The translations under genes and the position numbers were made by a program. From contig JAZDMX010000003.1 in NCBI GenBank assembly GCA_043800555.1, positions 175,531 through 239,530 on the forward strand: a stretch of DNA of 64,000 bases, given 5' to 3'. Under the pieces are notes generated by a model. It was not told where the DNA came from, did no database searches, and saw only the letters and a program-made list of their open reading frames with translations. Each line of letters starts with the position of its first letter. Position 1 is the stretch's first letter. Below, piece after piece: positions 1 to 64,000 of this stretch. Source of the stretch: Candidatus Omnitrophota bacterium (GTDB lineage Bacteria; Omnitrophota; Gorgyraeia; Gygaellales; Profunditerraquicolaceae).

Positions 1-1
1 T

Positions 2-205
2 TACCTGGAATGGTTAAACAATGTCGATGTTTTAGTTGAAGACAGCGAAGAAAATATCCTCCAGGCCAAAGAATTAGGGCTAAAAGGGATATTGGTAGCC
101 AAACCCTGGAACAAAAGCGGTTTATCGATTAAAGCGGCTTTGGCGCAAATAAATAAAATCATTGAGGAAGAGCCGGTTCTTTTGTTGCCGAAAGCAAAAC
201 GGTAA
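2..205 (+). CDS. C-terminal fragment of a HAD-superfamily hydrolase (NT5C/5'-nucleotidase-like); the 5' end lies upstream of the window
   Basis: Frame 2 is open from the window edge to TAA at 203-205. It reads ...VLVEDSEENILQAKELGLKGILVAKPWNKSGLSIKAALAQINKI..., typical of a HAD C-terminal cap/core. Confidence 0.35.
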   Translation, partial: YLEWLNNVDVLVEDSEENILQAKELGLKGILVAKPWNKSGLSIKAALAQINKIIEEEPVLLLPKAKR

Positions 206-227
206 AGTTATCCGGGTAAATAACGCT

Positions 228-2027
228 ATGGTTAAATTGTCCGATTATGTAATGCAGTATATCGCCGATTTAGGCGTGAAGAATGTTTTTATGCTCCCCG
301 GGGGCGGCTGTATGCACCTGGTGGATTCCTTGGGCCAAAACAAGAAATTAAAGTTTATCGTTAATTTGCATGAGCAGGCTTGCGCGATTGCCGCCGACGC
401 TTATAGCCAATATACCGGGAATCTCGGCGTAGCTTTAGTTACTACCGGGCCCGGAGGTACCAACGCGATTACCGGAGTGTGCGCTTCCTGGATCGAATCT
501 AGCCCTGTTTTGATTATTTCGGGCCAAGTCAAGAGGGCGGATTTAATGGCTGGCAAGGGGGTCCGTCAAATAGGCCCGCAGGAGATAGATATCGTTACCT
601 TGGTTAAACCGGTTACCAAATATGCGGTTACCGTTATGGACCCTAAAGACATAAGATACCATTTGGATAAGGCTGTTTATTTGGCCAAAGAAGCGAGGAT
701 GGGCCCGGTTTGGCTGGATATACCGTTGGATGTCCAGGGGGCGATTATCGATGAAGGTAAATTAAGAAAATTCATCAAGCCGAAACCGGTTAACCGGGAA
801 AAGGGCCTGGATAATAAGATTAACCGGCTAATAAAATTAATTAATCAATCTCATAGGCCGGTTATCTTAGCCGGTAACGGCATTAGGCTGGCCGGGGGAA
901 TTAGCCAATTCCGGAAATTGATAAAGCTGGCAAAAATCCCGGTATTAACCACTTGGAGGTTTCTGGATGTCTTAGGCCAAGACCACCGTTTATATGCCGG
1001 CAGGCCGGGTTCTATAGGGCAAAGAGGGGCAAATTTCGCGCAGCAAAATGCGGATTTGATAATTTGCATCGGGGCAAGGTTGGATGTGGCGCAAGCCGCC
1101 TATAACTATGATAATTTTGCCAGGAAAGCCAAGAAAATAATTGTCGATATCGATGAGCATGAAATAGGCAAAATACCCGTTAAAATCGATATGAAATTCA
1201 ATATGGACGCCGCGATGTTCTTAACCGCATTTTTAGCTAAGGCCAGCCGTATAAGATTAGATACCGGAAAGTGGCTGAACAGGTGCCGGGCCTGGAATAA
1301 GAAATACCCGGTTACCTTAGCCGAATTTAAACCAGAAAAGAAATACGTTAATACTTATGTGTTGGTTGACGCTTTGTCTGATGCCCTGGCTAAAGATGAC
1401 GTGATTGTCCCGGGCAGCTCCGGCAGCTGCAGCGAGATAACCATGCAGGCGTTTAAGGTTAAGCAGGGGCAGAGAATATTTAATTCTCCGGGGTTAGGCT
1501 CGATGGGGTTTGGCCTTCCGGCTAGTATTGGGGCTTGTTTTGCCAGCGGCAAGAAGCGGACTATTTGCCTGGTGGGAGACGGAGGGTTACAGCATAATAT
1601 TCAGGAATTAGAATTATTAAAAAGGCACCAGCTGCCGGTTAAAGTATTCGTTTTAAATAATAATGCTTACGCTTCCATCAGGGCCACTCATCAAAAGTTC
1701 TTTAACGGGCGCCTGACTGGCTGCGATCCTTCTTCTGGCTTGACTTTGCCGGATACGGTAAAAATAGCAGGCGCCTACGGGATAAAAACCTTTAGATTGA
1801 AGAATCAGGATGGAATCGGCAGTAAGATTAAAGAGGTTCTTGATTATGACGGGCCTGCGGTATGCGAGGTCATGGTCAATCCGGATTTGCTGACTCAACC
1901 TAAAGTGTCGTCGGAGGCTAAGCCGGATGGCCGGATGGTTTCTAAACCCATGGAAGACCTTTGGCCGTTTTTGGAGAGGAAAGAATTTAGGGCCAATATG
2001 ATTATAAGGCCTTTAGGGGCAAAATGA
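228..2027 (+). CDS. Thiamine-diphosphate-dependent enzyme of the acetolactate-synthase/YerE family; a candidate for attaching a two-carbon branch to an NDP-sugar
   Basis: ThDP-binding signature GDGG...(24)...NNN (LVGDGGLQHNIQ...VFVLNNNAYASI). The N-terminal pyrimidine-binding domain GGGCMHLVD is present. The track ORF begins at 162, but the first conserved residues start at the ATG at 228 (MVKLSDYVMQYIADLG). Confidence 0.8.
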   Translation: MVKLSDYVMQYIADLGVKNVFMLPGGGCMHLVDSLGQNKKLKFIVNLHEQACAIAADAYSQYTGNLGVALVTTGPGGTNAITGVCASWIESSPVLIISGQVKRADLMAGKGVRQIGPQEIDIVTLVKPVTKYAVTVMDPKDIRYHLDKAVYLAKEARMGPVWLDIPLDVQGAIIDEGKLRKFIKPKPVNREKGLDNKINRLIKLINQSHRPVILAGNGIRLAGGISQFRKLIKLAKIPVLTTWRFLDVLGQDHRLYAGRPGSIGQRGANFAQQNADLIICIGARLDVAQAAYNYDNFARKAKKIIVDIDEHEIGKIPVKIDMKFNMDAAMFLTAFLAKASRIRLDTGKWLNRCRAWNKKYPVTLAEFKPEKKYVNTYVLVDALSDALAKDDVIVPGSSGSCSEITMQAFKVKQGQRIFNSPGLGSMGFGLPASIGACFASGKKRTICLVGDGGLQHNIQELELLKRHQLPVKVFVLNNNAYASIRATHQKFFNGRLTGCDPSSGLTLPDTVKIAGAYGIKTFRLKNQDGIGSKIKEVLDYDGPAVCEVMVNPDLLTQPKVSSEAKPDGRMVSKPMEDLWPFLERKEFRANMIIRPLGAK

Positions 2028-2893
2028 AGATACTGATAACCGGTGGCAGCGGCTTTATCGCCAGGAACCTCTTTGAAGGCCTGGAGGCTGATTACGAAGT
2101 CATCTCGCGCAATAGCAAAGAGCTTGACCTTTTGGATGCCGAGAGAGTCTTTGACTATATCAAGTCCGGAAGTTTCGATGCGGTAATTCACGCTGCTACC
2201 TATGACGCCGCGCCAAGGTATTCCACGAAAGACCCGGCAAAAGTCCTGGAATATAATTTAAGGATGTTTTTTAACATCGCCAGGTGCGCAGATTCCTTCG
2301 GGAAGATGATCTACTTTGGTTCGGGCGCGGAGTTTTCCAGGGAAAATTGGGCGCCTAGGATGAAAGAGGCGTATTTTGACCGGCATATCCCCCGGGACCA
2401 GTATGGCTTCTCAAAATACGTGATGACTAAATACGCGCAGGTAGCCGGCAATATATACAATCTCAGGCTTTTTGGCGTATTCGGAAAATACGATGACTGG
2501 CGGACCCGCTTTATCCCTAATGCCTGCTCGCAAGCCGTTTTGGGATTACCCGTAATCATTAATCAAAACAGGTTTTTTGATTTTATTTACATCAAAGACC
2601 TGGTAAAAATCGTCAGATGGTTTATTGCCCATAAGCCGAAAGAGAAAATATATAATGTTTGCTCGGGGGAAGTAATTGATTTTAAATCTATAGGCGAAAT
2701 GATCGTTAAAACATCGAATAAGAAACTGGATATAATGGTTGAGTCCGATGGGTTGGCCAGGGAATATAGCGGGGATAACGCGCTGCTTTTGAAGGAATTG
2801 AACGGTTTTAAATTCAGCCCGATGGATGATTCCGTAAAAGAGCTGTACCATTGGTATGATCAGAACGCTTTAATTTTTAAAGATAAGAGATGA
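2024..2893 (+). CDS. NAD(P)-dependent epimerase/dehydratase (extended SDR); probably an NDP-sugar 4-reductase or epimerase
   Basis: N-terminal Rossmann motif ILITGGSGFIARNL. ATGA overlap with the upstream gene. Length 289 aa. Confidence 0.8.
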   Translation: MKILITGGSGFIARNLFEGLEADYEVISRNSKELDLLDAERVFDYIKSGSFDAVIHAATYDAAPRYSTKDPAKVLEYNLRMFFNIARCADSFGKMIYFGSGAEFSRENWAPRMKEAYFDRHIPRDQYGFSKYVMTKYAQVAGNIYNLRLFGVFGKYDDWRTRFIPNACSQAVLGLPVIINQNRFFDFIYIKDLVKIVRWFIAHKPKEKIYNVCSGEVIDFKSIGEMIVKTSNKKLDIMVESDGLAREYSGDNALLLKELNGFKFSPMDDSVKELYHWYDQNALIFKDKR

Positions 2894-3951
2894 CTCAAGA
2901 GGCCAGCGGCGTGCCCGGGAACATTAAGAAGGTATCGTTAGTAAAGGGGAAGAATAGTTACGATAATATCAAGCGGTCTTTGGATCTTATCAGGCCGGAT
3001 TTAGATGGCATAAAGGGCAAGAAAAATATCCTTCTAAAGCCTAATTTGACCGCCACTAAAAACAGGTTTGCGAATACTGACGCAAGATCCGTGGAGGCGG
3101 TTTTAGATTTCCTGCTGGATAATTTTCCTCAACTGCGCCAAAGCGAGTTTACGATACTGGAGGGCAGCGGAAGCGCTTTTTACGAAAAAACAACTACCCG
3201 GGAAGTTTTCAGGAAATTCGGTTATTTAGATTTATGCAAGAAATACAAGAATGTGAAGTGCGAATTCATCGAAGATTTCAAGGATTTCTCCGAGATACAG
3301 ATTATGTCTATCGCCGGGCATGAGAAAATAAAAGTTATAAGCCGTTTTCTGGACTTTGATTTCCGGGTGTCGGTTGCCGTGCCGAAGACGCATAACTATG
3401 CGATTGCCACCTTTGGGATAAAGAATATGGCGGGTTTGATTAAACAGGAGGACAAATCCATGTTGCACGGGTTGCGCACACCCAGCGCCCCCAACGCGAA
3501 AACGGTATTTACCTATTTGCCGACATCCTGGATTTCCTGGTTACGGCGAAAATCTCCGGATTTAGCCAATTTTATTTTCAAAAAATCAATCGCTTATCTC
3601 AAGGCGACAAAAGTCATCCATCATAATATTGCCGAATTGGCAAAATTTACCTGGCCGGACCTTGTGGTGCTGGATGGATTTTGCTGTATGGACGGTAACG
3701 GCCCGGTGGACGGTTTCCCTGTAAATTTGGAGGCTGCCGTGAGTTCTACCGATCCCCTTAAAGCAGACGGTATCGGCGCCAGGCTGTTGGGGATTGAGCC
3801 GGAAGATATCGGGTATCTTTATTATCTTCAGGAGGCCGGTTTGGGCAGCTATTCCTTGGATGGCCTCCGGGGAGACAAATTGGAAGAAGTCAGGCAAAAC
3901 TTTAAGCTGCATCCGACATACAGTATCCAAAAGAAATGGAAGGATAATTAA
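2890..3951 (+). CDS. DUF362 family protein (predicted Fe-S/redox-associated protein)
   Basis: Characteristic ILLKPNL motif and overall DUF362-like composition. Translationally coupled to the upstream gene. Confidence 0.55.
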   Translation: MTQEASGVPGNIKKVSLVKGKNSYDNIKRSLDLIRPDLDGIKGKKNILLKPNLTATKNRFANTDARSVEAVLDFLLDNFPQLRQSEFTILEGSGSAFYEKTTTREVFRKFGYLDLCKKYKNVKCEFIEDFKDFSEIQIMSIAGHEKIKVISRFLDFDFRVSVAVPKTHNYAIATFGIKNMAGLIKQEDKSMLHGLRTPSAPNAKTVFTYLPTSWISWLRRKSPDLANFIFKKSIAYLKATKVIHHNIAELAKFTWPDLVVLDGFCCMDGNGPVDGFPVNLEAAVSSTDPLKADGIGARLLGIEPEDIGYLYYLQEAGLGSYSLDGLRGDKLEEVRQNFKLHPTYSIQKKWKDN

Positions 3952-4000
3952 TCCTGGCGCAGGAGAAATCAGCCGGTCATGAGCTGAGGAGGCCGTTTAT

Positions 4001-5137
4001 ATGGTAATCAATAACTGCAGGCTATGCGGCAATGAATTTTTCCCCAACCCTCTGTTGCGTTATGAGAATATGCCTAAGTCTGCCCAGTTTTTGCCCGATT
4101 CTTCCTCAATCGGAAGCGACAAAGGGGTTAGCCTGGAGGTTTGCCAGTGCTCCGGATGCGGGTTGGCGCAGTTAAATAGCGCCCCTGTCCCTTATTATAA
4201 AGAAGTAATCCGGGCGGTTGGTTTTTCCGAAGAAATGAAACAGTTCCGGAGAAATCAATTCGCCGGTTTAATCAAGAAATATGCCCTTAAAGGCAAGAAG
4301 ATTATTGAGATAGGCTGCGGGAGAGGGGAGTACCTTTCTATCTTGGGAAAATTAGGCGTAGATGCCTATGGCTTGGAGTATTCCGAAGAAGCGCGAAAGG
4401 ACTGCGTCAATAGCGGGCTTAGAGTTTCAAAGGGTTTTGTTGATAGAGGCGATTGCGCCTTAAAAGAGGGGCCGTTTGAGGCGTTCTTTATCTTAAGTTT
4501 TCTTGAACATCTGCCGGATTTAAACGGGGCGCTTAGAGGTATCTATAATAATCTGGTTGAACATTCGGTTGGGCTGGTCGAAGTCCCGAATTTTGATATG
4601 ATCTTACGCAACAATCTTTTTTCCGAATTCATAAGCGACCACCTTTTTTATTTTACCAGGCAAACTTTAAAAACCGCCTTGGAGCTGAACGGATTTGAAG
4701 TCATGCAATGTAAAGAGATTTGGAATGATTATATAATTTCCGCGGTCGTTAAGAAGAAAGTCGCGTTGGATATAGCGCATTTTTATGAATTCCAGGCAAA
4801 GCTTAAGGCTGAAATCGAGGCATACATCCTTCGTTTTAAGGATCAGGGGGTAGCTATCTGGGGCGCCGGGCATCAAGCCCTGGCAGTTATTTCCTTGGCC
4901 GGTTTATCCGGAAAGATAAAATATGTCGTCGATTCAGCCACTTTTAAGCAAGGTAAGTTCACTCCGGCTACGCACATCCGGATAGTTCCTCCGAGCGCGC
5001 TTAAGGAAGACCCCGTAGGCGCGATTATTGTGATGGCTGCCAGCTATTCGGATGAAGTTGCCCGGATCATCCTCAAGAAGTTCGGCAGAAGGATGCGGGT
5101 TTGCGTATTGAGGGATTTTAGGTTAGAAGATGCCTGA
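4001..5137 (+). CDS. NDP-hexose C-methyltransferase (TylC3-like): N-terminal Zn-ribbon, class I SAM methyltransferase core and C-methyltransferase C-terminal domain
   Basis: Zn-ribbon CRLCGNEF...CQCSGCGLAQ. SAM motif IIEIGCGRGEY. C-terminal Rossmann region VAIWGAGHQALAVISLAGLSGKIKYVVDSATFKQGKF. Confidence 0.8.
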   Translation: MVINNCRLCGNEFFPNPLLRYENMPKSAQFLPDSSSIGSDKGVSLEVCQCSGCGLAQLNSAPVPYYKEVIRAVGFSEEMKQFRRNQFAGLIKKYALKGKKIIEIGCGRGEYLSILGKLGVDAYGLEYSEEARKDCVNSGLRVSKGFVDRGDCALKEGPFEAFFILSFLEHLPDLNGALRGIYNNLVEHSVGLVEVPNFDMILRNNLFSEFISDHLFYFTRQTLKTALELNGFEVMQCKEIWNDYIISAVVKKKVALDIAHFYEFQAKLKAEIEAYILRFKDQGVAIWGAGHQALAVISLAGLSGKIKYVVDSATFKQGKFTPATHIRIVPPSALKEDPVGAIIVMAASYSDEVARIILKKFGRRMRVCVLRDFRLEDA

Positions 5138-5660
5138 AGATTTGGTAAGCGTTATAGTCCCTGTGTATAACAGCGAGCAATTCCTTTGCCGTTGCCTGGA
5201 TAGCGTTATCGGCCAGGAGTATAGGAATATCGAAGTTGTGCTTGTAAATGACGGCTCAACCGATAAGAGCGCGGAATTATGCGAGTGCTATGCGCGCAGG
5301 GATAAAAGGGTCAAGCTGATACATAGTAAAAATAACGGGCCGGCGCAAGCCAGAAATATCGGAATTGAGAATGCGGTCGGAGATTTCATATTTTTTGTTG
5401 ATTCCGATGATTTTATCGAAAATAACGCGTTAAGCGTATTGATTGATAATTACAGAAGGACAAACGCGGACGTAATCATCGGGGATGCCCGCAGCGTTAA
5501 AGACGGTATTTTAGGCCCCGGGTATAAAGGCTGTTTTTTAGAGACCAAGCTATTAGTAAGGCAGGAAATAGCCGATTACGCCAGGCAGTATTTAAAAAAG
5601 CCGAACAGATTCACGTTATTTGCCTATTCCTGGGAAGGTTATTTAAATCTTCTACCCTAA
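5130..5660 (+). CDS. Family 2 glycosyltransferase, N-terminal part of an interrupted gene
   Basis: GT2 N-terminus VSVIVPVYNSEQFL...VVLVNDGSTDKS with DXD motif FFVDSDDF. The ORF ends at 5660 in the middle of the GT2 fold. Confidence 0.75.
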   Translation: MPEDLVSVIVPVYNSEQFLCRCLDSVIGQEYRNIEVVLVNDGSTDKSAELCECYARRDKRVKLIHSKNNGPAQARNIGIENAVGDFIFFVDSDDFIENNALSVLIDNYRRTNADVIIGDARSVKDGILGPGYKGCFLETKLLVRQEIADYARQYLKKPNRFTLFAYSWEGYLNLLP

Positions 5661-5671
5661 AGAATAACCAT

Positions 5672-6187
5672 GTGTTTTTTAACACCGATTTGCATACATT
5701 TGAAGATGTGGCCTTTAATTTTGATTACTTAAACTACGCGGAAAAAGTATTGTTCTTGAAAGAGCCCGTATACAACCATTTGCTCCACAATAATTATCTG
5801 TCGGCGACCATGGCGGTATCGGACAAGCCTATGGCTTTATGCGGGTATAGGCAGGCCCTTTATAATATAGGCGAATTCCTTAGGCGGGCCAATTCCGGGG
5901 CGGACGTAATCAGGGAAACCGGGCATGCGTTTGTTTGCTTGACTATAATTCAATTAGTCCGCGCCTGCGGGCAGATTAATAACGCAAACAGGCACAAGAT
6001 TACCGGGTTTATCCGCGAATTAATTAACGACCCGGAACTTAAGAAAAACCTGGGTTATTATGCCCCTTCAAGCGGCGATAGCAGGGTCCTTCCTTTTTTA
6101 ATGAGGTTTAAGCTTGTATGGTTGATCGTTTTGGTTTCTAGGTATAAGGCCGGAAAAAGGTACAAAAAGGCAGGCGTTATTAAATGA
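5672..6187 (+). CDS. Family 2 glycosyltransferase, C-terminal part; continuous with 5130..5660 after a -1 frame change
   Basis: The -1 frame is open from 5528 and reads ...SSTLKNNHVFFNTDLHTFEDVAFNFDY..., a typical GT2 C-terminal half. The track places a GTG start at 5672. Confidence 0.65.
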   Translation: MFFNTDLHTFEDVAFNFDYLNYAEKVLFLKEPVYNHLLHNNYLSATMAVSDKPMALCGYRQALYNIGEFLRRANSGADVIRETGHAFVCLTIIQLVRACGQINNANRHKITGFIRELINDPELKKNLGYYAPSSGDSRVLPFLMRFKLVWLIVLVSRYKAGKRYKKAGVIK

Positions 6188-7419
6188 ATTTTATGAAGGC
6201 TTTATCGGGAGAAGAAATTATTGAGCGCATTAAGGCAGCGGGGGCGCCGGTAATAATATTCGGCGCCGGGGTTGCCGGGGAGGCGCTCTATTATGCCTGC
6301 CTTGAGGCGGGAATCAAGATCGCCTCTTTTTGCGACAATAATATCAATAAGGTTAAATTCCGCCTATGCGATACAAAAGTGGTCCATACCCGGGATTTAA
6401 AAGCGCGATATAAAGATGCCTTGTTCTTGATATCTGCTGCCGATATCCAGGACGTGATTAGCCAATTGCGGGATTTAGGGCTATCCAAGTGGTACCCAGC
6501 TAGCCCGTTATTGAGGGGTTTTGACGCACATCGGCATAAATTCAGCGCCCCTTTGGATTTTGTCGAATACGCGGTAGCTACTTGCATCCTATGCCAGGAG
6601 AGTTATTTAGACCCGGATAAGCTGTTTTTAAGGAGCCTGGACATTATTGTTACGGAGCGTTGTTCCCTGAAGTGCGTTAATTGTTCCAACCTTATGCAGT
6701 ATTACGGCAAGCCCGTTGATTGCGGTATCAATGAATTAATGCTGTCTATCGGCAGGTTTTGTGATATTATCGATGAGATTAACGAATTCCGGGTGATCGG
6801 CGGAGAGCCGTTTATGAATAAGGATTTTCATTTAATCGTCAAGAGGCTGGTTGATGAGCCTAAGGCCAAAAAAGTGGTTGTTTATACCAATGGCACAATC
6901 GTCCCCGCTGCGGGCCAGATGGAGCCTTTAAAGAGCGAAAAGGTGCTTTTTATTATTACCGATTACGGCAAGTTATCGAGAAACTTAGATAGCCTGGCAA
7001 GCGCCTTGAAACAAAACAGGATAGCTTATTACGTGCAGAAGGCCCAGGGATGGACTGATTGCGCTAAGATTATAGAGCACCATCGCACCGAAAAAGAGCA
7101 GAAAGAATTATTTAGAAACTGTTGCGCCAAGAATACTTTTACTTTGTCTGACGCTAAATTGTACAGGTGCCCGTTTTCCGCCAATTGCGACAGGCTCCGG
7201 GCGGTTCCCGCGCAGGAAGATGATTCTGTGGATATTTTTCGGTATTCGGGAGAAGGAAAAGATACGCTAGAAGCGAAAAACAGGATCAGGGCCTTTTTAA
7301 CGCAGAAGCAATACCTTGGGGCATGCGATTATTGCAATGGCAGGCCGTTTACGGCATCCGAAATAACTCCTGCTGTTCAAACGCCTAAGCCCTTAGAGTA
7401 CGATATCAAACAAAAATGA
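6184..7419 (+). CDS. Radical SAM / SPASM-domain enzyme with an N-terminal C-methyltransferase-type NDP-sugar-binding Rossmann domain
   Basis: CX3CX2C motif CSLKCVNC. C-terminal Cys-rich SPASM/twitch region (YRCPFSANCDRL...CDYCNGRP). N-terminal VIIFGAGVAGEALYYACLEAGIKIASFCDNNINKVKF resembles the PF08484-like domain of 4001..5137. Confidence 0.8.
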   Translation: MNFMKALSGEEIIERIKAAGAPVIIFGAGVAGEALYYACLEAGIKIASFCDNNINKVKFRLCDTKVVHTRDLKARYKDALFLISAADIQDVISQLRDLGLSKWYPASPLLRGFDAHRHKFSAPLDFVEYAVATCILCQESYLDPDKLFLRSLDIIVTERCSLKCVNCSNLMQYYGKPVDCGINELMLSIGRFCDIIDEINEFRVIGGEPFMNKDFHLIVKRLVDEPKAKKVVVYTNGTIVPAAGQMEPLKSEKVLFIITDYGKLSRNLDSLASALKQNRIAYYVQKAQGWTDCAKIIEHHRTEKEQKELFRNCCAKNTFTLSDAKLYRCPFSANCDRLRAVPAQEDDSVDIFRYSGEGKDTLEAKNRIRAFLTQKQYLGACDYCNGRPFTASEITPAVQTPKPLEYDIKQK

Positions 7420-9242
7420 GAAAGAAGCTGAATTATCTTTTGGTGATGCCGCGCTTGGTCCAGAATATCGGAGACGGTTATTCGTTTCCGCTGGGCATCG
7501 CCTATATATCATCGAGCATGAAAAAGGCAGGCTATAACGTTTGGGCGGTTAATCTGAACCACCGGCAGGGAGAGATTGACCGGTTAATCAGGGATGCCAT
7601 CCAGGAGCATAAAATAGATGTCGTGGCTACGGGAGGCTTGTCGTTCCAATACAATACGGTCAAAATGGTAATTGAAGCAGCTAAGCGCGCCAAGGGACAG
7701 GTCATTACTATTGTCGGAGGGGGAATAATCTCCGGTGATCCCGGGCCGGCCATGGAGGCCTTGGAATACGCGGATTACGGGGTTATCGGAGAAGGAGAGG
7801 TTACTATAAATGAATTATGCCGGGCGCTTGAGTCTGGCGAAGAACCCGGTAAGGTTGACGGAATAATTTACAGGAAGGGCAACGCTTTCAAGACGACAAT
7901 GCCCCGTCGGGAGATAGAGAATATCGATTCCATGCCCCTCCCGGATTATCAGGGCTTTGAGATTGAGAAATATTTATCCTCCGCGCCCCCGGGCATAAGC
8001 GGGTTAAACAAACAAAATACCGTTTTTATGCTCGCCAGCCGTTCCTGCCCGTATAATTGCACGTTTTGTTTCCACACTACCGGCAGGAAATACCGCCAGA
8101 GGTCATTGGATAGTTTTTTTGAAGAACTTGATTATATGGTTTCCAAATATAATATCGAATTCGTATGTTTGGCTGACGAGCTTTTTGCCCGCAACATTAA
8201 AAGGGTAAGGGAATTCTGCGAAAGAATTAAGAAGTACGATATTAGATGGTGGGCGCAATTCAGGGTAGACGACATAACCCCGGAGTTATTGAATATCCTT
8301 AAAGATGGCAGGTGCGAGGTTATGTCGTTTGGCCTGGAGAGCGCGGATAACCGCGTGTTGAAAAGCATGCGTAAGGGGACTACGGTGGAGCAGATCGAGC
8401 GGACGCTCAAGCTTGTTTATGATTCCGGGATATCCTTTGAAGGGGCATTTATATTCGGCGATATCGCCGAGACCCCGGAAACCGCCGCTAATACCCTTGA
8501 CTGGTGGCGCCGGCATTCCGAATACAGGATCACCTTGAACCTGATTACGGTATATCCGGGTTCATATCTTTATAAATACGCCTGCCAGAATAAGATTATC
8601 AAGGATAGGGCCCGGTTTTTAAAGGAAGGATGCCCGCAGATAAATGTCTCTAAGCTTACGGACCAGGAACTCTCCGGATTAATCAAGCATTTTATGGATG
8701 CCCCGGTGAGCCTGACCAAGCCGCTTGCCTCGGCAAGCCTTAAAGGTATCGATTATAAAACCGGCAGGATCGGCATAAATGGCCTATGCACGCTTTGCAA
8801 GCAGGAGAATGATTGGGAGAATATAAAACTTTTTACCATGAATTTTCTTTCTTGTAAGGGCTGCGGCCAGAAATACAACGTCCCGTTTATCGAAAGCCTC
8901 CGGCTGAATATAGAAAAGAATATAACGGGTTTATTGAATAAATACGGTAAGGTGGCGGTGTGGGGGATAAATTACCATACCGTTGATTTGTTCAAGAATT
9001 CCGTAGCCCTAAAGGACAAAAACATATATCCGGTTGATATCTCGGAAACAAAACGGAAGATGGATTTGTTCGGGAAGAAGATTCACCCTCCTGAAATTAT
9101 AGACGCCGAGGATATCAGGGTAGTGGTCATTCCGGTTCCGGTATATTTTACGCAGATCAAATCGCAAATTGAATCAAGCCATAAAAATGTTGCGGATATA
9201 ATCGATATCTGCAGGCTCACTGACCCCGGTTATAAGCTATAA
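7416..9242 (+). CDS. Cobalamin-binding (class B) radical SAM enzyme fused to a Zn-ribbon and a C-methyltransferase C-terminal-like domain
   Basis: B12-binding domain (VVATGG...GEGE). rSAM motif CPYNCTFC. Zn-ribbon CTLCKQEN...CKGCGQKYN. C-terminal VAVWGINYHTVDLF...YPVDISETKRKMDLFGKK aligns with the C-terminus of 4001..5137. Confidence 0.85.
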   Translation: MRKKLNYLLVMPRLVQNIGDGYSFPLGIAYISSSMKKAGYNVWAVNLNHRQGEIDRLIRDAIQEHKIDVVATGGLSFQYNTVKMVIEAAKRAKGQVITIVGGGIISGDPGPAMEALEYADYGVIGEGEVTINELCRALESGEEPGKVDGIIYRKGNAFKTTMPRREIENIDSMPLPDYQGFEIEKYLSSAPPGISGLNKQNTVFMLASRSCPYNCTFCFHTTGRKYRQRSLDSFFEELDYMVSKYNIEFVCLADELFARNIKRVREFCERIKKYDIRWWAQFRVDDITPELLNILKDGRCEVMSFGLESADNRVLKSMRKGTTVEQIERTLKLVYDSGISFEGAFIFGDIAETPETAANTLDWWRRHSEYRITLNLITVYPGSYLYKYACQNKIIKDRARFLKEGCPQINVSKLTDQELSGLIKHFMDAPVSLTKPLASASLKGIDYKTGRIGINGLCTLCKQENDWENIKLFTMNFLSCKGCGQKYNVPFIESLRLNIEKNITGLLNKYGKVAVWGINYHTVDLFKNSVALKDKNIYPVDISETKRKMDLFGKKIHPPEIIDAEDIRVVVIPVPVYFTQIKSQIESSHKNVADIIDICRLTDPGYKL

Positions 9243-9269
9243 GCGAAAAACTCAAAAACGAGGCCGAAA

Positions 9270-9767
9270 TTGAAAATCAAGGGAATAGTTAAGGAGTTAG
9301 AGGCCCGCATTAAGGACCCGGCAAAGGGCCTGCCGGAAGAAGTTTTCCTTTTTATGAGCAGGATCACGCCTTTGGTTAACGTGGACCTGTTGATCAAGAA
9401 TAAACGAAAACAGACGCTATTGACCTGGAGAGACGACGGTTATTTCCCCGCCGGTTGGCATATCCCGGGAGGCATAGTCAGGTATAAGGAACCGATAGCG
9501 CGGAGGATTAAAGCTGTTGCTGCCGCGGAATTAGGGGCCAAGGTCAGATGCAGCGCTACCCCTTTACTAATCCGGGAAGTCGTGATCCCGGCATTAAGAA
9601 ACCGGGCCCACGCTATTTCGTTTCTATACGAGTGTTCATTGGCCAGCCTGCCTGCAAAGGGGCTTATGTATGCCGGAGGTTGTCCGAAACAGGGGCAATG
9701 GGCCTGGCATGAAAAATGCCCCAAAGATTTAATTTCTGTCCACCGGATGTACCGGAGGTTCATATGA
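9270..9767 (+). CDS. gmm: NUDIX hydrolase of the GDP-mannose mannosyl hydrolase (Gmm/WcaH) type
   Basis: ITPLVNVDLLIKNKRKQTLLTWRDDGYFPAGWHIPGGIVRYKEPIARRIKAVAAAELG aligns with the E. coli Gmm N-terminal region. The canonical NUDIX-box glutamates are only partly retained. Confidence 0.65.
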   Translation: MKIKGIVKELEARIKDPAKGLPEEVFLFMSRITPLVNVDLLIKNKRKQTLLTWRDDGYFPAGWHIPGGIVRYKEPIARRIKAVAAAELGAKVRCSATPLLIREVVIPALRNRAHAISFLYECSLASLPAKGLMYAGGCPKQGQWAWHEKCPKDLISVHRMYRRFI

Positions 9768-11587
9768 AAAATAACGGGGTTAAGCTTAACTTTTTGCTCG
9801 TAATGCCCCGGCTTGTGCAGAGTATCGGCGACGGGTATGTTTTCCCTCTGGGAGTGGCCTACGTCTCTTCGAGCATGAAAAAGGCGGGGTTTCGTGTTTT
9901 CACGTTGAACCTTAACCACCGCCAGGGGGAGGTTTTCGAAATTATCCAAAAGGCGGTCAAGGAGCACGGTATAGACGTAGTTGCTACCGGAGGGCTTTCT
10001 CCTCAATACCACTTGGTTAAAAGCGTTATAGAGTCGGCGAAAAAGGCCGATAGCCGGATTGTTACTATTGTCGGAGGCGGGATTATTTCTTCCGACCCGG
10101 AAACCGCCATAGAAGCGCTGGAATTTGCCGATTTTGGCGTAATCGGCGAGGGAGAAGCGACTATGTGCGAATTGGCTTCTTGCCTGGAAGCCAAAGGGGA
10201 TTTCTCCAAGGTTGACGGGCTTATCTATAAAGAAGGCCAAGGGTATAAGAAGACAAACTCCCGTAAGGACATCGAGGATATCAGCAGCATCCCCTGGCCG
10301 GATTACGAAGGGTTTGATGTTGAGCAATATCTTGAAACTCCATCAGCCGGGTTCGCCGGGATAAATAAAAAACGGGTGATTTGCATGTTAGGGAGCCGTT
10401 CCTGCCCTTTTAATTGCACTTTTTGCTGCCATACGATCGGTAAGAAATTCCGCCGTCGCTCACTGGATGATTTTTTTGCCGAACTGGATTATTTGGTTTC
10501 CCGTTATAGGATAGAATATGTTTCCATGGCCGATGAGGTATTTGCCCCGGATTTAGCCAGCGCCAAGGAATTTTGCGGCCGCATAAAGAAATATAGTATT
10601 TCCTGGTATGCTGATTTCAGGATCGACAAGGTCAAGCCGGAACTTCTCGGGCTCCTTAAGGAAAGCGGGCTGGAAGTGATGTTTTTCGGCATAGAGAGCG
10701 CGGATAACCGGATCCTTAAGAGTATGCGCAAGGGTATCACTATTGAGCAGATTGAAAAGGTCCTGAAAATGGTATATGAATCCGGAATCGCCAGCTACGG
10801 TTGTTTTATTTTCGGAGATATCGCCGAAACGCTTGAAACTGCCCAGAATACCCTGAATTGGTGGAAGAAGCATAGGGAGTACGCGGTGCATCTTACCCTG
10901 GTTAAGCCGTTTCCGGGCTCTTATATTTATCAATATGCCTGCCAGAAAGGCATTATCAAAGACCGGATCCAATACCTTAAGGATGGCTGCCCGCAGGTGA
11001 ATATTTCCCTGATGGATGATAAGGAATTCGCCTATATCGTGCGCCAAATATCGGAATCCTTGGGCCTGATGGATGCCTTGGGCTCGGTAGAGCTCTTAGG
11101 CCTTGACCCCTTGATGGGCAGAGAAACGATATCCGGGACCTGCGCTAAGTGTTCGCAAAGAAATATCTGGGAAAACATAAAGCTATTCTCTATCGATTAT
11201 ATTTATTGCAGCCATTGCGGGCAGAAATACGAGATCCCTAACCCTCCCCAGCTTAGGGCAAACCTGGACAGGAATATATCCGCATTATTGAGGAAATACG
11301 GCAAGGTCGCTATCTGGGGGATGACCCTTTCGGTTATGGACCTCTTTAAGCATTCAAGAATACTCGCCGATCCCAATGTTTTTCCTATCGATATCTCCGA
11401 GAGCAAGAGAAAAACGGATTTTTTCGGTAAAATAATTTATGCCCCGGATATCTTAGGCGCAGAGAATATTCCGGTTGTGGTAATTGCCGTCCCCTCGCAT
11501 GGCGGGCAAATATCCTGCCAGGTCAAGGAAAACCATCCGGGGGTAACGGAAATAATCGACATTTGCCAATTAGTCGGGTTCAACTAG
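9764..11587 (+). CDS. Cobalamin-binding radical SAM enzyme fused to a Zn-ribbon and a C-methyltransferase C-terminal-like domain (tandem paralog of 7416..9242)
   Basis: ATGA overlap with gmm. The start ATG is at 9764 (MKNNGVKLNFLLVMPRLVQSIGDGY). rSAM motif CPFNCTFC. Zn-ribbon CAKCSQRN...CSHCGQKYE. C-terminal VAIWGMTLSVMDLF...FPIDISESKRK. Confidence 0.85.
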   Translation: MKNNGVKLNFLLVMPRLVQSIGDGYVFPLGVAYVSSSMKKAGFRVFTLNLNHRQGEVFEIIQKAVKEHGIDVVATGGLSPQYHLVKSVIESAKKADSRIVTIVGGGIISSDPETAIEALEFADFGVIGEGEATMCELASCLEAKGDFSKVDGLIYKEGQGYKKTNSRKDIEDISSIPWPDYEGFDVEQYLETPSAGFAGINKKRVICMLGSRSCPFNCTFCCHTIGKKFRRRSLDDFFAELDYLVSRYRIEYVSMADEVFAPDLASAKEFCGRIKKYSISWYADFRIDKVKPELLGLLKESGLEVMFFGIESADNRILKSMRKGITIEQIEKVLKMVYESGIASYGCFIFGDIAETLETAQNTLNWWKKHREYAVHLTLVKPFPGSYIYQYACQKGIIKDRIQYLKDGCPQVNISLMDDKEFAYIVRQISESLGLMDALGSVELLGLDPLMGRETISGTCAKCSQRNIWENIKLFSIDYIYCSHCGQKYEIPNPPQLRANLDRNISALLRKYGKVAIWGMTLSVMDLFKHSRILADPNVFPIDISESKRKTDFFGKIIYAPDILGAENIPVVVIAVPSHGGQISCQVKENHPGVTEIIDICQLVGFN

Positions 11588-11599
11588 AAAGAGGATAGT

Positions 11600-12667
11600 A
11601 TGGCCGCTCAACACAGAATAAAGGCAAGCGAAATTGCGAAACGGGAACAACTCAAAAGGCAAAAACCTTATGTCTATGAGAAAATCATGAAGTATGACGA
11701 AAAAGTAAAGAACGGGGAAAGTATCGCCATACTTCAGTTCCAGTATGATTACGCCTGTAATTTCGCCTGCCAGCATTGTGATATAACCCGCTTACGGGGG
11801 AAAAACAAAAGCAGGTTTTTTACAATTAGCGACGTAAAGGAACTTTCCCGGCAAGCCGATGAAATGGGCCTGGCGCATATCGTCGTAACCGGAGGGGAGC
11901 CGCTGGTTTTCCCGGATTTCGACGCTATCGTTAAAGCGATTGACCCGCAGAAGTTCTATATTACTTCGGATACCAATGGCTGGTTTTTGGATGCCGCCAG
12001 AGCCAGGCATTTAAAAAATATCGGCCTGGATAAAATCCAGCTTAGCCTGGATAGCCTCTCGGCTGCCGAACATGATGCGTTCCGGCGCAAACCCGGCTCT
12101 CACCAGAGGGCCCTTAAGGCAATTGACGCTTCTTTGGATGCGGGATTAAATATTATATTAGCTACCGTAGTTACGAAGCAGAGAATCAGGTCGGAGGAAT
12201 TTATTGAGTTCTTGGAATTTGCCAAGAAAAAAGGCGTAGCGGTATTCGTGACTTACGCTAAGCCTGTCGGAGAGTGGGAAGCTAACTTCGATGTCTTGGT
12301 TACAAAAAGCGATATGGATTATTTGAGGGGGCTGGAGGGGCAATATAATGTTTTTACGCATTTGACTCCTTCCTACGGCCTTGATTTAGGCTGCATAGCG
12401 GTCAAAAGAATGGTTTCTATCACTAAATACGGGGACCTGATGCCTTGCCCTTATATCCACGTTTCGTTAGGGAATTTTTTTGAGGAACCGTTAAAGGATA
12501 TTATCGAAAGGGGCTTAAAGATCAGGTTTTTCGGCAAGCATCTGGATACCTGCCTGATAGCCGAAGACAGGGAATTTATCAGCGAGTATGAAACTAAGAA
12601 GATCTACGGCAAGCCTCTGCCGGTCCCTTATGCCGAGGTGTTTACAAAGAATGATTTTATTGATTAA
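11600..12667 (+). CDS. Radical SAM enzyme (non-B12), possibly with a partial twitch/SPASM C-terminus
   Basis: CX3CX2C motif CNFACQHC. GGEPLVFPDF glycine-rich SAM-binding motif. A good SD (AAGAGGA) precedes the ATG. Confidence 0.8.
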   Translation: MAAQHRIKASEIAKREQLKRQKPYVYEKIMKYDEKVKNGESIAILQFQYDYACNFACQHCDITRLRGKNKSRFFTISDVKELSRQADEMGLAHIVVTGGEPLVFPDFDAIVKAIDPQKFYITSDTNGWFLDAARARHLKNIGLDKIQLSLDSLSAAEHDAFRRKPGSHQRALKAIDASLDAGLNIILATVVTKQRIRSEEFIEFLEFAKKKGVAVFVTYAKPVGEWEANFDVLVTKSDMDYLRGLEGQYNVFTHLTPSYGLDLGCIAVKRMVSITKYGDLMPCPYIHVSLGNFFEEPLKDIIERGLKIRFFGKHLDTCLIAEDREFISEYETKKIYGKPLPVPYAEVFTKNDFID

Positions 12668-13978
12668 ATGAAAAACAAGATCAAAGGGAAAATATTTAAA
12701 TTAATCAAGGAATTGTATAAGGCCCAAGCGGGAAGAAAAGAATTTGTCCCCGGCAAAGGGGCAATTAATTACGGCGGCAGGATCTATGATTCCAAAGAGC
12801 TGATAAATCTAGTTGATGCATCGCTTGATTTTTGGCTTACTGCCGGAAACTACGCCCGGGAATTTGAAGGGAAGCTCTCAGGCTTTCTGGGCGTTAAATA
12901 TTGTTTATTGGCTAATTCCGGCTCATCCGCTAACCTTTTGGCCTTAACCGCGTTAACTTCACCGTTGTTAAAAGAAAAGCGGTTAAAGCCGGGTGACGAA
13001 GTAATCACCACTGCCTGCGGTTTTCCTACCACCCTGAACCCGATACTGCAGAATAACCTTGTGCCCGTATTTATTGATGTAGAGCTGGGCAACTATAATA
13101 TTCAGGCAGAGAAGATCGAAAAGGCTATCACCAGGCAAACAAGGGCGATCTTTACCGCCCATACCCTGGGTAACCCGGTAAACATAGATATAGTCAGGAA
13201 AATAGTTAAAAAGCATAATTTGTACTGGGTTGAGGATAATTGCGATAGCCTTGGGTCCAAATATAGGGGTAGCTATACCGGGACATTCGGGGATATTTCC
13301 ACTTGCAGCTTCTATCCTCCTCACCATATAACTATGGGAGAAGGAGGGGCGGTTTTAACAAACAACCCGCTATTTAAAAGGATTGTAATGTCTTTGCGGG
13401 ACTGGGGAAGGGATTGCTGGTGCGAGCCGGGCCAGGACAATACTTGTAAGAAAAGATTCAGCCGGAAATTCGGCCCGTTGCCTTACGGCTATGACCACAA
13501 ATATGTTTATTCCCATATAGGCTATAATTTAAGAGTTACCGATATGCAGGCGGCTGTCGGCTGCGCGCAGTTAGAGAAATTGCCCGGATTTATTGAAGCC
13601 AGGAAACGCAATTTTAAGTTTCTATACGGTATGCTTAAGGAACACGGCGATCATTTTATCCTGCCGCAGGCGCAGGAACATTCCGATCCCAGCTGGTTTG
13701 GTTTTTCGATCCTTCTAAAAGATACGGCACCGTTTAATAGGGCGGATATTGTTAGTTATTTGGAAGGCAGGAAGATAGCCACGAGAATGCTCTTCGGGGG
13801 TAACTTATTGAAGCAACCGGCCTATAAAAACATAAAATACAGGGTGGCGGGAAATTTAAGGAATACGGATTTGGTAATGAACAACCTTTTTTGGATAGGG
13901 GTCTACCCCGGGCTTACCGGCCCCATGCTTGATTATATAGGAAAGTCCTGGGATGCTTTTCTTAAAAAGGCAAAATGA
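12668..13978 (+). CDS. rfbH: NDP-4-keto-6-deoxyhexose 3-dehydrase (RfbH/DdhC/E1 family, PMP-dependent and [2Fe-2S]-containing)
   Basis: Near full-length alignment to Salmonella RfbH: CLLANSGSSANLLALTALTSP, SFYPPHHITMGEGG (His replaces the aminotransferase Lys), and the Fe-S motif DCWCEPGQDNTCKKRF (C-x-C-x7-C retained). Confidence 0.9.
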   Translation: MKNKIKGKIFKLIKELYKAQAGRKEFVPGKGAINYGGRIYDSKELINLVDASLDFWLTAGNYAREFEGKLSGFLGVKYCLLANSGSSANLLALTALTSPLLKEKRLKPGDEVITTACGFPTTLNPILQNNLVPVFIDVELGNYNIQAEKIEKAITRQTRAIFTAHTLGNPVNIDIVRKIVKKHNLYWVEDNCDSLGSKYRGSYTGTFGDISTCSFYPPHHITMGEGGAVLTNNPLFKRIVMSLRDWGRDCWCEPGQDNTCKKRFSRKFGPLPYGYDHKYVYSHIGYNLRVTDMQAAVGCAQLEKLPGFIEARKRNFKFLYGMLKEHGDHFILPQAQEHSDPSWFGFSILLKDTAPFNRADIVSYLEGRKIATRMLFGGNLLKQPAYKNIKYRVAGNLRNTDLVMNNLFWIGVYPGLTGPMLDYIGKSWDAFLKKAK

Positions 13979-14670
13979 AGCTGACCATACTTATAAGCTG
14001 TTTTAATGAGAAAGCGACCATCCTTAAGGCAATCGAGGAGGCCAAAGCCGTTAAGGCCGATAAAGAGATAATTGTCATAGATAATTGTTCGACAGACGGC
14101 ACAAGGCAGATATTGGAGTCGATAAATGCCGATAGCGGCATAAAAATAATATTTAACGCCAGGAATATGGGGGCCGGATATTCCGGCCGCCAGGGCATCC
14201 AGCTTGCCCGGGGAGATTATTTCTACGCTCCCGGAGCCGACCTGGAATATAAAATGGCCGATGTTTGCGGTATGTTGCAAAAAGCCGAGAGCGAGAACCT
14301 GGATGTAGTTTTCGGCTCAAGGCTTTTGGATAAGAAAGATGTCTCCCGGCTGCGTTTAATCAAGCAAAGGCCGTATTGGCTGGGGACGATCATCGCGACA
14401 TTTTTGATAAATGTATTATTCCGCAAGAATTTTACCGATGTCATCGGGACGCATTTGATCAAAACAGGTATTTTAAAGGGATTGGATTGTAGTTCTAGCG
14501 GCCAGTCTTTTATATTCGAATTGGTAAGCAAGTTTTGCAAGAAAAGTTATAAAATAGGGGAAATTAATGTCTGGTATAAGCCCAGGACGCACAAGGAAGG
14601 TAAAACCATCAGGGCGCTTGATATGGCCCCGGCTTTATTAGCTATCTTCCGGGTCAAAATATTTGGTTAG
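13975..14670 (+). CDS. Family 2 glycosyltransferase, polyprenyl-phosphate sugar synthase type (DPM1/ArnC/GtrB-like)
   Basis: KLTILISCFNEKATI...IVIDNCSTDGT. ATGA overlap with rfbH. Confidence 0.8.
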   Translation: MKLTILISCFNEKATILKAIEEAKAVKADKEIIVIDNCSTDGTRQILESINADSGIKIIFNARNMGAGYSGRQGIQLARGDYFYAPGADLEYKMADVCGMLQKAESENLDVVFGSRLLDKKDVSRLRLIKQRPYWLGTIIATFLINVLFRKNFTDVIGTHLIKTGILKGLDCSSSGQSFIFELVSKFCKKSYKIGEINVWYKPRTHKEGKTIRALDMAPALLAIFRVKIFG

Positions 14671-14676
14671 GCAAAT

Positions 14677-16764
14677 ATGTTAATGTTGATTTTAATAAAT
14701 TTGGCGGTAATCTTAAATTCCGTAATTCTTGCCAAGAATCTCTTTAAGGCCAAGGGGGCGGGCGATTTTGTCCTTGTGGCGTTTATCTTGTTTTTTTCCC
14801 AGATAATCCTGGTTGAGTTGATTCTGGGCAGCCTGGGGCTGTTCTATTTCCCGTATATCTTCCTGGCAAATATCTTTATCCTTGGGTTAACGGCATTAGC
14901 TTACCGCCGGAAACCTTTATCATTTCCGGTTAAAGTTGATATCGGGCCTTTTATCGGCAATAACCTGGTTCTATTGGCTTTGGCGGTTTTTGGGTCATTT
15001 TTCCTGGTAAAGTCGTTTATTAATCTAATTAATCCTCCCATAAGCCCGGACAGCCTGCAATACCATCTTGCCTTTCCGGCTACCTGGATAAGAAACGGCA
15101 ATTTAGCCAATCCAATCTGCATATTCGGATCCATGCCTATGGCAATTCCTAATGCGCTGGAAACCAGCGCTACTTCTTTTTACCCCATCAATGCGCAGCT
15201 ATTCTTTGCCTGGCTTATGCTCCCTTTGCGGAATGCCTTTCTAGCAGATTTAGGAGAGTTCCCCTTTTACATTATCGGCATAATAACCGTATATATGATT
15301 TTGAGGAAATTTGGAGTAAAGAAGGAGATGGCTCTTTTGTCCGGTTTCTTGTGGGCCTTGATCCCGAATATCTTTAAGCAGCTTAGAACGGCTTCGCAAA
15401 TAGACCTAATTTGCGCGGTCATGTTCCTGTTAATGGTATACGCTATTCTGTTGTTCAAGGAAGAACCTGGCATGAAGCGCGCGGTATTATTCGGTATTTC
15501 CGCGGGGATCTTCCTGGGGACTAAAGTCATAAATATTGTTTGGTTTATAGCCGCGCTCCCGTTCTTATTATATGTATTTTACAGGTCTTCCAGAGCCCTT
15601 AAATTTGGGGCGGTTAAGATTACCCTTATGTCCGGCAGCATAATTTCTATGGTATTCTTATTCGGCGGGTTCGCTTATATAAGAAATTTTATATTTACGG
15701 GTAACCCGTTTTTCCCGGTAGACTTGAAAATCTTCGGAGTAACTGTTTTTAAGGGGTTACTGGATAGCGCTTCCTACAAGGCTTCGATTGCTTCCGGGGA
15801 CCAGTTTAATTTGGCGAGGATTTTGTTTAAAGAAGGCTTGGGCGTGCAGTTTTTGGGGTTGATTTTACCGGGCATCCTCATTCCGTTTATTTTCTACAAT
15901 CAAATAAGGAAAAAAGCCAAGCCGCTGGGTGGGTACCTGTTATTTCTTATTACGCCTTTTTTAATAATTGCATTGCATGTCATTTTTGTTAATATCTATG
16001 TAGTGAGGTATTTATTCCCGTTTTTAAGCATAGGATTGGTATGCGCCGTAATTTTCATAAACTTGATCGAGCGCAAAGAAAGGTATTTCTACTTCATTGC
16101 CTTTGTTTGTATCCTGGCATCGGCTTCTGAATTGGCGCACCGGGGGGAACTTATTGTTTCTGTTGCGCTAGCGGCTGTCTTATTCGCTACTATGCTTTTG
16201 TTCAAAAAGCAGCTGGTCTCTTTTTATAGAGGCCGGGTTTTCAATAAGGCTTTAGCGGTTTTTTTGATTTTAGGGCTATTCTCGTTAGGTTACCTTAACG
16301 TTTTATATAATAAAGTGGAGTTTGAGCGCTATCCTTTGACTTTTAGCAAAAAAGAAGCCTGGCAGGCGGATATAGCCAGGGGATGGCAGAAACTTAATGA
16401 ATTGACTGATCCCGGGGCGAGGGTCGCTTATACCGGGCGGCAGGAGTTTTACCCTCTTTTTGGCTCGGGGCTGAAAAACCACGTAAAATATGTTTCGGTT
16501 AATGAAAAAGAGGTTGCTCCCTATAATAAATTTGACGGTTCCTTCAGGAGGCTCAAGGATGGTTCTTGTTGGGGTAAAAACCTGAAGAAAGATAAAATTG
16601 AGTATTTATTTGTTGCGCAGCCGTACTTGGATAATAGGGAGTCGCCAGACCCGGAGGCGTTCCCTATTGAGGACGAATGGGCTAAAGCAAGCCCCGGAAA
16701 TTTCAAATTATTGTATAGCAATTCTATGGTCCATATATACCGGGTTTCTTTAAGCGGGGGTTAA
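14677..16764 (+). CDS. Polytopic membrane protein with a large C-terminal extracytoplasmic domain; putative GT-C-fold glycosyltransferase
   Basis: About 12-14 hydrophobic segments over roughly 500 aa, then a ~200-aa soluble tail. Conserved DSLQYH loop motif near the N-terminus. Paralogous to 18909..20957. Confidence 0.55.
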   Translation: MLMLILINLAVILNSVILAKNLFKAKGAGDFVLVAFILFFSQIILVELILGSLGLFYFPYIFLANIFILGLTALAYRRKPLSFPVKVDIGPFIGNNLVLLALAVFGSFFLVKSFINLINPPISPDSLQYHLAFPATWIRNGNLANPICIFGSMPMAIPNALETSATSFYPINAQLFFAWLMLPLRNAFLADLGEFPFYIIGIITVYMILRKFGVKKEMALLSGFLWALIPNIFKQLRTASQIDLICAVMFLLMVYAILLFKEEPGMKRAVLFGISAGIFLGTKVINIVWFIAALPFLLYVFYRSSRALKFGAVKITLMSGSIISMVFLFGGFAYIRNFIFTGNPFFPVDLKIFGVTVFKGLLDSASYKASIASGDQFNLARILFKEGLGVQFLGLILPGILIPFIFYNQIRKKAKPLGGYLLFLITPFLIIALHVIFVNIYVVRYLFPFLSIGLVCAVIFINLIERKERYFYFIAFVCILASASELAHRGELIVSVALAAVLFATMLLFKKQLVSFYRGRVFNKALAVFLILGLFSLGYLNVLYNKVEFERYPLTFSKKEAWQADIARGWQKLNELTDPGARVAYTGRQEFYPLFGSGLKNHVKYVSVNEKEVAPYNKFDGSFRRLKDGSCWGKNLKKDKIEYLFVAQPYLDNRESPDPEAFPIEDEWAKASPGNFKLLYSNSMVHIYRVSLSGG

Positions 16765-16774
16765 CGTAAGGCCG

Positions 16775-17506
16775 ATGGGGGAAATTGTCAATACCGGAGA
16801 ACGGATACTTTTGGAGCAAGAAACGCCTTTAATGGTCGCCCGCCATTTTTGCGCCTATAAATTTGCCAGGGATTTTGTCAAGGATAAGAGCGTTTTAGAC
16901 GCAGGCTGCGGAGAAGGCTATGGCTCGAATTTCTTGGCCGAATACGCCAAAGCGGTTTGGGGGCTCGATTACGATAAAGATATCATCATTTATGCGCAAG
17001 GTAAGTATAATAAGGTTAACCTGCAATTCCTGGCTTTAGATATCAAAGACCTTAGCAGCCTGCATAAGAAATTCGATGTAATATGTTCATTCCAGAATAT
17101 AGAACATATCCGGGATACGGGCAAGTTCTTAAATGACGCCTTGAGCCTGTTGAATGACGATGGCGTATTTATCTGTTCTACCTGTAATATGAAAGATGCT
17201 TCTCCCGGCAGGAAAGAGCCCTCCAATAGGTTCCATGTCAAAGAGTACCTTTTTGACGAGTTTAGAGGCTTGCTCCAGGGGCATTTTAAGAATGTAGAGA
17301 TCTTCGGTTTAAACAGGGGCTTGGCCTTAAAGGCCTTCCGCAGGCTGAAGAAAATCGGCTTGTTTAATTTCTTGCCGGAGAAAATCAATCCGGTTAAGAT
17401 ATTTTTTGCAAAAGCAGGGTGCGGGTATTTCTTTTGGTCCAGGATAAATCTGGATAATTGCCTGGATTTTCTTGCTGTCTGCAGGAAACAGGAGGCCATT
17501 TCTTAA
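16775..17506 (+). CDS. Class I SAM-dependent methyltransferase
   Basis: Motif I VLDAGCGEGYGSNFLA. Confidence 0.75.
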   Translation: MGEIVNTGERILLEQETPLMVARHFCAYKFARDFVKDKSVLDAGCGEGYGSNFLAEYAKAVWGLDYDKDIIIYAQGKYNKVNLQFLALDIKDLSSLHKKFDVICSFQNIEHIRDTGKFLNDALSLLNDDGVFICSTCNMKDASPGRKEPSNRFHVKEYLFDEFRGLLQGHFKNVEIFGLNRGLALKAFRRLKKIGLFNFLPEKINPVKIFFAKAGCGYFFWSRINLDNCLDFLAVCRKQEAIS

Positions 17507-18904
17507 ATGAAAATCGCTTTGGTATATCCGCCGTCCCAGGAATTGAACCTTAAGGGCTATCCGCTTGGGCTGGCCTATTTATCCGCTGCATTAAAACGAA
17601 AACACCGGGTGCAGGTGTATGATTATAACGGCAAAGGGTTTAACAGCAGCCTGAAGTCTTTCTTTAACGCGCTAAAGCTTACCCGGCCCGACTGTCTCGG
17701 AATTTCTTTTAATTCTTTTAACCGTTGGGGGGCCTATAAAATAATCAAAATGGCCAAGAAGGTAAATAAGGATATCAAGGTCGTTTTGGGGGGAGTGCAT
17801 CCCTCAACAATGCGCGATCAGGTTTTTGGACATTTTTTTGACAGCATTGATTTCATTATCCAATCGGAAGGAGAGGAGCCGTTTTATAAATTATGCGCTC
17901 TTCTGGAAGCCGGCGGGGATTACAGGCATATAAGTGGCCTAGTCTATAAAGATACGGAGAAAAGCTTTAAAGCCAATGCCGTGAGCCAGAAGGTGAGTAA
18001 TTTAGACGATTTGGCTATGCCGGATTATTCTTACGCCTCCGCAATGATAAAAAATAGCGGGTTTGCTTATCTTATTACATCCAGGGGTTGCCCGGTTAAT
18101 TGCTCTTTCTGCTCGACATCGTCTTTTTGGGGCCAGAATATACGGATGAATTCCCCGGAGAGAGTAGGCCAGGAAGTCGATTATGTAAAAAGTTTGGGCG
18201 CAAATAGGGTTTTTTTTCATGACGATACTTTTAATCTGGGTATTGAGCGGACTATCAGGTTAGCGCGGGTGCTAAAAGATAAGAAAATAGAGTACGCTAT
18301 CTCTTGCCGCGTTAAGCCGGTTAACGATGAAATGATCGCAGAGTTGGTCGAATCCGGCTGCAGGCATATAACCTGGGGGGTGGAGAGCTTGTCTAGCAAG
18401 ATACTGCAGAGCATAGACAAGAAGATCACCAGGGAAGACGTAAAGAACGCCTTTGATCTTTGCGCTAAATATTCCGACAGGATGTCTACCGGAGGGTTCT
18501 TTTGCGTAGGCGTCCCCGGGGAAACCCAGGAAACAATTAATGAGTCCGCGGACTATCTAAATAAAAACATAAAATCAACTCATGGCCCGGGTGCAAGCAT
18601 GCTTTATATCCTGCCGGGAACCAGAGTTTACGCGGAAATGGTTAAAAATCATAAATTTGACGAAAGATTATGGATTAAATCCGACTCCGTTTATTATTAT
18701 ACTAAAGAGCATAATATGGGGGTTTTGAACTCTTGGCGCAAAAAGATAAATAATAGCGGGATAAGACTGCCGTTTAAATCCAAATATTTTTGGGATTACG
18801 CCTTGCAAGAAATCCGGGAGGATATAAATCCCCTTAAGAGGTCTTTCCGGAAAACCCGGAAGAAACTGACAAGGTTTATTAATATGTTGCGCAACCGGTA
18901 TTAA
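17507..18904 (+). CDS. Cobalamin-binding (class B) radical SAM enzyme
   Basis: N-terminal B12-binding domain (IALVYPP...GEGEE). rSAM motif CPVNCSFC. Confidence 0.85.
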   Translation: MKIALVYPPSQELNLKGYPLGLAYLSAALKRKHRVQVYDYNGKGFNSSLKSFFNALKLTRPDCLGISFNSFNRWGAYKIIKMAKKVNKDIKVVLGGVHPSTMRDQVFGHFFDSIDFIIQSEGEEPFYKLCALLEAGGDYRHISGLVYKDTEKSFKANAVSQKVSNLDDLAMPDYSYASAMIKNSGFAYLITSRGCPVNCSFCSTSSFWGQNIRMNSPERVGQEVDYVKSLGANRVFFHDDTFNLGIERTIRLARVLKDKKIEYAISCRVKPVNDEMIAELVESGCRHITWGVESLSSKILQSIDKKITREDVKNAFDLCAKYSDRMSTGGFFCVGVPGETQETINESADYLNKNIKSTHGPGASMLYILPGTRVYAEMVKNHKFDERLWIKSDSVYYYTKEHNMGVLNSWRKKINNSGIRLPFKSKYFWDYALQEIREDINPLKRSFRKTRKKLTRFINMLRNRY

Positions 18905-18908
18905 TCTT

Positions 18909-20957
18909 ATGCTTATTTTCTTATTGTTAAATATGCTTGTCTTATCCGGCGCATTTCTTATGGCCTGCAGGTTTTTAGAGATCAAAGGCGCCGTTGATTC
19001 TATTATAGCCTTGTTTGCGGTTTATCTTGCCCAGATTGTATTTATCGAGCTTCTCCTGGGGGTATCAACCGTCTTGTGCCTGAAAAATGTTATCTTACTG
19101 GCCGTAGCTTTTTTCCTCGCCGCATATTTGTTGGCCAAAAACAGGCAGGGGGCCAGGCAGCCGTTGAACTTTAGTTTGTATTTCGAGAAGCTGTTAAGTA
19201 ATAAACTCCTTAGCCTTGTTTTCTCCATCGCCGTTTCCTTTGCCGCGGTAAAAATCGTGGTTAATCTCTTGAATCCGCCATTCGGCTGGGATTCGCTTAA
19301 TTACCATTTCACTTTCCCCGTAGAATGGCTTAAGCACGGCAATCTTAATACCCCGATTACGGTATTCGATGATCCTAGCCCGACTTATTACCCTATTAAC
19401 GGAAGCTTATTTTATCTTTGGTTAATAATGCCGTTTAGTTCCGTATTCTTGGCGGATTTAGGGCAGTTGCCGTTTTTTATCATCGCGGTAATTTCTGTTT
19501 ATGGGATTTCCCGGAAAATAGGCTTAAATAAAAAGAATTCATTCTTTGGCGCGCTATTATTTGCCCTTATCCCTAACTTTTTTAAACAGCTGCAAATAGC
19601 CTATGTGGATATAATGGTGGCTGCTTTGTTTTTGGCGTGCGTGAATTATTTACTTATCCTGCGGAAAGAATTTAGCCAGCGTAACGTTTTTATCTATAGT
19701 TTAAGCCTGGGCCTGCTGATAGGGACCAAAACCACGGCTTTACCGTTTAGTATTTTGTTGATTATCCCGTTTTTGGCGGGGTTGGCTAAGAGCGATAAGA
19801 AAATCCGTTTTGGCCTGGTATTCATGTTTTGTATTTTAGTTTTCGGCGGTTTCAGCTATCTAAGGAATTTTATCCAGACGGCTAACCCGGTATATCCGCT
19901 GGATTTTAAATTATTTAATTTGCACATATTTAAGGGCGTCCTGGATAAGTCTGTTTATGCATCGCATTTTACCGGTTCGGATTACTCCCTCGGAAAAATG
20001 CTCTTCCACGAGGGCTTGGGAGCGCAGGCGTTATTCTTGATTTTACCCGGGATTTTCCTGGCTTTACCGGTAACGTTTATTAAAAATAAAAGGAAGCTTG
20101 ATTTTAACTTTTCTTATTTTCTGTTACTGCCTATTTTTATCTATATTGTGTACAGGTATATCGTGCCTTTAGCCAATGTAAGGTATTTGTACGCGATGAT
20201 GGGCTTGGGGGTGATCCTCGGTTTTTATCTGCTGGAGTTGCTGAAAGCCAAAAGATGGCTGATAAGCGTTTTGGTTATTGTTTGCGTTTTGTCTTCTGTC
20301 CCTTCATTAGCTAAGCGCCAGGAATTGGTTTCTGCTATTATCCTTTCGGCGGCGCTTTTCTTGATTCTAATTAATTCCGGTAAAATCAGTTGGTTTAGGA
20401 GAAACAGGGTCTTTTGGGCTATGATTATTGCCTTAGCTACCAGCTTGCTTTTTTGGGCAAAGGGGTTCTATTCGGCAAACGAGTTCCCCCGTTATTATAA
20501 GATGGCAAGGTATTCCGGTTTCTGGCCGGATGCCGCAAAAGCCTGGGATTGGTTAAATATAAACAGCGTGGGAAATAACATCGCTTATACGGGCAGGGCT
20601 GTGCCGTTCCCATTATACGGAAGCGGCCTGAAGAATAACGTATACTACGTTTCCGTAAACAAAACCCAACCTGCGAAATTACATTATTTTAGCGGCAGCA
20701 AGTATGAGTATTGCCCCGGGTTTGAAAGCCTTTCTAAGGCCATAAACCAGGGTAATAATTACCGGGGAAATGCCGATTACGATGTTTGGTTGAGCAATTT
20801 GTTACAGGCCAATACCGATTATCTTTTTGTCTATTCGCTGCAGCAGACAAAAGACACGATATTCCCGGTTGAAGATGCCTGGGCAATTGCCCATCCGGAT
20901 AAGTTTAATCCGGTATTTTCAAACAAGACGATACATATATATAAGGTGGCCAAGTGA
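18909..20957 (+). CDS. Polytopic membrane protein, paralog of 14677..16764; putative GT-C-fold glycosyltransferase
   Basis: Shares LNPPFGWDSLNYHFTFPVEWLKHGNL and the C-terminal YTGRAVPFPLYGSGLKNNVYYVSVN with the paralog. Confidence 0.55.
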   Translation: MLIFLLLNMLVLSGAFLMACRFLEIKGAVDSIIALFAVYLAQIVFIELLLGVSTVLCLKNVILLAVAFFLAAYLLAKNRQGARQPLNFSLYFEKLLSNKLLSLVFSIAVSFAAVKIVVNLLNPPFGWDSLNYHFTFPVEWLKHGNLNTPITVFDDPSPTYYPINGSLFYLWLIMPFSSVFLADLGQLPFFIIAVISVYGISRKIGLNKKNSFFGALLFALIPNFFKQLQIAYVDIMVAALFLACVNYLLILRKEFSQRNVFIYSLSLGLLIGTKTTALPFSILLIIPFLAGLAKSDKKIRFGLVFMFCILVFGGFSYLRNFIQTANPVYPLDFKLFNLHIFKGVLDKSVYASHFTGSDYSLGKMLFHEGLGAQALFLILPGIFLALPVTFIKNKRKLDFNFSYFLLLPIFIYIVYRYIVPLANVRYLYAMMGLGVILGFYLLELLKAKRWLISVLVIVCVLSSVPSLAKRQELVSAIILSAALFLILINSGKISWFRRNRVFWAMIIALATSLLFWAKGFYSANEFPRYYKMARYSGFWPDAAKAWDWLNINSVGNNIAYTGRAVPFPLYGSGLKNNVYYVSVNKTQPAKLHYFSGSKYEYCPGFESLSKAINQGNNYRGNADYDVWLSNLLQANTDYLFVYSLQQTKDTIFPVEDAWAIAHPDKFNPVFSNKTIHIYKVAK

Positions 20958-21652
20958 AGCTTTCTATAATTATCCCCGCGCATAACGAAGAAGAAAACAT
21001 CGGCCAGGTAATTGAGCGAGTGGAAGAAAAAATACGGTTTCCCTTTGATTTGATTGTGGTAAATGACCATTCTACAGACAGGACCGCGGATATTGTCGCT
21101 AGCCTTGCGGAGAAATTCAATAATGTTATTTTGGTTGAGAATAAGTTTGCACCTAGCTTCGCCAATGCGGTTAAAACCGGATTGGCGAGCGCGAAAACCG
21201 AGGTGGTCGTGCCGGTAATGGGGGACCTCTGCGATGATTTGGAGACGATACCGCTTATGCTTGAAAAGATCCTAGAAGGGTTTGATGTCGTTTGCGGGGC
21301 CCGTTATATAAAAGGCGGCTTGAGGCTCGGGGGTTCGCGTTTAAAAGGCCTTTTCTCGGCATTTGCCGGCTGGTCGCTGCATTATCTGGTGGGCATACCT
21401 ACCCACGATATAGCTAATGCCTTCAAAATGTATAGAAAAAAAGTCGTAGATAGCCTGGAGATAGAGTCGAGGGGGTTTGAAATTTCCATGGAATTACCGC
21501 TTAAGGCGTATTTTTTGGGGTTTAAGGTCACGGAAGTGCCTACTATATGGCGGGAGAGGGAGAAAGGCAAATCCAGTTTTAGGATGCTCAATTTGGCCCC
21601 GAATTATTCCCGGTGGTATTTGTGGGCGATAAAAAGAAAGATACGAGGTTAG
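20954..21652 (+). CDS. Family 2 glycosyltransferase, polyprenyl-phosphate sugar synthase type
   Basis: KLSIIIPAHNEEENI...LIVVNDHSTDRT. ATGA overlap with the upstream gene. Confidence 0.8.
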   Translation: MKLSIIIPAHNEEENIGQVIERVEEKIRFPFDLIVVNDHSTDRTADIVASLAEKFNNVILVENKFAPSFANAVKTGLASAKTEVVVPVMGDLCDDLETIPLMLEKILEGFDVVCGARYIKGGLRLGGSRLKGLFSAFAGWSLHYLVGIPTHDIANAFKMYRKKVVDSLEIESRGFEISMELPLKAYFLGFKVTEVPTIWREREKGKSSFRMLNLAPNYSRWYLWAIKRKIRG

Positions 21653-21654
21653 CT

Positions 21655-22332
21655 ATGCCGCTGCTTTCGATAATTGTGCCTATTTATAATGAAGCAAAGA
21701 CCGTTAGGCAGATACTTTCCAAGATTAATTCCGTTAATATCGATAAGGAGATCATTATTGTCGATGACGGATCTACCGACGGGGCAGATAAGATACTGGG
21801 GGATATCCGCTGCGATAACTTAAAAGTTATACACCATATTTCCAACCGGGGCAAGGGCGCGGCTTTTTTGACCGGTTTAGCTAACGCAAAAGGAGAGTTT
21901 GCCATAATCCAGGATGCTGATTTGGAATACGACCCGAATGATTATTTAACGCTATTTGATTCGATAAAGCGTAATAATGCGGATATGGTCCTGGGGGCGC
22001 GGTTTCTTAAGGGTTATCGCGGGCTCCTGATGCATAGGCTGGGGAACAGGTTTTTGACTTATACAATGAATTTTCTTTTTGGCTCCAAGCTTAATGACTA
22101 CGCTACCTGTTATAAGCTTGCCCGGAGGGTTACATTTGAGTCGTTAAGCCTTCGCGCTACGGGATTTGAGGTGGATGCGGAGATAATTTGCAAGGCTTTG
22201 AAGAAAAAACTTAAAATAAAGGAAGAGCATGTTTCTTATCACCCGCGAGCTTATAGTGAAGGGAAGAAAATCCGTTTTAAGGACGCTCTTTGGGCGGTAT
22301 TTTATATGGCTAAATTCAGGTTTATAAAGTAG
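21655..22332 (+). CDS. Family 2 glycosyltransferase, polyprenyl-phosphate sugar synthase type
   Basis: MPLLSIIVPIYNEAKTV...IIIVDDGSTDG. Start taken at the ATG at 21655 just after the upstream stop. Confidence 0.8.
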   Translation: MPLLSIIVPIYNEAKTVRQILSKINSVNIDKEIIIVDDGSTDGADKILGDIRCDNLKVIHHISNRGKGAAFLTGLANAKGEFAIIQDADLEYDPNDYLTLFDSIKRNNADMVLGARFLKGYRGLLMHRLGNRFLTYTMNFLFGSKLNDYATCYKLARRVTFESLSLRATGFEVDAEIICKALKKKLKIKEEHVSYHPRAYSEGKKIRFKDALWAVFYMAKFRFIK

Positions 22333-22355
22333 AAAGGGTCAATCAGGGGGGGGCT

Positions 22356-23591
22356 ATGAAAGAGAAAACCTTAAAAGTGTGCGATTTTGTTATTTATTGG
22401 TCAATTGTCATTATGCCGTTTTCCGTAGCTATCGCTCCCGGAGTTGCCAATACGTTTATCGGTTTATTCTCGGCATTTTTCGTAATCAAGAAGATTATTG
22501 AAAAGAAACCCTTAGGCGTTGATAAGGCGGTATTAGTGCCTTTTATTTTCCTGTTCGTTATCTCCTTGTTTTCTTTCGTAAACTCCGTGAGTTTTAGCGC
22601 AAGTTTTAACGGGATCATAAAATTGCTTAAGTATTTCTTAATTTTCGCGGTATGCTGCCAGGAGATTCGGGATAAGGAACATATAGGAAGAATTGTTTTC
22701 TCGATTTGTTGCGGTATTTCTTTGATGGCTATCGATGCGATTTGGCAGATTTTCTCGGGGTATGATTTTGTCCATGGTAACGCCCTGCAATCCTGCATTA
22801 TAGATTTAGCCCGGCCCACGGCGTCTTTTCCCAATCCTAATGTTTTCGGCGTATATATGACGGCGCTTGCCCCGCTGGCCATCGGGCTGACAATATTTTA
22901 TTTTAAGGGCGGCAAAAGGGCGCTGATGTTTTTAACTAGCCTCCTGGCTATTTCCGGGGTATATTTAACTCTTTCGCGCGGGGCAGGGTTGGCTATTTAT
23001 GCTTCTATTTTATTCCTATCTGTATCCGGAAAGAAGAAATTCTTGACCTTTGCCCTGGTAGCTATCATTATAATTTTTCCCTTTGTAATGCCTAAGCACA
23101 TAAAACAATGGGCAAAAGAAATAAATTATAATCCGCTTGTATTTATGTGCAACCAGGACAGGATCAGTATCTATAGCAACACCGTGAATATGATTAAGCA
23201 TCATCCGTTTCTGGGTGTAGGCATAAATACCTTCTCCAGGAATTACGGAAAGTATAAAACAGAGTCTGCCGAGAAATATGCCCATACCCCGGATACGATA
23301 TACTCGCATAATATATACCTCCAGATGGCGGGAGAAACGGGGCTATTGGGGCTATTTTCGTTTTTGTGGTTTTTATTCGTTGTTTTCAAGCAAGCGATGC
23401 GCTCTTTCCGCAAGCTGGATGATCCATACCTGAAAGCAGCCGCAATAAGTTTAGTTGCCTGTATTATCGGTTTCTTGGTTAACGGGCTTACCGAAACCAG
23501 CCTCTATTATGCCCGCGTGAGCATGGTCTTTTGGTATTTAATAGGAGTTTCACTGGCTTTAGGCAGATTAAGCGTAAGCCATGAAAAATAG
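22356..23591 (+). CDS. O-antigen ligase/polymerase family membrane protein (Wzy_C domain)
   Basis: Polytopic, with the diagnostic SHNIYLQMAGETGLLGL motif of WaaL/Wzy-type proteins. Confidence 0.7.
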   Translation: MKEKTLKVCDFVIYWSIVIMPFSVAIAPGVANTFIGLFSAFFVIKKIIEKKPLGVDKAVLVPFIFLFVISLFSFVNSVSFSASFNGIIKLLKYFLIFAVCCQEIRDKEHIGRIVFSICCGISLMAIDAIWQIFSGYDFVHGNALQSCIIDLARPTASFPNPNVFGVYMTALAPLAIGLTIFYFKGGKRALMFLTSLLAISGVYLTLSRGAGLAIYASILFLSVSGKKKFLTFALVAIIIIFPFVMPKHIKQWAKEINYNPLVFMCNQDRISIYSNTVNMIKHHPFLGVGINTFSRNYGKYKTESAEKYAHTPDTIYSHNIYLQMAGETGLLGLFSFLWFLFVVFKQAMRSFRKLDDPYLKAAAISLVACIIGFLVNGLTETSLYYARVSMVFWYLIGVSLALGRLSVSHEK

Positions 23592-24765
23592 GAGGAATCA
23601 TTTCTTAATCATAGCAGTCGCTATATTAATCAAGTTTTTCTTGTTTGCTTTTATCCTTCAGCATGCCCCGGAAAGCCGCTTTCAAAACGATTCCCGCGAT
23701 TATCTGGAAACCGCTCAATGTTTATCGTCTAGGATGGCCTTTGCTAAGGCCGGCGAGGATGGTTTGCCGGTTTATGAGTATTATCGGACTCCCGGGTATC
23801 CGTTTTTTCTCGCATTCTTGATGGGTGGGCTTAAGCTTTCGGTTAACGGAGTAATATGCGTTCAAATCTTGCTGGCGATATTAGCGGCCTGGGTTATTTA
23901 CCGGGTTGCTTTACAAATTGAACCGCGGATAGCGTTTTTAAGCTCGGCGATATTTATTTACGAGCCTTCGGTTTCAATTTTTTCGTTGCAAATCCTGTCA
24001 GAGGTTTTGTTCATGTTCGTAATGGCCTTATTCTTGTTGAGTTTTATTAGTTACCTGAAAAACAGGAAAATTGGTAAAATCGTGCTTGCTGCGCTGTTAT
24101 TGGCCGCGGCTACCTATGTGCGCCCGATCAGCTATTATCTGGGATGGGTAGTTGCTGTTTTTATTATTTATGCGGGCACCCGCAAGGGTATAAAGAAGGC
24201 AGTAATCCATTCGCTGGCCTTTTTGGTCATTATCTATAGCTTTCTGGGCCTCTGGCAGGAGAGGAATTATAAGCTTTTCGGACAAAAATATTTTTGCAAC
24301 GTAGTTGAATCAGGGTATAAATATTTTGGCTTATATAAAAGTTATTCCAGGGATAAAGACGCGCAAGCCAAGTCAATGGCCCCGGTTTCTTATTATGCCA
24401 AGGTTACGGCGCGTTCGTTCCTTAATCTTATGGCCCGGCCCGGCCCTTTTAAGTACTTCAAATCGAAAACTCTGTCCGTAGCCGGGAACGCCCTAGCTTA
24501 TCCCTGGATGGTTTTTTGGTTGGCTGGTTTGGTTATCGGTTGTCTGAGATGCGGCCGCAATATTTATTACCAGTTTATTATTTTAAATATAGCTTATTTC
24601 ATTGCCGCTTCCATAGGAGGGGTGAGCTTACTGGCAAGCGAGAGGTTTAGGGTCCCAATGATGCCGTTTATTGCGGTTATCTGCGCTTACGGATGGTTAA
24701 CATTAAACAGGAAGAGGGGCTGTTTTTCTGTCTGCGCCGGGAAGAAAAACAGCCCCTCTTCCTAA
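23581..24765 (+). CDS. Polytopic membrane protein; probable ArnT/PMT-like GT-C glycosyltransferase
   Basis: N-terminal TM helix followed by a periplasmic loop, NDSRDYLETAQ, that resembles the DExRY motif of GT39/GT83. Roughly 10 TM segments. Confidence 0.45.
   Translation: MKNRRNHFLIIAVAILIKFFLFAFILQHAPESRFQNDSRDYLETAQCLSSRMAFAKAGEDGLPVYEYYRTPGYPFFLAFLMGGLKLSVNGVICVQILLAILAAWVIYRVALQIEPRIAFLSSAIFIYEPSVSIFSLQILSEVLFMFVMALFLLSFISYLKNRKIGKIVLAALLLAAATYVRPISYYLGWVVAVFIIYAGTRKGIKKAVIHSLAFLVIIYSFLGLWQERNYKLFGQKYFCNVVESGYKYFGLYKSYSRDKDAQAKSMAPVSYYAKVTARSFLNLMARPGPFKYFKSKTLSVAGNALAYPWMVFWLAGLVIGCLRCGRNIYYQFIILNIAYFIAASIGGVSLLASERFRVPMMPFIAVICAYGWLTLNRKRGCFSVCAGKKNSPSS
24709..24763. repeat. Perfect 20-bp-stem inverted repeat (AGGAAGAGGGGCTGTTTTTC ... 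GAAAAACAGCCCCTCTTCCT) overlapping the last 19 codons and stop of the 23581..24765 gene
   Basis: Exact reverse-complement arms with a 15-nt loop. The stop codon TAA begins at 24763. Confidence 0.75.
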
Positions 24766-24777
24766 TTTACCGGAAAA

Positions 24778-26337
24778 GTGAATATTCTAGGAATATCTTG
24801 TTTTTGTTACAATAGCGCCGCCTGCCTGCTTCGGGATGGCGAAATCGTAGCGGCAGTTCGAGAAGAGCGTTTCAGCCGGAGGAAATACGATTCCCGTTTT
24901 CCCCGTCAGGCTATTGATTGGTGCCTTAATTATGGCGGCGTCAACCTAAATGGCCTGGATTATATAGCCTGCAGCCTTGATAATATTGCCGGTAAGCTAA
25001 TGGCCAGCTGTAATTTTGGTTTAACCTTTGGCGCAAAAACAAAATTCTTCCCGCCCCGGGATTCTTTTCTTTCTGGCGCTTTTTACCCGTCTCCTTTTAA
25101 TGAATCGGCAATCCTGGTTAATGCGGCAGGCGCAAGGCCTCTCTTTGGCCATGGCATAGGAAACCGGATCCATAAGCTCGATAAGGCAAATTATAAATTT
25201 TCTTTAGGCTTGTTATATTCGGCGGTTAGCCGTTACCTGGGTTTTAATAACTACGGGGATGAATTTAAGGTAATGGGCCTGGCAGCTTACGGAAAGCCGA
25301 AATATAAGGATATTATCTTAAAGTATAAAGAAAAATCCCCTTTTTATTTATCGGAGCGGCGAAAGGGTTTTTCCTCTTTTTTGGCTTGGTCGCGCGGGCC
25401 CGGAGGCATAACCCAATACCATATGGATGTAGCCGCTTCATTGCAGGAAGCCGCTAGCCAAGAAGTTTTGCAGATTACTCAAGGCCTGCATAAGGAAACT
25501 AAGAGCGATAACCTTTGTTTGGCAGGAGACCTGGCTTTAAATTGCCTGATTAATTCCGATATAATCAGGCAAGGTTTGTTTAAGAATATCTGGATCCAGC
25601 CGGCAAGCGATAATGCCGGCCGCGCAGTCGGGGCGGCGTTATCCGTTTGGTATGAAAATAACGGGCGTGACGCCGGGCGCCTAAACGATATGATGCAAGG
25701 TAGCTTGCTTGGCCCGGCATACAGCGATGCTTATATCGAAAGCTTTCTAAAAAAGGCGGGCGCTTCCTATAGAAGATTAGCTGACTCAGAGATAGCCGTA
25801 GCCGGCTCGGATTTAATCGCGCGGGGAAAGATCGTCGGCTGGTTTCAGGGAAAAGCCGAGTTTGGCCCGCGCGCCTTAGGGGACCGTTCAATACTCGGAG
25901 ATAGCCGCGATTTGAGCATGCCTAAGAAACTGAATCTTGAGGTAAAGATGCGGGAGCCTTTCCGGCCGTTTGCCCCCAGCGTATTATGGGAAAAGTCGGG
26001 TGAATATTTTGATTTTGACAGGGAGAGCCCGTATATGCTGTTTACCGCAAAGGCCAGAGCCAACAAAAAGAATGAGATTCCTGCGGTAGTGCATGCGGAC
26101 GGCTCCAGCCGCCTGCAAACCATTAAAAAAGAAGATAATCCCTTGTTTTATGATTTACTAAATGAATTCTATAAAAAAACGGGTTGTCCTGTTATAATAA
26201 ATACGTCGTTTAATGCCGGCCGGGAGCCTATGGTTTTGACTCCCGAAGATGCCTATAGGTGCTTTAAGTCCGCAAAGATTGATTGTTTGTTTTTGGGGCC
26301 TTTCTTGTTAGAGAAAAGCCCGCCTGGCTGCGGGTAA
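24778..26337 (+). CDS. Carbamoyltransferase (NodU/CmcH family)
   Basis: N-terminus MNILGISCFCYNSAACLLRDGEIVAAVREERFSR (Kae1/YgjD-like fold). C-terminal carbamoyltransferase domain PAVVHADGSSRLQTI. Confidence 0.85.
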   Translation: MNILGISCFCYNSAACLLRDGEIVAAVREERFSRRKYDSRFPRQAIDWCLNYGGVNLNGLDYIACSLDNIAGKLMASCNFGLTFGAKTKFFPPRDSFLSGAFYPSPFNESAILVNAAGARPLFGHGIGNRIHKLDKANYKFSLGLLYSAVSRYLGFNNYGDEFKVMGLAAYGKPKYKDIILKYKEKSPFYLSERRKGFSSFLAWSRGPGGITQYHMDVAASLQEAASQEVLQITQGLHKETKSDNLCLAGDLALNCLINSDIIRQGLFKNIWIQPASDNAGRAVGAALSVWYENNGRDAGRLNDMMQGSLLGPAYSDAYIESFLKKAGASYRRLADSEIAVAGSDLIARGKIVGWFQGKAEFGPRALGDRSILGDSRDLSMPKKLNLEVKMREPFRPFAPSVLWEKSGEYFDFDRESPYMLFTAKARANKKNEIPAVVHADGSSRLQTIKKEDNPLFYDLLNEFYKKTGCPVIINTSFNAGREPMVLTPEDAYRCFKSAKIDCLFLGPFLLEKSPPGCG

Positions 26338-26393
26338 GCGGGTTTTGCCTTACGGCAGCCGCAGGCAAAGAAGCGGTTTTTGTGAAATTCGGA

Positions 26394-27293
26394 ATGATTA
26401 AGAACATTTTAGCCATACGCGATGACAGATTCGGAGAATTCTTGCTTAATATCCCGGCTTTTCGGGCATTAAAAGAGTCGTATCCCGGAGGAAATCTTAC
26501 TTTAGCCGTAAGCCCTGGGGTTAAAGAACTGGCCGAATGTATTGAATGCGCCGATGAAATAGCGGTTTGGGATGATGGTTTCAGGGGAAATTTAAGAAAA
26601 CAGAAATTTGATGTTTGCGTTGTTTTAAATCCTACGCAAGAGGCCCACTGGGCTGTTTTTCGGGCAGGGATCCCCCGGCGGATTGGTTATAACAGGAAAT
26701 GGGGGATTTTATTGACCCATAAGATGCCGGATAATAAATGCTTGGGCCTTAAGCATGAAGTAGAGTATAATTTGGATTTGGTTGCCTTGATTGGCGCAAC
26801 AACCGCTGATAAGGCGGTTTGTTTGGGTAAACTGCCCCAAAATGATAAGGCCCAATATGCCGGGGCAATTGCGGTGCACCCTTTTACCAGCGATAGCCTG
26901 AAACAGTGGCCAATTGAGAGGTTCAGGGGCCTGGCGCAGCGTATTGCGCGGGAGCTTAAGCTAAAGGCGGTAGTAGTCGGAGCGTCGGAGGAAAGTAAGG
27001 AGTTTGATAATTTGGGAGAGAATGTGATTAATTTGATTAACAAGACTTCCCTTGTTGAACTGGCGCAAATCCTTAAACAAAGCAAATTGCTTGTTTCCTG
27101 CGACAGCGGCCCGATGCATCTGGCCGCGGCAGTGGGGACGCCGGTCGTGGCGCTTTTTAGGAATGATTTACCGGGAAAAACTGCCCGGCGCTGGGGGCCC
27201 TGGGGCCAAGGCCATAGCGTGATAGAAAAAAGCAGTCTTTGGGAGATAACGGTTGATGAGTTGTCAGATAGGATAAGGAGTGTCTTGCAGTGA
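26394..27293 (+). CDS. Family 9 glycosyltransferase (ADP-heptose:LPS heptosyltransferase-like)
   Basis: IKNILAIRDDRFGEFLLNIPAFRALK ... SCDSGPMHLAAAVGTP. Start taken at the ATG at 26394, downstream of the carbamoyltransferase stop. Confidence 0.8.
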   Translation: MIKNILAIRDDRFGEFLLNIPAFRALKESYPGGNLTLAVSPGVKELAECIECADEIAVWDDGFRGNLRKQKFDVCVVLNPTQEAHWAVFRAGIPRRIGYNRKWGILLTHKMPDNKCLGLKHEVEYNLDLVALIGATTADKAVCLGKLPQNDKAQYAGAIAVHPFTSDSLKQWPIERFRGLAQRIARELKLKAVVVGASEESKEFDNLGENVINLINKTSLVELAQILKQSKLLVSCDSGPMHLAAAVGTPVVALFRNDLPGKTARRWGPWGQGHSVIEKSSLWEITVDELSDRIRSVLQ

Positions 27294-28687
27294 ATTACGC
27301 GGTGATTTTAGCCGGGGGAGTGGGAAGCAGGTTTTGGCCGTTTTCGCGCGAGCTTGAACCAAAGCAGTTTATCCGCCTGTTAGGGCGCAAAAGCCTTTTG
27401 CAGTCAACTATCCAGCGCTTAAAGGGCGTTGTAGAGCCGGCGCGCACCTTTATCATTACGAATGATATTTATTTTTATGAAGTTAAGGCGCAGGTCGCCA
27501 AATTCAGCATCCCGGATAAAAATATAATTTTAGAGCCGCTAGGCAAGAATACCGCGCCGGCTATCGGGCTTTGTGCCAGAATAATCAGCCGCCTCGATGA
27601 AGATGCGGTCTTAATAGTTTTGCCTTCCGATCACTATATTAAGAATGTTGAGAATTTTAAGCAGGTGCTAAAGAAAGCGGTTTTAAGCGCCGAAGGTAAT
27701 TTTTTGGTTACGCTAGGGATTAAGCCGACTGCCGCATCCACCGGATATGGGTATATAAAAGTAGATTCCAGGCGATCGCTTTGCAAGGTAGAGAAATTCC
27801 TTGAGAAGCCTTCTTTAGATAATGCCAGGAAATATTTTAAGGATGGCCGGTTTTACTGGAATAGCGGTATGTTTATCTGGAAGGCAAGCGTCTTCCTGGA
27901 AGAGATGCGCAAATACCTGCCGGAATTGTCCAGGCAGTTAGGCTCGATTAAATCGGTTAAAGAGGTTAAAAGGATATGGCCGAAGATTAAGCCCATTTCG
28001 GTTGATTACGGGATCATGGAGCATTCCCGGCGCATTGTCCTGATTCCCGCTAATTTCTACTGGACGGATTTGGGCAGTTGGGATGCCTTATCGGAGGTAT
28101 TCCCCAAAGATAAAAAAGGGAACGTAGCTAACATCGATACGTTGAATCTGGATAGCCGGGGAACCTGCGTCTTCTCCCGGGGTAACCGGTTGATCTCTAC
28201 CATCGGTGTCAATAATATGGTTATCGCCGATACCCCTGATGCCTTGCTGGTCTGCGCTAGGAATAGGACCCAGGAGGTAAAGCAGTTGGTCGCTAAATTG
28301 AAGGCGCTTAAGCGCAAGGAGCATCAGGTGCATTTGACCGAGCGCAGGCCCTGGGGTTCATTTACGGTGCTGCGGGAGGCTGGCGGCTTCAAGATAAAGA
28401 TTATCGAAATATCCCCGCGTAAACGCTTAAGCCTGCAGTTGCATAATAACCGCGCCGAGCATTGGGTGGTTGTTTCAGGCATAGCCAGGGTAACCCGGGG
28501 TAGGGATGTTTCTTTGGTGCGCGGCAACCAGAGTATTTATATACCCAAGGGCAAAAAACACCGCCTGGAGAATGTTTCAAGCCGGCCGCTTAGGATTGTG
28601 GAAGTGCAGACCGGAAACTATCTTGGCGAAGACGATATAGAAAGATTTGAAGATGATTTTAAAAGAGAATGCAGGCCAAAATCCTAA
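27290..28687 (+). CDS. manC: Mannose-1-phosphate guanylyltransferase / mannose-6-phosphate isomerase (bifunctional, type II PMI)
   Basis: N-terminal nucleotidyltransferase AVILAGGVGSRFWPFSR. C-terminal cupin HNNRAEHWVVVSG. Confidence 0.9.
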   Translation: MNYAVILAGGVGSRFWPFSRELEPKQFIRLLGRKSLLQSTIQRLKGVVEPARTFIITNDIYFYEVKAQVAKFSIPDKNIILEPLGKNTAPAIGLCARIISRLDEDAVLIVLPSDHYIKNVENFKQVLKKAVLSAEGNFLVTLGIKPTAASTGYGYIKVDSRRSLCKVEKFLEKPSLDNARKYFKDGRFYWNSGMFIWKASVFLEEMRKYLPELSRQLGSIKSVKEVKRIWPKIKPISVDYGIMEHSRRIVLIPANFYWTDLGSWDALSEVFPKDKKGNVANIDTLNLDSRGTCVFSRGNRLISTIGVNNMVIADTPDALLVCARNRTQEVKQLVAKLKALKRKEHQVHLTERRPWGSFTVLREAGGFKIKIIEISPRKRLSLQLHNNRAEHWVVVSGIARVTRGRDVSLVRGNQSIYIPKGKKHRLENVSSRPLRIVEVQTGNYLGEDDIERFEDDFKRECRPKS

Positions 28688-29759
28688 GCGGTTCTTGATA
28701 ATAAATCCTTTTGGCATCGGGGATGTTTTATTCACTACCCCGGTAATCCGGGCCTTAAGGGAAAAATACCTGGATTGTTTTGTCGGGTATTGGTGTAATC
28801 GCAGGGTGCGCCCATTATTGGGCTCAAGCGCTAAGATAAATACGCTTTTTGATTTGAGCCGGGGAGATATCAAGAAAATATACCGGAAATCTTTTTTGCG
28901 CGGGCTTTGGGAAACTTTAAAACTCGGATGGCAGATTAAAAAGGGCAACTTTAACATTTGTTTTGACTTTTCCCTGGACTACCGCTATAGTTTATTTGCG
29001 AAAATCCTAGGGATACGCCGGAGGATAGGTTTTAATTATAAGAATAGAGGCAGGTTCCTTACGGAGAGGATAGGGTTAACTTCCTATAGCGATAAGCACG
29101 TAGTTGACTATTACCTGGATCTATTGCGATTTTTAAATATAGAAGCGCAAGATAAATCCCTGGAGTTGGCGGTTCCCGGGTCTGCGCAGGAACATGCGCA
29201 AGATATGCTGGCCGCCAGAGGGATTGAAAAAGGCGATTTGGTTGTGGGGATTGCTGCCGGAGCAGGGGGAAGCTGGGGGGTGAACGCCGGTTATAAGCAT
29301 TGGCCGGCATTAAGATTTGCGCAGGTGGCAGATAAGCTCGCCGCCGAATTTAAGGCAAAAATCGTAATTCTGGGAGATGAAACCGAACAGCCGATTTCCG
29401 AAATCATTGTTAATGCTATGGCCTATGAGCCTATAAATTTAACCGGTAAGCTTAAGCTAAAGTGGCTTCCGGCGGTAATCAAGAACCTGGACCTTTTGAT
29501 ATCCAATGACGGTGGCCCGATGCATATAGCCTCTGCTTTGGGCGTAAAGACTGTTTCTATATTTGGCCCGGTGAGCGAAGTTGTTTACGGCCCGTATCCG
29601 GATAAGAGGAGGCATGCGGTATTAAAATGGGATATGGAGTGCCGGCCATGTTACAGGAATTTTAGCCTGGCGGTTTGCGCTAAAGATAAAGAGTGTTTGC
29701 GCTCGGTAAGCGTTGAAGATGTGCTTACGGCCGCGCGGATGATGATTAAAAATAACTAA
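28647..29759 (+). CDS. Family 9 glycosyltransferase (heptosyltransferase-like), second copy
   Basis: KRFLIINPFGIGDVLFTTPVIRALREKY ... SNDGGPMHIASALGVKT. Confidence 0.8.
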   Translation: MKMILKENAGQNPKRFLIINPFGIGDVLFTTPVIRALREKYLDCFVGYWCNRRVRPLLGSSAKINTLFDLSRGDIKKIYRKSFLRGLWETLKLGWQIKKGNFNICFDFSLDYRYSLFAKILGIRRRIGFNYKNRGRFLTERIGLTSYSDKHVVDYYLDLLRFLNIEAQDKSLELAVPGSAQEHAQDMLAARGIEKGDLVVGIAAGAGGSWGVNAGYKHWPALRFAQVADKLAAEFKAKIVILGDETEQPISEIIVNAMAYEPINLTGKLKLKWLPAVIKNLDLLISNDGGPMHIASALGVKTVSIFGPVSEVVYGPYPDKRRHAVLKWDMECRPCYRNFSLAVCAKDKECLRSVSVEDVLTAARMMIKNN

Positions 29760-29824
29760 TGCGGCTATTTCTGCCGCTCCCCCTAAGGGCAGAAAACGGC
29801 AGTTGCCCATAATAAAGAGAGGAT

Positions 29825-31012
29825 ATGAAAATACCGGCTTTGGATTTAAAGAAACAAATAGCGCCAATCCGCAAAGAGTTGGATTCGGCGATAAAAGAGG
29901 TAATTGACCATGCCAGTTTTATCCTTGGGGGTTATGTGGAGAGCTTTGAAAAGCGCGCCGCGCAATACTGCAAGGTTAAATACGCGGTGGGCGTATCTAA
30001 CGGAACCGATGCGTTAAGCCTTTGCCTGCTAGCCTTGGGTATTAAGGCCGGAGAAGGAGTGGTTTGCCCGGCATTTACTTATTACGCTACCGCAGGGGCC
30101 GTGGCTGCTGTGGGGGCAGTCCCGGTTTTTGCCGATATCGATAAAGATACTTATAATATTTCAGTTGAGAACATAGGAAGTATCCTTTCCCGGAGAAATA
30201 AGGCCAAGGTAAAGGCGATTATCCCGGTGCATCTTTATGGCCAATGCGCGGATATGGATGGAGTCCTGAAGCTTGCGCGTAGATACGGGTTAAAAGTTAT
30301 TGAAGACGCGGCGCAAAGTTTCGGAGCCGAATACCTGCCTCTTGGCCCTTCCGGCAGGCAGTTAAAGGCCAAAAAATCCGGGACACTGGGTGATTGCGGG
30401 GCGGTAAGCTTCTACCCCGGAAAGAACCTGGGCGCCTTTGGGGACGCGGGGATGATCCTTACCAATAATAAGGGATTAGCTGAAAAGTTAAGGATTTTAC
30501 GCAACCAGGGGAACAGGAGCAGTTATCTCCATTTGTTTCTGGGCCGGAATAACCGCCTTGATTCGATTCAGGCGGCTGTATTGGATGTCAAGTTAAGGTA
30601 TCTGGATGCCTGGAATAGAAAAAGGGCGGAGATCGCCGAATTCTATAACCGGGAATTGTCGGGTTTGCCTCTTAAGACGCCGTTTGTCCCGGATTATACA
30701 ACGCATATCTATCATCAATATGTTTTGCGGGTGCGGGGATCAAGCAGGGGGTTGTTGGAATATTTGCGCAAGAAGGGTATTGATTCGCGGGTTTTTTATC
30801 CGTTGCCGCTACATTTACAGAAGTGTTTCAGGTATTTAGGGTATAAAAAAGGCGATTTTCCTGAATCAGAAAAAGCCTCGCGCCAGATTTTGACTTTGCC
30901 TATTTACCCGGATTTATCCCAAGAAGAAAAATGTTATATTATCCAGCAGCTTAAGGATGGTTATCGGGCTGGAGGCAAAAGTTCCCGCTATACGGGAGCG
31001 TTTTTAGATTAA
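29825..31012 (+). CDS. DegT/DnrJ/EryC1/StrS-family PLP-dependent sugar aminotransferase
   Basis: VGVSNGTDAL, with the active-site Lys in AVSFYPGKNLGAFGDAGM. SD GAGAGGA lies 6 nt upstream. Confidence 0.9.
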   Translation: MKIPALDLKKQIAPIRKELDSAIKEVIDHASFILGGYVESFEKRAAQYCKVKYAVGVSNGTDALSLCLLALGIKAGEGVVCPAFTYYATAGAVAAVGAVPVFADIDKDTYNISVENIGSILSRRNKAKVKAIIPVHLYGQCADMDGVLKLARRYGLKVIEDAAQSFGAEYLPLGPSGRQLKAKKSGTLGDCGAVSFYPGKNLGAFGDAGMILTNNKGLAEKLRILRNQGNRSSYLHLFLGRNNRLDSIQAAVLDVKLRYLDAWNRKRAEIAEFYNRELSGLPLKTPFVPDYTTHIYHQYVLRVRGSSRGLLEYLRKKGIDSRVFYPLPLHLQKCFRYLGYKKGDFPESEKASRQILTLPIYPDLSQEEKCYIIQQLKDGYRAGGKSSRYTGAFLD

Positions 31013-31047
31013 GTCGGAAAGCATCCCCCAGGATAAGGAGCATATGC

Positions 31048-31812
31048 ATGGCTAAGCTCTCTGTGGTCATTTTAACCAAGAATGAAGAATCCCGTATCGC
31101 CGAGTGCCTCGAATCGGTTAAGTGGGCGGATGAAATTATTGTCGTGGACGATGAGAGCCAGGATAATACCGCAGAGATAGTTAAAAAATACACAAACAGG
31201 ATCTTTCGGCGCAAAATGGAGATAGAGGGCAGGCATAGGAATTGGGCTTATGCCCAGGCAGCTAATTCGTGGGTATTAAGCCTGGATGCCGACGAAAGGA
31301 TTACCCCGGAGTTAAAAGAGGAGATCGGGAAGACCCTGGCAAATGAGCCCGGGGAATCCGGTTTTACCATCAAGCGCAAGAATTACATCGGTGAGTATTG
31401 GGTAAGGCATGGAGGCTGGTATCCTAGCCCCCAGCTAAAGCTGTTCCGTAAGGATAAATTTCGCTATGAGGAAGCGGAAGTCCACCCGCGGGCATTCCTT
31501 GACGGCGCTTGCGGGCATTTGCACTCAGATATGCTGCACTATTCCTACAAAAATCTGGAAGATTTCTGGGCTAAATTAAATAAACAGACGACTTGGGAAG
31601 CCTATAAATGGCGCAAACAGGATAAGCCGATGCGCCTGGGCAGGTTTTTATGGCGGACATACGACAGGTTCATGCGCGCCTATTTCGGGAGAAAAGGCTA
31701 TAAGGATGGCTTTATCGGTTTTGTGGTTGCTTTTAATGCCGGGCTCTACCAGTTTATCAGTTATTTGAAATACCGCGAATTGGCCATGGAGAAGAGAAAA
31801 CCCGTAACCTAA
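31048..31812 (+). CDS. Family 2 glycosyltransferase of the LPS-core WaaE/KdtX type
   Basis: KLSVVILTKNEESRIAECLESVKWADEIIVVDDESQDNT. Confidence 0.75.
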   Translation: MAKLSVVILTKNEESRIAECLESVKWADEIIVVDDESQDNTAEIVKKYTNRIFRRKMEIEGRHRNWAYAQAANSWVLSLDADERITPELKEEIGKTLANEPGESGFTIKRKNYIGEYWVRHGGWYPSPQLKLFRKDKFRYEEAEVHPRAFLDGACGHLHSDMLHYSYKNLEDFWAKLNKQTTWEAYKWRKQDKPMRLGRFLWRTYDRFMRAYFGRKGYKDGFIGFVVAFNAGLYQFISYLKYRELAMEKRKPVT

Positions 31813-31835
31813 CCTTTAGCCTACCGGGGTGATTT

Positions 31836-32396
31836 GTGAAAGTTGTATTTTTAGACAGGGACGGGGTAATTAACAGGTATCCGGGGGATAAATTATACGT
31901 TACTTCGGTTAAGAAGTTTTATTTTCTACCGGGGGTAAAAAGAGCTATTGCCAAGTTAAGTAAAAACGGATTCAAGGTTTTTGTTGCTTCTAACCAGGCT
32001 GGCGTTGGCAGGGGCATATACTCCAAGCGCGCCCTTGAAGCTATAACCCGAAAGATGCTTACGGCAATAGAGAAGGCTAAAGGGAAAATCGATAAGGTTT
32101 ATTATTGTACCCATCGTAAAGACGCTAACTGCCTTTGCCGGAAGCCAAACCCCGGGTTATTGAGAAATGCGGCAAAAGAATTTAAATTCTGCCTTAAGGA
32201 TTCATTTTTTATAGGCGATACCATCCGTGACGTAATTGCCGCTAATAACGCCGGCTGCAAATCAATCCTTGTCCTTTCAGGAAAAGAAAAACTTTCAAAC
32301 CAAAAGCACTGGGAAGCCAGGCCGGATTTTGTCTTCAGAGATTTAAATGCCGCCGCCAGCTATCTTGTGCAAAATCAGCCCTCAACAAAAAAATGA
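31836..32396 (+). CDS. gmhB: D-glycero-D-manno-heptose 1,7-bisphosphate phosphatase (HAD family)
   Basis: MKVVFLDRDGVIN (HAD motif I). Zn-finger insert CTHRKDANCLCRKPNPG. Confidence 0.85.
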   Translation: MKVVFLDRDGVINRYPGDKLYVTSVKKFYFLPGVKRAIAKLSKNGFKVFVASNQAGVGRGIYSKRALEAITRKMLTAIEKAKGKIDKVYYCTHRKDANCLCRKPNPGLLRNAAKEFKFCLKDSFFIGDTIRDVIAANNAGCKSILVLSGKEKLSNQKHWEARPDFVFRDLNAAASYLVQNQPSTKK

Positions 32397-33484
32397 AAGT
32401 ATTTATAATCTATGCTTCCGCAGGAGCAGGGCACCGCCGTGTAGCCGAGGCGGTGTATAATTATCTCAAAGAGCGCCGCCCGGAGCTTGAAATTAGAATA
32501 ATTGATATATTGGATAAGGCAAATTCCGTATTAAGGTTTGATTATACTAAAGGTTACGCCTTTCTGATAAGGCATGCGGTTTGGCTCTGGAGCTTTGCGT
32601 TCTGGTTGACTGAAACCAAAGCGCTTAGGCCCTTGAGCCGGCTGGTATCCTCTTTGGCCGACCGGGTTAGCGCCCGCCAATTCAGCAATTTTTTAGTCCG
32701 GGAAAACCCTGATTATGTTATCTCTACGCATTTTCTGCCTTCGGGGATAGCCGTTTATTTGAAGAACAAAGGGAGAATAAGTTCCTTTGTTATGACTATA
32801 ATTACTGATTTCGGCGTGCATCCTTTTTGGATCTGGGAAGGGACTGATTTATACATGGCGGCATCGGAATTTACCAAGGGCAAACTCCTTAAAGAAGGGG
32901 TTTCCGAGAAGAAGATAAAAGTATCCGGGTTACCGGCGGATATGAAATTCTTAAAAAAATTCGATCGCGTAAGCCTTGCGGCTAAAATCGGGATAGCCGC
33001 GGATAAATTCACGGTTTTGCTTATGACGGGCTCATTCGGGACAGGGCCGCTGGAAGAAATCAGCGGGTTGCTATGCCGGGACCTCCAGGTGTTGGTTGTT
33101 TGCGCCTCTAACAAGAAACTTTACGAAAGAATGAATGAAATAAACCTTCCGAATACAAAAGTTTTCGGATTCGTGGATAATCCCGAAGAATTGATGGCGG
33201 TTTCCGATGTCATCCTGACTAAGCCCGGGGGCTCCACCATAGCCGAGATTATCGATATGGAATTAGTGCCGGTATTTATTTCGGCGATACCGGGGCAGGA
33301 AGAAGGCAATGTTGAAGCTTTGGCCAAGGCCGGAATAGGTTTGGCCCCTAGGGGTATTTATGAGATACGGGATCTGATCCTGGATTTTAAGGATCATCCT
33401 GAAAAGCTCAAGAAAGCCAAAGAGGCAGTACGGCAGATTAAGAAACCTTATGCTTGCCAGGAGATTTCCGGTGTTATACGCTAA
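32393..33484 (+). CDS. GT28-family glycosyltransferase (MGDG-synthase/UgtP-like)
   Basis: MKVFIIYASAGAGHRRVAEAV N-terminal MGDG_synth domain. C-terminal GT-B (Glyco_tran_28_C-like) domain. Confidence 0.7.
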   Translation: MKVFIIYASAGAGHRRVAEAVYNYLKERRPELEIRIIDILDKANSVLRFDYTKGYAFLIRHAVWLWSFAFWLTETKALRPLSRLVSSLADRVSARQFSNFLVRENPDYVISTHFLPSGIAVYLKNKGRISSFVMTIITDFGVHPFWIWEGTDLYMAASEFTKGKLLKEGVSEKKIKVSGLPADMKFLKKFDRVSLAAKIGIAADKFTVLLMTGSFGTGPLEEISGLLCRDLQVLVVCASNKKLYERMNEINLPNTKVFGFVDNPEELMAVSDVILTKPGGSTIAEIIDMELVPVFISAIPGQEEGNVEALAKAGIGLAPRGIYEIRDLILDFKDHPEKLKKAKEAVRQIKKPYACQEISGVIR

Positions 33485-35369
33485 GATTGCGATTGGCCTG
33501 CCGGTTAATGGGCCGTTTGATTATATTGTCCCCCCTGATTTAGTTGCCAAGATTGCGCTTGGCCAGAGGGTTTGGGTAAGTTTTGGGAGAAGGCGCTTAG
33601 TCGGTTATGTGGTAGGTTTCGCCAAAAAGAGCGAGGTAAGGAACTTAAAGCCGGTTTCAGAGCTAATCGACAGCCGCCCGGTATTATCCGAAAGCATGCT
33701 TTTGCTTACCAGGGAGCTTGCGGAGTATTATTATTGTTCCTGGGGGCAAGCTATTGAAACAGCTATCCCGGAAGGCTTGAGAAAAGGCAAAAAAACGGAC
33801 GCGGAAAAGGGGGACGTTTCTACTTTTTCCAGGCCTAGCGCTGGAAAAAGTAGAAACGTCCCCCTTTTTCCGGAAACGCCACATTTTTCCGAGTTTCCTC
33901 TTGTGGAGTTAATCCATGATTTGGATGGAGAGGCACGCTGGGATATCTATGCCTCCAGGATTAAAGAAGGCCTGGAGAAGCAATTATCGGCAATAGTTTT
34001 ATTGCCGGATATCCCCGAAGTGATTAAGGCCGCGGGTATCTTCAGGGAGCGCCTGGGGATTGAGGCCCAAATTTTATACCGTCAACAACCCAGAGAGACG
34101 CAAGAATGGTTAAGGGCGGGCTATTCAGATACAAAGCTTGTCATTGGGACCCGTTCGGCGATTTTCGCGCCATTAAATGATTTGGGGCTAGTGATTATCG
34201 ATGAGGAAGAGGATTCCGTGTATAAGCAAGAGCAGGCCCCGCATTACCATGCGCGCAAAGCCGCTTTTTTGCGGGTTAAGCTTAACCGGGCTAAACTTAT
34301 TTTAGGAAGCAGTTCGCCGTCCTTGGAAAGTTTCTATTTATGCGAGAAAAAGAAGGCCGAGTATACAATTCTTCCCAGGAAAAAGGTTTTTCCGGAAATT
34401 AAGGTTATCGATATGCGGCGCCTGCCATTTTCTAAAAGGGAAGGAAAGGCAGTTTTCTCCGGTTTACTGGAAGAGGCGATTTATGCCGTTTTGAATGAAA
34501 AAGGCAAAGCACTCCTTTTTCTTAACCGCAAAGGTTTTGCTACATCCTGCGTTTGTCAGTCCTGCGGGAAGATACTTAAATGCCCGCGTTGCAGTATAAA
34601 TTTGGTTTACCACTTTAAGGGCGATTTATTGAGTTGCCATTATTGCAATTATAAAATTCAGGCCCCTAAAATATGCCCGGAATGCAATTCCGGATATATT
34701 AAATTTTCAGGCAGCGGCACCGAAAAGGTAGAGAGCGAGCTTGCCAGAAGGTTCCCGCTGGCGCGCCTTAAAATAATCGATGAGGCAAACACAAACTTAG
34801 AAGGCGCGGATATCTTCATAGCTACCAGCAGCGTAATTAAACAGCCTAACCTCGATTTTGATCTTATCGGAGTCTTGGGGATAGATAACGCCTTGAACCG
34901 GGTTGATTTTCGGGCCACGGAGAAGGTCTTTGGTTTATTGTCGGGGCTCCTTAGGCTTACCAGCAAAAAGTTATTCATCCAGTCAGCAACCCCTGCGCAC
35001 CATTGTTTCCAGGCGTTGCTTAGAAAAAATACGAATTTATTCTACGAAGAAGAATTAAAGCAAAGAAGGCAATTGGATTTTCCTCCCTATAAGCATATGA
35101 TTATCGTGAAACTGCGCGGCAAGCTTCAGGAGAAGGTCAAGGCCGCCGCCGCTCTGTTATTTAACAAGCTCAAAGAGGCAGGCAAGGACAAAAGCATTGA
35201 AATCCTTTCGGTTAATCCGTATAGCCCGGCTAAGTTGCGGGGTAACTTCTATTGGCAGGTTTTGATGCGTTCAAGCAAGGTCATTGCAGCGGGCAGTTTT
35301 CTAAAAAATAATTTAAAAGATTTCCGGCATTCAGGTATAATAGTGACCGTAGACGTTGATCCGTTATAG
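33471..35369 (+). CDS. priA: Primosomal protein N' (PriA) homologue with degenerate helicase motifs and an in-frame palindromic insert
   Basis: N-terminal 3'-DNA-binding domain and the Cys-rich region CQSCGKILKCPRCS...CHYCNYK...CPECNS align to PriA. Walker A reads DLDGEARWD, Walker B reads DEEE, and the motif VI arginines are absent. Probable GTG start at 33471; the track ATG is at 33450. Confidence 0.8.
   Translation: MLYAKIAIGLPVNGPFDYIVPPDLVAKIALGQRVWVSFGRRRLVGYVVGFAKKSEVRNLKPVSELIDSRPVLSESMLLLTRELAEYYYCSWGQAIETAIPEGLRKGKKTDAEKGDVSTFSRPSAGKSRNVPLFPETPHFSEFPLVELIHDLDGEARWDIYASRIKEGLEKQLSAIVLLPDIPEVIKAAGIFRERLGIEAQILYRQQPRETQEWLRAGYSDTKLVIGTRSAIFAPLNDLGLVIIDEEEDSVYKQEQAPHYHARKAAFLRVKLNRAKLILGSSSPSLESFYLCEKKKAEYTILPRKKVFPEIKVIDMRRLPFSKREGKAVFSGLLEEAIYAVLNEKGKALLFLNRKGFATSCVCQSCGKILKCPRCSINLVYHFKGDLLSCHYCNYKIQAPKICPECNSGYIKFSGSGTEKVESELARRFPLARLKIIDEANTNLEGADIFIATSSVIKQPNLDFDLIGVLGIDNALNRVDFRATEKVFGLLSGLLRLTSKKLFIQSATPAHHCFQALLRKNTNLFYEEELKQRRQLDFPPYKHMIIVKLRGKLQEKVKAAAALLFNKLKEAGKDKSIEILSVNPYSPAKLRGNFYWQVLMRSSKVIAAGSFLKNNLKDFRHSGIIVTVDVDPL
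33804..33869. repeat. 66-bp perfect palindromic element (27-bp arms GAAAAGGGGGACGTTTCTACTTTTTCC around an AGGCCTAGCGCT core) lying in-frame inside priA
   Basis: The right arm GGAAAAAGTAGAAACGTCCCCCTTTTC is the exact reverse complement of the left. The core GGGGACGTTTCTACTTTT is shared with the 41008-41064 copy. Confidence 0.85.
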
Positions 35370-35386
35370 GAAGCAGGCTGTATATT

Positions 35387-36349
35387 ATGAAGATAGTCTT
35401 TTTTGGTAGTTCTCGTTTCGCCGTTCCTTCTTTGGAGGCTTTGATAAAGAGCCGTTATGAGGTTTGCTGCGTTGTGACCCAGCCCGATAAGAAGAAGGGC
35501 CGGCACTTGCATTTAGGTTTTACCGATGTTAAGTCCTTGGCAAATAAGGCGGGGTTAAGGGTTTTTCAGCCGGTGAGCATAAATTCCAGCGATTCAATAG
35601 GGTATTTGAGGAATTTGTCCGCGGATGTTTTTGTCATTGTCGCTTACGGCCAGATTTTATCGCAGGAGGCCCTGCTCCTTGCGAAGATATTCCCGATAAA
35701 CATTCACGCTTCGCTATTGCCCAAGTATAGGGGCGCGGCGCCAATCAATTGGGCGGTTATTAACGGCGAAAAAAACACCGGGATAACCGTGATTAAGGTA
35801 ACCCGGAAGATGGATTCCGGGCCCCTGTTAATGCAAAAAGAAATGCCCATTTCTGAAACCGACGATTCGGAAACCTTGGAAGATAAATTAAGGAGACTTG
35901 GAGCAAAATTATTGGTGGATGTGCTTAAAGAAATAGAAAAAAAATCTTTTAAGCTGATTCTTCAGGACGAAAAACAGGTGATAAGCGCTCCTAAATTGAA
36001 GAAAGCCACTGGTTATATTGATTGGGGCAGGAGCGCAGATGAGATCTATAATAAGGTAAGAGGATGCCTGCCGTGGCCGGGCGCCTTTACTTATTATAAG
36101 GGTAAACTGCTTAAGATTTATAAAGCGGAAATTATCCCCCGGGGCCATCATCTGCAAGATCCGCTAGCTCGGGGTGGCGCGGACAATAAACCGGGAACTG
36201 TGCTTAAGGCGGATAAACAGAGCCTGGAGGTTGCGGCCGGAGAAGGCTCTTTACTGATTAAAGAGTTACAGCTTGAAGGCGCCAGGCGCATGCCTGCCGC
36301 AGATTTTATTGCCGGGCACAGAATTAAGCCGGGAGAAGAGCTTAAGTAA
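35387..36349 (+). CDS. fmt: Methionyl-tRNA formyltransferase
   Basis: MKIVFFGSSRFAVPSLEAL...VVTQPDKKKGR ... SLLPKYRGAAPINWA. Confidence 0.9.
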   Translation: MKIVFFGSSRFAVPSLEALIKSRYEVCCVVTQPDKKKGRHLHLGFTDVKSLANKAGLRVFQPVSINSSDSIGYLRNLSADVFVIVAYGQILSQEALLLAKIFPINIHASLLPKYRGAAPINWAVINGEKNTGITVIKVTRKMDSGPLLMQKEMPISETDDSETLEDKLRRLGAKLLVDVLKEIEKKSFKLILQDEKQVISAPKLKKATGYIDWGRSADEIYNKVRGCLPWPGAFTYYKGKLLKIYKAEIIPRGHHLQDPLARGGADNKPGTVLKADKQSLEVAAGEGSLLIKELQLEGARRMPAADFIAGHRIKPGEELK

Positions 36350-36378
36350 GAGTAATTTTAACCAATACTGGAGGCATT

Positions 36379-37755
36379 ATGGACCCTTCGGCCAGGCCCG
36401 GTTACCTAGACTTCTTATTTTATGCGTTCATTTTAATCGTATGCTATTTTTCTTTTAACCACCCGGATTTACTTTCTCCGGCCGTAAGCTCTTTTACCTA
36501 CCTGAACGGGCATATCAAAGATTTCTATGCAGTTAACAGCGCCCTTGAACTCGGGAATAACTACCTTCCTTCATCTTACATCCTATTTGCTATCTGGAAT
36601 ATCCCGGTAAAGTTGTTGGGGATAGCCGCCAGCCTGGACGCAGGTTACTTAATATTCTGGTATAAACTTTTAACCACGCTTTTTCTGGCTGCCGCGGGTT
36701 TCCTTATGTATAAGATCGGCCGGAGCATAGGGCTAAGCAAGAAAGACTCAAGACTGCTGACAATCATCTGGTTTTCATCGCCGATTCTTTTCTTCGGGCA
36801 GTTCATATTCGGCCAAATCGATATCTTTACCGTCTTTTTTACATTGGCCGGCCTGTATTATCTCCTTCAAAAGAGATTAATCCTTTTTACGCTATTTTTC
36901 GCAATAGCCGCCACTTTTAAGTATTTTCCTTTTTTTATATTCTTGCCGTTATTATTGCTTATTGAAAAGAGGCCTTTTAAATTGGCCGGTTATTTGTTTT
37001 TATCGCTTTTGCCCGCAGCGCTGGAAACATTATTTTACCTGGGTTCCCCGGAATTTGTATCCGGGGTAATCGGCTTTATAGGCGCCGGCCCCAGGATTTT
37101 CCAGGCGCACTTAAGCGTATTCCAGGGTGTAAGCATATACTTATTCCCCTGCCTCTGGTTTGTTATCTGCGGGGTATGCTTTTATACCGACTTATCAAAA
37201 GATAAATTTGCGTTCTATCAGGCGTCTTTGTATGTTTGCCTGGCGGTATTATGCCTGTTATTCGCCTTGATCTTTTGGGGCCCTCAATGGCTTACTTTCT
37301 TAACGCCATTTCTCGCGATTAACTTATTTATGAATAAAAGGATCAAAAGTTTATTACTGCTTGATTTCATAATGATGATCGCGTTTGTGGGATATGTTGT
37401 CAGCATTTTCCCGATGAACGTTGACCAGCAGTTATTTAGCTGCGGCGTATTGGGGAAATTTAACCCGGATCTATTTGTTCCGGAGAAAACGCTTATAATG
37501 AAAGCGATTTTCAGCCCGCTTGAGGTTAATTTCGCAAGCTTTTACAATATCTATTTTACGTTATTCTGTGCTACCCTCATATTGTACGTTTTGCTTAATT
37601 TTCCCTCCAAGGATAACGCCTGGAAAGGCCCGCATGCGCTTGTCCCGGTAAATGAATATTGGAGTTATGCCCGGTTGCGTTTTTTTGGAGGCGTGGCAAT
37701 CTTTATTCTCCCGGCTTTTTTTGTTTATCTCTACGCGTTTTTTCGATATAGATGA
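36379..37755 (+). CDS. Polytopic integral membrane protein of unknown function (possibly GT-C/DUF2029-like)
   Basis: More than 10 hydrophobic segments and no recognisable soluble domains. Confidence 0.5.
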   Translation: MDPSARPGYLDFLFYAFILIVCYFSFNHPDLLSPAVSSFTYLNGHIKDFYAVNSALELGNNYLPSSYILFAIWNIPVKLLGIAASLDAGYLIFWYKLLTTLFLAAAGFLMYKIGRSIGLSKKDSRLLTIIWFSSPILFFGQFIFGQIDIFTVFFTLAGLYYLLQKRLILFTLFFAIAATFKYFPFFIFLPLLLLIEKRPFKLAGYLFLSLLPAALETLFYLGSPEFVSGVIGFIGAGPRIFQAHLSVFQGVSIYLFPCLWFVICGVCFYTDLSKDKFAFYQASLYVCLAVLCLLFALIFWGPQWLTFLTPFLAINLFMNKRIKSLLLLDFIMMIAFVGYVVSIFPMNVDQQLFSCGVLGKFNPDLFVPEKTLIMKAIFSPLEVNFASFYNIYFTLFCATLILYVLLNFPSKDNAWKGPHALVPVNEYWSYARLRFFGGVAIFILPAFFVYLYAFFRYR

Positions 37756-37784
37756 GCTTTGCGTGAAAAATATTTAAAAAATAG

Positions 37785-37812
37785 TTGCAACTTTTTTAAC
37801 TTCTGTTATAAT
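37785..37812 (+). promoter_or_regulatory. Near-consensus sigma-70 promoter (TTGCAA-16 nt-TATAAT) ending 8 nt before the galT-like ATG, implying a leaderless or very short-leader transcript
   Basis: TTGCAA at 37785-37790 and TATAAT at 37807-37812, with the ATG at 37821. No SD lies in between. Confidence 0.5.
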
Positions 37813-37820
37813 TTATCACT

Positions 37821-38846
37821 ATGCCAGAGCTAAGAAAAGATCCGATTATAGGCAGGTGGGTAATCATCGCTACCGAACGGGCTAGGCGGCCGGACCAGTT
37901 CAGCGGAAAGCAGGAAGAGCCTTCCGCAGAAGAGCCCTGTCCTTTTTGCAGCGGTGCGGAATCCCAAACCCCTCCGGAAATTTACGCCATAAGGCAGCCT
38001 AATACCCAAAGGAATGGCCCCGGATGGGAATTAAGGGTTATCCCGAGCATTTCCCCGTTTTTAAGGATCGAGGGTGAACTGGGCAGGAGGGGAAACGGCC
38101 TGTACGATATGATGAACGGGATAGGGGCCCACGAGGTTATCGTTGAAACTGACCGGCATGTCGCTAATATGAGCGATTTGAGCGATGAGCAGATAACCAA
38201 GGTTTTAAAATGTTATTCGGACAGGATAACGGATTTAGAGAAAGACAAGCGTTTTAAATACGTTTTAGTTTTTAAGAATTACGGCAAAAGCGCCGGAGGC
38301 GGTTCTTTGAAGCACTCCCGTTCGCAGCTTATTGCTACTCCGGTAAATCCCAAGAGGGTAAAGGAAGAGCTTGCCGGCTCCAAGCAATATTTCGATTATC
38401 ACGAAAGATGCATATTCTGCGATTTAATCCGGCAGGAATCTGAACAGAAAGAGCGGCTTGTCCTTGATTTGGACGGTTTTATCGCAATTACCCCGTTTGC
38501 GGCGCGCTTTCCATTCGAGACCTGGATATTGCCTAAAAAACACTGCGCTGATTTTACCTCTCAAGACCCCGAATCTATGAAGTATTTGGGGAAAGTTATG
38601 AAGATCGTCCTTTCAAAGCTTAAAAAAGGGTTGAATGACCCTTCGTATAATTACGTTATTCACACGGCTCCTTTTCGCCGGCAAAAGGCAGGTTATTGGA
38701 AAACGGTGGATCAGGACTATCATTGGCATATTGAAATCATGCCGCGGCTTACCCGCGTAGCCGGGTTTGAATGGGGAACGGGTTTTTACATTTGCCCTTT
38801 ACCGCCGGAAGATGCCGCCGCTTTTTTAAGGGGAATCGAAGTCTAA
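37821..38846 (+). CDS. Galactose-1-phosphate uridylyltransferase-family (HIT branch III) protein, variant with HSRSQ in place of the HPHxQ active-site motif
   Basis: DPIIGRWVIIATERARRP and the Zn site CPFCSG are present. The active-site region reads GKSAGGGSLKHSRSQLIATP. Confidence 0.8.
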   Translation: MPELRKDPIIGRWVIIATERARRPDQFSGKQEEPSAEEPCPFCSGAESQTPPEIYAIRQPNTQRNGPGWELRVIPSISPFLRIEGELGRRGNGLYDMMNGIGAHEVIVETDRHVANMSDLSDEQITKVLKCYSDRITDLEKDKRFKYVLVFKNYGKSAGGGSLKHSRSQLIATPVNPKRVKEELAGSKQYFDYHERCIFCDLIRQESEQKERLVLDLDGFIAITPFAARFPFETWILPKKHCADFTSQDPESMKYLGKVMKIVLSKLKKGLNDPSYNYVIHTAPFRRQKAGYWKTVDQDYHWHIEIMPRLTRVAGFEWGTGFYICPLPPEDAAAFLRGIEV

Positions 38847-38847
38847 A

Positions 38848-39843
38848 ATGGCCGAATTAAGAAGAGATCCGATAGTAGGCAGATGGGTGATTGTGGATAC
38901 CGAACATCCAAGCGCCCCCCAGGATTTTCAATACGAGCAATACATCCAAAAAGGAGGGACTTGCCCTTTTTGCTATGGCAGCGAGGCGATGACCCCGCCG
39001 GAAATAGACGCTATCCGCGAACCGGGGACTGCCCCGAATACCGCGGGTTGGCAGGTGCGCGTAGTCCCCAATAAATTTCCCGCCCTTCAGGTTGAGGGCC
39101 AGTTAAACAGAAGGCCGCAAGGCATGTATGATATGTCCAGCGGAGTCGGCGCCCATGAAGTATTGATTGAGACGCCGTATCATGCCAAGGATATATGCGA
39201 TTTATTGCCGCTTGAAGCGGAGAATTACTTAAAGATGTGTTGCCGGCGGGCAATAGATTTGGCAAAGGACAAGCGTTTTAAGTACCTTATGTTTTTCAGG
39301 AATTTTGGTTCTGCCGCCGGAGCTTCCTTAGAGCATCCGCACACTCAGATTGTAGCTCTTCCTATGGTCCCTAAGAATGCCCTTGAAGAGATCCACGGGG
39401 CCAAGAGTTATTACGATTATCGCGAGCGTTGTATATTTTGCGATATTATCAGGCAGGAAGAACAGGAGAAGAGCAGGTTAATCCTGGAGAATAAATATTT
39501 CGTATCTTTTTGCCCTTTTGTTTCCCGTTTTCCGTTTGAGATTTGGATAATGCCTAAGAAGCATAGCGGTGCCTTTTGTTTTATGCCGGCTGAAGAAATA
39601 TCGGCTTTGGCGGCTATCCTTAAAGAAACAATAGCCAAGATTAAAAAGGTGTTCGTAAACCTTTCCTATAATTATATTATTCATTCCGCTCCGATTAATG
39701 GCGACAAAGAAGTAGAATATTATCATTGGCATATCGAGTTTATGCCTAAGCTTATGCAAGTGGCGGGTTTTGAATGGGGCACGGGTTTTTACCTTGATTT
39801 GACCTCTCCGGAATTAGCCGCAAAATACCTAAAGGCAGCCTAA
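38848..39843 (+). CDS. galT: Galactose-1-phosphate uridylyltransferase-family protein (canonical HPHxQ)
   Basis: DPIVGRWVIVDTEHP, CPFCYGSE, and LEHPHTQIVALP with the nucleophile His intact. The start follows 1 nt after the upstream stop. Confidence 0.8.
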   Translation: MAELRRDPIVGRWVIVDTEHPSAPQDFQYEQYIQKGGTCPFCYGSEAMTPPEIDAIREPGTAPNTAGWQVRVVPNKFPALQVEGQLNRRPQGMYDMSSGVGAHEVLIETPYHAKDICDLLPLEAENYLKMCCRRAIDLAKDKRFKYLMFFRNFGSAAGASLEHPHTQIVALPMVPKNALEEIHGAKSYYDYRERCIFCDIIRQEEQEKSRLILENKYFVSFCPFVSRFPFEIWIMPKKHSGAFCFMPAEEISALAAILKETIAKIKKVFVNLSYNYIIHSAPINGDKEVEYYHWHIEFMPKLMQVAGFEWGTGFYLDLTSPELAAKYLKAA

Positions 39844-39907
39844 GGGTTAATAATATCGCATCTGATATTTGAATCCGCAGCATATAATCAATAAGGAGGA
39901 AAACACA

Positions 39908-40960
39908 ATGGCAGTAAAAGTTGGTATCAATGGTTTTGGAAGGATAGGCCGGCTTGTCGCCCGGGCAATCCTTGAAAAGAATTCCAAGGATCTGGAATTA
40001 GTCGCCGTAAATGATTTGACTGACGCTAAATCAAACGCCTTATTATTGAAATATGATTCGGTGCACGGCAGGTTTCGCGGTGAGGTAAAAACCGAAGGCG
40101 CCGACGTAATTTCGGTCAACGGCAAACAGATCAAGGTTTTAAGCAAAAAAGACCCTGCGGAATTGCCCTGGAAAGATTTGGGAGTCGATATCGTAATTGA
40201 ATCCACAGGTTTATTTACCATTAAGAAAGACGGCGTAAACAAAAAGGGCAAAGAGGTCAAGGGCGCGGAGAATCATATTACCAAGGGAGGCGCTAAGAAG
40301 GTTATAATTTCGGCTCCGGCTCAAGGAGAGGATATAACCATAGTTATGGGTGTTAATGAGGATAAATATGACCCGAAGAGCCATAATGTATTATCTAATG
40401 CCTCCTGCACCACTAATTGCCTGGCTCCGATAGCTAAAGTGTTGAACGACAAGTGGGGAATTACCAAGGGGCTTATGACTACAATTCATGCTTATACCAA
40501 TGACCAAAGAGTCCAGGATATGGCGCATTCTGACTTGCGCCGCGCCCGCGCAGCCGCTTTATCGATGATTCCGACCTCTACCGGCGCAGCCAAAGCCTTA
40601 TCTTTGGTTATACCGGAATTAAAAGGCAAGCTGGATGGTTTTTCGATGCGTGTCCCTGTTCCGAATGTTTCGGTTGTGGACTTGACCTGCCTTCTGGGCA
40701 AGAAAGTCACCTCTGAAGATATTAACGCGGCAATGAATGAAGCGTCTGCCGGCAGTATGAAAGGCATCCTCGGGGTAACGGCGGATCCGGTAGTTTCGGT
40801 TGATTTCAATCACTGCGCTTTAAGCTCTATTGTCGATTCCTTAAGTACTAAAGTCTTACAGGATGATTTTGTCAAAGTGCTTTCCTGGTATGACAATGAA
40901 TGGGGTTATTCCAACAGGGTGGTTGATCTGTGCGAGTATATCATTAAAAAAGGGCTATAA
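39908..40960 (+). CDS. gap: Glyceraldehyde-3-phosphate dehydrogenase, type I
   Basis: [15 protein letters not shown] ... [22 protein letters not shown] lies 7 nt upstream of the ATG at 39908; the track's TTG at 39869 is unlikely to be the real start. Confidence 0.95.
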
Positions 40961-40990
40961 TATAGCCGCGTAAAATGTGACGTTTCAAAG

Positions 40991-41064
40991 ATGGGGACGT
41001 TAGATAATGGGGACGTTTCTACTTTTCCGGAACTAGGCTAAAGAAAAGTAGAAACGTCCCCATT
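40991..41064. repeat. Second copy of the palindromic element (20-bp arms ATGGGGACGTTTCTACTTTT / AAAAGTAGAAACGTCCCCAT) preceded by a partial direct repeat ATGGGGACGTT, in the gap-to-downstream intergenic region
   Basis: Perfect stem at 41008-41027 pairing with 41045-41064. Partial duplication at 40991-41001. Followed by TTTCTTT, so it may double as the gap terminator. Confidence 0.8.
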
Positions 41065-41077
41065 TTCTTTACTAAAT

Positions 41078-43372
41078 ATGGCGATTCTATCCACAATTTT
41101 TGTTATTGGTTCCAGCGGCGTAGTAGCCCAGATTGTAGTCTTGCGCGAACTCCTGGTTAATTTCTACGGGAATGAATTGACCATAGGGATTATTTTGGCT
41201 AATTGGGTGGCCTTAGAGGCTGCCGGAGTATTCATTATCGGCAGGGCCATAGACAGGGTAAAAAATAAATTAAACGTATTTATTGCCCTGAATATCCTAT
41301 TTGCGTTAGTTTTACCTTTTGTTATTTATTTTTCGCGAATTTTTAAAGGAGCCGTTGGCATACCTTTTGCGGAAGCGGTTTCCCTGCCCGTGGTATTCAT
41401 TTCCTCATTTATTATAATCCTTCCGGCAGCATTCCTGCATGGAGCGCTTTTTAGCTGCGGGTGCAAGGTATATGATCCGTCCGGAGAAAACGCAGGCCGT
41501 GCCCTGGGTAATGTTTATGCCTGGGAAACAATCGGGACAATTGCCGGAGGACTGGTTTTAGCCTATTTATTGATTCCGCTTTGGAATTCATTCCAAATTG
41601 CTTTAAGCATTACATTCTTAAACCTGGGGTTTTGCGTTGTTCTAATCCCCGTTAAGAAGGCTACCGGCATTATGTTCCTTGAGCCGGATGCCGGGAATAT
41701 AGGCCCGCATTTTTTCTCTTTACGATTTCAAAAGGTAAAGTATCTTCTGCTGGTAATCTTGGCAATCTTATGCGGTATCTTTTTTTCTCCCTGGTCAAAT
41801 TATCTGCAAAAGGCATCTATCCAGAAACAATTTTCCGGCCAGCGGGTTTTGGATTACCGTAATTCCAGTTACGCCAATATTGCCGTGGTTAGGAAACTCG
41901 GACAGACAACGTTTTTCTATAACGGGTTTCCTCTAATCACTGCGCCGTTTCCGGATAAGCAGTTCGTGGAGGATTTCGGGAACCTTCCTTTATTATTCCA
42001 GCCTGCTTTGGATAGGGTCCTGATAGCAGGTAGCGGCATTGGCGGAATAATTAAAGAAGCCTTGAAATATCCCGTTAAAAAAATTGATTATGTTGAGATT
42101 GACCCTTTGATTATAGAGATGCTCAAGGAGTATCCCTCGTCATTAAGCCAAGAGGAGCTCGGGGATAAGAGGGTAAATGTAATAAACACCGATCCCAGGA
42201 TATTCCTCAGGGAAAATAGCGATTTATACGATGTGGTTTTAATCGGTTTATCCAACCAGGCGGATTTATCCTGTAACCGGTTTTTTACGGAGGAATTTTT
42301 CGCTTTAGCCAAGTCCAGGCTTTCACCCGGCGGTTTGCTTGCTTTATGGACCGGTGGTTCTTTAACCTATTTGAGCCAGGAATCTAAAGACCTGAATAGT
42401 TGCATACTAAACAGTTTGCAATCCGTATATAAATTCGTGCGGGTAATTCCCGGAGATTACAATATATTTATGGCTTCAGATTCCGCTTCGATTATGTCTG
42501 TAAATTCAAAGCTTTTGTCTAAGCGCATAGCGCGGGATAATATTGCCACAAGCTTGCTCATTCCGGATTATCTGGAGTATCGCTTGAGCAAAAGCCGGAT
42601 GGATTGGTTCGGCGCCCAAATGCGTTCCGCAACAAAGGAAATTAACCGCGATTTGCGCCCGGTAGCGGTTTATGAGGCCTTGAAAATAGCCAATAAAAAG
42701 TTTTCCCCCGGATGCAGCAAGTTATTTGCTTATTTGAATTACCTGGGTATTAAGGTTTTCTTTTTTCTGATATTGCTTATGACCATAGCCATAAGCAATA
42801 TTTCCAGGCGAACGGGCAGCCGCAAGCTGCCGGTTGCCTATGCGATATTTACTACGGGATTCTTTGGGATGTCGGCTAATTTGCTTTTAATCTTTGCCTA
42901 TCAGGTTTTCTACGGCTATCTTTACCAAAAAATAAGCATACTGACCGCATTCTTTATGGCGGGAATTGCCGCGGGAAGCTTTCTTTTGGTTTCCGGGGCG
43001 ATTAAGACTAAGAACAGCCGGGTATTATTAATTGTCTTTGAAGCCTTGTTAACGGTATTTTCATTGGTTTTGGGATTTACCGTATCAGGTTTTAACATTT
43101 TCTCTGGCTGTCCCGCTTTGGCCCTTTACGGTTTATTATTTATTTTGGGCCTGTTTATGGGCGCGGAATTCCCTTTAGCCGGGAAGCTGTATATGGAAGA
43201 TAAATCCGGGCTAGGAAGCGTTTCGGGGGTTCTTTATGCCAGCGACCTTATCGGCGGCTGGCTCTCCGGTATTTTAACAGGAATATTCTTTTTGCCTCTA
43301 CTGGGGTTTTTTGACGCCTGCCTGGTTATATTTATGCTCAAAATCAGCAGTTTGATAATTCTGCTTCAATAA
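41078..43372 (+). CDS. Membrane-embedded spermidine-synthase-like protein (polytopic TM domains flanking an aminopropyltransferase-fold domain)
   Basis: Central AGSGIGGIIKEALKYPVKKIDYVEIDPLIIEMLKEY...VINTDPRIFL...YDVVLIGLSNQ matches the spermidine synthase fold. About 8 N-terminal TM segments and roughly 6 C-terminal ones. Confidence 0.75.
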   Translation: MAILSTIFVIGSSGVVAQIVVLRELLVNFYGNELTIGIILANWVALEAAGVFIIGRAIDRVKNKLNVFIALNILFALVLPFVIYFSRIFKGAVGIPFAEAVSLPVVFISSFIIILPAAFLHGALFSCGCKVYDPSGENAGRALGNVYAWETIGTIAGGLVLAYLLIPLWNSFQIALSITFLNLGFCVVLIPVKKATGIMFLEPDAGNIGPHFFSLRFQKVKYLLLVILAILCGIFFSPWSNYLQKASIQKQFSGQRVLDYRNSSYANIAVVRKLGQTTFFYNGFPLITAPFPDKQFVEDFGNLPLLFQPALDRVLIAGSGIGGIIKEALKYPVKKIDYVEIDPLIIEMLKEYPSSLSQEELGDKRVNVINTDPRIFLRENSDLYDVVLIGLSNQADLSCNRFFTEEFFALAKSRLSPGGLLALWTGGSLTYLSQESKDLNSCILNSLQSVYKFVRVIPGDYNIFMASDSASIMSVNSKLLSKRIARDNIATSLLIPDYLEYRLSKSRMDWFGAQMRSATKEINRDLRPVAVYEALKIANKKFSPGCSKLFAYLNYLGIKVFFFLILLMTIAISNISRRTGSRKLPVAYAIFTTGFFGMSANLLLIFAYQVFYGYLYQKISILTAFFMAGIAAGSFLLVSGAIKTKNSRVLLIVFEALLTVFSLVLGFTVSGFNIFSGCPALALYGLLFILGLFMGAEFPLAGKLYMEDKSGLGSVSGVLYASDLIGGWLSGILTGIFFLPLLGFFDACLVIFMLKISSLIILLQ

Positions 43373-43405
43373 GAAAAATAATTTAGCAATACTTCCTCCA
43401 GCCTG

Positions 43406-43434
43406 TTGACACCTTATCTAAATAATGGTATATT
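43406..43434 (+). promoter_or_regulatory. Consensus sigma-70 promoter upstream of rpsU (TTGACA-17 nt-TATATT)
   Basis: TTGACA at 43406-43411 and TATATT at 43429-43434. Confidence 0.55.
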
Positions 43435-43460
43435 AAGGCAAATATTTAATGAGAAAGGAG

Positions 43461-43631
43461 ATGATTATATTGTCCGAAGTCGAAGTTAAAAAAGATGAGT
43501 CTTTTGAGTCGGCTTTACGCCGTTTCAAGAAGAAAATTGAGCAGGAAGGCATCCTGAGGGAAGTCAGGGACCGTAAGCATTACGAAAAGCCCAGTGAACG
43601 TAAGAGAAAGAAGGCAAAAGAGAGAAGATAA
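43461..43631 (+). CDS. rpsU: 30S ribosomal protein S21
   Basis: ...[51 protein letters not shown]. The true start may be the TTG at 43470 (SD AAGGAG at 43455-43460, 9-nt spacing) rather than the ATG at 43449 or 43461. Confidence 0.85.
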
Positions 43632-43633
43632 CA

Positions 43634-44557
43634 ATGCCTCTTATCCTTTCTACCTCTTGGAACGCATCCGGCTATGTTAAAGCAAAGGATATGCTTTTTG
43701 AGATAAAGAAGCTGGGGTTTACGGATTTGGAGCTGAGTTTTAATTTAACCGCTTCAATGGTTTCCGAAATTGCCCAAGCTCTTAAGGATAGCGGATTTAA
43801 GGCCAGAAGCGTGCATAATTTTTGCCCTATCCCGGAAAGCTTCCGGCGGATAGATGCTTTGCCGGATTGTTACGCTTTAACTTCTCTCGACGAAGAAGAA
43901 AGAAGGAACGCGGTAAAATACTCTAAGCGGACAATAGATACGGCCGGTTTTTTGGGGGCGAGCGCCGTAGTCTTGCACTGCGGCAGGGTGCAGATGCAGG
44001 ACCGCACCAGAGAGCTTATCGGGCTTTACCAGCGCGGGCTTAAGGATACGGAAGAATTTCAGTCGATAAAAGAAGAATTTATCCGGGACAGGTCCATGAT
44101 TGCCCAGCCGTTTTTTAGCCAAGCCGTAAGGAGCCTGGAAGAATTGAATAAGTATGCCGGAGATAAAGGCATTAATTTAGGCATAGAAAACAGGTTCTAT
44201 TACCGCGAAGTGCCCAGTTTTGAGGAACTGGGCGTTATCTTTGACGAATTCAAGTCTTCCCGGATTTTTTATTGGCATGATACCGGCCATGCCAGGGTTA
44301 TGGAGAACCTGGGTTTTGCCGGAGCCGGGGAATACCTGGATTCGTATAGCCGGCTAATGCTGGGGGCGCATATCCATAACGTATCCGGTTGCTGCGATCA
44401 TCAGGCGCCCTCGCGCGGAGAGCTTGATTTTTTAGAACTTAAGCCATATCTGAAAAAAGAGACGCTCAAGGTAATCGAAGCGCACCAGCCAGCCACGGCT
44501 AAGGACTTGAAGAAAAGCAAGGCGTTGCTGGAAAATATATTTGATGGCATCCTTTAA
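43634..44557 (+). CDS. Sugar phosphate isomerase/epimerase (xylose-isomerase-like TIM barrel)
   Basis: Composition and length fit AP-endonuclease 2 / TIM-barrel sugar isomerases. Confidence 0.65.
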   Translation: MPLILSTSWNASGYVKAKDMLFEIKKLGFTDLELSFNLTASMVSEIAQALKDSGFKARSVHNFCPIPESFRRIDALPDCYALTSLDEEERRNAVKYSKRTIDTAGFLGASAVVLHCGRVQMQDRTRELIGLYQRGLKDTEEFQSIKEEFIRDRSMIAQPFFSQAVRSLEELNKYAGDKGINLGIENRFYYREVPSFEELGVIFDEFKSSRIFYWHDTGHARVMENLGFAGAGEYLDSYSRLMLGAHIHNVSGCCDHQAPSRGELDFLELKPYLKKETLKVIEAHQPATAKDLKKSKALLENIFDGIL

Positions 44558-45365
44558 TATACGTCAAGCTGCGTATCAGGGGCAATTTTATCCTGCTTCG
44601 GCCCGGGATATTAATGAAATTATCAGCGGTTTCAGCGGGCCGCAAGAACCTAAAATTGATGTTTTTGGCTGCATGCTTCCCCATGCCGGTTATATTTATT
44701 CCGGCAGGGTAGCGGTAGAAACTGTTTCCAGAATTAATATAAAAGAAAAGGTAATACTGCTTGGCCCCAACCATACCGGCTGCGGGGCAAATTTCAGCCT
44801 AGCGGCTAAAGGGGCCTGGGATACGCCGTTAGGCCGGCTCAATATCGATACAAAATTGGCGGCTGATCTCCTGGAGGCAAGCGCGTATTTGCAGGATGAT
44901 CCATTAGCGCATGCCCGGGAGCATTCTTTGGAAGTCGAACTGCCGATTTTACAGTTCTTTAGGAAAGATTTTGAAATTGTTCCAATTGCGTTTATGTCGG
45001 ATGATTTGGCCGTCCTTAAGAGGGTAGGGGAAGATATTGCCGGGGTTATCGAAAGAAATAACCTGAAAGATAAGGCATTGTTTGTGGCTAGTTCGGATAT
45101 GACCCATTACGAACCCCTGAAGTCAGCCGAAGCCAAAGATAAGAAGGCGATAGGAGCAATATTAAATCTTGATCCGGATGATCTGGCCGGGCAAGCCAAT
45201 CGATATAATATATCCATGTGCGGAATTAGCCCCGTAATAGTTATGTTAAGCGCAGCTAAATGCCTGGGGGCAAAAACCGCCGAGTTGGTAAGGTATCAAA
45301 CCAGCGCAGATGTAACCGGCGACAAAAACGAAGTAGTAGGCTATGCCGGCATACTCATAAAATAA
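44541..45365 (+). CDS. MEMO1-family protein (AmmeMemoRadiSam system protein B-like)
   Basis: YQGQFYPASARDINEIISGF...GCMLPHAGYIYSGRVAVET. Confidence 0.8.
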   Translation: MMASFNIRQAAYQGQFYPASARDINEIISGFSGPQEPKIDVFGCMLPHAGYIYSGRVAVETVSRINIKEKVILLGPNHTGCGANFSLAAKGAWDTPLGRLNIDTKLAADLLEASAYLQDDPLAHAREHSLEVELPILQFFRKDFEIVPIAFMSDDLAVLKRVGEDIAGVIERNNLKDKALFVASSDMTHYEPLKSAEAKDKKAIGAILNLDPDDLAGQANRYNISMCGISPVIVMLSAAKCLGAKTAELVRYQTSADVTGDKNEVVGYAGILIK

Positions 45366-45366
45366 T

Positions 45367-45648
45367 ATGGACGAAAAAAAAGACGGTTTTATCCCTCCGG
45401 TACCGGATTTTAAGTTTTTTATCAGCACTTTGTCTTTACAGGCCACGATTTTCCTGGGGCAAGTTCCTAACCCCGTAACTCAAAAATCCGAAGAAGATCT
45501 GCCGCAGGCAAAATTCATTATCGATACGCTTGGCATGCTTCAGGAGAAAACCAAAAGCAATTTGGATAAAGAAGAGCAGTCCCTATTGGAAAACCTGCTT
45601 TATGAATTAAGGAGAGCATACCTTTCGAAGCAGCAGGTAAAGCAGTAG
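45367..45648 (+). CDS. DUF1844-domain protein
   Basis: PDFKFFISTLSLQATIFLGQVPNP pattern. Confidence 0.55.
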   Translation: MDEKKDGFIPPVPDFKFFISTLSLQATIFLGQVPNPVTQKSEEDLPQAKFIIDTLGMLQEKTKSNLDKEEQSLLENLLYELRRAYLSKQQVKQ

Positions 45649-45742
45649 AAAGTTAGAATATATAAGAAGGTAAGGGCAGATACGGCGGAGGGCCTTTTCC
45701 CTTTACTTGCGCCTGTAGCCTGGGGCGTAACGGAGCTACCTG

Positions 45743-45901
45743 ATGATTGACAAGGAATTAGTCGATATCCTGGCCTGCCCGGCATGCCGGGGGGATGTTG
45801 AGCTAAAAGGTAAGAAGATCATTTGCAAAGAGTGCGGCAAGAAATATCCCGTAAAAGGCGGATCTCCGGTAATGCTTATTGACGCAGGCGAAGGCGAATG
45901 A
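45743..45901 (+). CDS. Trm112/YcaR (UPF0434) family small zinc-ribbon protein, 52 aa (absent from the supplied ORF track because it is under 60 aa)
   Basis: MIDKELVDILACPACRGDVELKGKKIICKECGKKYPVKGGSPVMLIDAGEGE aligns with E. coli YcaR (LLEIIACPVC...LIC...PV..GIPVLL). Confidence 0.7.
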   Translation: MIDKELVDILACPACRGDVELKGKKIICKECGKKYPVKGGSPVMLIDAGEGE

Positions 45902-45992
45902 CCCCGCTGCTTTAAGCCGGGTGTTATTGCGCCGCTTAGCCTAAACTCCGAGCTTGCCTAAGGGTTGGGCAAACAAAAAAAGGATTAGGATT

Positions 45993-46430
45993 ATGAACAA
46001 GATACTGGTTATCCACGGGCCGAACCTGAACCTATTGGGGCAAAGAGAACCCAAGGTTTACGGAAAGGTTACTTTGGATGGAATAAATGCTGAGCTGAAG
46101 AAAATCGCCGTGAAAAGAAAAGCCTCCCTTACCATCAAACAGTCAAATCACGAAGGGCGTATCGTAGATCTTATCGGCAGCGCTAAAAACAAATTCGACG
46201 CCATTTTAATTAATCCGGCCGCCTACACCCATACCAGCGTTGCCATCAGGGACGCGATAGCCGCCGCAGGAGTATTAACCATAGAAGTGCATTTAACTAA
46301 TATTTATTCCCGGGAAGAATTCAGGCATAAATCTCTTATCAGCCCGGTAGCCAAGGGCACAATTATGGGGTTTGGCCCTAAAAGTTATGTTTTAGGCCTT
46401 GAGGCCATACTTGATTTGCTTGATGCATAA
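45993..46430 (+). CDS. aroQ: 3-dehydroquinate dehydratase, type II
   Basis: [20 protein letters not shown]...SNHEG...[18 protein letters not shown] at 45993; the track's upstream extension lacks homology. Confidence 0.9.
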
Positions 46431-46595
46431 CCAACGATTGTTGTTTCGGCTCTTATCTTTCGGTTTGCCGCGAGTCTATACTCAAGGCGCTTTCGGGCCT
46501 GTCGTTTCCGGCCGGTTATTTAACCGCCAGCAGTACCGGACTTGCCTGGCAGAAGCATCTTTGCGGGAAAAGGTGCAGTTACCGGTGGCTAAGGC

Positions 46596-47657
46596 ATGAG
46601 GCCGCGCATAAAGAATTTCTTGAACCGTTTAAAACAGGAGAACCTGGACGGTTTTATTGTTTCTTCTCCCGCCAACATTTCATACCTTAGCGAGTTCGTT
46701 TCATCTGACGCCTATCTTTTGGTTTCCAATAAAGAAAACATCTATTTTACTGATTTCAGGTATGCCGAAGAAGTGCGTCTTAAACTTAAAGCGGTAGCCG
46801 GACTTAAGAAAATAAACGGATCCGCTTTTTCGCTTATCGCTGATACCTGCCTTAAACTGGGCTTGGGGAGGATTGGTTTTGAGCAGAGGCATATGCCTTA
46901 CGCCGAATATAAAAGAATCAAAGAACTTCTTAAGCCCAAAGCGTATTTTGTCCCTACGCACAACTTAATCGAGAACCTTAGGCAACTTAAAGGTCCCGAT
47001 GAAATCGCAAAGATCCGGGAGGCCGCCAGGATTACAGGGTTGGGGCTGGATTTCATTAAGGGCTTCATTAAGCCGGGATTGAAAGAGATTGAAATAGCCG
47101 GGGAGTTGGAGCGTTTTATCCGTTATAACGGGGCTAGCGGGGCTGCTTTTGATATTATTGTTGCCTCCGGGCCTGACTCTGCCTTTGCCCACCATAAGCC
47201 GGGCCAGAGAAGGGCTCAAAAGGATGAGCCGGTACTAATTGATATCGGAGTGGACTATTCCGGGTATAAATCCGACTTGACAAGGGTTTTCTTTTTAGAT
47301 AAAATAAATGGGCTTACTCGCTCGATTTACAGTCTTGTGCTTAAGGCGCAAAGCAAGGCAATTGAAAAAATCAAGCCGGGAATGGAGATAGCCCGGATAG
47401 ATGCTTTGGCCCGTAACTATATATCCGGCAAAGGTTACGCAAAATATTTCGGCCATAGTTTAGGCCATGGGATTGGCCTGGAAATCCATGAAGCTCCTCT
47501 AGTGTCAGCCGGAAATAACGGAATTTTAATCCCGGGAATGGTTTTTACGGTGGAACCTGCGGTATATCTGCCGGGTAAGTTCGGCATAAGGATCGAAGAT
47601 ATGGTATTAGTAACCAAGCAAGGATGCGAGGTGCTTAGTGGCTCTATCAATAAATGA
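46596..47657 (+). CDS. pepP: Xaa-Pro aminopeptidase (M24B family)
   Basis: Creatinase-like N-domain plus the pita-bread C-terminal domain with HGLGHGIGLEIHE. Confidence 0.85.
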   Translation: MRPRIKNFLNRLKQENLDGFIVSSPANISYLSEFVSSDAYLLVSNKENIYFTDFRYAEEVRLKLKAVAGLKKINGSAFSLIADTCLKLGLGRIGFEQRHMPYAEYKRIKELLKPKAYFVPTHNLIENLRQLKGPDEIAKIREAARITGLGLDFIKGFIKPGLKEIEIAGELERFIRYNGASGAAFDIIVASGPDSAFAHHKPGQRRAQKDEPVLIDIGVDYSGYKSDLTRVFFLDKINGLTRSIYSLVLKAQSKAIEKIKPGMEIARIDALARNYISGKGYAKYFGHSLGHGIGLEIHEAPLVSAGNNGILIPGMVFTVEPAVYLPGKFGIRIEDMVLVTKQGCEVLSGSINK

Positions 47658-48201
47658 AATCAAATCAGGGGTAACTATACTAGTTGACGATATTGTGTAT
47701 GTTGTGGTTGACGCCCAGCATGTTAAACCCGGCAAGGGAGCGGCTTTTGTGCGGGCGAAATTAAGGAATATGAAGAACGCAAATATCCAGGAAAAGACCT
47801 TTCGCGGCGACGAAAAAATCGAACAAGCTTTTGTGGAAGAGAGAAAACTGCAGTATCAATATAATTCCGGCCAGCTGTACCATTTTATGGACCAGGATAA
47901 TTTCGAAGAGATTGCCGTAGGCCAAGAGGCAATAGGCGATAATAAGAGGTTTCTTAAAGATAATATAGAGGTGATGGGGTATTTTTATAAGGATGACGTT
48001 TTGATGGTAAATCTTCCGAATTTCATTGAAGTGGAGATAGTCGGCACCGAACCCGGCATAAAAGGCGATACCGCAAAAAGCGGGACTAAGCCGGCGGAGA
48101 TAGAAACGGGGGCGGCAATCCAGGTGCCTTTGTTTATCGATGTGGGCGACCGGATTAAGGTGGATACCCGCAGCGGCCAGTATGTAGAGCGGGTTAATTA
48201 A
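47638..48201 (+). CDS. efp: Elongation factor P
   Basis: INEIKSGVTILVDDIVYVVVDAQHVKPGKGAAFVRAKLRN. Confidence 0.95.
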   Translation: MALSINEIKSGVTILVDDIVYVVVDAQHVKPGKGAAFVRAKLRNMKNANIQEKTFRGDEKIEQAFVEERKLQYQYNSGQLYHFMDQDNFEEIAVGQEAIGDNKRFLKDNIEVMGYFYKDDVLMVNLPNFIEVEIVGTEPGIKGDTAKSGTKPAEIETGAAIQVPLFIDVGDRIKVDTRSGQYVERVN

Positions 48202-48312
48202 GGCCGTAATAATAGAAGGCCTAGGCAAAAAAGACAAAATTATCCCCTGCTTTATACGAATTTATTAGCCGGGCCGGAAGCAATTTATCTGCTGTTAAGA
48301 CAGGAGACCGCA

Positions 48313-48765
48313 ATGAATGTTAAAGAAATCAAAGAAATGGTTAATCTTATGAACGAGAATGACCTGCTTGAGCTGGAGGTCGAAAAAGATGGCATGCGCA
48401 TCCGGCTTAAGAAAACACAAATCGGCGCGGAAGGCTTTAACGGGCCAATCGTAGTGGAGAGGCAGGCTGCGGTGAATGCGGGAGCAAAGCAGGCGGCTGA
48501 GCCGGCCAAAGAAGCGTTGGCCAAGACTATCGAAGTGAGGTCTCCTATGGTAGGGACATTTTACCGTGCCCCCAGCCCCGAAGCCAGCCCGTTTGTGGAA
48601 GTGGGCCAGAATATTGAACCCGGGCAGGTCATTTGTATAATCGAAGCGATGAAGTTGATGAATGAAATCAAGGCGGAAATAAGGGGTAAAATATTAGAAA
48701 TCCTTATTGATAATGCCGAGCCTTTGGAATTCGGCCAGGCTATATTCCTGATCGAACCGGCATAA
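48313..48765 (+). CDS. accB: Acetyl-CoA carboxylase biotin carboxyl carrier protein
   Basis: Biotinylation motif EAMKLMNEI near the C-terminus. Confidence 0.9.
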   Translation: MNVKEIKEMVNLMNENDLLELEVEKDGMRIRLKKTQIGAEGFNGPIVVERQAAVNAGAKQAAEPAKEALAKTIEVRSPMVGTFYRAPSPEASPFVEVGQNIEPGQVICIIEAMKLMNEIKAEIRGKILEILIDNAEPLEFGQAIFLIEPA

Positions 48766-48891
48766 AACGATTGATCGCCAAATCCCGCTGCCGGATGCTT
48801 AAGCAATCTTGTGCTCCCCGAAATTGTTTCTTGGGGTTTTGCGGCGCATTCGCCATTACGGATTGAAAACCGGAAATTAAGTTACCGCCAA

Positions 48892-50256
48892 ATGTTTTCC
48901 AAAATACTTATTGCCAATAGAGGAGAAATTGCCTTAAGAATAATCCGCGCTTGCCGTGAATTGGGTATCCGCACTGTCGCCGTATATTCGCAGGTCGACC
49001 GGAATTCATTGCACGTGCGCCTGGCTGACGAAGCCATCTGTATCGGCCAGGCAGCTTCATCTAGCAGTTATTTAAATATCCCCGCGATTATCAGCGCCGC
49101 AGAAATTACCGACGTAGAAGCAATCCACCCCGGCTACGGATTTTTAGCGGAAAACCCGCATTTCGCCGAAATTTGCGAATCTTGCAAGATTACCTTCATC
49201 GGCCCCACTCCGGAAAACATCCGGCTTATGGGAGATAAGATGGCTGCCCGGACTACTATGCATAAAGCGGGCCTGCCTATTGTCCCGGGAAGCGTATCGG
49301 CTATCAAGAAAAAAGAAGAAGCCCTCAAGATAGCTAAATCAATAGGTTATCCGGTAATCATAAAAGCGGCTGCCGGCGGCGGCGGAAAAGGCATGCGCAT
49401 TTGCCACAATGATTTGACTTTGGTCTCAAGCCTTATGACCGCGCAGTCGGAAGCAGAAGCAAATTTCGGGAATTCCAATGTTTATATCGAGAAATATATT
49501 GAAAAACCCCGCCATATCGAGGTCCAGATCATAGCCGACCGTTTTAGCCATGTTTTACAACTGGGAGAGCGGGATTGCAGCATTCAGAGGCGCCACCAGA
49601 AGCTACTGGAGGAGTCGCCTTCGCCGGCGGTGGATAGTAAAATGCGCAAGCAGCTCGGGGAATTTGTCCTTAAGGGGATGAAATCCATCAACTACGTAAG
49701 TTGCGGCACAATCGAATTTCTTTTAGACGAGAAAACGAATAAATTTTATTTTATGGAGATGAACACCCGTATCCAGGTTGAGCATCCGGTTACCGAGATG
49801 GTTACGGGAATCGACTTGATTAAAGAGCAGATACGCCTAAGCTGCGGTGAAAAACTTAAAGCTAAGCAGGAGGATATTCATATTAAGGGAGCGGCAATTG
49901 AGTGCAGGATTAATGCCGAAGACCCGGATAATAATTTTATGCCTTCGCCGGGAAAGATCGAAGCCCTTGTGTTGCCGGGAGGGCCGAATGTCCGCGTAGA
50001 TACGCATATCTATGCCGGTTACGAGGTCCCTTCCTATTATGATTCTCTTATCGCCAAGTTAATCGTTCATGGCAAGGACCGCCAGGAGGCAATTAAGATT
50101 ATGCGCCGGGCATTGACGGAATTCCATATTTCGCCAATTAAGACTACGATTCCATTTCACCTTAAGCTTATGGAGAACCCTCTTTTTCTAAAAGGAGACA
50201 TCTCTACGCATTTTGTCCAGGATATGTTTAAGGAAGAAAGCATTCTACTTGCTTAG
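48892..50256 (+). CDS. accC: Acetyl-CoA carboxylase biotin carboxylase subunit
   Basis: [21 protein letters not shown]...ATP-grasp domain. Start taken at the ATG at 48892. Confidence 0.95.
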
Positions 50257-50300
50257 GCAAAGCAGGCAGGGTAAGTGGCCTGCGAAAGGGGGTTTTTAAA

Positions 50301-50897
50301 ATGAGGATATTTACGGTTCTGGGGATATTATTCTATGCGGTGGTGATTATTTTAGCCGGGATTGCCTTGATTGGCTTTGCCCTTAATATGTTTCAGCCGG
50401 AAAGCATAAACAGGCTTCTTAACTATGCCCAGAGCAACATGAACTCCCGCGTTGCCGTCGGTTTCTCGGGGCTTTTGTTGATCCTGGTGAGTTTTTCTTT
50501 TGCCCGCCTGATCCTGGGCCGGATTCAGCGCGAAAAAACCATTGCCTTTGATACCGCTTCCGGGGAAGTGACCATTGCTTTATCGGCGGTTGAAGACCTG
50601 ATTCGCAGGCTGACCGGGGTTATCCCCGAAATAAAAGAATTAAAGCCGGATGTGATTGCCGGCAAGAACGGTATCAGCGTAGATTTGAGAGTGGTTTTGA
50701 AAAGGGAAGCGAACATACCGGAATTGACCTCGCGCTTACAGGATATCACAAAATCAAAAATTCAGGAAGTCTTAGGGGTTGAAGAGCAGATTAACGTAAA
50801 GATACACATTGCCAAGATAGCGGCTGCGGAAGATAGGAAGAAGAAAACGGCTGATAAAGATGAACCTGCCGCGCCATTTAGCGGCTACGGAAGGTAA
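50301..50897 (+). CDS. Asp23/Gls24-family (alkaline shock protein-like) protein with an N-terminal membrane anchor
   Basis: Two N-terminal TM helices followed by the Asp23 fold IAFDTASGEVTIALSAVEDLIRRL. Confidence 0.65.
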   Translation: MRIFTVLGILFYAVVIILAGIALIGFALNMFQPESINRLLNYAQSNMNSRVAVGFSGLLLILVSFSFARLILGRIQREKTIAFDTASGEVTIALSAVEDLIRRLTGVIPEIKELKPDVIAGKNGISVDLRVVLKREANIPELTSRLQDITKSKIQEVLGVEEQINVKIHIAKIAAAEDRKKKTADKDEPAAPFSGYGR

Positions 50898-50997
50898 TTA
50901 AGCAATTTTACCAAATTTTAAAGTGGTCCTGGGGCTAGGGAAGGAATTCCCGTCCAGCATCGGGTAAAAGGGTTTTAATATACGAGGAGGTAGTTTA

Positions 50998-52029
50998 ATG
51001 GAGAGAGTCGGAATACTCACAGGCGGCGGTGATTGCCCGGGCCTAAACCCGGTTATCCGGGCAGTAGTCAGAAAATCGTTTTTAGAAGGTTACGAAGTAA
51101 TCGGGATAAAGAACGGATGGAAGGGTTTGGTTGAGAATGATGCTATGGTTTTAAATTTGGGAGCGGTATCGGGAATATTGCCCAAGGGAGGGACTATTCT
51201 AGGGACATCCCGGACTAATCCTTATAAGAAGGAAGAAGAATTGAGGAAAGTAAAAGAAAGCTTTAAAAATATGGGGTTGTATGCTTTAGTGGCGGTAGGG
51301 GGAGAGGATACCCTGGGCGTTGCTTCAAAATTAACTAAGGACGGCATAGCCAATATTGTCGGTGTGCCCAAAACGATAGATAATGACCTTTCGGCGACAG
51401 ATTATACTTTTGGTTTTGATACGGCCTTAAACGTCGCGACCGAGTGCATCGACCGTTTACATACTACCGCGGAAAGCCATCATCGGATTATTGTGGCCGA
51501 AGTAATGGGCAGGCATGCGGGTTGGATTGCCGTAGAAGCAGGTATTGCCGGCGGCGCGGATGTAGTGTTGATCCCCGAAGTGCCCATTAATATCGAGGAA
51601 GTCTGCGGAATAATCAAGAAAAGGCACGAGAGAGGAAAGACCTTCAGCATAGTTGTCGTGGCTGAAGGCGCGCAATTTGGAGACAAAGGCCTGGTTACTC
51701 AAGAGCAAAAGCTTGATTCGTTCGGCCATGTCCGCTTAGGCGGTATTGGTGAAGCCCTGGCCAGCGAGATAGAAAAAAGGACAGGTTATGAAACGCGAGT
51801 GAGCGTGCTCGGGCATATACAAAGGGGAGGCTCTCCGACAGCTTTTGACAGGGTATTGGGGACAAGGTTCGGGGTAAAAGCAGTAGAGTTGATTAAGAGC
51901 AAAAGATTCGGCAGGATGGTCGCGCTGCAAGGCAGCAAGATAGTCGATGTCCCCCTGTCGGATGCGGTCAAGGCCTTAAAGACGGTAGATATGGAACTAT
52001 ATGATATAGCCAAGGTTTTCTTTGGCTAA
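50998..52029 (+). CDS. pfp: 6-phosphofructokinase, probably pyrophosphate-dependent (PPi-PFK)
   Basis: GILTGGGDCPGLN, GGEDTLGVA (Asp at the position of E. coli Gly104) and PKTIDNDL (Lys at the position of Gly124). SD GAGGAGG lies upstream. Confidence 0.85.
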   Translation: MERVGILTGGGDCPGLNPVIRAVVRKSFLEGYEVIGIKNGWKGLVENDAMVLNLGAVSGILPKGGTILGTSRTNPYKKEEELRKVKESFKNMGLYALVAVGGEDTLGVASKLTKDGIANIVGVPKTIDNDLSATDYTFGFDTALNVATECIDRLHTTAESHHRIIVAEVMGRHAGWIAVEAGIAGGADVVLIPEVPINIEEVCGIIKKRHERGKTFSIVVVAEGAQFGDKGLVTQEQKLDSFGHVRLGGIGEALASEIEKRTGYETRVSVLGHIQRGGSPTAFDRVLGTRFGVKAVELIKSKRFGRMVALQGSKIVDVPLSDAVKALKTVDMELYDIAKVFFG

Positions 52030-52047
52030 AGATTATGAGGCAGGCAA

Positions 52048-52614
52048 ATGAGAGAAAGAATTAAGGAGATTATTTTAGAAAGTATCCAGGTAAAAGAGGA
52101 ACTGCTGAAGAACGATATTAGCCGGCTGCTACAGATTTCCGAAATTATAATCGAGTCCATTAAGAAAGGCGGAAAACTGGTGGTGTTTGGCAATGGCGGT
52201 TCAGCCAGCGACGCTCAGCACATAGCCGCGGAATTAGTCGGCAGGTTTAAAAAAGACCGGCCCGCGTACGCTTCTTTAGCCTTAACTACCAATACTTCGA
52301 TAATCACCGCTTTAGCCAATGATTTTGGCTATGAGGTGGTTTTTGCCCGTCAGCTGGAGGCCTTGGCCGGAAAATTCGATGTAGCTTTAGGCATATCTAC
52401 CAGCGGAAAGGCGAAAAATGTGGCGTTGGGATTTAAGCAGGCCAGGAAAATGGGGCTGAAGACAATTGCTTTAACCGGGGGCGACGGAGGGGAATTGGTA
52501 AAATTGGCGGATGTCTCCCTGGTAGTCGCTTCCAGCGTTACCGCCCGGATTCAGGAAGCCCATATTACTATCGGGCACATTTTATGCGAATTGATCGAAG
52601 AAAGCCTTGCTTAA
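52048..52614 (+). CDS. gmhA: Phosphoheptose isomerase (SIS domain)
   Basis: VVFGNGGSASDAQHIAAELVGRF. Confidence 0.85.
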   Translation: MRERIKEIILESIQVKEELLKNDISRLLQISEIIIESIKKGGKLVVFGNGGSASDAQHIAAELVGRFKKDRPAYASLALTTNTSIITALANDFGYEVVFARQLEALAGKFDVALGISTSGKAKNVALGFKQARKMGLKTIALTGGDGGELVKLADVSLVVASSVTARIQEAHITIGHILCELIEESLA

Positions 52615-53087
52615 CTAAAAAGATTAAAACCCTTCGTGAACTTAAAGGGGAAATTGCCAGGCTAAAGCGGCAGGGGAGAAAAATCGTTTTTACCAATGGC
52701 TGTTTTGATATTCTTCATTATGGCCACGCCAAGTATCTCCATGACGCCAGGAATAAGGGGGATGTCTTGGTCGTAGCGGTAAATAGCGACTCTTCCATAC
52801 GAAAAATCAAGGGAAAAAACAGGCCGATTGTCGGCCAGGGTTACCGGCTCAAATTACTGTCCGCCTTGGAGAGCGTTGATTACCTGGTTTTGTTTAAAGA
52901 AACGACGCCCCTATCGGTGATTACTCAAATTCGGCCGGATGTTTTGGTAAAAGGGGCGGATTGGCAGAAGAGCAAAATAGCCGGAAGCGATTTTGTCGCT
53001 TCCTACGGCGGAAAAGTTTTGACTATAGGATTAGTAGAAGGGCTTTCTACTTCTAAGCTGATAAAGAAAATTGTTAAAGCAAAATAA
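52584..53087 (+). CDS. hldE: D-glycero-beta-D-manno-heptose-1-phosphate adenylyltransferase (stand-alone HldE domain II)
   Basis: KIVFTNGCFDILHYGHAKYLHDARNKGDVLVVAVNSDSSIRKIKG (cytidylyltransferase-like HxGH). No kinase domain precedes it. Confidence 0.8.
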   Translation: MRIDRRKPCLTKKIKTLRELKGEIARLKRQGRKIVFTNGCFDILHYGHAKYLHDARNKGDVLVVAVNSDSSIRKIKGKNRPIVGQGYRLKLLSALESVDYLVLFKETTPLSVITQIRPDVLVKGADWQKSKIAGSDFVASYGGKVLTIGLVEGLSTSKLIKKIVKAK

Positions 53088-53511
53088 GCTAAGCACGGCT
53101 AACCGGGTCATTGACGCTAATATTAACCGTTTAAAAGAAGGTTTGCGGGTTTGCGAGGAAATTACCCGTTTTATATTGAACAACCGGGGCCTGACGCTTG
53201 AGTTGAAGAAATTGAGGCACGAAATTGATTCCGTAACAAGAGGCTTGGCCCCCAGGATATTATTACTTAAAGAAAGAATGCCGGGCGCTGATGTAGGCAG
53301 ATCGCTCCGGGGGAATGAACTGAAGCGCGGAAGCCTTAAGGATGTTTTTTTCGCCAATATCCAGCGGGTTAAGGAGTCAACGCGCGTTTTAGAGGAGTTC
53401 AGCAAGCTTATTAACGTAAATTCTGCCCTTAAGTTCAAGAGGATCCGGTATAAAATTTATGAGATCGAGAAAAAGACTGCTGAAAAAATCTCGCCTGTAT
53501 CTTATCTTTGA
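53071..53511 (+). CDS. Conserved domain protein, probably the N-terminal extension domain of thiamine-phosphate synthase, separated from thiE by a frame change
   Basis: The ORF ends ...KFKRIRYKIYEIEKKTAEKISPVSYL*. Removing one A from the A5 run at 53470-53474 would fuse it in-frame to thiE as ...YEIEKRLLKKSRLYLIFDK. Confidence 0.4.
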   Translation: MLKQNKLSTANRVIDANINRLKEGLRVCEEITRFILNNRGLTLELKKLRHEIDSVTRGLAPRILLLKERMPGADVGRSLRGNELKRGSLKDVFFANIQRVKESTRVLEEFSKLINVNSALKFKRIRYKIYEIEKKTAEKISPVSYL

Positions 53512-54103
53512 TAAAAGCGCGTTCAGCCGGGATGCTTTAAACATCGTAAAGAAGCTAGCGGAGTCAGGCGTAGATATGGTCCAGCTAAGGGATAAAAACT
53601 CATCTGCCCAAGCCGTATTGGAATCAGCCGTTACTCTCAATAAAGGGCTTAGAAATACCAATACCCTTTTTATCGTAAATGACAATCCGGATATTGCCAG
53701 GCTTTCCGGGAGCGATGGCTTGCATATCGGCCAAAATGATATTCCGGTTCAGGACGCCAGGCGTATGCTTGGCAGGGATAAGCTCATAGGGGTATCCTGT
53801 TATAGTCTGGGCCAGGCCCTTAAGGCGCAAAAAGAAGGCGCCGATTATATAGGGATTGGGCCGGTATTTAAAACGCAGACAAAGCGGGATAGCCGGCGGC
53901 CGATAGGGGTAAAAGGCTTAAAAGGCCTAAGCCGGAGGATCAAAATCCCTGTTTTTGCAATAGGCAATATTAATCGCGCTAACCTGGCTAAGGTAACTTC
54001 ATCCGGGATAAACAGGATAGCGCTATGCCGGGCGATTTTAAAAAACGGGGATTGTTTTAAATCCGCGCAATATTTTGCTAATAAATTAAAGAATCTTCTA
54101 TAA
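53459..54103 (+). CDS. thiE: Thiamine-phosphate synthase
   Basis: RLYLIFDKS...VDMVQLRDK...IGVSCYSLGQALKAQKEGADYIGIGPVFKTQTK. Confidence 0.85.
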   Translation: MRSRKRLLKKSRLYLIFDKSAFSRDALNIVKKLAESGVDMVQLRDKNSSAQAVLESAVTLNKGLRNTNTLFIVNDNPDIARLSGSDGLHIGQNDIPVQDARRMLGRDKLIGVSCYSLGQALKAQKEGADYIGIGPVFKTQTKRDSRRPIGVKGLKGLSRRIKIPVFAIGNINRANLAKVTSSGINRIALCRAILKNGDCFKSAQYFANKLKNLL

Positions 54104-54114
54104 AGGCATTCTTA

Positions 54115-54149
54115 TGAAGCAGCCTTGGCCAGGCAGGTTTTGTTTTTTT
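54115..54149 (+). terminator. Putative intrinsic terminator downstream of thiE
   Basis: GC-rich imperfect hairpin (GCAGCCTTGGCCAGGCAGG) followed immediately by TTTTGTTTTTTT. Confidence 0.4.
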
Positions 54150-54175
54150 AGGGAGAAAATGGGTAATTTTAATAA

Positions 54176-55471
54176 ATGACACAAATCGAGTTTGCTAAGA
54201 AAAATATCGTTACCCCGTTAATGCGTAAAATCGCCTTTGAAGAGGGGATTGAACAAAGTAGCCTTTTGCGGTATATCAAAGACGGCAGGGTTGTGATCTT
54301 GAAGAATAATTCCCGCAAATTAGCTAAGCCTTGCGCTGTAGGTTTTGGTTTACGCACGAAGGTAAATTCTAACCTGGGGACTTCTACCGATAAGTCTAGT
54401 CTTAAGGAAGAGCTGCGAAAATTGGATATTTCCGTAAGGTACGGCGCCGATAGCGTAATGGACTTAAGCGTCGGCGGGGACTTAAGGAAAATCCGCAGGG
54501 AAATAGTCAAGCGTTCGGCTATCCCCCTGGGCACAGTCCCGGTATATGAGATTGCGGTTTGCGCCCAGAGAAAATCCAAGAATTTCCTGAAATTTACCCC
54601 TTCCGATATGCTTAGTGTTTTAGAGGCGCAGGCCAAAGAAGGCGTGGATTTTTTTACAATTCATTCGGGAGTTACCCAAAAAAACATCGCTACGCTCAAA
54701 AAAAATAAAAGGATACTTGGCATTGTTTCAAGAGGCGGGGCGATAATCGCCAATTGGATGGCCTTTAATAAATCGGAAAACCCCTTTTATGAATATTTTG
54801 ATAAGATCCTGGATGTTGCCTATAAATATGATGTGGTTTTAAGCTTAGGCGACGGCATGCGCCCGGGTTCTATCCTTGACGCGACTGATGCGGCCCAGGT
54901 TTCGGAGCTAAAAACCCTCGGAGAATTGGCGCTGCGCGCCAAGGATCGCAACGTCCAGGTCATGATCGAAGGCCCGGGGCATGTGCCTTTAAATCAGATC
55001 CAAGAGAATATTGCCTTGGAGAAGAAGTTTTGCCATGGCGCGCCATTTTATGTGTTGGGGCCGTTAGTGACTGATGTGGCCAGCGGTTATGACCACATTA
55101 ATGCTTCTATAGGAGGGGCTTTAGCAGCTAGTTTTGGCGCGGATTTCCTGTGTTATGTTACTCCCGCCGAACACCTCAAGCATCCTTCAGTTGATGATGT
55201 CAAGGAGGGGATTATCGCCTCGAGGATTTCTGCCCACGCAGGGGACCTGGTGAAGAATAATAAGCGTGCGATTAGCTGGGATAGGGATATGTCTTTGGCT
55301 AGAAAGGCGCGCGATTGGAAAAAACAGATTAAGCTTTCCATTGACCCGGTAAAGGCCGCAAGATTCCGTAAGCTATCGCAGCCCCTTAATAAAGATGTTT
55401 GCACAATGTGCGGAAAATATTGCTCTATTAAATTGATGGATGATTGCCTGCGGGCAGGCAATCAAGCGTAG
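54176..55471 (+). CDS. thiC: Phosphomethylpyrimidine synthase (short anaerobic-type ThiC)
   Basis: Radical-SAM-like ThiC fold. C-terminal Fe-S motif CTMCGKYCS. Confidence 0.9.
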   Translation: MTQIEFAKKNIVTPLMRKIAFEEGIEQSSLLRYIKDGRVVILKNNSRKLAKPCAVGFGLRTKVNSNLGTSTDKSSLKEELRKLDISVRYGADSVMDLSVGGDLRKIRREIVKRSAIPLGTVPVYEIAVCAQRKSKNFLKFTPSDMLSVLEAQAKEGVDFFTIHSGVTQKNIATLKKNKRILGIVSRGGAIIANWMAFNKSENPFYEYFDKILDVAYKYDVVLSLGDGMRPGSILDATDAAQVSELKTLGELALRAKDRNVQVMIEGPGHVPLNQIQENIALEKKFCHGAPFYVLGPLVTDVASGYDHINASIGGALAASFGADFLCYVTPAEHLKHPSVDDVKEGIIASRISAHAGDLVKNNKRAISWDRDMSLARKARDWKKQIKLSIDPVKAARFRKLSQPLNKDVCTMCGKYCSIKLMDDCLRAGNQA

Positions 55472-55487
55472 GATAAAAAGCAGGCAT

Positions 55488-55561
55488 GCGGGCGTAGTTC
55501 ATCGGTAGAACACCAGCTTCCCAAGCTGGATAGGAGGGTTCAATTCCCTCCGCCCGCTCCA
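55488..55561 (+). tRNA. tRNA-Gly (anticodon CCC), 74 nt with an encoded CCA
   Basis: Acceptor stem GCGGGCG/CGCCCGC. D-stem GTTC/GAAC. Anticodon stem CCAGC/GCTGG with loop TTCCCAA. T-arm GAGGG-TTCAATT-CCCTC. Discriminator U, then CCA. Confidence 0.9.
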
Positions 55562-55603
55562 AAATAGCAGCCGGCAGGTAGCGGTTAGTATGCAGGGGAA
55601 GAA

Positions 55604-56299
55604 ATGAAAGAACGTATATTTAATAATAAGGGGAGAGCGGCTTGTATGCTTTATGCTTTATTCTGCATGCTGTTTTTAGCCGGTTGCGGCACTCTCCCTT
55701 ACGTAAAACCTTCCTTAGTAAAGCCTCCTGCGGGGATGTCAGGCACTTATCATAGAGTAGAAAAAGGCCAAACACTCTGGAAAATATCTAAAATCTACGG
55801 AGTTGACCTGGATGAGTTGGCTCGCCTAAACCGTATAACCGACGCCTCAGCAATAGAAACCGGGCAGCAAATATTTATCCCTAACAGGATAAAGCCTGTG
55901 CCGCAAACACTTAAATACGGCAATAATGATGATTTTATTTGGCCGTTGCGCGGCAGGGTTATCGGTTCTTTTGGCCAAACTATTGATAATATGCAGAATG
56001 AGGGCATAAATATAGAGCCTTCCCGGACTTTGGATATCCTGGCTTCCAGGAGCGGGAGAGTAGTCTTTACGGATGAAGATTTCACCGGGTTGGGAAAGAT
56101 GGTTATTATTGAACATGGCGACGGGCTATTTACCGTTTATGGGAGAAATTCGGTAATTCTCGTTAAAGCGGGAGATAGTGTGGAGAAAGGCGCGCTTATC
56201 GCCAGGGCCGGCTCTAGCGGCAGGCAGAGGAACGCCTATTTGCATTTTGAAGTCAGAAAGGGAAGCGTCCCTAAAAACCCCTTATTTTATTTGCCCTGA
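55604..56299 (+). CDS. LysM-domain M23 family metallopeptidase lipoprotein
   Basis: Lipobox FLAGC. LysM YHRVEKGQTLWKISKIYGVDLDELARLN. M23 core GINIEP...HLHFEV. Confidence 0.85.
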   Translation: MKERIFNNKGRAACMLYALFCMLFLAGCGTLPYVKPSLVKPPAGMSGTYHRVEKGQTLWKISKIYGVDLDELARLNRITDASAIETGQQIFIPNRIKPVPQTLKYGNNDDFIWPLRGRVIGSFGQTIDNMQNEGINIEPSRTLDILASRSGRVVFTDEDFTGLGKMVIIEHGDGLFTVYGRNSVILVKAGDSVEKGALIARAGSSGRQRNAYLHFEVRKGSVPKNPLFYLP

Positions 56300-57888
56300 T
56301 GAAAAAAACATACTTTGGCCGTAAATATTACGAGGATATACTTACCAAGCGGGTAAATGGTTTAAAAGAGGATTACCGCCAGAATATTGCTTTGGTAGGC
56401 GATGAATTGGTAGGTAAGACCTCTATTATTTTTGATTTTCTCGACAGGTTCCAGGACAACCTGATTATCCCTCTTTATCTCGACGTAAGGCCGGAGTCGG
56501 CAGTTTCGTTTTCAAGAAGGTTTATAGGGGTATTGCTCTATAATTTCCTTCTTAACAGCGCAATGGCGTTGAAAGAAGACCTTGATTTCCTTATCAGCAA
56601 ATCTGAAAAATATATCCCCCAGACAATCGAAAAAGCAAGGTCAATCCTGGATGATTTAAGCAAAAGGAAAAAAAAGAACATATTTACGGAACTGAATTTA
56701 CTTTGTGAGCTTATTCATTTTGAAACCGGCAAGTATTGCGTGGTGGTCTTCGATGAGTTCCAGAACTTAGAGAGTATAGGTTTCCCCAATCTGTACCGCG
56801 ATTGGTCAAAAGCCCTTATTTCAAACAAGAACACGATGTACATAATCGTAAGTTCCATGAAATTCAAGGCCAAACTTATCCTTTCTAAAAACCTTTCTTT
56901 GCTCTTCGGTAACTTTGAAGTCGTAGAGGTCAAGCCGTTTGATATAGGAATGAGCACGGAGCTACTAAAGAACAAGCTCTCCGGGGTTAAGCTGGCATCC
57001 CCCTTAATCAACTTCATCATTTATTTTTGCGGCGGTTATCCTATGTACCTTGAGGTTATTGCCGGAGCTTTGTTGAAAAAAGAAGGCCGGGCGCTCTCGG
57101 AGATACTGGAGGAAGAGCTTTTTGACTCTACCGGTATCTTAAACCAAAGGTTTTCCAGTTATATCAAGGGTTTTCTTGACCATCCGCACAGTAACGACTA
57201 CATATCGATACTGTATCTGATCTCAAGCGGCAGGAACAGGATCAAGGATATCTCCCATTTTTTAAGGATGCAAAAGAGCAAAGTTATCTCTCGGATTAAC
57301 CGCCTTTTGGAGATCGATACCATAAACCGAAGCGGCGATTTCCTGCAGATTAACGACCGCGTATTCAGTTTCTGGATGAAATTCGTTTATCAGGGGAAAC
57401 TCCATTCGCTTACCTTTGATGCTAAAAACCAGAAAGCTAAATTTCGCGATAGCATTGAAGAGATAATCCAGGAATTTATCCTCCAGGGGCAAAAGCCGCT
57501 TATGGAGAGAATGAATGAGCTTTTGGGCTCTTTCGAGGACGAGATGATCCAAATGGAGAAAGGCAAAGTCCGTTTAAACCATTTACGGGAAATCAAACCT
57601 TTGCAATTCCGCAGCCAGGTTTTTAATAACGGGTTAATCGGCCGTTCAAGCGACAGCCTTTGGATTGTTGCGGTAAAGCAGGATTTGCTTACCGAGGAGG
57701 ATATAGTTGAATTTTCCCGGGAGTGCAGGAGATACCGGCATAAGCTTCAGAGAAAAGTAATCGTAACCCTTAAAGATATCGACCTGAATACAAGGTTAAG
57801 GGCGCTGGAAGAAAAAATCTGGACCTGGGATATTAACAGGTTGAATCAAATCCTTGATTTGTATTCTAAGCCAAAAGTTATCGCTTAG
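56299..57888 (+). CDS. AAA+ ATPase of the Arch_ATPase (PF01637-like) family with a C-terminal DUF234-like region
   Basis: Walker A VGDELVGKTS. Walker B VVVFDEFQNLE. Confidence 0.55.
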   Translation: MKKTYFGRKYYEDILTKRVNGLKEDYRQNIALVGDELVGKTSIIFDFLDRFQDNLIIPLYLDVRPESAVSFSRRFIGVLLYNFLLNSAMALKEDLDFLISKSEKYIPQTIEKARSILDDLSKRKKKNIFTELNLLCELIHFETGKYCVVVFDEFQNLESIGFPNLYRDWSKALISNKNTMYIIVSSMKFKAKLILSKNLSLLFGNFEVVEVKPFDIGMSTELLKNKLSGVKLASPLINFIIYFCGGYPMYLEVIAGALLKKEGRALSEILEEELFDSTGILNQRFSSYIKGFLDHPHSNDYISILYLISSGRNRIKDISHFLRMQKSKVISRINRLLEIDTINRSGDFLQINDRVFSFWMKFVYQGKLHSLTFDAKNQKAKFRDSIEEIIQEFILQGQKPLMERMNELLGSFEDEMIQMEKGKVRLNHLREIKPLQFRSQVFNNGLIGRSSDSLWIVAVKQDLLTEEDIVEFSRECRRYRHKLQRKVIVTLKDIDLNTRLRALEEKIWTWDINRLNQILDLYSKPKVIA

Positions 57889-57956
57889 AAAAGAAGCGTT
57901 TCTATGCTAAATGCCCATAAAGAATCGGGCCCCGGAAATAAAGAAAGGCGCCGAGA

Positions 57957-58445
57957 GTGAAAATAGTAGTAATTTCTGATACGCATATACCGTTTAAGGC
58001 CATTGCTTTGCCGGAGAAATTAGTAGAAGAAATTAAGGGCGCGGATATGCTAATACATGCCGGCGATATGGTTAGTTTGGGGTTTCTTAACGAGCTTAAA
58101 TCTATTGCCAAATGCCTAAAGGCGGTTTACGGGAATATGGATCCCGAAGAAGTGAGGAAAGTTTTGCCGCAAAAAGAAATATTCAAGGCCGGTAATTTTA
58201 AAATTGGAGTTTTTCACGGGTGCGGCTCGCCGAATACTATCTTTGAGCTTTTGGATTCGGAGTTCAAAGACGATAAGCCGGATATAATCGTATTCGGGCA
58301 TACGCATCAGGCTTTTAACGAAAAGCGCTCCGGGGCGCTTTTCTTTAATCCCGGAAGCGCCACGGATAAAGCTTGCGCCGAATGCAATACCTACGGAATA
58401 ATCGAGATTAACGATAAGATACGCTCAAAAATACTTAAAGTTTAG
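57957..58445 (+). CDS. YfcE/MJ0936-type metallophosphoesterase
   Basis: KIVVISDTHIP...GDMVS...GHTHQAF. GTG start. Confidence 0.8.
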   Translation: MKIVVISDTHIPFKAIALPEKLVEEIKGADMLIHAGDMVSLGFLNELKSIAKCLKAVYGNMDPEEVRKVLPQKEIFKAGNFKIGVFHGCGSPNTIFELLDSEFKDDKPDIIVFGHTHQAFNEKRSGALFFNPGSATDKACAECNTYGIIEINDKIRSKILKV

Positions 58446-58559
58446 GTGCCAGGAGAAATATTTGTTTAGGTTACGTTAATTATTATCAATGCCGGCCGGC
58501 AATTAAGTTTTTCGCTGTTCTTAGGAGCAGTTAAGGCCTGTCAGGCTGTAAGATTCAAT

Positions 58560-59024
58560 ATGGATAAGATTTGGGCGCCGTGGAGGCTGGGGTATATAAG
58601 GGGTAAAAAGCAAAAAGGCTGCGTATTCTGTAAATCCATCCGGAAACAGGAAGATGGTTATGTGATTTTCAAAACTTCGCAGGCAATCGCGATGCTCAAT
58701 ATTTTTCCATATAACAACGGGCATATGTTGATTTCTCCCCTGCGGCACCTGAGCCGGTTGGACCAGTTGACGGAGCCAGAGGCGCTTGGTTTATTCCGGG
58801 CGGTTAAGAAGGCACAAGGGCTCCTGGAGAAAGTCTTGAAACCTCAGGGGTTCAATATCGGAGTAAATTTATCCCGTAGCGCCGGAGCCGGAATTACCGG
58901 GCATTTGCATATACATATAGTCCCGCGCTGGGCAGGCGACACTAATTTTATGCCGGCGGTTTTTGGCACAAAAGTGATTTCCGAATCATTGGAGCAGTTA
59001 TGCAAGCAATTAAGGGCTGCCTAG
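58560..59024 (+). CDS. HIT-family (histidine triad) nucleotide hydrolase/transferase
   Basis: Histidine triad GHLHIHIVPR. N-terminal Zn-binding CVFC. Confidence 0.85.
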   Translation: MDKIWAPWRLGYIRGKKQKGCVFCKSIRKQEDGYVIFKTSQAIAMLNIFPYNNGHMLISPLRHLSRLDQLTEPEALGLFRAVKKAQGLLEKVLKPQGFNIGVNLSRSAGAGITGHLHIHIVPRWAGDTNFMPAVFGTKVISESLEQLCKQLRAA

Positions 59025-59037
59025 GCCCGCAAGCGGC

Positions 59038-60201
59038 TTGAGGAGTCGAATGCATCAAAAAAAGTTTAAGGATGTCGAAAGCATGGTTTTGGCTCCCTAC
59101 GCGATGAAGAGCAAAGAAAGCAAGGGCAGGGCCTATTTCGAGGAAGAACATCCCTACAGGTCGGTTTACCAGCGCGACAGGGATAGAGTTGTGCATTCCG
59201 CGGCTTTTAGAAGGCTGGAGTACAAAACTCAAGTGTTCGTAAACCATGAAGGCGATGATTACAGGACCAGGCTTACCCACACTATAGAGGTGGCCCAAAT
59301 TGCCCGGACTATTGCCAGCGCGCTGCATTTGAATATAGATTTAACCGAGGCAATTTCTTTGGCCCATGATTTGGGGCATACCGCGTTCGGGCATTCCGGG
59401 GAAGACGCCCTAAATGAGTTAATGTCTAAATGCGGCGGGTTTAACCATAACACGCAAGGCCTGCGGGTGGTGGATTACCTTGAGGAAAAGTACCCGGATT
59501 TTCCCGGGCTTAATTTGACTTGGGAAGTAAGGGAGGGGATAGCTAAGCATTCGACGGCTTTTGACATAAGCTTGAGGCTAAAAGGCCTAGCTCCCGATGA
59601 GTCGCCTACATTAGAAACGCAGGTGGTTGATATCGCCGATGAAATTGCCTATGATAATCATGACCTTGACGATGGTTTGGCGTCGGGGTTAATCAAAGAA
59701 AACGATCTAGAGCCGCTTTTTATCTGGAACAATCTCAAGAAACGCATAACTGCTAAATACGCGGGGATTTCACCGGAAAAGAAAAGATACCTTATTATCA
59801 GGTCTTTAATTGACCTTCAGGTTACGGATTTAATCCGGGAAACCGAAATAAATATAAGGAGGGCCGGGCTTAAGACTTATAAAGATGCCAAGAAAATAAA
59901 GAAAAAAATTGTTACTTTTAGCCAGGATATGATAAAATTAAGAAAGCCCCTGCGCGCTTTCCTTATGGATAAGCTTTACAGCCACTACCGCGTGGTGCGT
60001 ATGAGCATAAAGGCCAAGCGCTTCATACAGGAATTATTCAAGGTTTATATAGCTAACCCAAAACAACTTCCTGAGAAAATCCAGGCCCGGGTCAACCGGG
60101 ACGGCGTAAGGCGGGCAGTTTGCGACTACATCGCCGGCATGACTGACAGGTATGCGTTAGATGAATACAAAAAACTATTTGACCCCTACGAAAAGGTATA
60201 A
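59038..60201 (+). CDS. dGTP triphosphohydrolase-like HD-domain protein
   Basis: RDRDRVVHSAAFRRLEYKTQVF...RLTHTIEVAQIAR...HDLGHTAFGH. Confidence 0.8.
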   Translation: MRSRMHQKKFKDVESMVLAPYAMKSKESKGRAYFEEEHPYRSVYQRDRDRVVHSAAFRRLEYKTQVFVNHEGDDYRTRLTHTIEVAQIARTIASALHLNIDLTEAISLAHDLGHTAFGHSGEDALNELMSKCGGFNHNTQGLRVVDYLEEKYPDFPGLNLTWEVREGIAKHSTAFDISLRLKGLAPDESPTLETQVVDIADEIAYDNHDLDDGLASGLIKENDLEPLFIWNNLKKRITAKYAGISPEKKRYLIIRSLIDLQVTDLIRETEINIRRAGLKTYKDAKKIKKKIVTFSQDMIKLRKPLRAFLMDKLYSHYRVVRMSIKAKRFIQELFKVYIANPKQLPEKIQARVNRDGVRRAVCDYIAGMTDRYALDEYKKLFDPYEKV

Positions 60202-61243
60202 AAACCTGATTTCCGCAATTCATAGTATTTACAGGCTGGTTAATTCTACTTACGAATTGGCCGATCTGATACCGCGGCTATGCCGGCTTATCAGCCAGAT
60301 ATTAAATGCCGATTACTGCCAGATTACCATGCTGGACGCTACAAAGAAATACTCTGTTTTAAAATGTTTTATTAACGGTAAGAACAAATTTTGCACCGAC
60401 CAAAAGTCAAAAATCGTCAATCGCGCGGAGAAGAAGATAATCCGGACCAATTCCGTTATGATCCAGGGAGGCCTTATGGCCGCTCCCTTGATTTCCGAGG
60501 ACTTGATTGGTATTGTTATCTTAAGGCGAAAGAAAAAAGCGCATTCTTTTGAGAGCCCCGACCGGGAAACGTTAATGACCCTTATCGAACAGGCAATAAT
60601 CGGGATAAGGAACCTGCAGCTTTATGAAGAGCAGCAAAAAATAGTTTTTGGCAGCATAAAATCGCTGGTTACCCTGTTAGATACCCGCGTGCCTCAGGAA
60701 TACACGCATTCGCCTTATTTTAGCCGTTTGGTTACTGCTATAGGCCATCAGATGCATTTGGATGAGAAGCAAATCCAAAGTTTAAAATACGCAAGCCTCC
60801 TGCATGATGCCGGCAAGGTCGATATCCCCCCGGAGATACTTACCAAAACCACAAAACTTACGGCCGAAGAATTCAATATCATTAAAAAACATCCTGTCAA
60901 GGGCGCCCAGATATTGCGGCCGTTACAGGTGCTAAAGCCCGTAATCCCGATTATCATGCATCATCATGAGAAATATGACGGCACCGGGTATCCTTCCAGG
61001 CTCAAGAAAGGGCAGATTCCCGAAGGCGCCAGGATTATGGCGGTGGCAGATGCTTTTGAGGCAATGGTTTACGGGCGGCCTTACCGCGAGAGGAAAGATA
61101 TTAATTCCGCGATAAAGGAGATTAAGAAGAAAAGCGGTTCCCAGTTTGATCCCCGGGTAGTGGACGCATTCTTGAAGATAATTAAAAAGATCAATACTAG
61201 GATTTACCTTAAACAGAAATTACCCGCGACTAGCCCGGCCTGA
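60161..61243 (+). CDS. HD-GYP domain protein (putative c-di-GMP phosphodiesterase) with an N-terminal GAF-like domain
   Basis: HDAGKVDIPPEIL...HHHEKYDGTGYP. Confidence 0.8.
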   Translation: MNTKNYLTPTKRYKNLISAIHSIYRLVNSTYELADLIPRLCRLISQILNADYCQITMLDATKKYSVLKCFINGKNKFCTDQKSKIVNRAEKKIIRTNSVMIQGGLMAAPLISEDLIGIVILRRKKKAHSFESPDRETLMTLIEQAIIGIRNLQLYEEQQKIVFGSIKSLVTLLDTRVPQEYTHSPYFSRLVTAIGHQMHLDEKQIQSLKYASLLHDAGKVDIPPEILTKTTKLTAEEFNIIKKHPVKGAQILRPLQVLKPVIPIIMHHHEKYDGTGYPSRLKKGQIPEGARIMAVADAFEAMVYGRPYRERKDINSAIKEIKKKSGSQFDPRVVDAFLKIIKKINTRIYLKQKLPATSPA

Positions 61244-61282
61244 ATTCTTAAGCGCGTTGTTACGGGTTGATGCGGGGCTGGC

Positions 61283-61337
61283 TTTATCCCCGGGATCCTG
61301 GGGATAAGCGGCGAATGCGCAAAAGATAGGGGATAAA
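61283..61337. promoter_or_regulatory. Operator-like cluster upstream of the SPOR gene: an inverted repeat TTATCCCCGGGA/TCCTGGGGATAA plus a third direct GGGGATAA copy
   Basis: TTATCCCC at 61284-61291, GGGGATAA at 61300-61307 and GGGGATAA at 61329-61336. The 12-bp arms carry one mismatch. Confidence 0.35.
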
Positions 61338-61344
61338 TTAATCC

Positions 61345-61881
61345 GTGGAAAAGCAAGAAAACTCCCAGTTGGAATTATTTTCCCAGGTGAATGATGCCCA
61401 GGATTTCAGCTCCAGCGGAAAAAGGCATTTTCTGGAGCGTATCTGGAATTATGAAAAAACAATACTTGTCATCCTGGGGTTTCTAATTACCGGGATTGTA
61501 GCTTTTTCTTTGGGGGTAGAGAAGGGCAAGGCTATTGCGTCGGATAACCAGGCCAGGCCCCCGGCGGTAATGAGGGCGCAGGCCGTTTTTCCTGCCTCTG
61601 CTCAGGAAATAACAGGAAAAGGCAAGATAACCAGGCAGATAGAGGCCCCGGTTATGCAGCAACGAGGGTCTTTTACCATCCAGGTAGCTAGTTTTAAGGC
61701 CAAGGAGAATGCTTTAAAGGAGGCCGAGTTCATCAAGAAACGGGGGTTCAGCGCCATGTTGTTTCAAAAAAACGGTTACTTTGTTTTGTGCGCAGGAAAT
61801 TTCCCGGATAAAGAAACCGCGCTGGGTTTAATCCCCGGGTTGAACAAGCGTTATGGAAACTGTCAGATAAGGAGGTTGTAA
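61345..61881 (+). CDS. SPOR-domain protein with an N-terminal TM anchor
   Basis: C-terminal SPOR domain FTIQVASFKAKENALKEAEFIKKRGFSAMLFQKNGYFVLCAGNF. Confidence 0.7.
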   Translation: MEKQENSQLELFSQVNDAQDFSSSGKRHFLERIWNYEKTILVILGFLITGIVAFSLGVEKGKAIASDNQARPPAVMRAQAVFPASAQEITGKGKITRQIEAPVMQQRGSFTIQVASFKAKENALKEAEFIKKRGFSAMLFQKNGYFVLCAGNFPDKETALGLIPGLNKRYGNCQIRRL

Positions 61882-61883
61882 AA

Positions 61884-62159
61884 ATGTCGATACACCCGTC
61901 ATTAGCGGTATCAGATAAGGATAAGAAACAAAGATCGGTATTAAAGCGGACAGAACGTATCCGGTCCATGCTTGATAAGGGCCAATGGAAAGAGGGGGAT
62001 AGGGTTTATGGCCTTCCGAAGATAAAGGCTATAAGGATTAAGATCAAAAAAGAGAAAGCAGAAAAGACGGCGGAGGCTTCTCCAGGCGCAGAAGGAGCGG
62101 CAACAGCCGGCAAGGAACCTGCTGCCAAACAAGCGGGTAAGGCCCCGGAAAAGAAATAA
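61884..62159 (+). CDS. Small lysine/alanine-rich hypothetical protein
   Basis: ORF with a low-complexity K/A/E-rich C-terminus. Positional support only. Confidence 0.4.
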   Translation: MSIHPSLAVSDKDKKQRSVLKRTERIRSMLDKGQWKEGDRVYGLPKIKAIRIKIKKEKAEKTAEASPGAEGAATAGKEPAAKQAGKAPEKK

Positions 62160-62162
62160 CCG

Positions 62163-62981
62163 ATGCGTTTAAGATATTCTTTAAAGGCTGTTCTTTTTGT
62201 GCCGCTTATTTTGGTTTTATTTTGCGGAGCGGCTTGCGCCGGGGAACAGGCGCAGTTTACGGGTGAAATTAACGCCCGGGATATTAACCTGCGGGTTGAC
62301 GCGACTACCAATTCGGCTGTGATATCCGTATTAGATAAAGGGGAACGGGTTGAGGTTGTTTTGGAGATGTATGATTGGTATAAGGTAAGGCTCCCTAAGG
62401 AGGTAGTTGTGTATATCAAGAAAGGCCTCGCCAAGTGCATAAAATCGACTGAGCCTGAAAACATGATCCAGGCGGAGCCGGCAGCCCCGCGGTGTTTAAG
62501 CGCGAAGCTTTTGGCTGATCGCGTCAATGTCCGCCTGAAACCTGACGAGAGCGCTCTTATTGTCGGCATAGCGGATAAGGGGGAGGTCGTAAACGTAATT
62601 TCAGAGGCCGGGGATTGGTATAAAATCGAACCTATCCAAAATAGCTTTGGCTGGGTCTACAAAAAGTTTGTTAATAAGGCCGTTGTCGTAGACAAGCCGC
62701 CGCAGGAAACTCAAATGTCTCAAAGCCAAACAGGCGTTTCCGATAATCCGGATAAGCTGTCTATCTTCACGGGAACGGTTATGCCTTATGGCGTAGTATT
62801 CTTGCGCAAGGCTACTCATAAACTGGTCAGTCCGGATAATAAGGTGTTCTTGTTGAAGGGTAACCGCGCAAGCCTGGATGCCCTTAACTACGAGAAAGTA
62901 AAGGTTATCGGCAAGATAATCGGCTCTCCCGAAGTAAAAACCCCTCTGGTAGAAGTAAAAATAATCGAGGTCATGAATTGA
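62163..62981 (+). CDS. Secreted protein with two bacterial SH3 (SH3b) domains
   Basis: Signal peptide. Two repeats of ...RVNVRLKPDESALIVGIADKGEVVNVISEAGDWYKI... (SH3_3-like). Confidence 0.6.
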   Translation: MRLRYSLKAVLFVPLILVLFCGAACAGEQAQFTGEINARDINLRVDATTNSAVISVLDKGERVEVVLEMYDWYKVRLPKEVVVYIKKGLAKCIKSTEPENMIQAEPAAPRCLSAKLLADRVNVRLKPDESALIVGIADKGEVVNVISEAGDWYKIEPIQNSFGWVYKKFVNKAVVVDKPPQETQMSQSQTGVSDNPDKLSIFTGTVMPYGVVFLRKATHKLVSPDNKVFLLKGNRASLDALNYEKVKVIGKIIGSPEVKTPLVEVKIIEVMN

Positions 62982-63604
62982 GCGGCGTTTTGGGGTTATT
63001 TATGGCTTTTGGGGTATCGTTCTGCCTTTTAGTCATTGCTATGACCGTCCATGAATTCGCGCACGGATGGGTTGCTTTTAAATTGGGGGACCCTACCGCT
63101 AAATATTCCGGAAGGCTCACCCTTAATCCTCGGGCCCACATAGATGCATTCTGGACAGTTATTTTGCCCTTATTTCTTTTTATTAGTTCCTCCGGAAGGT
63201 TTGTTTTTGGCGCCGCCAAGCCGGTCCCTGTTAACTACTGGGCGCTAAAGAACCCTAAAAGGGACATGGTCCTTATTGGGGCAAGCGGCCCGGCGGTAAA
63301 TCTTGTTTTTGCCGTTATACTTGCTATAGCAATAAAGATTATCCCTTTACCCTTAGTAGCGGTTTCTTTGGTTATTAACTTAATCGCTATTAACGTAGTC
63401 CTGGGTGTTTTTAACCTTATTCCGATCCCGCCTCTGGATGGTTCCCGGGTATTGGCGGGTTTGCTTCCGGAACCGTTGGCTTCCGGCTACGCTTCCATAG
63501 AACCGTATTCTTTCATTATATTATTGGCGCTTATCTGGATGGGGGCTTTAAACTGGTTTATCTGGCCATTGGTAGAATTAATCTTAAGGTTTTTAGGAGT
63601 TTAA
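62978..63604 (+). CDS. Site-2 protease family (M50) zinc metallopeptidase
   Basis: HEFAHGWVAFKLGD (HExxH) in TM1. A downstream LDG-type motif (PIPPLDGSRVL). Confidence 0.75.
   Translation: MSGVLGLFMAFGVSFCLLVIAMTVHEFAHGWVAFKLGDPTAKYSGRLTLNPRAHIDAFWTVILPLFLFISSSGRFVFGAAKPVPVNYWALKNPKRDMVLIGASGPAVNLVFAVILAIAIKIIPLPLVAVSLVINLIAINVVLGVFNLIPIPPLDGSRVLAGLLPEPLASGYASIEPYSFIILLALIWMGALNWFIWPLVELILRFLGV

Positions 63605-64000
<396 letters not shown>

Follow-up and report, generated by a model that had tools for sequence, protein, structure and literature searches.

ATPase-dead PriA proteins are already known as a kind, from a natural case in Deinococcus and from the priA300 allele of Escherichia coli (PMC4504706; PMC5778457). 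The PriA protein of Deinococcus radiodurans was identified experimentally as a pseudohelicase in which the Walker lysine is replaced by arginine; the protein neither hydrolyzes ATP nor unwinds DNA and retains binding to ssDNA, forks, and DnaB (PMC4504706; Lopper, Boone & Morrow 2015). The E. coli variants K230R (the priA300 product) and K230A/D are devoid of ATPase, helicase, and translocase activity but still assemble primosomes, with cells that are near wild type (PMC5778457).

Here, a priA-like gene from a Candidatus Omnitrophota bacterium (contig JAZDMX010000003.1) is compared with these systems. The gene is part of a 64-kb stretch of DNA that was analyzed as a whole (the window), and all coordinates refer to positions within it. 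Among the papers searched, none links PriA with Omnitrophota, and two major Omnitrophota genome papers make no mention of PriA, the primosome, or a helicase.

Identification of a PriA Homolog

The priA-like gene is an intact open reading frame on the plus strand that covers positions 33450–35369 (639 amino acids) when counted from an in-frame ATG at 33450. A comparison with homologs placed the N-terminus of the relatives (MLYAK) at the GTG codon at position 33471, giving a gene at 33471–35369 that encodes 632 amino acids and ends with a TAG stop codon (35367–35369). The start overlaps the end (33484) of the upstream gene, which encodes an MGDG-synthase-like glycosyltransferase.

A Pfam scan of the protein identified the PriA_3primeBD (E = 1e-26), Zn_ribbon_PriA, and PriA_C (E = 8e-13) domains and gave no match to DEAD, ResIII, or Helicase_C. 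The protein reaches 388.3 bits with the NCBIfam model TIGR00595 (priA; cut-off 230.35), no PRK05580 sub-model exceeds its own cut-off, and phmmer aligns the protein to Klebsiella pneumoniae PriA (4NL4) with an E value of 1e-75. These results confirm the reading frame at 33471–35369 as a PriA homolog. An earlier interpretation made from the DNA letters only (the sequence-only reading) had assigned it to PriA with a 3′-DNA-binding N-domain and a Cys-rich zinc region, in agreement with the profile HMMs (Pfam and TIGR00595). The same reading described an alignment with PriA over the whole length, of which the PriA identity holds and the full extent does not, as the winged-helix domain of E. coli PriA is absent.

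Approximately 40 disordered residues are found in the priA-like protein where the winged-helix domain of E. coli PriA has approximately 100. Canonical short PriAs of the Omnitrophota and of Borrelia, with Walker A near residue 160, are also devoid of the domain, and a winged helix is therefore not a defining feature of the wider PriA family. For the same reason, loss of the domain as a part of the degeneration was considered and rejected. The degenerate Omnitrophota PriA is about 50 amino acids shorter than the canonical Omnitrophota form.

A disordered hypervariable linker (33771–33899, plus strand) occupies the place that the winged-helix domain and the Q-motif helix have in canonical PriA; canonical relatives carry the sequence LTxEQ… at this position. 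The AlphaFold confidence of linker residues 112–139 is low (pLDDT <50) and the mean majority-residue frequency of the linker is 0.25, compared with approximately 0.7 elsewhere in the protein. A repeat search identified a perfect palindrome of 64 nt (33805–33868; 28-nt arms and an 8-nt loop) that is inserted in-frame within the linker and encodes approximately 21 extra residues, including the sole GKS of the protein. A second copy of the palindrome is located at 41009–41061. The insertion is absent from close relatives, among which the length of the linker is variable.

Loss of the ATPase and Helicase Motifs

None of the six SF2 helicase motifs (Q, I, II, III, V, and VI) is intact in the priA-like protein, each having been replaced or deleted. 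The former motif I (Walker A; 33909–33953, plus strand) reads LIHDLDGEARWDIYA where the aligned canonical sequence is LLHGVTGSGKTEVYL, and the residue alignment to 4NL4 pairs GITGSGKTEVY with DLDGEARWDIY, which changes Lys to Arg and Thr to Trp. The former motif II (34200–34256, plus strand) contains DEEE-D in place of DEEH-D and is followed by the conserved aromatic-rich loop YKQEQAPHYHAR. In the former motif III (34305–34331, plus strand) GSSSPSLES replaces GSATPSLES, and in the former motif V (34818–34850, plus strand) IATSSVIKQPN replaces (V/I)GTQMxAKGxxF, with GTQMxAKG aligned to ATSSVIKQ and a deletion of approximately 15 amino acids just upstream. The former motif VI (34935–34970, plus strand) reads LLSGLLRLTSKK in place of LTQVAGRAGRGxxxG, which removes both arginine fingers. 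Finally, a deletion has removed the Q-motif helix (LTxEQxxVL), which precedes Walker A by approximately 25 amino acids in canonical relatives.

Three of these changes were recognized in the sequence-only reading: Walker A GxGKT to DLDGEARWD (Lys to Arg, Thr to Trp) and Walker B DEEH to DEEE, both reproduced in the residue-by-residue alignment, and the replacement of the motif VI arginine finger by LLRLTSKK, where QVSGRAGRAGK aligns with LLSGLLRLTSK. The losses of motif III, motif V, the residues preceding motif V, and the Q-motif helix go beyond that reading. It had also named an intact GKT motif elsewhere in the protein as a possible sign of misalignment, and no such alternative P-loop was found: a search with the patterns GK[ST] and GxxxxGK[ST] in the query and 120 homologs detected only two candidates, and both were rejected. 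The GKS at residue 132, the sole GK[ST] of the protein, lies within the disordered hypervariable linker and is not conserved, and a GK[ATSV] near residue 350 of the relatives corresponds to the lobe 2 strand KGKxLLFLNRKGFA.

The old P-loop was compared over 80 degenerate representatives, in which the Lys position is occupied by R in 42 and by K in 12, the Thr position by W in 46, and the first Gly position by D in 44. The new and strongly conserved signature H-D-x5-[RK]-W hints at a kept or new role of this segment, and a model of PriA as a purely dead scaffold leaves the signature unexplained.

As judged from the aligned residues, the replacements in the former motifs are incompatible with binding and hydrolysis of ATP in the canonical way. 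It is very unlikely that ATPase or helicase activity persists by means of non-canonical residues, for example, with Arg serving as the Walker Lys. Such an enzyme would fit the Arg or Lys found at that position in 54 of the 80 representatives and the retained acidic DEE of motif II. However, K230R by itself abolishes the ATPase of E. coli PriA (PMC5778457; PMC4504706) and the changes in the priA-like protein go further: its glycine-rich loop is replaced (G to D, S-G to E-A, and T to W), the Q motif, motif III, and motif V are missing along with the two arginines of motif VI, and Pfam recognizes no helicase domain.

Conservation of the DNA-Binding, Zinc, and C-Terminal Elements

The 3′ DNA-end-binding domain (3′BD, PF17764) is located at 33483–33770 on the plus strand. 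Its pocket, which consists of D17, Y18, G37, and K61 in the E. coli numbering, is kept in the F-D-Y sequence at 33516–33524 (residues 16–18 with translation from GTG 33471), the glycine of SFGRRR (33579–33596), and the lysine of NLKPV (33642–33656). The D, Y, and K residues are conserved in nearly all representatives, and alignment A1 shows no variation at F16, D17, Y18, and K60 or at K252, Q253, H258, and Y259 of the aromatic-rich loop. The Cys-rich region (CRR, PF18319; 34548–34685, plus strand) is a two-zinc module with four CxxC motifs (CQSC, CPRC, CHYC, and CPEC) that is inserted in helicase lobe 2. None of its eight ligand cysteines varies among the full-length sequences of the 150 representatives compared, degenerate and canonical alike. 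The PriA C-terminal domain (CTD, PF18074; 35085–35363, plus strand) is modeled with high confidence.

The AlphaFold model of the whole protein (pLDDT 88.4, pTM 0.87) contains both RecA-like lobes in the PriA arrangement. The best PDB matches identified with Foldseek are all PriA structures (8FAK_H, TM 0.83; 6DCR, TM 0.73; 4NL4, TM 0.73), and the model is closer to the fork-bound 8FAK than to apo or ADP-bound PriA. The loss of all nucleotide motifs together with the conservation of the 3′BD pocket, the CRR, the loop, and the CTD points to an ATPase-dead PriA in which the DNA-binding and zinc modules are still present, as the sequence-only reading had suggested.

A new function unrelated to replication restart, such as that of a DNA-structure sensor whose ATP site binds another ligand or partner, is an unlikely explanation for this pattern. 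Such a function would account for the conservation of the old P-loop signature itself, which reads LIHDLDGxARWDxY in the close family and which has R or K at the Lys position in 54/80 and W, F, or Y at the Thr position in 57/80 representatives. However, the conserved Trp/Arg pair can be a mere structural filling of the emptied pocket, every element that E. coli PriA needs to recognize forks and assemble primosomes is kept (3′BD pocket, aromatic-rich loop, CRR cysteines, and CTD), and the gene retains its housekeeping synteny with fmt (see below).

Phylogenetic Distribution and Selection

A comparison with the priA genes of relatives, one of the checks put forward in the sequence-only reading, revealed that the same substituted residues recur in over 100 independent Omnitrophota clusters (90% identity) that originate from many samples and have an intact frame. 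The motif loss is common to all of the 120 closest clusters among the matches listed (120/120). In an alignment of 151 sequences, consisting of the query and the best 150 representatives at 50% identity, none of the five motifs scored is kept in 72 sequences.

The dN/dS ratio of the priA-like gene is 0.12 (at dS 0.39) and the former helicase lobes are as conserved (0.67–0.71) as the other domains (3′BD, 0.73). The gene is under purifying selection. A decaying pseudogene and a sequencing or assembly artifact are both effectively refuted by the recurrence in independent clusters, the dN/dS ratio, and the invariant cysteines, and relaxed selection was rejected on the dN/dS ratio and on the conservation of the lobes. 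The lost catalytic motifs and the palindrome inserted in the gene would be expected of a decaying sequence, but the palindrome is in-frame and within a linker of variable length, the frame is intact both here and in the independent clusters, the cysteines and DNA-binding residues are invariant, and the predicted fold is confident.

In a neighbor-joining tree, even after removal of the motif columns, the degenerate PriAs form a single clade of 73 leaves, the extent of which could be inflated by long-branch attraction. The clade groups beside the canonical Omnitrophota PriA in this tree, which was constructed without Deinococcus sequences. The canonical family of the Omnitrophota is large and consists of proteins of approximately 666 amino acids with matches to DEAD, ResIII, and Helicase_C. 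The motif replacements have a single, ancient origin and are maintained by purifying selection.

Gene Neighborhood and Orthology

The fmt gene (methionyl-tRNA formyltransferase; 35387–36349, plus strand; Formyl_trans_N and Formyl_trans_C in Pfam) is the conserved downstream neighbor of priA, and priA-fmt synteny is present in loci L001–L008, L011, L028, and L030. Upstream, a GmhB-like HAD phosphatase (31836–32396, plus strand) and the MGDG-synthase-like glycosyltransferase (32393–33484, plus strand), both identified by Pfam, form a syntenic pair. The block DegT, GT2, HAD, MGDG-synthase-like, priA, fmt, …, GalT, GalT, GAPDH was recovered in 11 out of 11 degenerate loci with upstream or downstream flanks. 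The HAD/MGDG-synthase-like pair is also found near canonical priA genes: in locus L016, the two genes are adjacent and located approximately 1 kb before a canonical priA, and in the closed genome CP070780.1 (L028), which encodes a canonical PriA, two other genes lie between them and a UDG gene precedes priA. The location in the same gene block makes the degenerate and canonical Omnitrophota PriAs positional orthologs, and the degenerate gene encodes the PriA ortholog, and probably the sole PriA, of a large Omnitrophota clade.

The sequence-only reading had raised the possibility of a second, canonical priA. A tblastn search of the 64-kb window with three canonical PriAs gave no match except for the priA-like gene itself. 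No other helicase was found in the window, where a Walker-A-like string occurs in one of the 47 other main plus-strand ORFs, which is without a Pfam match. As a proxy for co-residence of the two types, the lengths of the longest contigs were compared: among the matches listed, which include contigs of 0.65 and 1.43 Mb, no contig >50 kb is common to the top 120 degenerate and the top 120 canonical PriAs, a weak argument against co-residence. A more distant degenerate member (P0152) is located on a 1.61-Mb contig. An accessory paralog, with a second canonical priA of the same genome responsible for restart and the degenerate copy in a regulatory or structural role, is improbable. It would draw on the large canonical family within the phylum and on a search for a second copy that covers 64 kb of the genome. 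Against it stand the position of the degenerate gene in the ancestral priA slot, which is filled by canonical PriA in other Omnitrophota, the separate clades of the two types, the contig comparison, and the description of the Deinococcus pseudohelicase as the PriA of its organism (PMC4504706).

A Proposed Role in Replication Restart

The reading that we favor, with a probability of about 0.65, is that the gene encodes the orthologous PriA of an Omnitrophota clade that has turned into a pseudohelicase and that would act in ATP-independent fork recognition and recruitment of the replicative helicase. Motif loss, retained binding elements, purifying selection, and positional orthology all speak for a structural restart scaffold, which was one of the two options in the sequence-only reading. 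Abandoned forks or D-loops would be recognized by the 3′BD of the degenerate PriA and the lagging-strand template DNA would be held on the dead helicase core. The surfaces of the CRR and the CTD may then form a platform that recruits SSB and the replicative helicase DnaB, together with the lineage’s own loader; within the 64-kb window no partner gene (DnaB loader, PriB/DnaT/DnaD) was found. No ATP-driven unwinding would be involved, similar to E. coli PriA K230R (priA300) in the PriA-PriB pathway and to the proposal for D. radiodurans PriA. If clearing of the lagging strand is needed, it could be performed by another helicase, or restart might be limited to forks that need no remodeling.

A more specific and rather doubtful variant, based on the structural model, is that the emptied nucleotide pocket has been rebuilt. 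The H-D…[RK]-W signature and the deletion of the Q helix would lock the lobes into a constitutively “open” single-component platform for helicase recruitment that uses neither ATP nor adaptors of the PriB/DnaT type. Locked lobes would fit the greater similarity of the AlphaFold model to fork-bound 8FAK. If true, this platform would provide the reduced genomes of the Omnitrophota with a minimal bacterial system for replication restart.

In the favored reading, a pseudohelicase acting as a scaffold, the ATPase has been completely lost for a long stretch of evolution, during which strong constraint was maintained on the modules for fork recognition and zinc binding. The clade would constitute a natural experiment that separates the scaffold role of PriA from its motor role and shows which residues are relevant for the scaffold. 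Current models are not overturned, as the helicase activity is already held to be dispensable for primosome assembly. The annotation “replication restart helicase PriA” is probably wrong for the degenerate clade, and pipelines will assign the helicase name because the TIGR00595 cut-off is passed.

Comparison with Known PriA Proteins

A UniProt caution describes mycobacterial PriA as lacking detectable helicase domains, and NCBI calls the actinobacterial PRK14873 models “primosome assembly protein” and not helicase. In a literature search, no published statement was found that actinobacterial PriA lacks helicase motifs. The priA-like protein scores at most 186 bits with the PRK14873 models compared with 461 bits for canonical PriA models, and these far weaker matches indicate that it does not belong to the actinobacterial subgroup.

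The priA-like protein shares with canonical PriA (TIGR00595; 4NL4, 6DGD, and 8FAK) the order of 3′BD, two RecA-like lobes with inserted CRR, and CTD, as well as the zinc ligands, the aromatic-rich loop, the 3′-end pocket, the fmt neighbor, and the overall fold (TM 0.73–0.83). It differs in that motifs Q, I, II (His), III, V, and VI and the winged-helix domain are all missing. The substitution of Lys by Arg occurs at the same position as in E. coli PriA K230R (priA300). However, K230R and K230A/D are engineered point mutants of an otherwise intact helicase that work with PriB, DnaT, and DnaC, and priA300 fails in the PriA-PriC pathway, whereas the Omnitrophota protein is without the whole nucleotide site and without the winged-helix domain.

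The closest parallel is the PriA of Deinococcus-Thermus, which is likewise a natural PriA with a Lys to Arg change in Walker A (GEARW in the Omnitrophota protein) and a poor consensus in motifs I and II (DEEE). By analogy, the two may also share the status of the organism’s retained PriA and the proposed role in ATP-independent fork binding and DnaB recruitment. They belong to different phyla, and the loss in the Omnitrophota, known from sequence, appears more extensive, with the Q motif deleted and motifs III, V, and VI lost, whereas motifs I and II are stressed for Deinococcus (PMC4504706). In a tree without Deinococcus sequences, the Omnitrophota clade is placed next to canonical Omnitrophota PriA, whose gene slot it shares, and for these reasons the ATPase was very probably lost independently of Deinococcus. 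The degenerate Omnitrophota PriAs, with dozens of 50%-identity clusters within the phylum, would accordingly be a second, apparently independent, and species-rich lineage of ATPase-dead PriA beside that of Deinococcus.

A PriA Protein without ATPase and Helicase Motifs

The priA-like open reading frame is unbroken on the + strand from an ATG at 33450 to 35369, and fmt follows it after 18 nt. The start shared by the homologues ("MLYAK…") corresponds to the GTG at 33471 that was chosen in the sequence-only reading, and counted from this codon the F-D-Y of the 3'-end pocket occupies residues 16–18, matching E. coli PriA. With the GTG start, the gene shares its first 14 nt with the upstream gene. 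The product of 33471–35369 is a PriA. Pfam identifies PriA_3primeBD (E 1e-26), Zn_ribbon_PriA and PriA_C in the protein and no DEAD, ResIII or Helicase_C domain, the NCBIfam model TIGR00595 (priA) scores 388 bits (cut-off 230), and a phmmer search against solved structures matches Klebsiella pneumoniae PriA at E 1e-75. AlphaFold, supplied with 91 family sequences, gives a model of high confidence (mean pLDDT 88.4, pTM 0.87) whose sole disordered stretch is residues 112–139, and its best nine PDB matches are all PriA (TM 0.83 for 8FAK_H, 0.73 for 6DCR and 4NL4). The homology proposed earlier is thus borne out, and the claimed whole-length alignment holds for the 3' DNA-end-binding domain (3'BD), the Cys-rich two-zinc region (CRR) and the C-terminal domain (CTD) but not for the winged-helix domain of E. 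coli PriA, which is missing. The same domain is absent from the short canonical PriAs of Omnitrophus magneticus, other Omnitrophota and Borrelia, and its loss is therefore older than, and unrelated to, the loss of the motifs.

The motif changes were read from alignments to 4NL4 and to the canonical PriAs of 15 other genomes. These alignments confirm the replacements first noted in motif I (Walker A; canonical GVTGSGKTEVY, here DLDGEARWDIY), motif II (DEEH, here DEEE) and motif VI (QVAGRAGRG, here LLSGLLRLT), and reveal a more extensive loss that includes motif III (GSATPS, here GSSSPS), motif V (GTQMxAKG, here ATSSVIKQ, with about 15 amino acids deleted directly before it) and the Q-motif helix, which is deleted here and reads "LTxEQxxVL" approximately 25 residues before Walker A in canonical Omnitrophota PriAs. 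An intact GKT elsewhere in the protein would speak against this assignment, and a search for GK[ST]-type motifs in the protein and its homologues identified no substitute P-loop. The protein's one GKS, at residue 132, sits within the disordered linker, where the relatives have none. A recurrent "GK[ATSV]" near residue 350 was rejected as a P-loop since it forms part of the strand that opens lobe 2 (KGKxLLFLNRKGFA).

The linker also carries a perfect palindrome (33805–33868, 28-nt arms and an 8-nt loop, core GGGGACGTTTCTACTTTT) that lies in frame and adds approximately 21 residues. A second, near-identical palindrome (41009–41061) is intergenic, 7 kb downstream and before the gene at 41078; overall, the core has four matches in the window with 0.1 expected. 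Related palindromes occur in two relatives (L001, 13474–13525; L003, approximately 6406), and in one of these the priA linker is again the location; the element looks like a small REP/MITE-like repeat family of the lineage.

Purifying selection on the degenerate gene

The priA-like gene is functional and under purifying selection, with no sign of decay. The dN/dS ratio is 0.12 at a dS of 0.39 in the unsaturated pair of relatives' loci L001 and L002, and in the close family conservation of the former helicase lobes matches that of the 3'BD and the CTD (majority-residue frequency 0.67–0.79), the linker alone being unconstrained (0.25). The eight zinc-ligand cysteines are invariant (8/8) in all full-length representatives, degenerate and canonical, and the aromatic-rich loop (YKQ..P.YHAR) and the 3'-end pocket (D-Y…K) are kept. 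It is thus the ATPase apparatus that has been lost selectively. In a distant degenerate subfamily represented by P0152 (gene 8001–9845 in L030/L031), Zn_ribbon_PriA is absent from the precomputed Pfam list and all eight cysteines nevertheless align, indicating that the sequence around the zinc ligands is drifting.

Distribution of the degenerate state

The window derives from a Candidatus Omnitrophota bacterium, and the closest genome is UBA6233 (76% amino acid identity for this PriA). Relatives carry the same replacements, which are present in all of the best 120 protein clusters (120/120; 50–80% identity, about 615 amino acids, many labelled Omnitrophota), with a close-family consensus of LIHDLDGxARWDIY, DEE[EQD]D, GSxxPSLES, ATSSIIK and LLxGLLxLTxK. 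All five scored motifs are missing from 72 of 151 aligned sequences (the 150 best representatives at 50% identity plus the query); approximately 50 others are canonical and approximately 25 are partly degenerate. The degenerate proteins form one clade of 73 leaves in a neighbour-joining tree calculated with the motif columns removed, a grouping to which long-branch attraction possibly contributes. In the 80 representatives without motifs I, V and VI, a new, loosely kept signature marks the former P-loop: Asp replaces the first Gly in 44 out of 80, the Lys position is occupied by Arg (42) or Lys (12), and the Thr position by Trp (46) or by Phe or Tyr (11 together).

Partial motif loss was observed in P0164, P0172, P0173, P0178, P0179, P0189, P0213, P0219 and P0242, for example an intact Walker A with motif VI lost, or the GTQ of motif V kept with Walker A lost. 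In the tree these lineages, mostly without taxonomic label, fall within the canonical group or in a position intermediate between it and the fully degenerate one, which suggests that the ATPase was lost stepwise or repeatedly.

Gene order and orthology

The gene order at degenerate loci is DegT aminotransferase, GT2, HAD phosphatase, MGDG-synthase-like, priA, fmt, (membrane protein), GalT-like, GalT-like and GAPDH, and this block is conserved at every degenerate locus examined, down to 40% identity (L001–L008, L011, L030 and L031). The canonical PriA of the closed 1.43-Mb genome CP070780.1 is found in the order HAD, epimerase, GT2, MGDG-synthase-like, UDG, priA, fmt, and that of locus L016 in the order HAD, MGDG-synthase-like, priA. 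The degenerate priA is thus the orthologue of canonical Omnitrophota PriA in the same slot. Other Omnitrophota encode a large canonical family of about 666 amino acids with DEAD, ResIII and Helicase_C matches, and together with the shared slot this indicates degeneration in place, inside the phylum.

A canonical paralogue resident in the same genome is improbable given the positional orthology and the contig distribution. The 64-kb window contains no second priA and no other helicase candidate, and no contig >50 kb appears in both the degenerate and the canonical lists among the matches listed, a comparison that serves as a proxy for co-residence and covers contigs of 0.65 and 1.43 Mb. The more distant degenerate member P0152 lies on a 1.61-Mb contig.

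Several further features of the region were recorded. The GalT/HIT-like tandem paralogues (GalP_UDP_transf, DUF4921; 37821–38846 and 38848–39843) show about 65–90% identity across the clade, compared with about 40–76% for priA, fmt and the MGDG-synthase-like gene. The hydrophobic, membrane-protein-like ORF directly after fmt (36379–37755, 458 amino acids) is matched in L001 and L002 and in none of L003–L008 or L011; it has no Pfam match at E ≤ 1e-5, as is the case for ORFs 14677–16764 (695 amino acids), 18909–20957 (682) and 56299–57888 (529). Two paralogous B12-binding radical-SAM enzymes (7416–9242 and 9716–11587) are encoded near each other in a glycan/cell-envelope biosynthesis region, and a similar gene is located upstream of priA in L028 and L030. 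GC skew is positive in all 2-kb bins of the window (1–64000) and nearly all long ORFs are on the + strand; the entire 64 kb seems to belong to a single replichore, its genes co-oriented to an extreme degree.

Proposed mode of action and comparison with known PriA pseudohelicases

The protein keeps its fork-recognition elements, zinc module, CTD and general fold, and has wholly lost the nucleotide-binding elements. By established PriA biology, the 3'BD would bind the nascent leading-strand 3' end, the helicase core and the aromatic-rich loop would bind ssDNA, and the CRR would be required for primosome assembly. Read in this way, the retained elements suggest that the protein is most likely an ATP-independent platform for fork recognition and helicase recruitment. 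The original proposal of an ATPase-dead PriA that keeps its DNA-binding and zinc modules is supported by the motif loss and by the conserved cysteines, loop and pocket, from which binding is predicted. The AlphaFold model fits the fork- and PriB-bound cryo-EM structure of E. coli PriA (8FAK_H) best, compared with a TM of 0.73 for the apo, ADP-bound and dsDNA-bound crystal forms. The better superposition may merely reflect the missing winged-helix domain; the dead core could also be fixed in a fork-bound arrangement.

For actinobacterial PriA, the absence of helicase domains is reportedly noted in UniProt; the actinobacterial NCBIfam models match the PriA described here weakly. None of the papers searched connects PriA to Omnitrophota, and two phylum-wide genome papers are silent on PriA. 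The degenerate clade offers a natural separation-of-function variant and a caution for annotation, since a product name that includes "helicase" is probably wrong. The PriA pseudohelicase as a kind is already known, with Deinococcus given as the sole exception in the field's review; new here is the Omnitrophota lineage, a large clade. Deinococcus radiodurans PriA has no ATPase or helicase activity, still binds ssDNA, forks and DnaB, and shares the Lys-to-Arg change (PMC4504706), which makes it a direct experimental precedent for the proposed ATP-independent mode. Compared with this known pseudohelicase the Omnitrophota loss is wider, affecting the Q helix and motifs III, V and VI besides I and II, and it probably originated independently because the clade nests with canonical Omnitrophota PriA.

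Follow-up and report, generated by a model that had tools for sequence, protein, structure and literature searches.

A tandem pair of GalT/ADP-glucose-phosphorylase-like paralogs with reciprocal active-site losses in an Omnitrophota bacterium: a candidate enzyme/pseudoenzyme heterodimer

GalT-family enzymes, including the human GALT that is defective in classic galactosemia, are homodimers with two identical active sites at the subunit interface. The window analysed here, a 64-kb stretch of DNA from an Omnitrophota bacterium, encodes two members of this family in tandem, the first of which carries an arginine at the position of the nucleophilic histidine. This locus raises the question of what a protein without the nucleophile could contribute next to a paralog that has kept it.

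The gene pair and its family

The tandem is composed of ORF A (37821..38846, + strand, 341 aa), a GalT/ADP-glucose-phosphorylase-like paralog without the nucleophilic His, and ORF B (38848..39843, + strand, 331 aa), a paralog with a complete set of cis-acting active-site residues and without the trans-acting arginines; the promoter-like site, the motifs and junction of the pair, and gap, described below, are also located on the + strand. One base separates the two ORFs, and the full-length proteins are 49% identical (E 1e-122), in agreement with a first-pass annotation that had placed tandem GalT-family paralogs at 37821-39843. Both proteins match the GalT N-terminal (PF01087) and C-terminal (PF02744) domains, HIT (PF01230), DUF4921 and DUF4931_N in Pfam, and both contain the CPFC zinc motif (C40/C43 in A, C39/C42 in B), so that the HIT-branch-III architecture and the CPFC motif previously attributed to the two copies are confirmed. 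The structural zinc site is complete (C40, C43, H113 and H165 in A; C39, C42, H112 and H163 in B) and invariant across both clades. The cut-off of TIGR00209 (102.1) is passed by A (113.2) and by B (121.2), and both are far below the 448-bit cut-off of NF008724 (129.5 and 125.9 bits, respectively). The likeness to GalT noted in the first-pass annotation holds at the level of the family, but the pair is closer to the ADP-glucose phosphorylase At5g18200 than to the GalT of the Leloir pathway.

The GalT fold, made of two tandem HIT-like half-domains, is present in A and B according to Pfam and to an AF2 model of A (pLDDT 91.6, pTM 0.90). This model superposes on 1Z84, 1HXQ and 5IN3 at a TM of about 0.8, its best structural match being 1z84_A (TM 0.82/0.89), and the fold of A is intact in it.

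Nucleophile position and reciprocal loss of active-site residues

The phosphate loop and degenerate HIT motif of A (38277..38327) read N153...G159-G-G-S-L-K-H165-S-R167-S-Q169, and the corresponding motif of B is E-H163-P-H165-T-Q167, in which the HIT motif proper (39334..39348) contains the predicted nucleotidyl-accepting histidine, H165. The CGT codon of A Arg167 (38319..38321) occupies the nucleophile position. Indeed, R167 falls on At5g18200 His186 in a HMMER alignment to PDB 1Z84 ('shshsq'; 2H39, the other deposited sequence, has Gly at this position) and on E. coli His166 in a MAFFT alignment, which bears out the earlier reading of the upstream motif as HSRSQ with Arg in place of the nucleophilic His. 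Alignment to GalT and ADP-glucose phosphorylase structures, which had been proposed as a search for a compensating histidine, revealed none near A R167, and no conserved alternative nucleophile was found near position 167. As the nucleophile is absent, A cannot be a classical covalent-His transferase, as had been predicted.

Of the 120 database homologs closest to A (74-100% identity), 117 have the H-x-R-S-Q motif (one register off in one of them), and in the remaining three the motif search found no motif. Among 78 genome-derived A orthologs, the nucleophile position is occupied by R in 73, H in three, K in one and I in one, these H, K or I residues occurring inside the same orthologous and syntenic A lineage. 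Motif residues were taken from alignment columns; simple regular expressions had missed many sequences. This prevalence of the motif among the closest homologs and the orthologs shows that the substitution is neither a sequence error nor the mark of a decaying pseudogene. Moreover, all six Arg codons (CGT, CGC, CGG, CGA, AGG and AGA) are used at this position across A orthologs, and this synonymous turnover points to purifying selection, by which the Arg of A is maintained. In distant A-like proteins, S, Y, V, I, C or L is found at the nucleophile position and the Gln is often gone too. Overall, A is more conserved than B, with a mean pairwise identity of 0.685 versus 0.636, and is ahead in 91% of genome pairs.

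The arginine is one part of a broader pattern. The active sites of At5g18200 and of class I GalTs, which are homodimers, lie between the subunits. In human GALT, Arg48 and Arg51, which correspond to E. coli R28 and R31, make contacts with Phe99 and Asp98 in the partner subunit and bind Glc-1-P, according to structures and simulations, and Arg48 is described as coming from the chain opposite Gln188 (PMC5081055, PMC8513031). Columns were counted, in E. coli numbering, across orthologs taken from Omnitrophota genomes (78 of A and 70 of B), and the losses in the two paralogs are reciprocal. Indeed (i) the R28 position is R in 78/78 A and in only 4/70 B (H 35, N 10, K 5, D 4, others); (ii) the R31 position is R in 73 and K in five A, and mostly K (39), A (9), G (5) or S (5) in B; (iii) the N77 position is S in 74 and N in four A, and N in 70/70 B; (iv) the S161 position, a Ser located three residues ahead of the Zn-ligand His, varies among A orthologs, and 67/67 B have S or T there; (v) the H166 position is H in 70/70 B, all of which have H-x-H-x-Q; and (vi) the phosphate loop has 10 residues in 77/77 A and nine in 67/67 B.

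In the window, A encodes the arginine motif R20-A-R22-R23 in its N-terminal arm (37878..37889; R28, K30 and R31 in E. coli GalT and R41, K43 and R44 in At5g18200), where B has H20-P-S22-A23 (38905..38916). In place of the nucleotide-ribose strand N-x-F/Y (E. coli N77-D78-F79), A has S76-I77-S78 (38046..38054). A lacks three cis residues (the His nucleophile, the Asn for the ribose and the Ser for the alpha-phosphate) and retains Gln169, Asn153, Gly159 and both metal sites, and the cis set of B is complete (N75, F77, N152, G158, S160, H163, H165 and Q167). The downstream copy has the canonical HPHTQ motif previously noted but is incomplete in its arm, B having lost R28 almost always and R31 being mostly Lys or lost. 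The C-terminal sugar-binding loop is kept in the A and B clades alike; in A it reads A-G-F-E317-W318-G-T-G-F-Y (38760..38789), corresponding to the trans sugar-binding loop K311-E317 in E. coli and GGFEIGTGCY in At5g18200.

With the trans role of R28 and R31 taken from the human GALT literature, the pair shows the complementary retention of interface-spanning residues expected of an enzyme/pseudoenzyme heterodimer. The loss of the trans arginines in B would make the two proteins interdependent, and the reciprocal losses imply that a complete site could form only in an A:B dimer, which would contain only one. R28, N77 and H166 occur together in 101 of 143 diverse family representatives, indicating that the A/B split is derived. 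Neighbour joining recovered A and B as two monophyletic groups that are not sister clades, A falling within a larger group rich in degenerate motifs; long-branch effects are likely in this tree, and no conclusion on the timing of the duplication is therefore drawn from it.

Locus organisation, natural fusions and the proposed heterodimer

A promoter-like sequence, TTGCAA-16 nt-TATAAT with TG upstream (37785..37812), is the best + strand match in the scan (10/12, a consensus match only) and ends 8 nt before the ATG of A; the position of this putative promoter suggests a leaderless or near-leaderless A-B transcript. The A-B junction (38828..38850) has a translational-coupling layout, with AAGGGG within the 3' end of A, the TAA at 38844-38846, one base, and the ATG of B at 38848. 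It is followed downstream of B by gap, encoding a glyceraldehyde-3-phosphate dehydrogenase (39908..40960), whose true start is likely the ATG at 39908, preceded by AAGGAGG. This tandem, A then B, is found in 75 of 80 Omnitrophota loci, and in the remaining five the contig stops short of any visible downstream gene; the genome collection contains at least 585 related stretches. A is present in every locus examined, the order A-B-gap is kept in most of the 80 loci, and the block priA-fmt-A-B-gap is conserved. Of 68 genomes, 53 have the B start between -14 and +4 nt relative to the A stop, and this tight coupling suggests equimolar synthesis. A divergent A-like gene (L086) has no adjoining B.

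The neighbours of the pair in the window encode cell-envelope glycosyltransferases, PriA, Fmt, the gap product, a PFK and housekeeping functions. No glycogen, galactose or NDP-sugar genes were found beside the pair within the 64-kb window, nor galK, galE or galM, and the window contains no third GalT-like copy. A small canonical HIT protein is encoded at 58560-59024.

Three natural A-B fusion proteins were identified (P0121, P0289 and P0290), which are 52-56% identical to one another. Their A part has an invariant N-terminal arm, ERAKRPNDF, and has kept the C-terminal half, the Zn site, Asn strand and HxH motif being lost; their B part begins at CPFC, without an arm, and all its cis residues are invariant. 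The C-terminal sugar loop is invariant in the A part and relaxed in the B part. The P0121 fusion gene is located upstream of gap-pgk-tpi, with a phosphoglucomutase gene farther upstream on the same contig. A single-chain AF2 model of P0121 (pLDDT 77.5, pTM 0.73), computed from a mixed alignment with all single-domain homologs stacked on the B part, is only moderately confident overall, with low confidence at the N-arm and at both trans loops, and was consequently not used as evidence for pseudo-dimer geometry. The tandem, the stop/start coupling and the fusions together constitute the co-occurrence and co-expression pattern expected of a heterodimer. Fusions to GH57 and to glycogen/starch synthase (GT5) occur among other family members.

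Judging from sequence, A and B thus probably pair, obligately or at least by strong preference, to form a heterodimeric nucleotidyltransferase of the GalT/ADP-glucose-phosphorylase family. In homodimeric members, the His nucleophile, the Gln, the Ser for the alpha-phosphate and the Asn that binds the ribose come from one chain, in cis, and the partner gives the trans residues, namely two N-terminal-arm arginines for the phosphate of the hexose-1-phosphate or acceptor, and the C-terminal sugar loop. In the proposed heterodimer, B would provide the cis set and A would be a non-catalytic subunit supplying the trans-acting residues, the complete site being formed by the His165 side of B, the R20/R23 arm of A and the C-terminal loop of A. 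In the second A:B site, both sides would be degenerate, and the position of the old nucleophile is taken by Arg167 of A, which may fill and stabilise the dead pocket or bind an anionic ligand. Of the three options raised in the first-pass annotation, a regulatory role, a heteromeric partner and changed chemistry, the partner is favoured by the reciprocal losses, the coupled tandem and the natural fusions, from which we infer the complex itself.

The reaction would most likely be the reversible phosphorolysis of an NDP-glucose such as ADP-glucose, giving glucose-1-phosphate and NDP, the substrate and the direction being deduced solely from homology and from the fusions. Indeed, the link of the pair to alpha-glucan metabolism comes from the GT5 and GH57 fusions, from At5g18200 as the closest structure and from the At5g18200-type sugar loop. 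Such a phosphorolysis could feed or drain glycogen and glycolysis.

Several observations do not fit easily with a heterodimer: some solo genes encode family members with intact cis motifs and no Arg at the R28 position (P0122, P0148 and P0162), the divergent A-like gene L086 has no adjoining B, the R31 position is Lys in 39 of 70 B orthologs, and the arm of B (residues 1-16) and its C-terminal loop are still highly conserved. The latter conservation would be needless if the second site were fully dead, unless these elements are structural or this site still binds a ligand. It is conceivable, with a rather low probability, that the second site has been rebuilt as a non-catalytic hexose-phosphate or anion site regulating its catalytic neighbour. 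All the residues anchoring the sugar at this site are still conserved (N153 and G159 of A and the E-W-x-T-G-F-Y loop of B) and the nucleotide contacts are gone; the partner arginines for the phosphate would be replaced by R167 of the same A chain, which is under strong purifying selection. If so, the pair would be a self-contained catalytic and allosteric heterodimer steering flux between NDP-glucose/glycogen and glycolysis, which the downstream gap would fit.

It is unlikely that A and B are instead independent homodimers that are merely co-transcribed, B:B being an enzyme without trans arginines or with Lys, and A:A a non-catalytic sugar-phosphate or nucleotide binder acting as a sensor, regulator or moonlighting scaffold. 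Not every R28-lacking protein has an A-type neighbour: P0122, P0148 and P0162 are encoded by solo genes and have intact cis motifs without Arg at the R28 position, so that catalysis may be possible without R28 and B:B homodimers might have activity. Solo, fully degenerate members also exist (such as P0127, beside a Usp gene), the pocket of A (N153, G159, H165 and Q169) is highly conserved, an A:A dimer would put three arginines round the phosphate position, and the C-terminal loop of B is conserved as well. However, independent homodimers would leave unexplained both the reciprocal retention in A and B in some 70 genomes and the three divergent fusions, in which the A arm and C-terminal half are joined to an arm-less B and the cis half of A is discarded, and the equimolar synthesis suggested by the stop/start coupling also speaks against them.

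An active A with changed chemistry appears less probable still, whether Arg167 were an electrostatic catalyst of direct non-covalent in-line transfer or another nucleophile were used in a phosphorylase or hydrolase with a new substrate. The strong conservation of Arg167 in the core clade through six codons, the retention of Gln169, Asn153, Gly159 and both metal sites, and the slower evolution of A than of B would agree with activity, but A no longer has the Asn that binds the ribose (S in 74/78) or the Ser for the alpha-phosphate, its phosphate loop exceeds that of B by one residue, the residue at the nucleophile position varies (H, K or I within the syntenic lineage; S, Y, V, I, C or L farther out, often with the Gln lost), and the fusion lineage lacks the entire motif, with no conserved alternative nucleophile nearby. 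The suggestion of a different nucleophile in the first copy is disfavoured on these grounds. As for a decaying duplicate without function of its own, under relaxed selection after the tandem duplication, the loss of the catalytic His and the many residues at this position in related lineages might recall such a fate, but the probability is negligible: A is full length, has a confident fold and is present in every locus examined. Its decay or pseudogenisation was rejected on the basis of a conservation above that of B and of the synonymous turnover among the six Arg codons.

If the heterodimeric pair does divide its active site in this way, it would amount to an experiment of nature, spread across the phylum, that cleanly separates by genetics what the cis and the trans residues each contribute to catalysis. 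A would give the HIT/GalT family a candidate pseudoenzyme subunit; no split or pseudoenzyme pair in this family is described in the literature searched (ADP-glucose phosphorylase, GalT heterodimers or paralogs, HIT pseudoenzymes and glycogen metabolism of Omnitrophota). The annotation of many genes of such pairs in Omnitrophota, currently named 'galactose-1-phosphate uridylyltransferase' or 'DUF4931 domain-containing protein', could be corrected accordingly. Furthermore, the pair points to an NDP-glucose phosphorylase step tied to glycolysis within the carbon metabolism of Omnitrophota, which is poorly understood, and structural work could make direct use of the fusion proteins as natural single-chain versions of the pair.

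Comparison with known systems

The closest solved relative of both proteins is the ADP-glucose phosphorylase At5g18200 (E 6e-72 for A and 2e-62 for B), which shares with the pair the N-terminal CPFC, a second CxxC and the C-terminal loop GFE[I/W]GTGxY; its HxHxQ motif is common to B only. In the At5g18200 homodimer, one chain has R41, R44, N94, S181, H186 and Q188, and both sites can be complete, whereas the pair divides the cis set, found in B only, and the trans arginines, found in A only.

E. coli GalT (1HXP/1HXQ/1GUP) and human GALT (5IN3) have the same fold and belong to the same HIT branch. Class I GalTs correspond to the pair in the second-His nucleophile, the Gln and the Zn-ligand His, in the trans position of the R28/R31 arm and in the composite interface site, but identity is only about 22% in a structure-based alignment, A is without the nucleophile and the pair has no gal operon neighbours. 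The hexose-binding residues K311, F312, V314, Y316, E317 and Q323 of E. coli are not kept: A and B have E, W, T/S, F and Y, and Q323 is without counterpart. The second-closest solved relative is PaGalT of Pyrobaculum aerophilum (E 2e-36 for A and 6e-43 for B; motif H-P-H-S-Q), probably PDB 6K5Z/6K9Z, deposited as 'uridylyltransferase'. PaGalT is listed in a preprint among the class I GalTs, which are described there as homodimers. Unlike A and B, its structure entries show no paired degenerate paralog.

Heteromers of an enzyme and its inactive paralog are known elsewhere, as in the small and large subunits of plant ADP-glucose pyrophosphorylase, trypanosomatid AdoMetDC/prozyme and deoxyhypusine synthase pairs. 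The plant pyrophosphorylase and the trypanosomatid pairs have unrelated folds and chemistry, and their likeness to A and B is one of principle only: one duplicate loses catalytic residues and stays as an essential or modulatory partner, and in such heteromers with active sites at the subunit interface only some of the sites remain functional.

The two genes and their nucleophile positions

The two GalT-family paralogs are encoded in tandem on the same strand: ORF A (37821..38846, 341 aa) is followed by ORF B (38848..39843, 331 aa), which starts one base after the TAA stop of A. Along their whole length the proteins share 49% identity (E 1e-122), with common Pfam matches to the GalT N- and C-terminal domains, the HIT domain, DUF4921 and DUF4931_N. 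Both pass the TIGR00209 galT cut-off and score far under the NF008724 equivalog cut-off (448 bits). The zinc site is retained in each, with the CPFC motif and ligands three and four, as is a second CxxC motif. The nearest solved structure for both is the Arabidopsis ADP-glucose phosphorylase At5g18200 (PDB 1Z84/2H39; E 6e-72 for A, 2e-62 for B). A protein 100% identical to A (P0001) is encoded in a metagenome-assembled Candidatus Omnitrophota genome. The AF2 model of A (pLDDT 91.6, pTM 0.90) has 1z84_A as its best PDB match (TM 0.82/0.89); next come the GalT structures from archaea, E. coli and human. A is a well-folded family member from which only particular residues are gone.

The first-pass annotation had proposed that A lacks the nucleophilic histidine and had suggested an alignment with GalT and ADP-glucose phosphorylase, which bore the proposal out. 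Residue by residue, K-H165-S-R167-S-Q of A aligns on S-H184-S-H186-S-Q of At5g18200, so that Arg167 falls on the nucleophile position (occupied by Gly in 2H39, the other deposited sequence); a multiple alignment that takes in E. coli GalT (from NC_000913.3) likewise makes Arg167 equivalent to His166. The B motif is E-H163-P-H165-T-Q. Among 120 database homologs closest to A (74-100% identity), H-x-R-S-Q was found in 117/117 of those matched by the motif search, one with a one-register shift; the other three had no motif in the search.

Orthologs were scanned with one genome per species, giving 80 loci, mostly labelled Candidatus Omnitrophota, with about ten under Planctomycetota-type labels and one each labelled 'PVC group bacterium', 'uncultured bacterium' and Candidatus Undivivens industriae. 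The nucleophile column is R in 73 of the 78 A orthologs (otherwise H 3, K 1, I 1) and His in 70/70 B orthologs. The Arg of A is encoded by CGT, CGC, CGG, CGA, AGG and AGA, a six-codon spread that calls for purifying selection on Arg itself over a long time; this residue is selected and no accident. Over 67 genomes, mean pairwise identity is 0.685 for A versus 0.636 for B, and A is better conserved than B in 91% of genome pairs. With high confidence, A does not work as a classical covalent-His transferase, as had been predicted.

Division of active-site residues between A and B

In At5g18200 and the class I GalTs, two identical chains form a dimer and the active sites lie between them. Arg48 and Arg51 of human GALT, which correspond to E. 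coli R28 and R31, contact the substrate at its hexose-1-phosphate moiety in the UDP-glucose complex of the E. coli enzyme. Published work on human GALT places Arg48 on the chain opposite that of Gln188 (PMC5081055, PMC8513031). In simulations of human GALT, Arg48(A) bonds Phe99(B), a salt bridge joins Arg51(B) and Asp98(A), and Glc-1-P is mainly held by Arg48, Arg51 and segment 330-340, with residues of both chains (PMC8513031). These data indicate that the arginines serve in trans the site that contains the nucleophile His, Gln, alpha-phosphate Ser and ribose-binding Asn (the cis set) of the other chain.

Residue counts for the 78 A and 70 B orthologs follow E. coli GalT numbering. In the N-terminal arm, the trans arginine R28 is R in 78/78 A and in only 4/70 B (H 35, N 10, K 5, D 4, others), and R31 is R 73, K 5 in A and K 39, A 9, G 5, S 5 and others in B. 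Conversely, (i) the ribose-binding N77 is S 74, N 4 in A and N in 70/70 B, (ii) F79 of the nucleotide strand is A or S in A and F or Y in B, (iii) the alpha-phosphate S161, three residues before the Zn-ligand His, is variable in A (R 28, G 14, S 9, K 8, others) and S or T in 67/67 B, and (iv) H166 follows the nucleophile counts already given. Furthermore, the phosphate loop has one additional residue in 77/77 A. Both proteins retain the C-terminal loop A-G-F-E-W-G-T-G-F-Y as well as Q168, N153 and G159. B, initially described as canonical on its HPHTQ motif, thus is complete in cis and lacks the trans arginines; in A these arginines are present and the cis set is gone. As R28, N77 and H166 occur together on one chain in 101/143 diverse family representatives, the split is a derived state.

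Because the losses are reciprocal, a complete site is predicted solely for an A:B dimer, which would contain exactly one. It is therefore probable that A and B form a heterodimer with one composite active site, A being a pseudoenzyme subunit that provides the trans-acting arm. A B:B homodimer could nevertheless be active, since the solo genes P0122, P0148 and P0162 have intact cis motifs without an Arg at the R28 position; the frequent Lys at the R31 position of B and one divergent A-like gene without an adjacent B also count against the heterodimer. In an NJ tree, where long-branch effects are likely, A and B are not sister clades. No earlier description of such a GalT-like pair was found in the literature searched.

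Gene order, translational coupling and natural fusions

The A-B pair is conserved throughout the sampled Omnitrophota genomes. B directly follows A in 75/80 loci, the contig ending before any visible downstream gene in the other five, and a priA-fmt-A-B-gap block recurs throughout. Three divergent A-like proteins, with the motifs S-H-S-R-S-H (P0133), R-H-V-R-S-Q (P0134) and Q-R-V-S-S-H (P0195, in which the zinc-ligand His is also gone), are encoded in this block between fmt and B and are therefore orthologs of A. The distance from the stop of A to the start of B is -14 to +4 nt in 53/68 genomes, most commonly a one-base overlap or abutting. In the window, AAGGGG lies inside A, about 13 nt ahead of the B ATG. 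Within 37785-37820, a good match to a sigma-70-like promoter (TTGCAA-N16-TATAAT, preceded by a TG) stops 8 nt short of the A ATG, with no Shine-Dalgarno between them, and the A-B transcript may be leaderless. Within 39869-39910, the mechanical ORF of gap starts at TTG 39869, and ATG 39908 (MAVKVGING...), after a strong AAGGAGG, is the more likely start; the resulting 64-nt B-gap spacer contains no terminator-like site.

A 458-aa multi-pass membrane protein (36379-37755) without a Pfam match is encoded between fmt and A; none of the 80 related loci contained a homolog. In these loci A normally comes straight after fmt, and a CBS-domain protein gene occupies the spot in one related contig (L087); the fmt-A gap looks like a variable insertion point. 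A 764-aa protein (41078-43372), with a spermidine/spermine synthase domain flanked on both sides by long membrane-spanning regions, is encoded again downstream of gap at several of the related loci. Across the window (1-64000), nearly all long ORFs are on the + strand, a very strong gene-strand bias, and each 2-kb bin shows a positive GC skew.

Three natural A-B fusion proteins (596-599 aa) from different samples are mutually only 52-56% identical. In their A part, the N-terminal arm is invariant (MSELRK..WV..AVERAKRPNDF) and the C-terminal half is conserved, including V-A-G-F-E-W-G-T-G-x-Y-I-N-P-T; the approximately 100 residues between them, where CPFC, the Asn strand and HxHxQ lie in normal family members, are degenerate. 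The B part starts at CPFC without an arm, with all cis residues invariant and its own C-terminal loop relaxed. The pieces predicted for the composite site are therefore kept in one chain and the remainder discarded.

In the A:B dimer, Arg167 would sit in the second site, which would have neither a nucleophile (A side) nor trans arginines (B side). Arg167 may simply fill and stabilise this pocket. As the sugar-anchoring residues (N153 and G159 of A, C-terminal loop of B) are all conserved and the Arg is strongly selected, a rebuilt, non-catalytic site binding hexose-phosphate or another anion is also possible. The second site is obliterated in the fusion lineage and is therefore dispensable for the basic function.

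Other forms exist in the family. An 871-aa protein from a transcript of the euglenid Eutreptiella gymnastica (P0160) has two complete tandem GalT-like modules, with H-x-H-S-Q intact in both, and is a single-chain pseudo-dimer with neither half degenerate. In another lineage (L083 5001-6473; L084; L090 2719-4201), a GalT-like gene directly precedes a gene for a universal stress protein (Usp) and has no paralog in the vicinity; H-x-H is kept in P0148 of this lineage, and P0127, with the motif S-H-P-V-S-Y, has lost the Arg arm, Asn and nucleophile and is possibly a non-enzymatic solo form.

Probable reaction and metabolic setting

The reaction is most likely a reversible nucleotidyl transfer between glucose-1-phosphate and phosphate: NDP-glucose + Pi -> Glc-1-P + NDP, which would proceed via a nucleotidyl-His165(B) intermediate and link alpha-glucan or NDP-glucose pools to glycolysis. 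Family members fused to GT5 glycogen/starch synthase (P0152 cluster, 19 sequences, 814 aa, many independent contigs, one member labelled Coprothermobacterota) and GalT-like domains fused to GH57 glycoside hydrolases (P0155, P0201; 858-875 aa) connect the subfamily with alpha-glucan metabolism. The conserved neighbour of the pair is gap. In the contig with the P0121 fusion gene, gap, pgk and tpi are downstream of it, and a phosphoglucomutase (pgm) gene is located some way upstream. No glycogen genes were found within the 64-kb window.

A phosphofructokinase gene (PF00365; 50998-52029) is located 11 kb downstream. If this enzyme were PPi-dependent, NDP-glucose phosphorylase and NDP-glucose pyrophosphorylase would together cycle ATP + Pi -> PPi, which is put forward as an idea only. 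The window also encodes a small stand-alone canonical HIT-domain protein (58560-59024, 154 aa), whose neighbours are a metallophosphoesterase and two HD-domain phosphohydrolases. Together they make up a nucleotide-phosphate hydrolase-type cluster, unrelated to the A-B pair.

Among known systems, A and B are most similar to ADP-glucose phosphorylase, and their sugar loop is of the type seen in At5g18200 and unlike that of the Leloir GalT.
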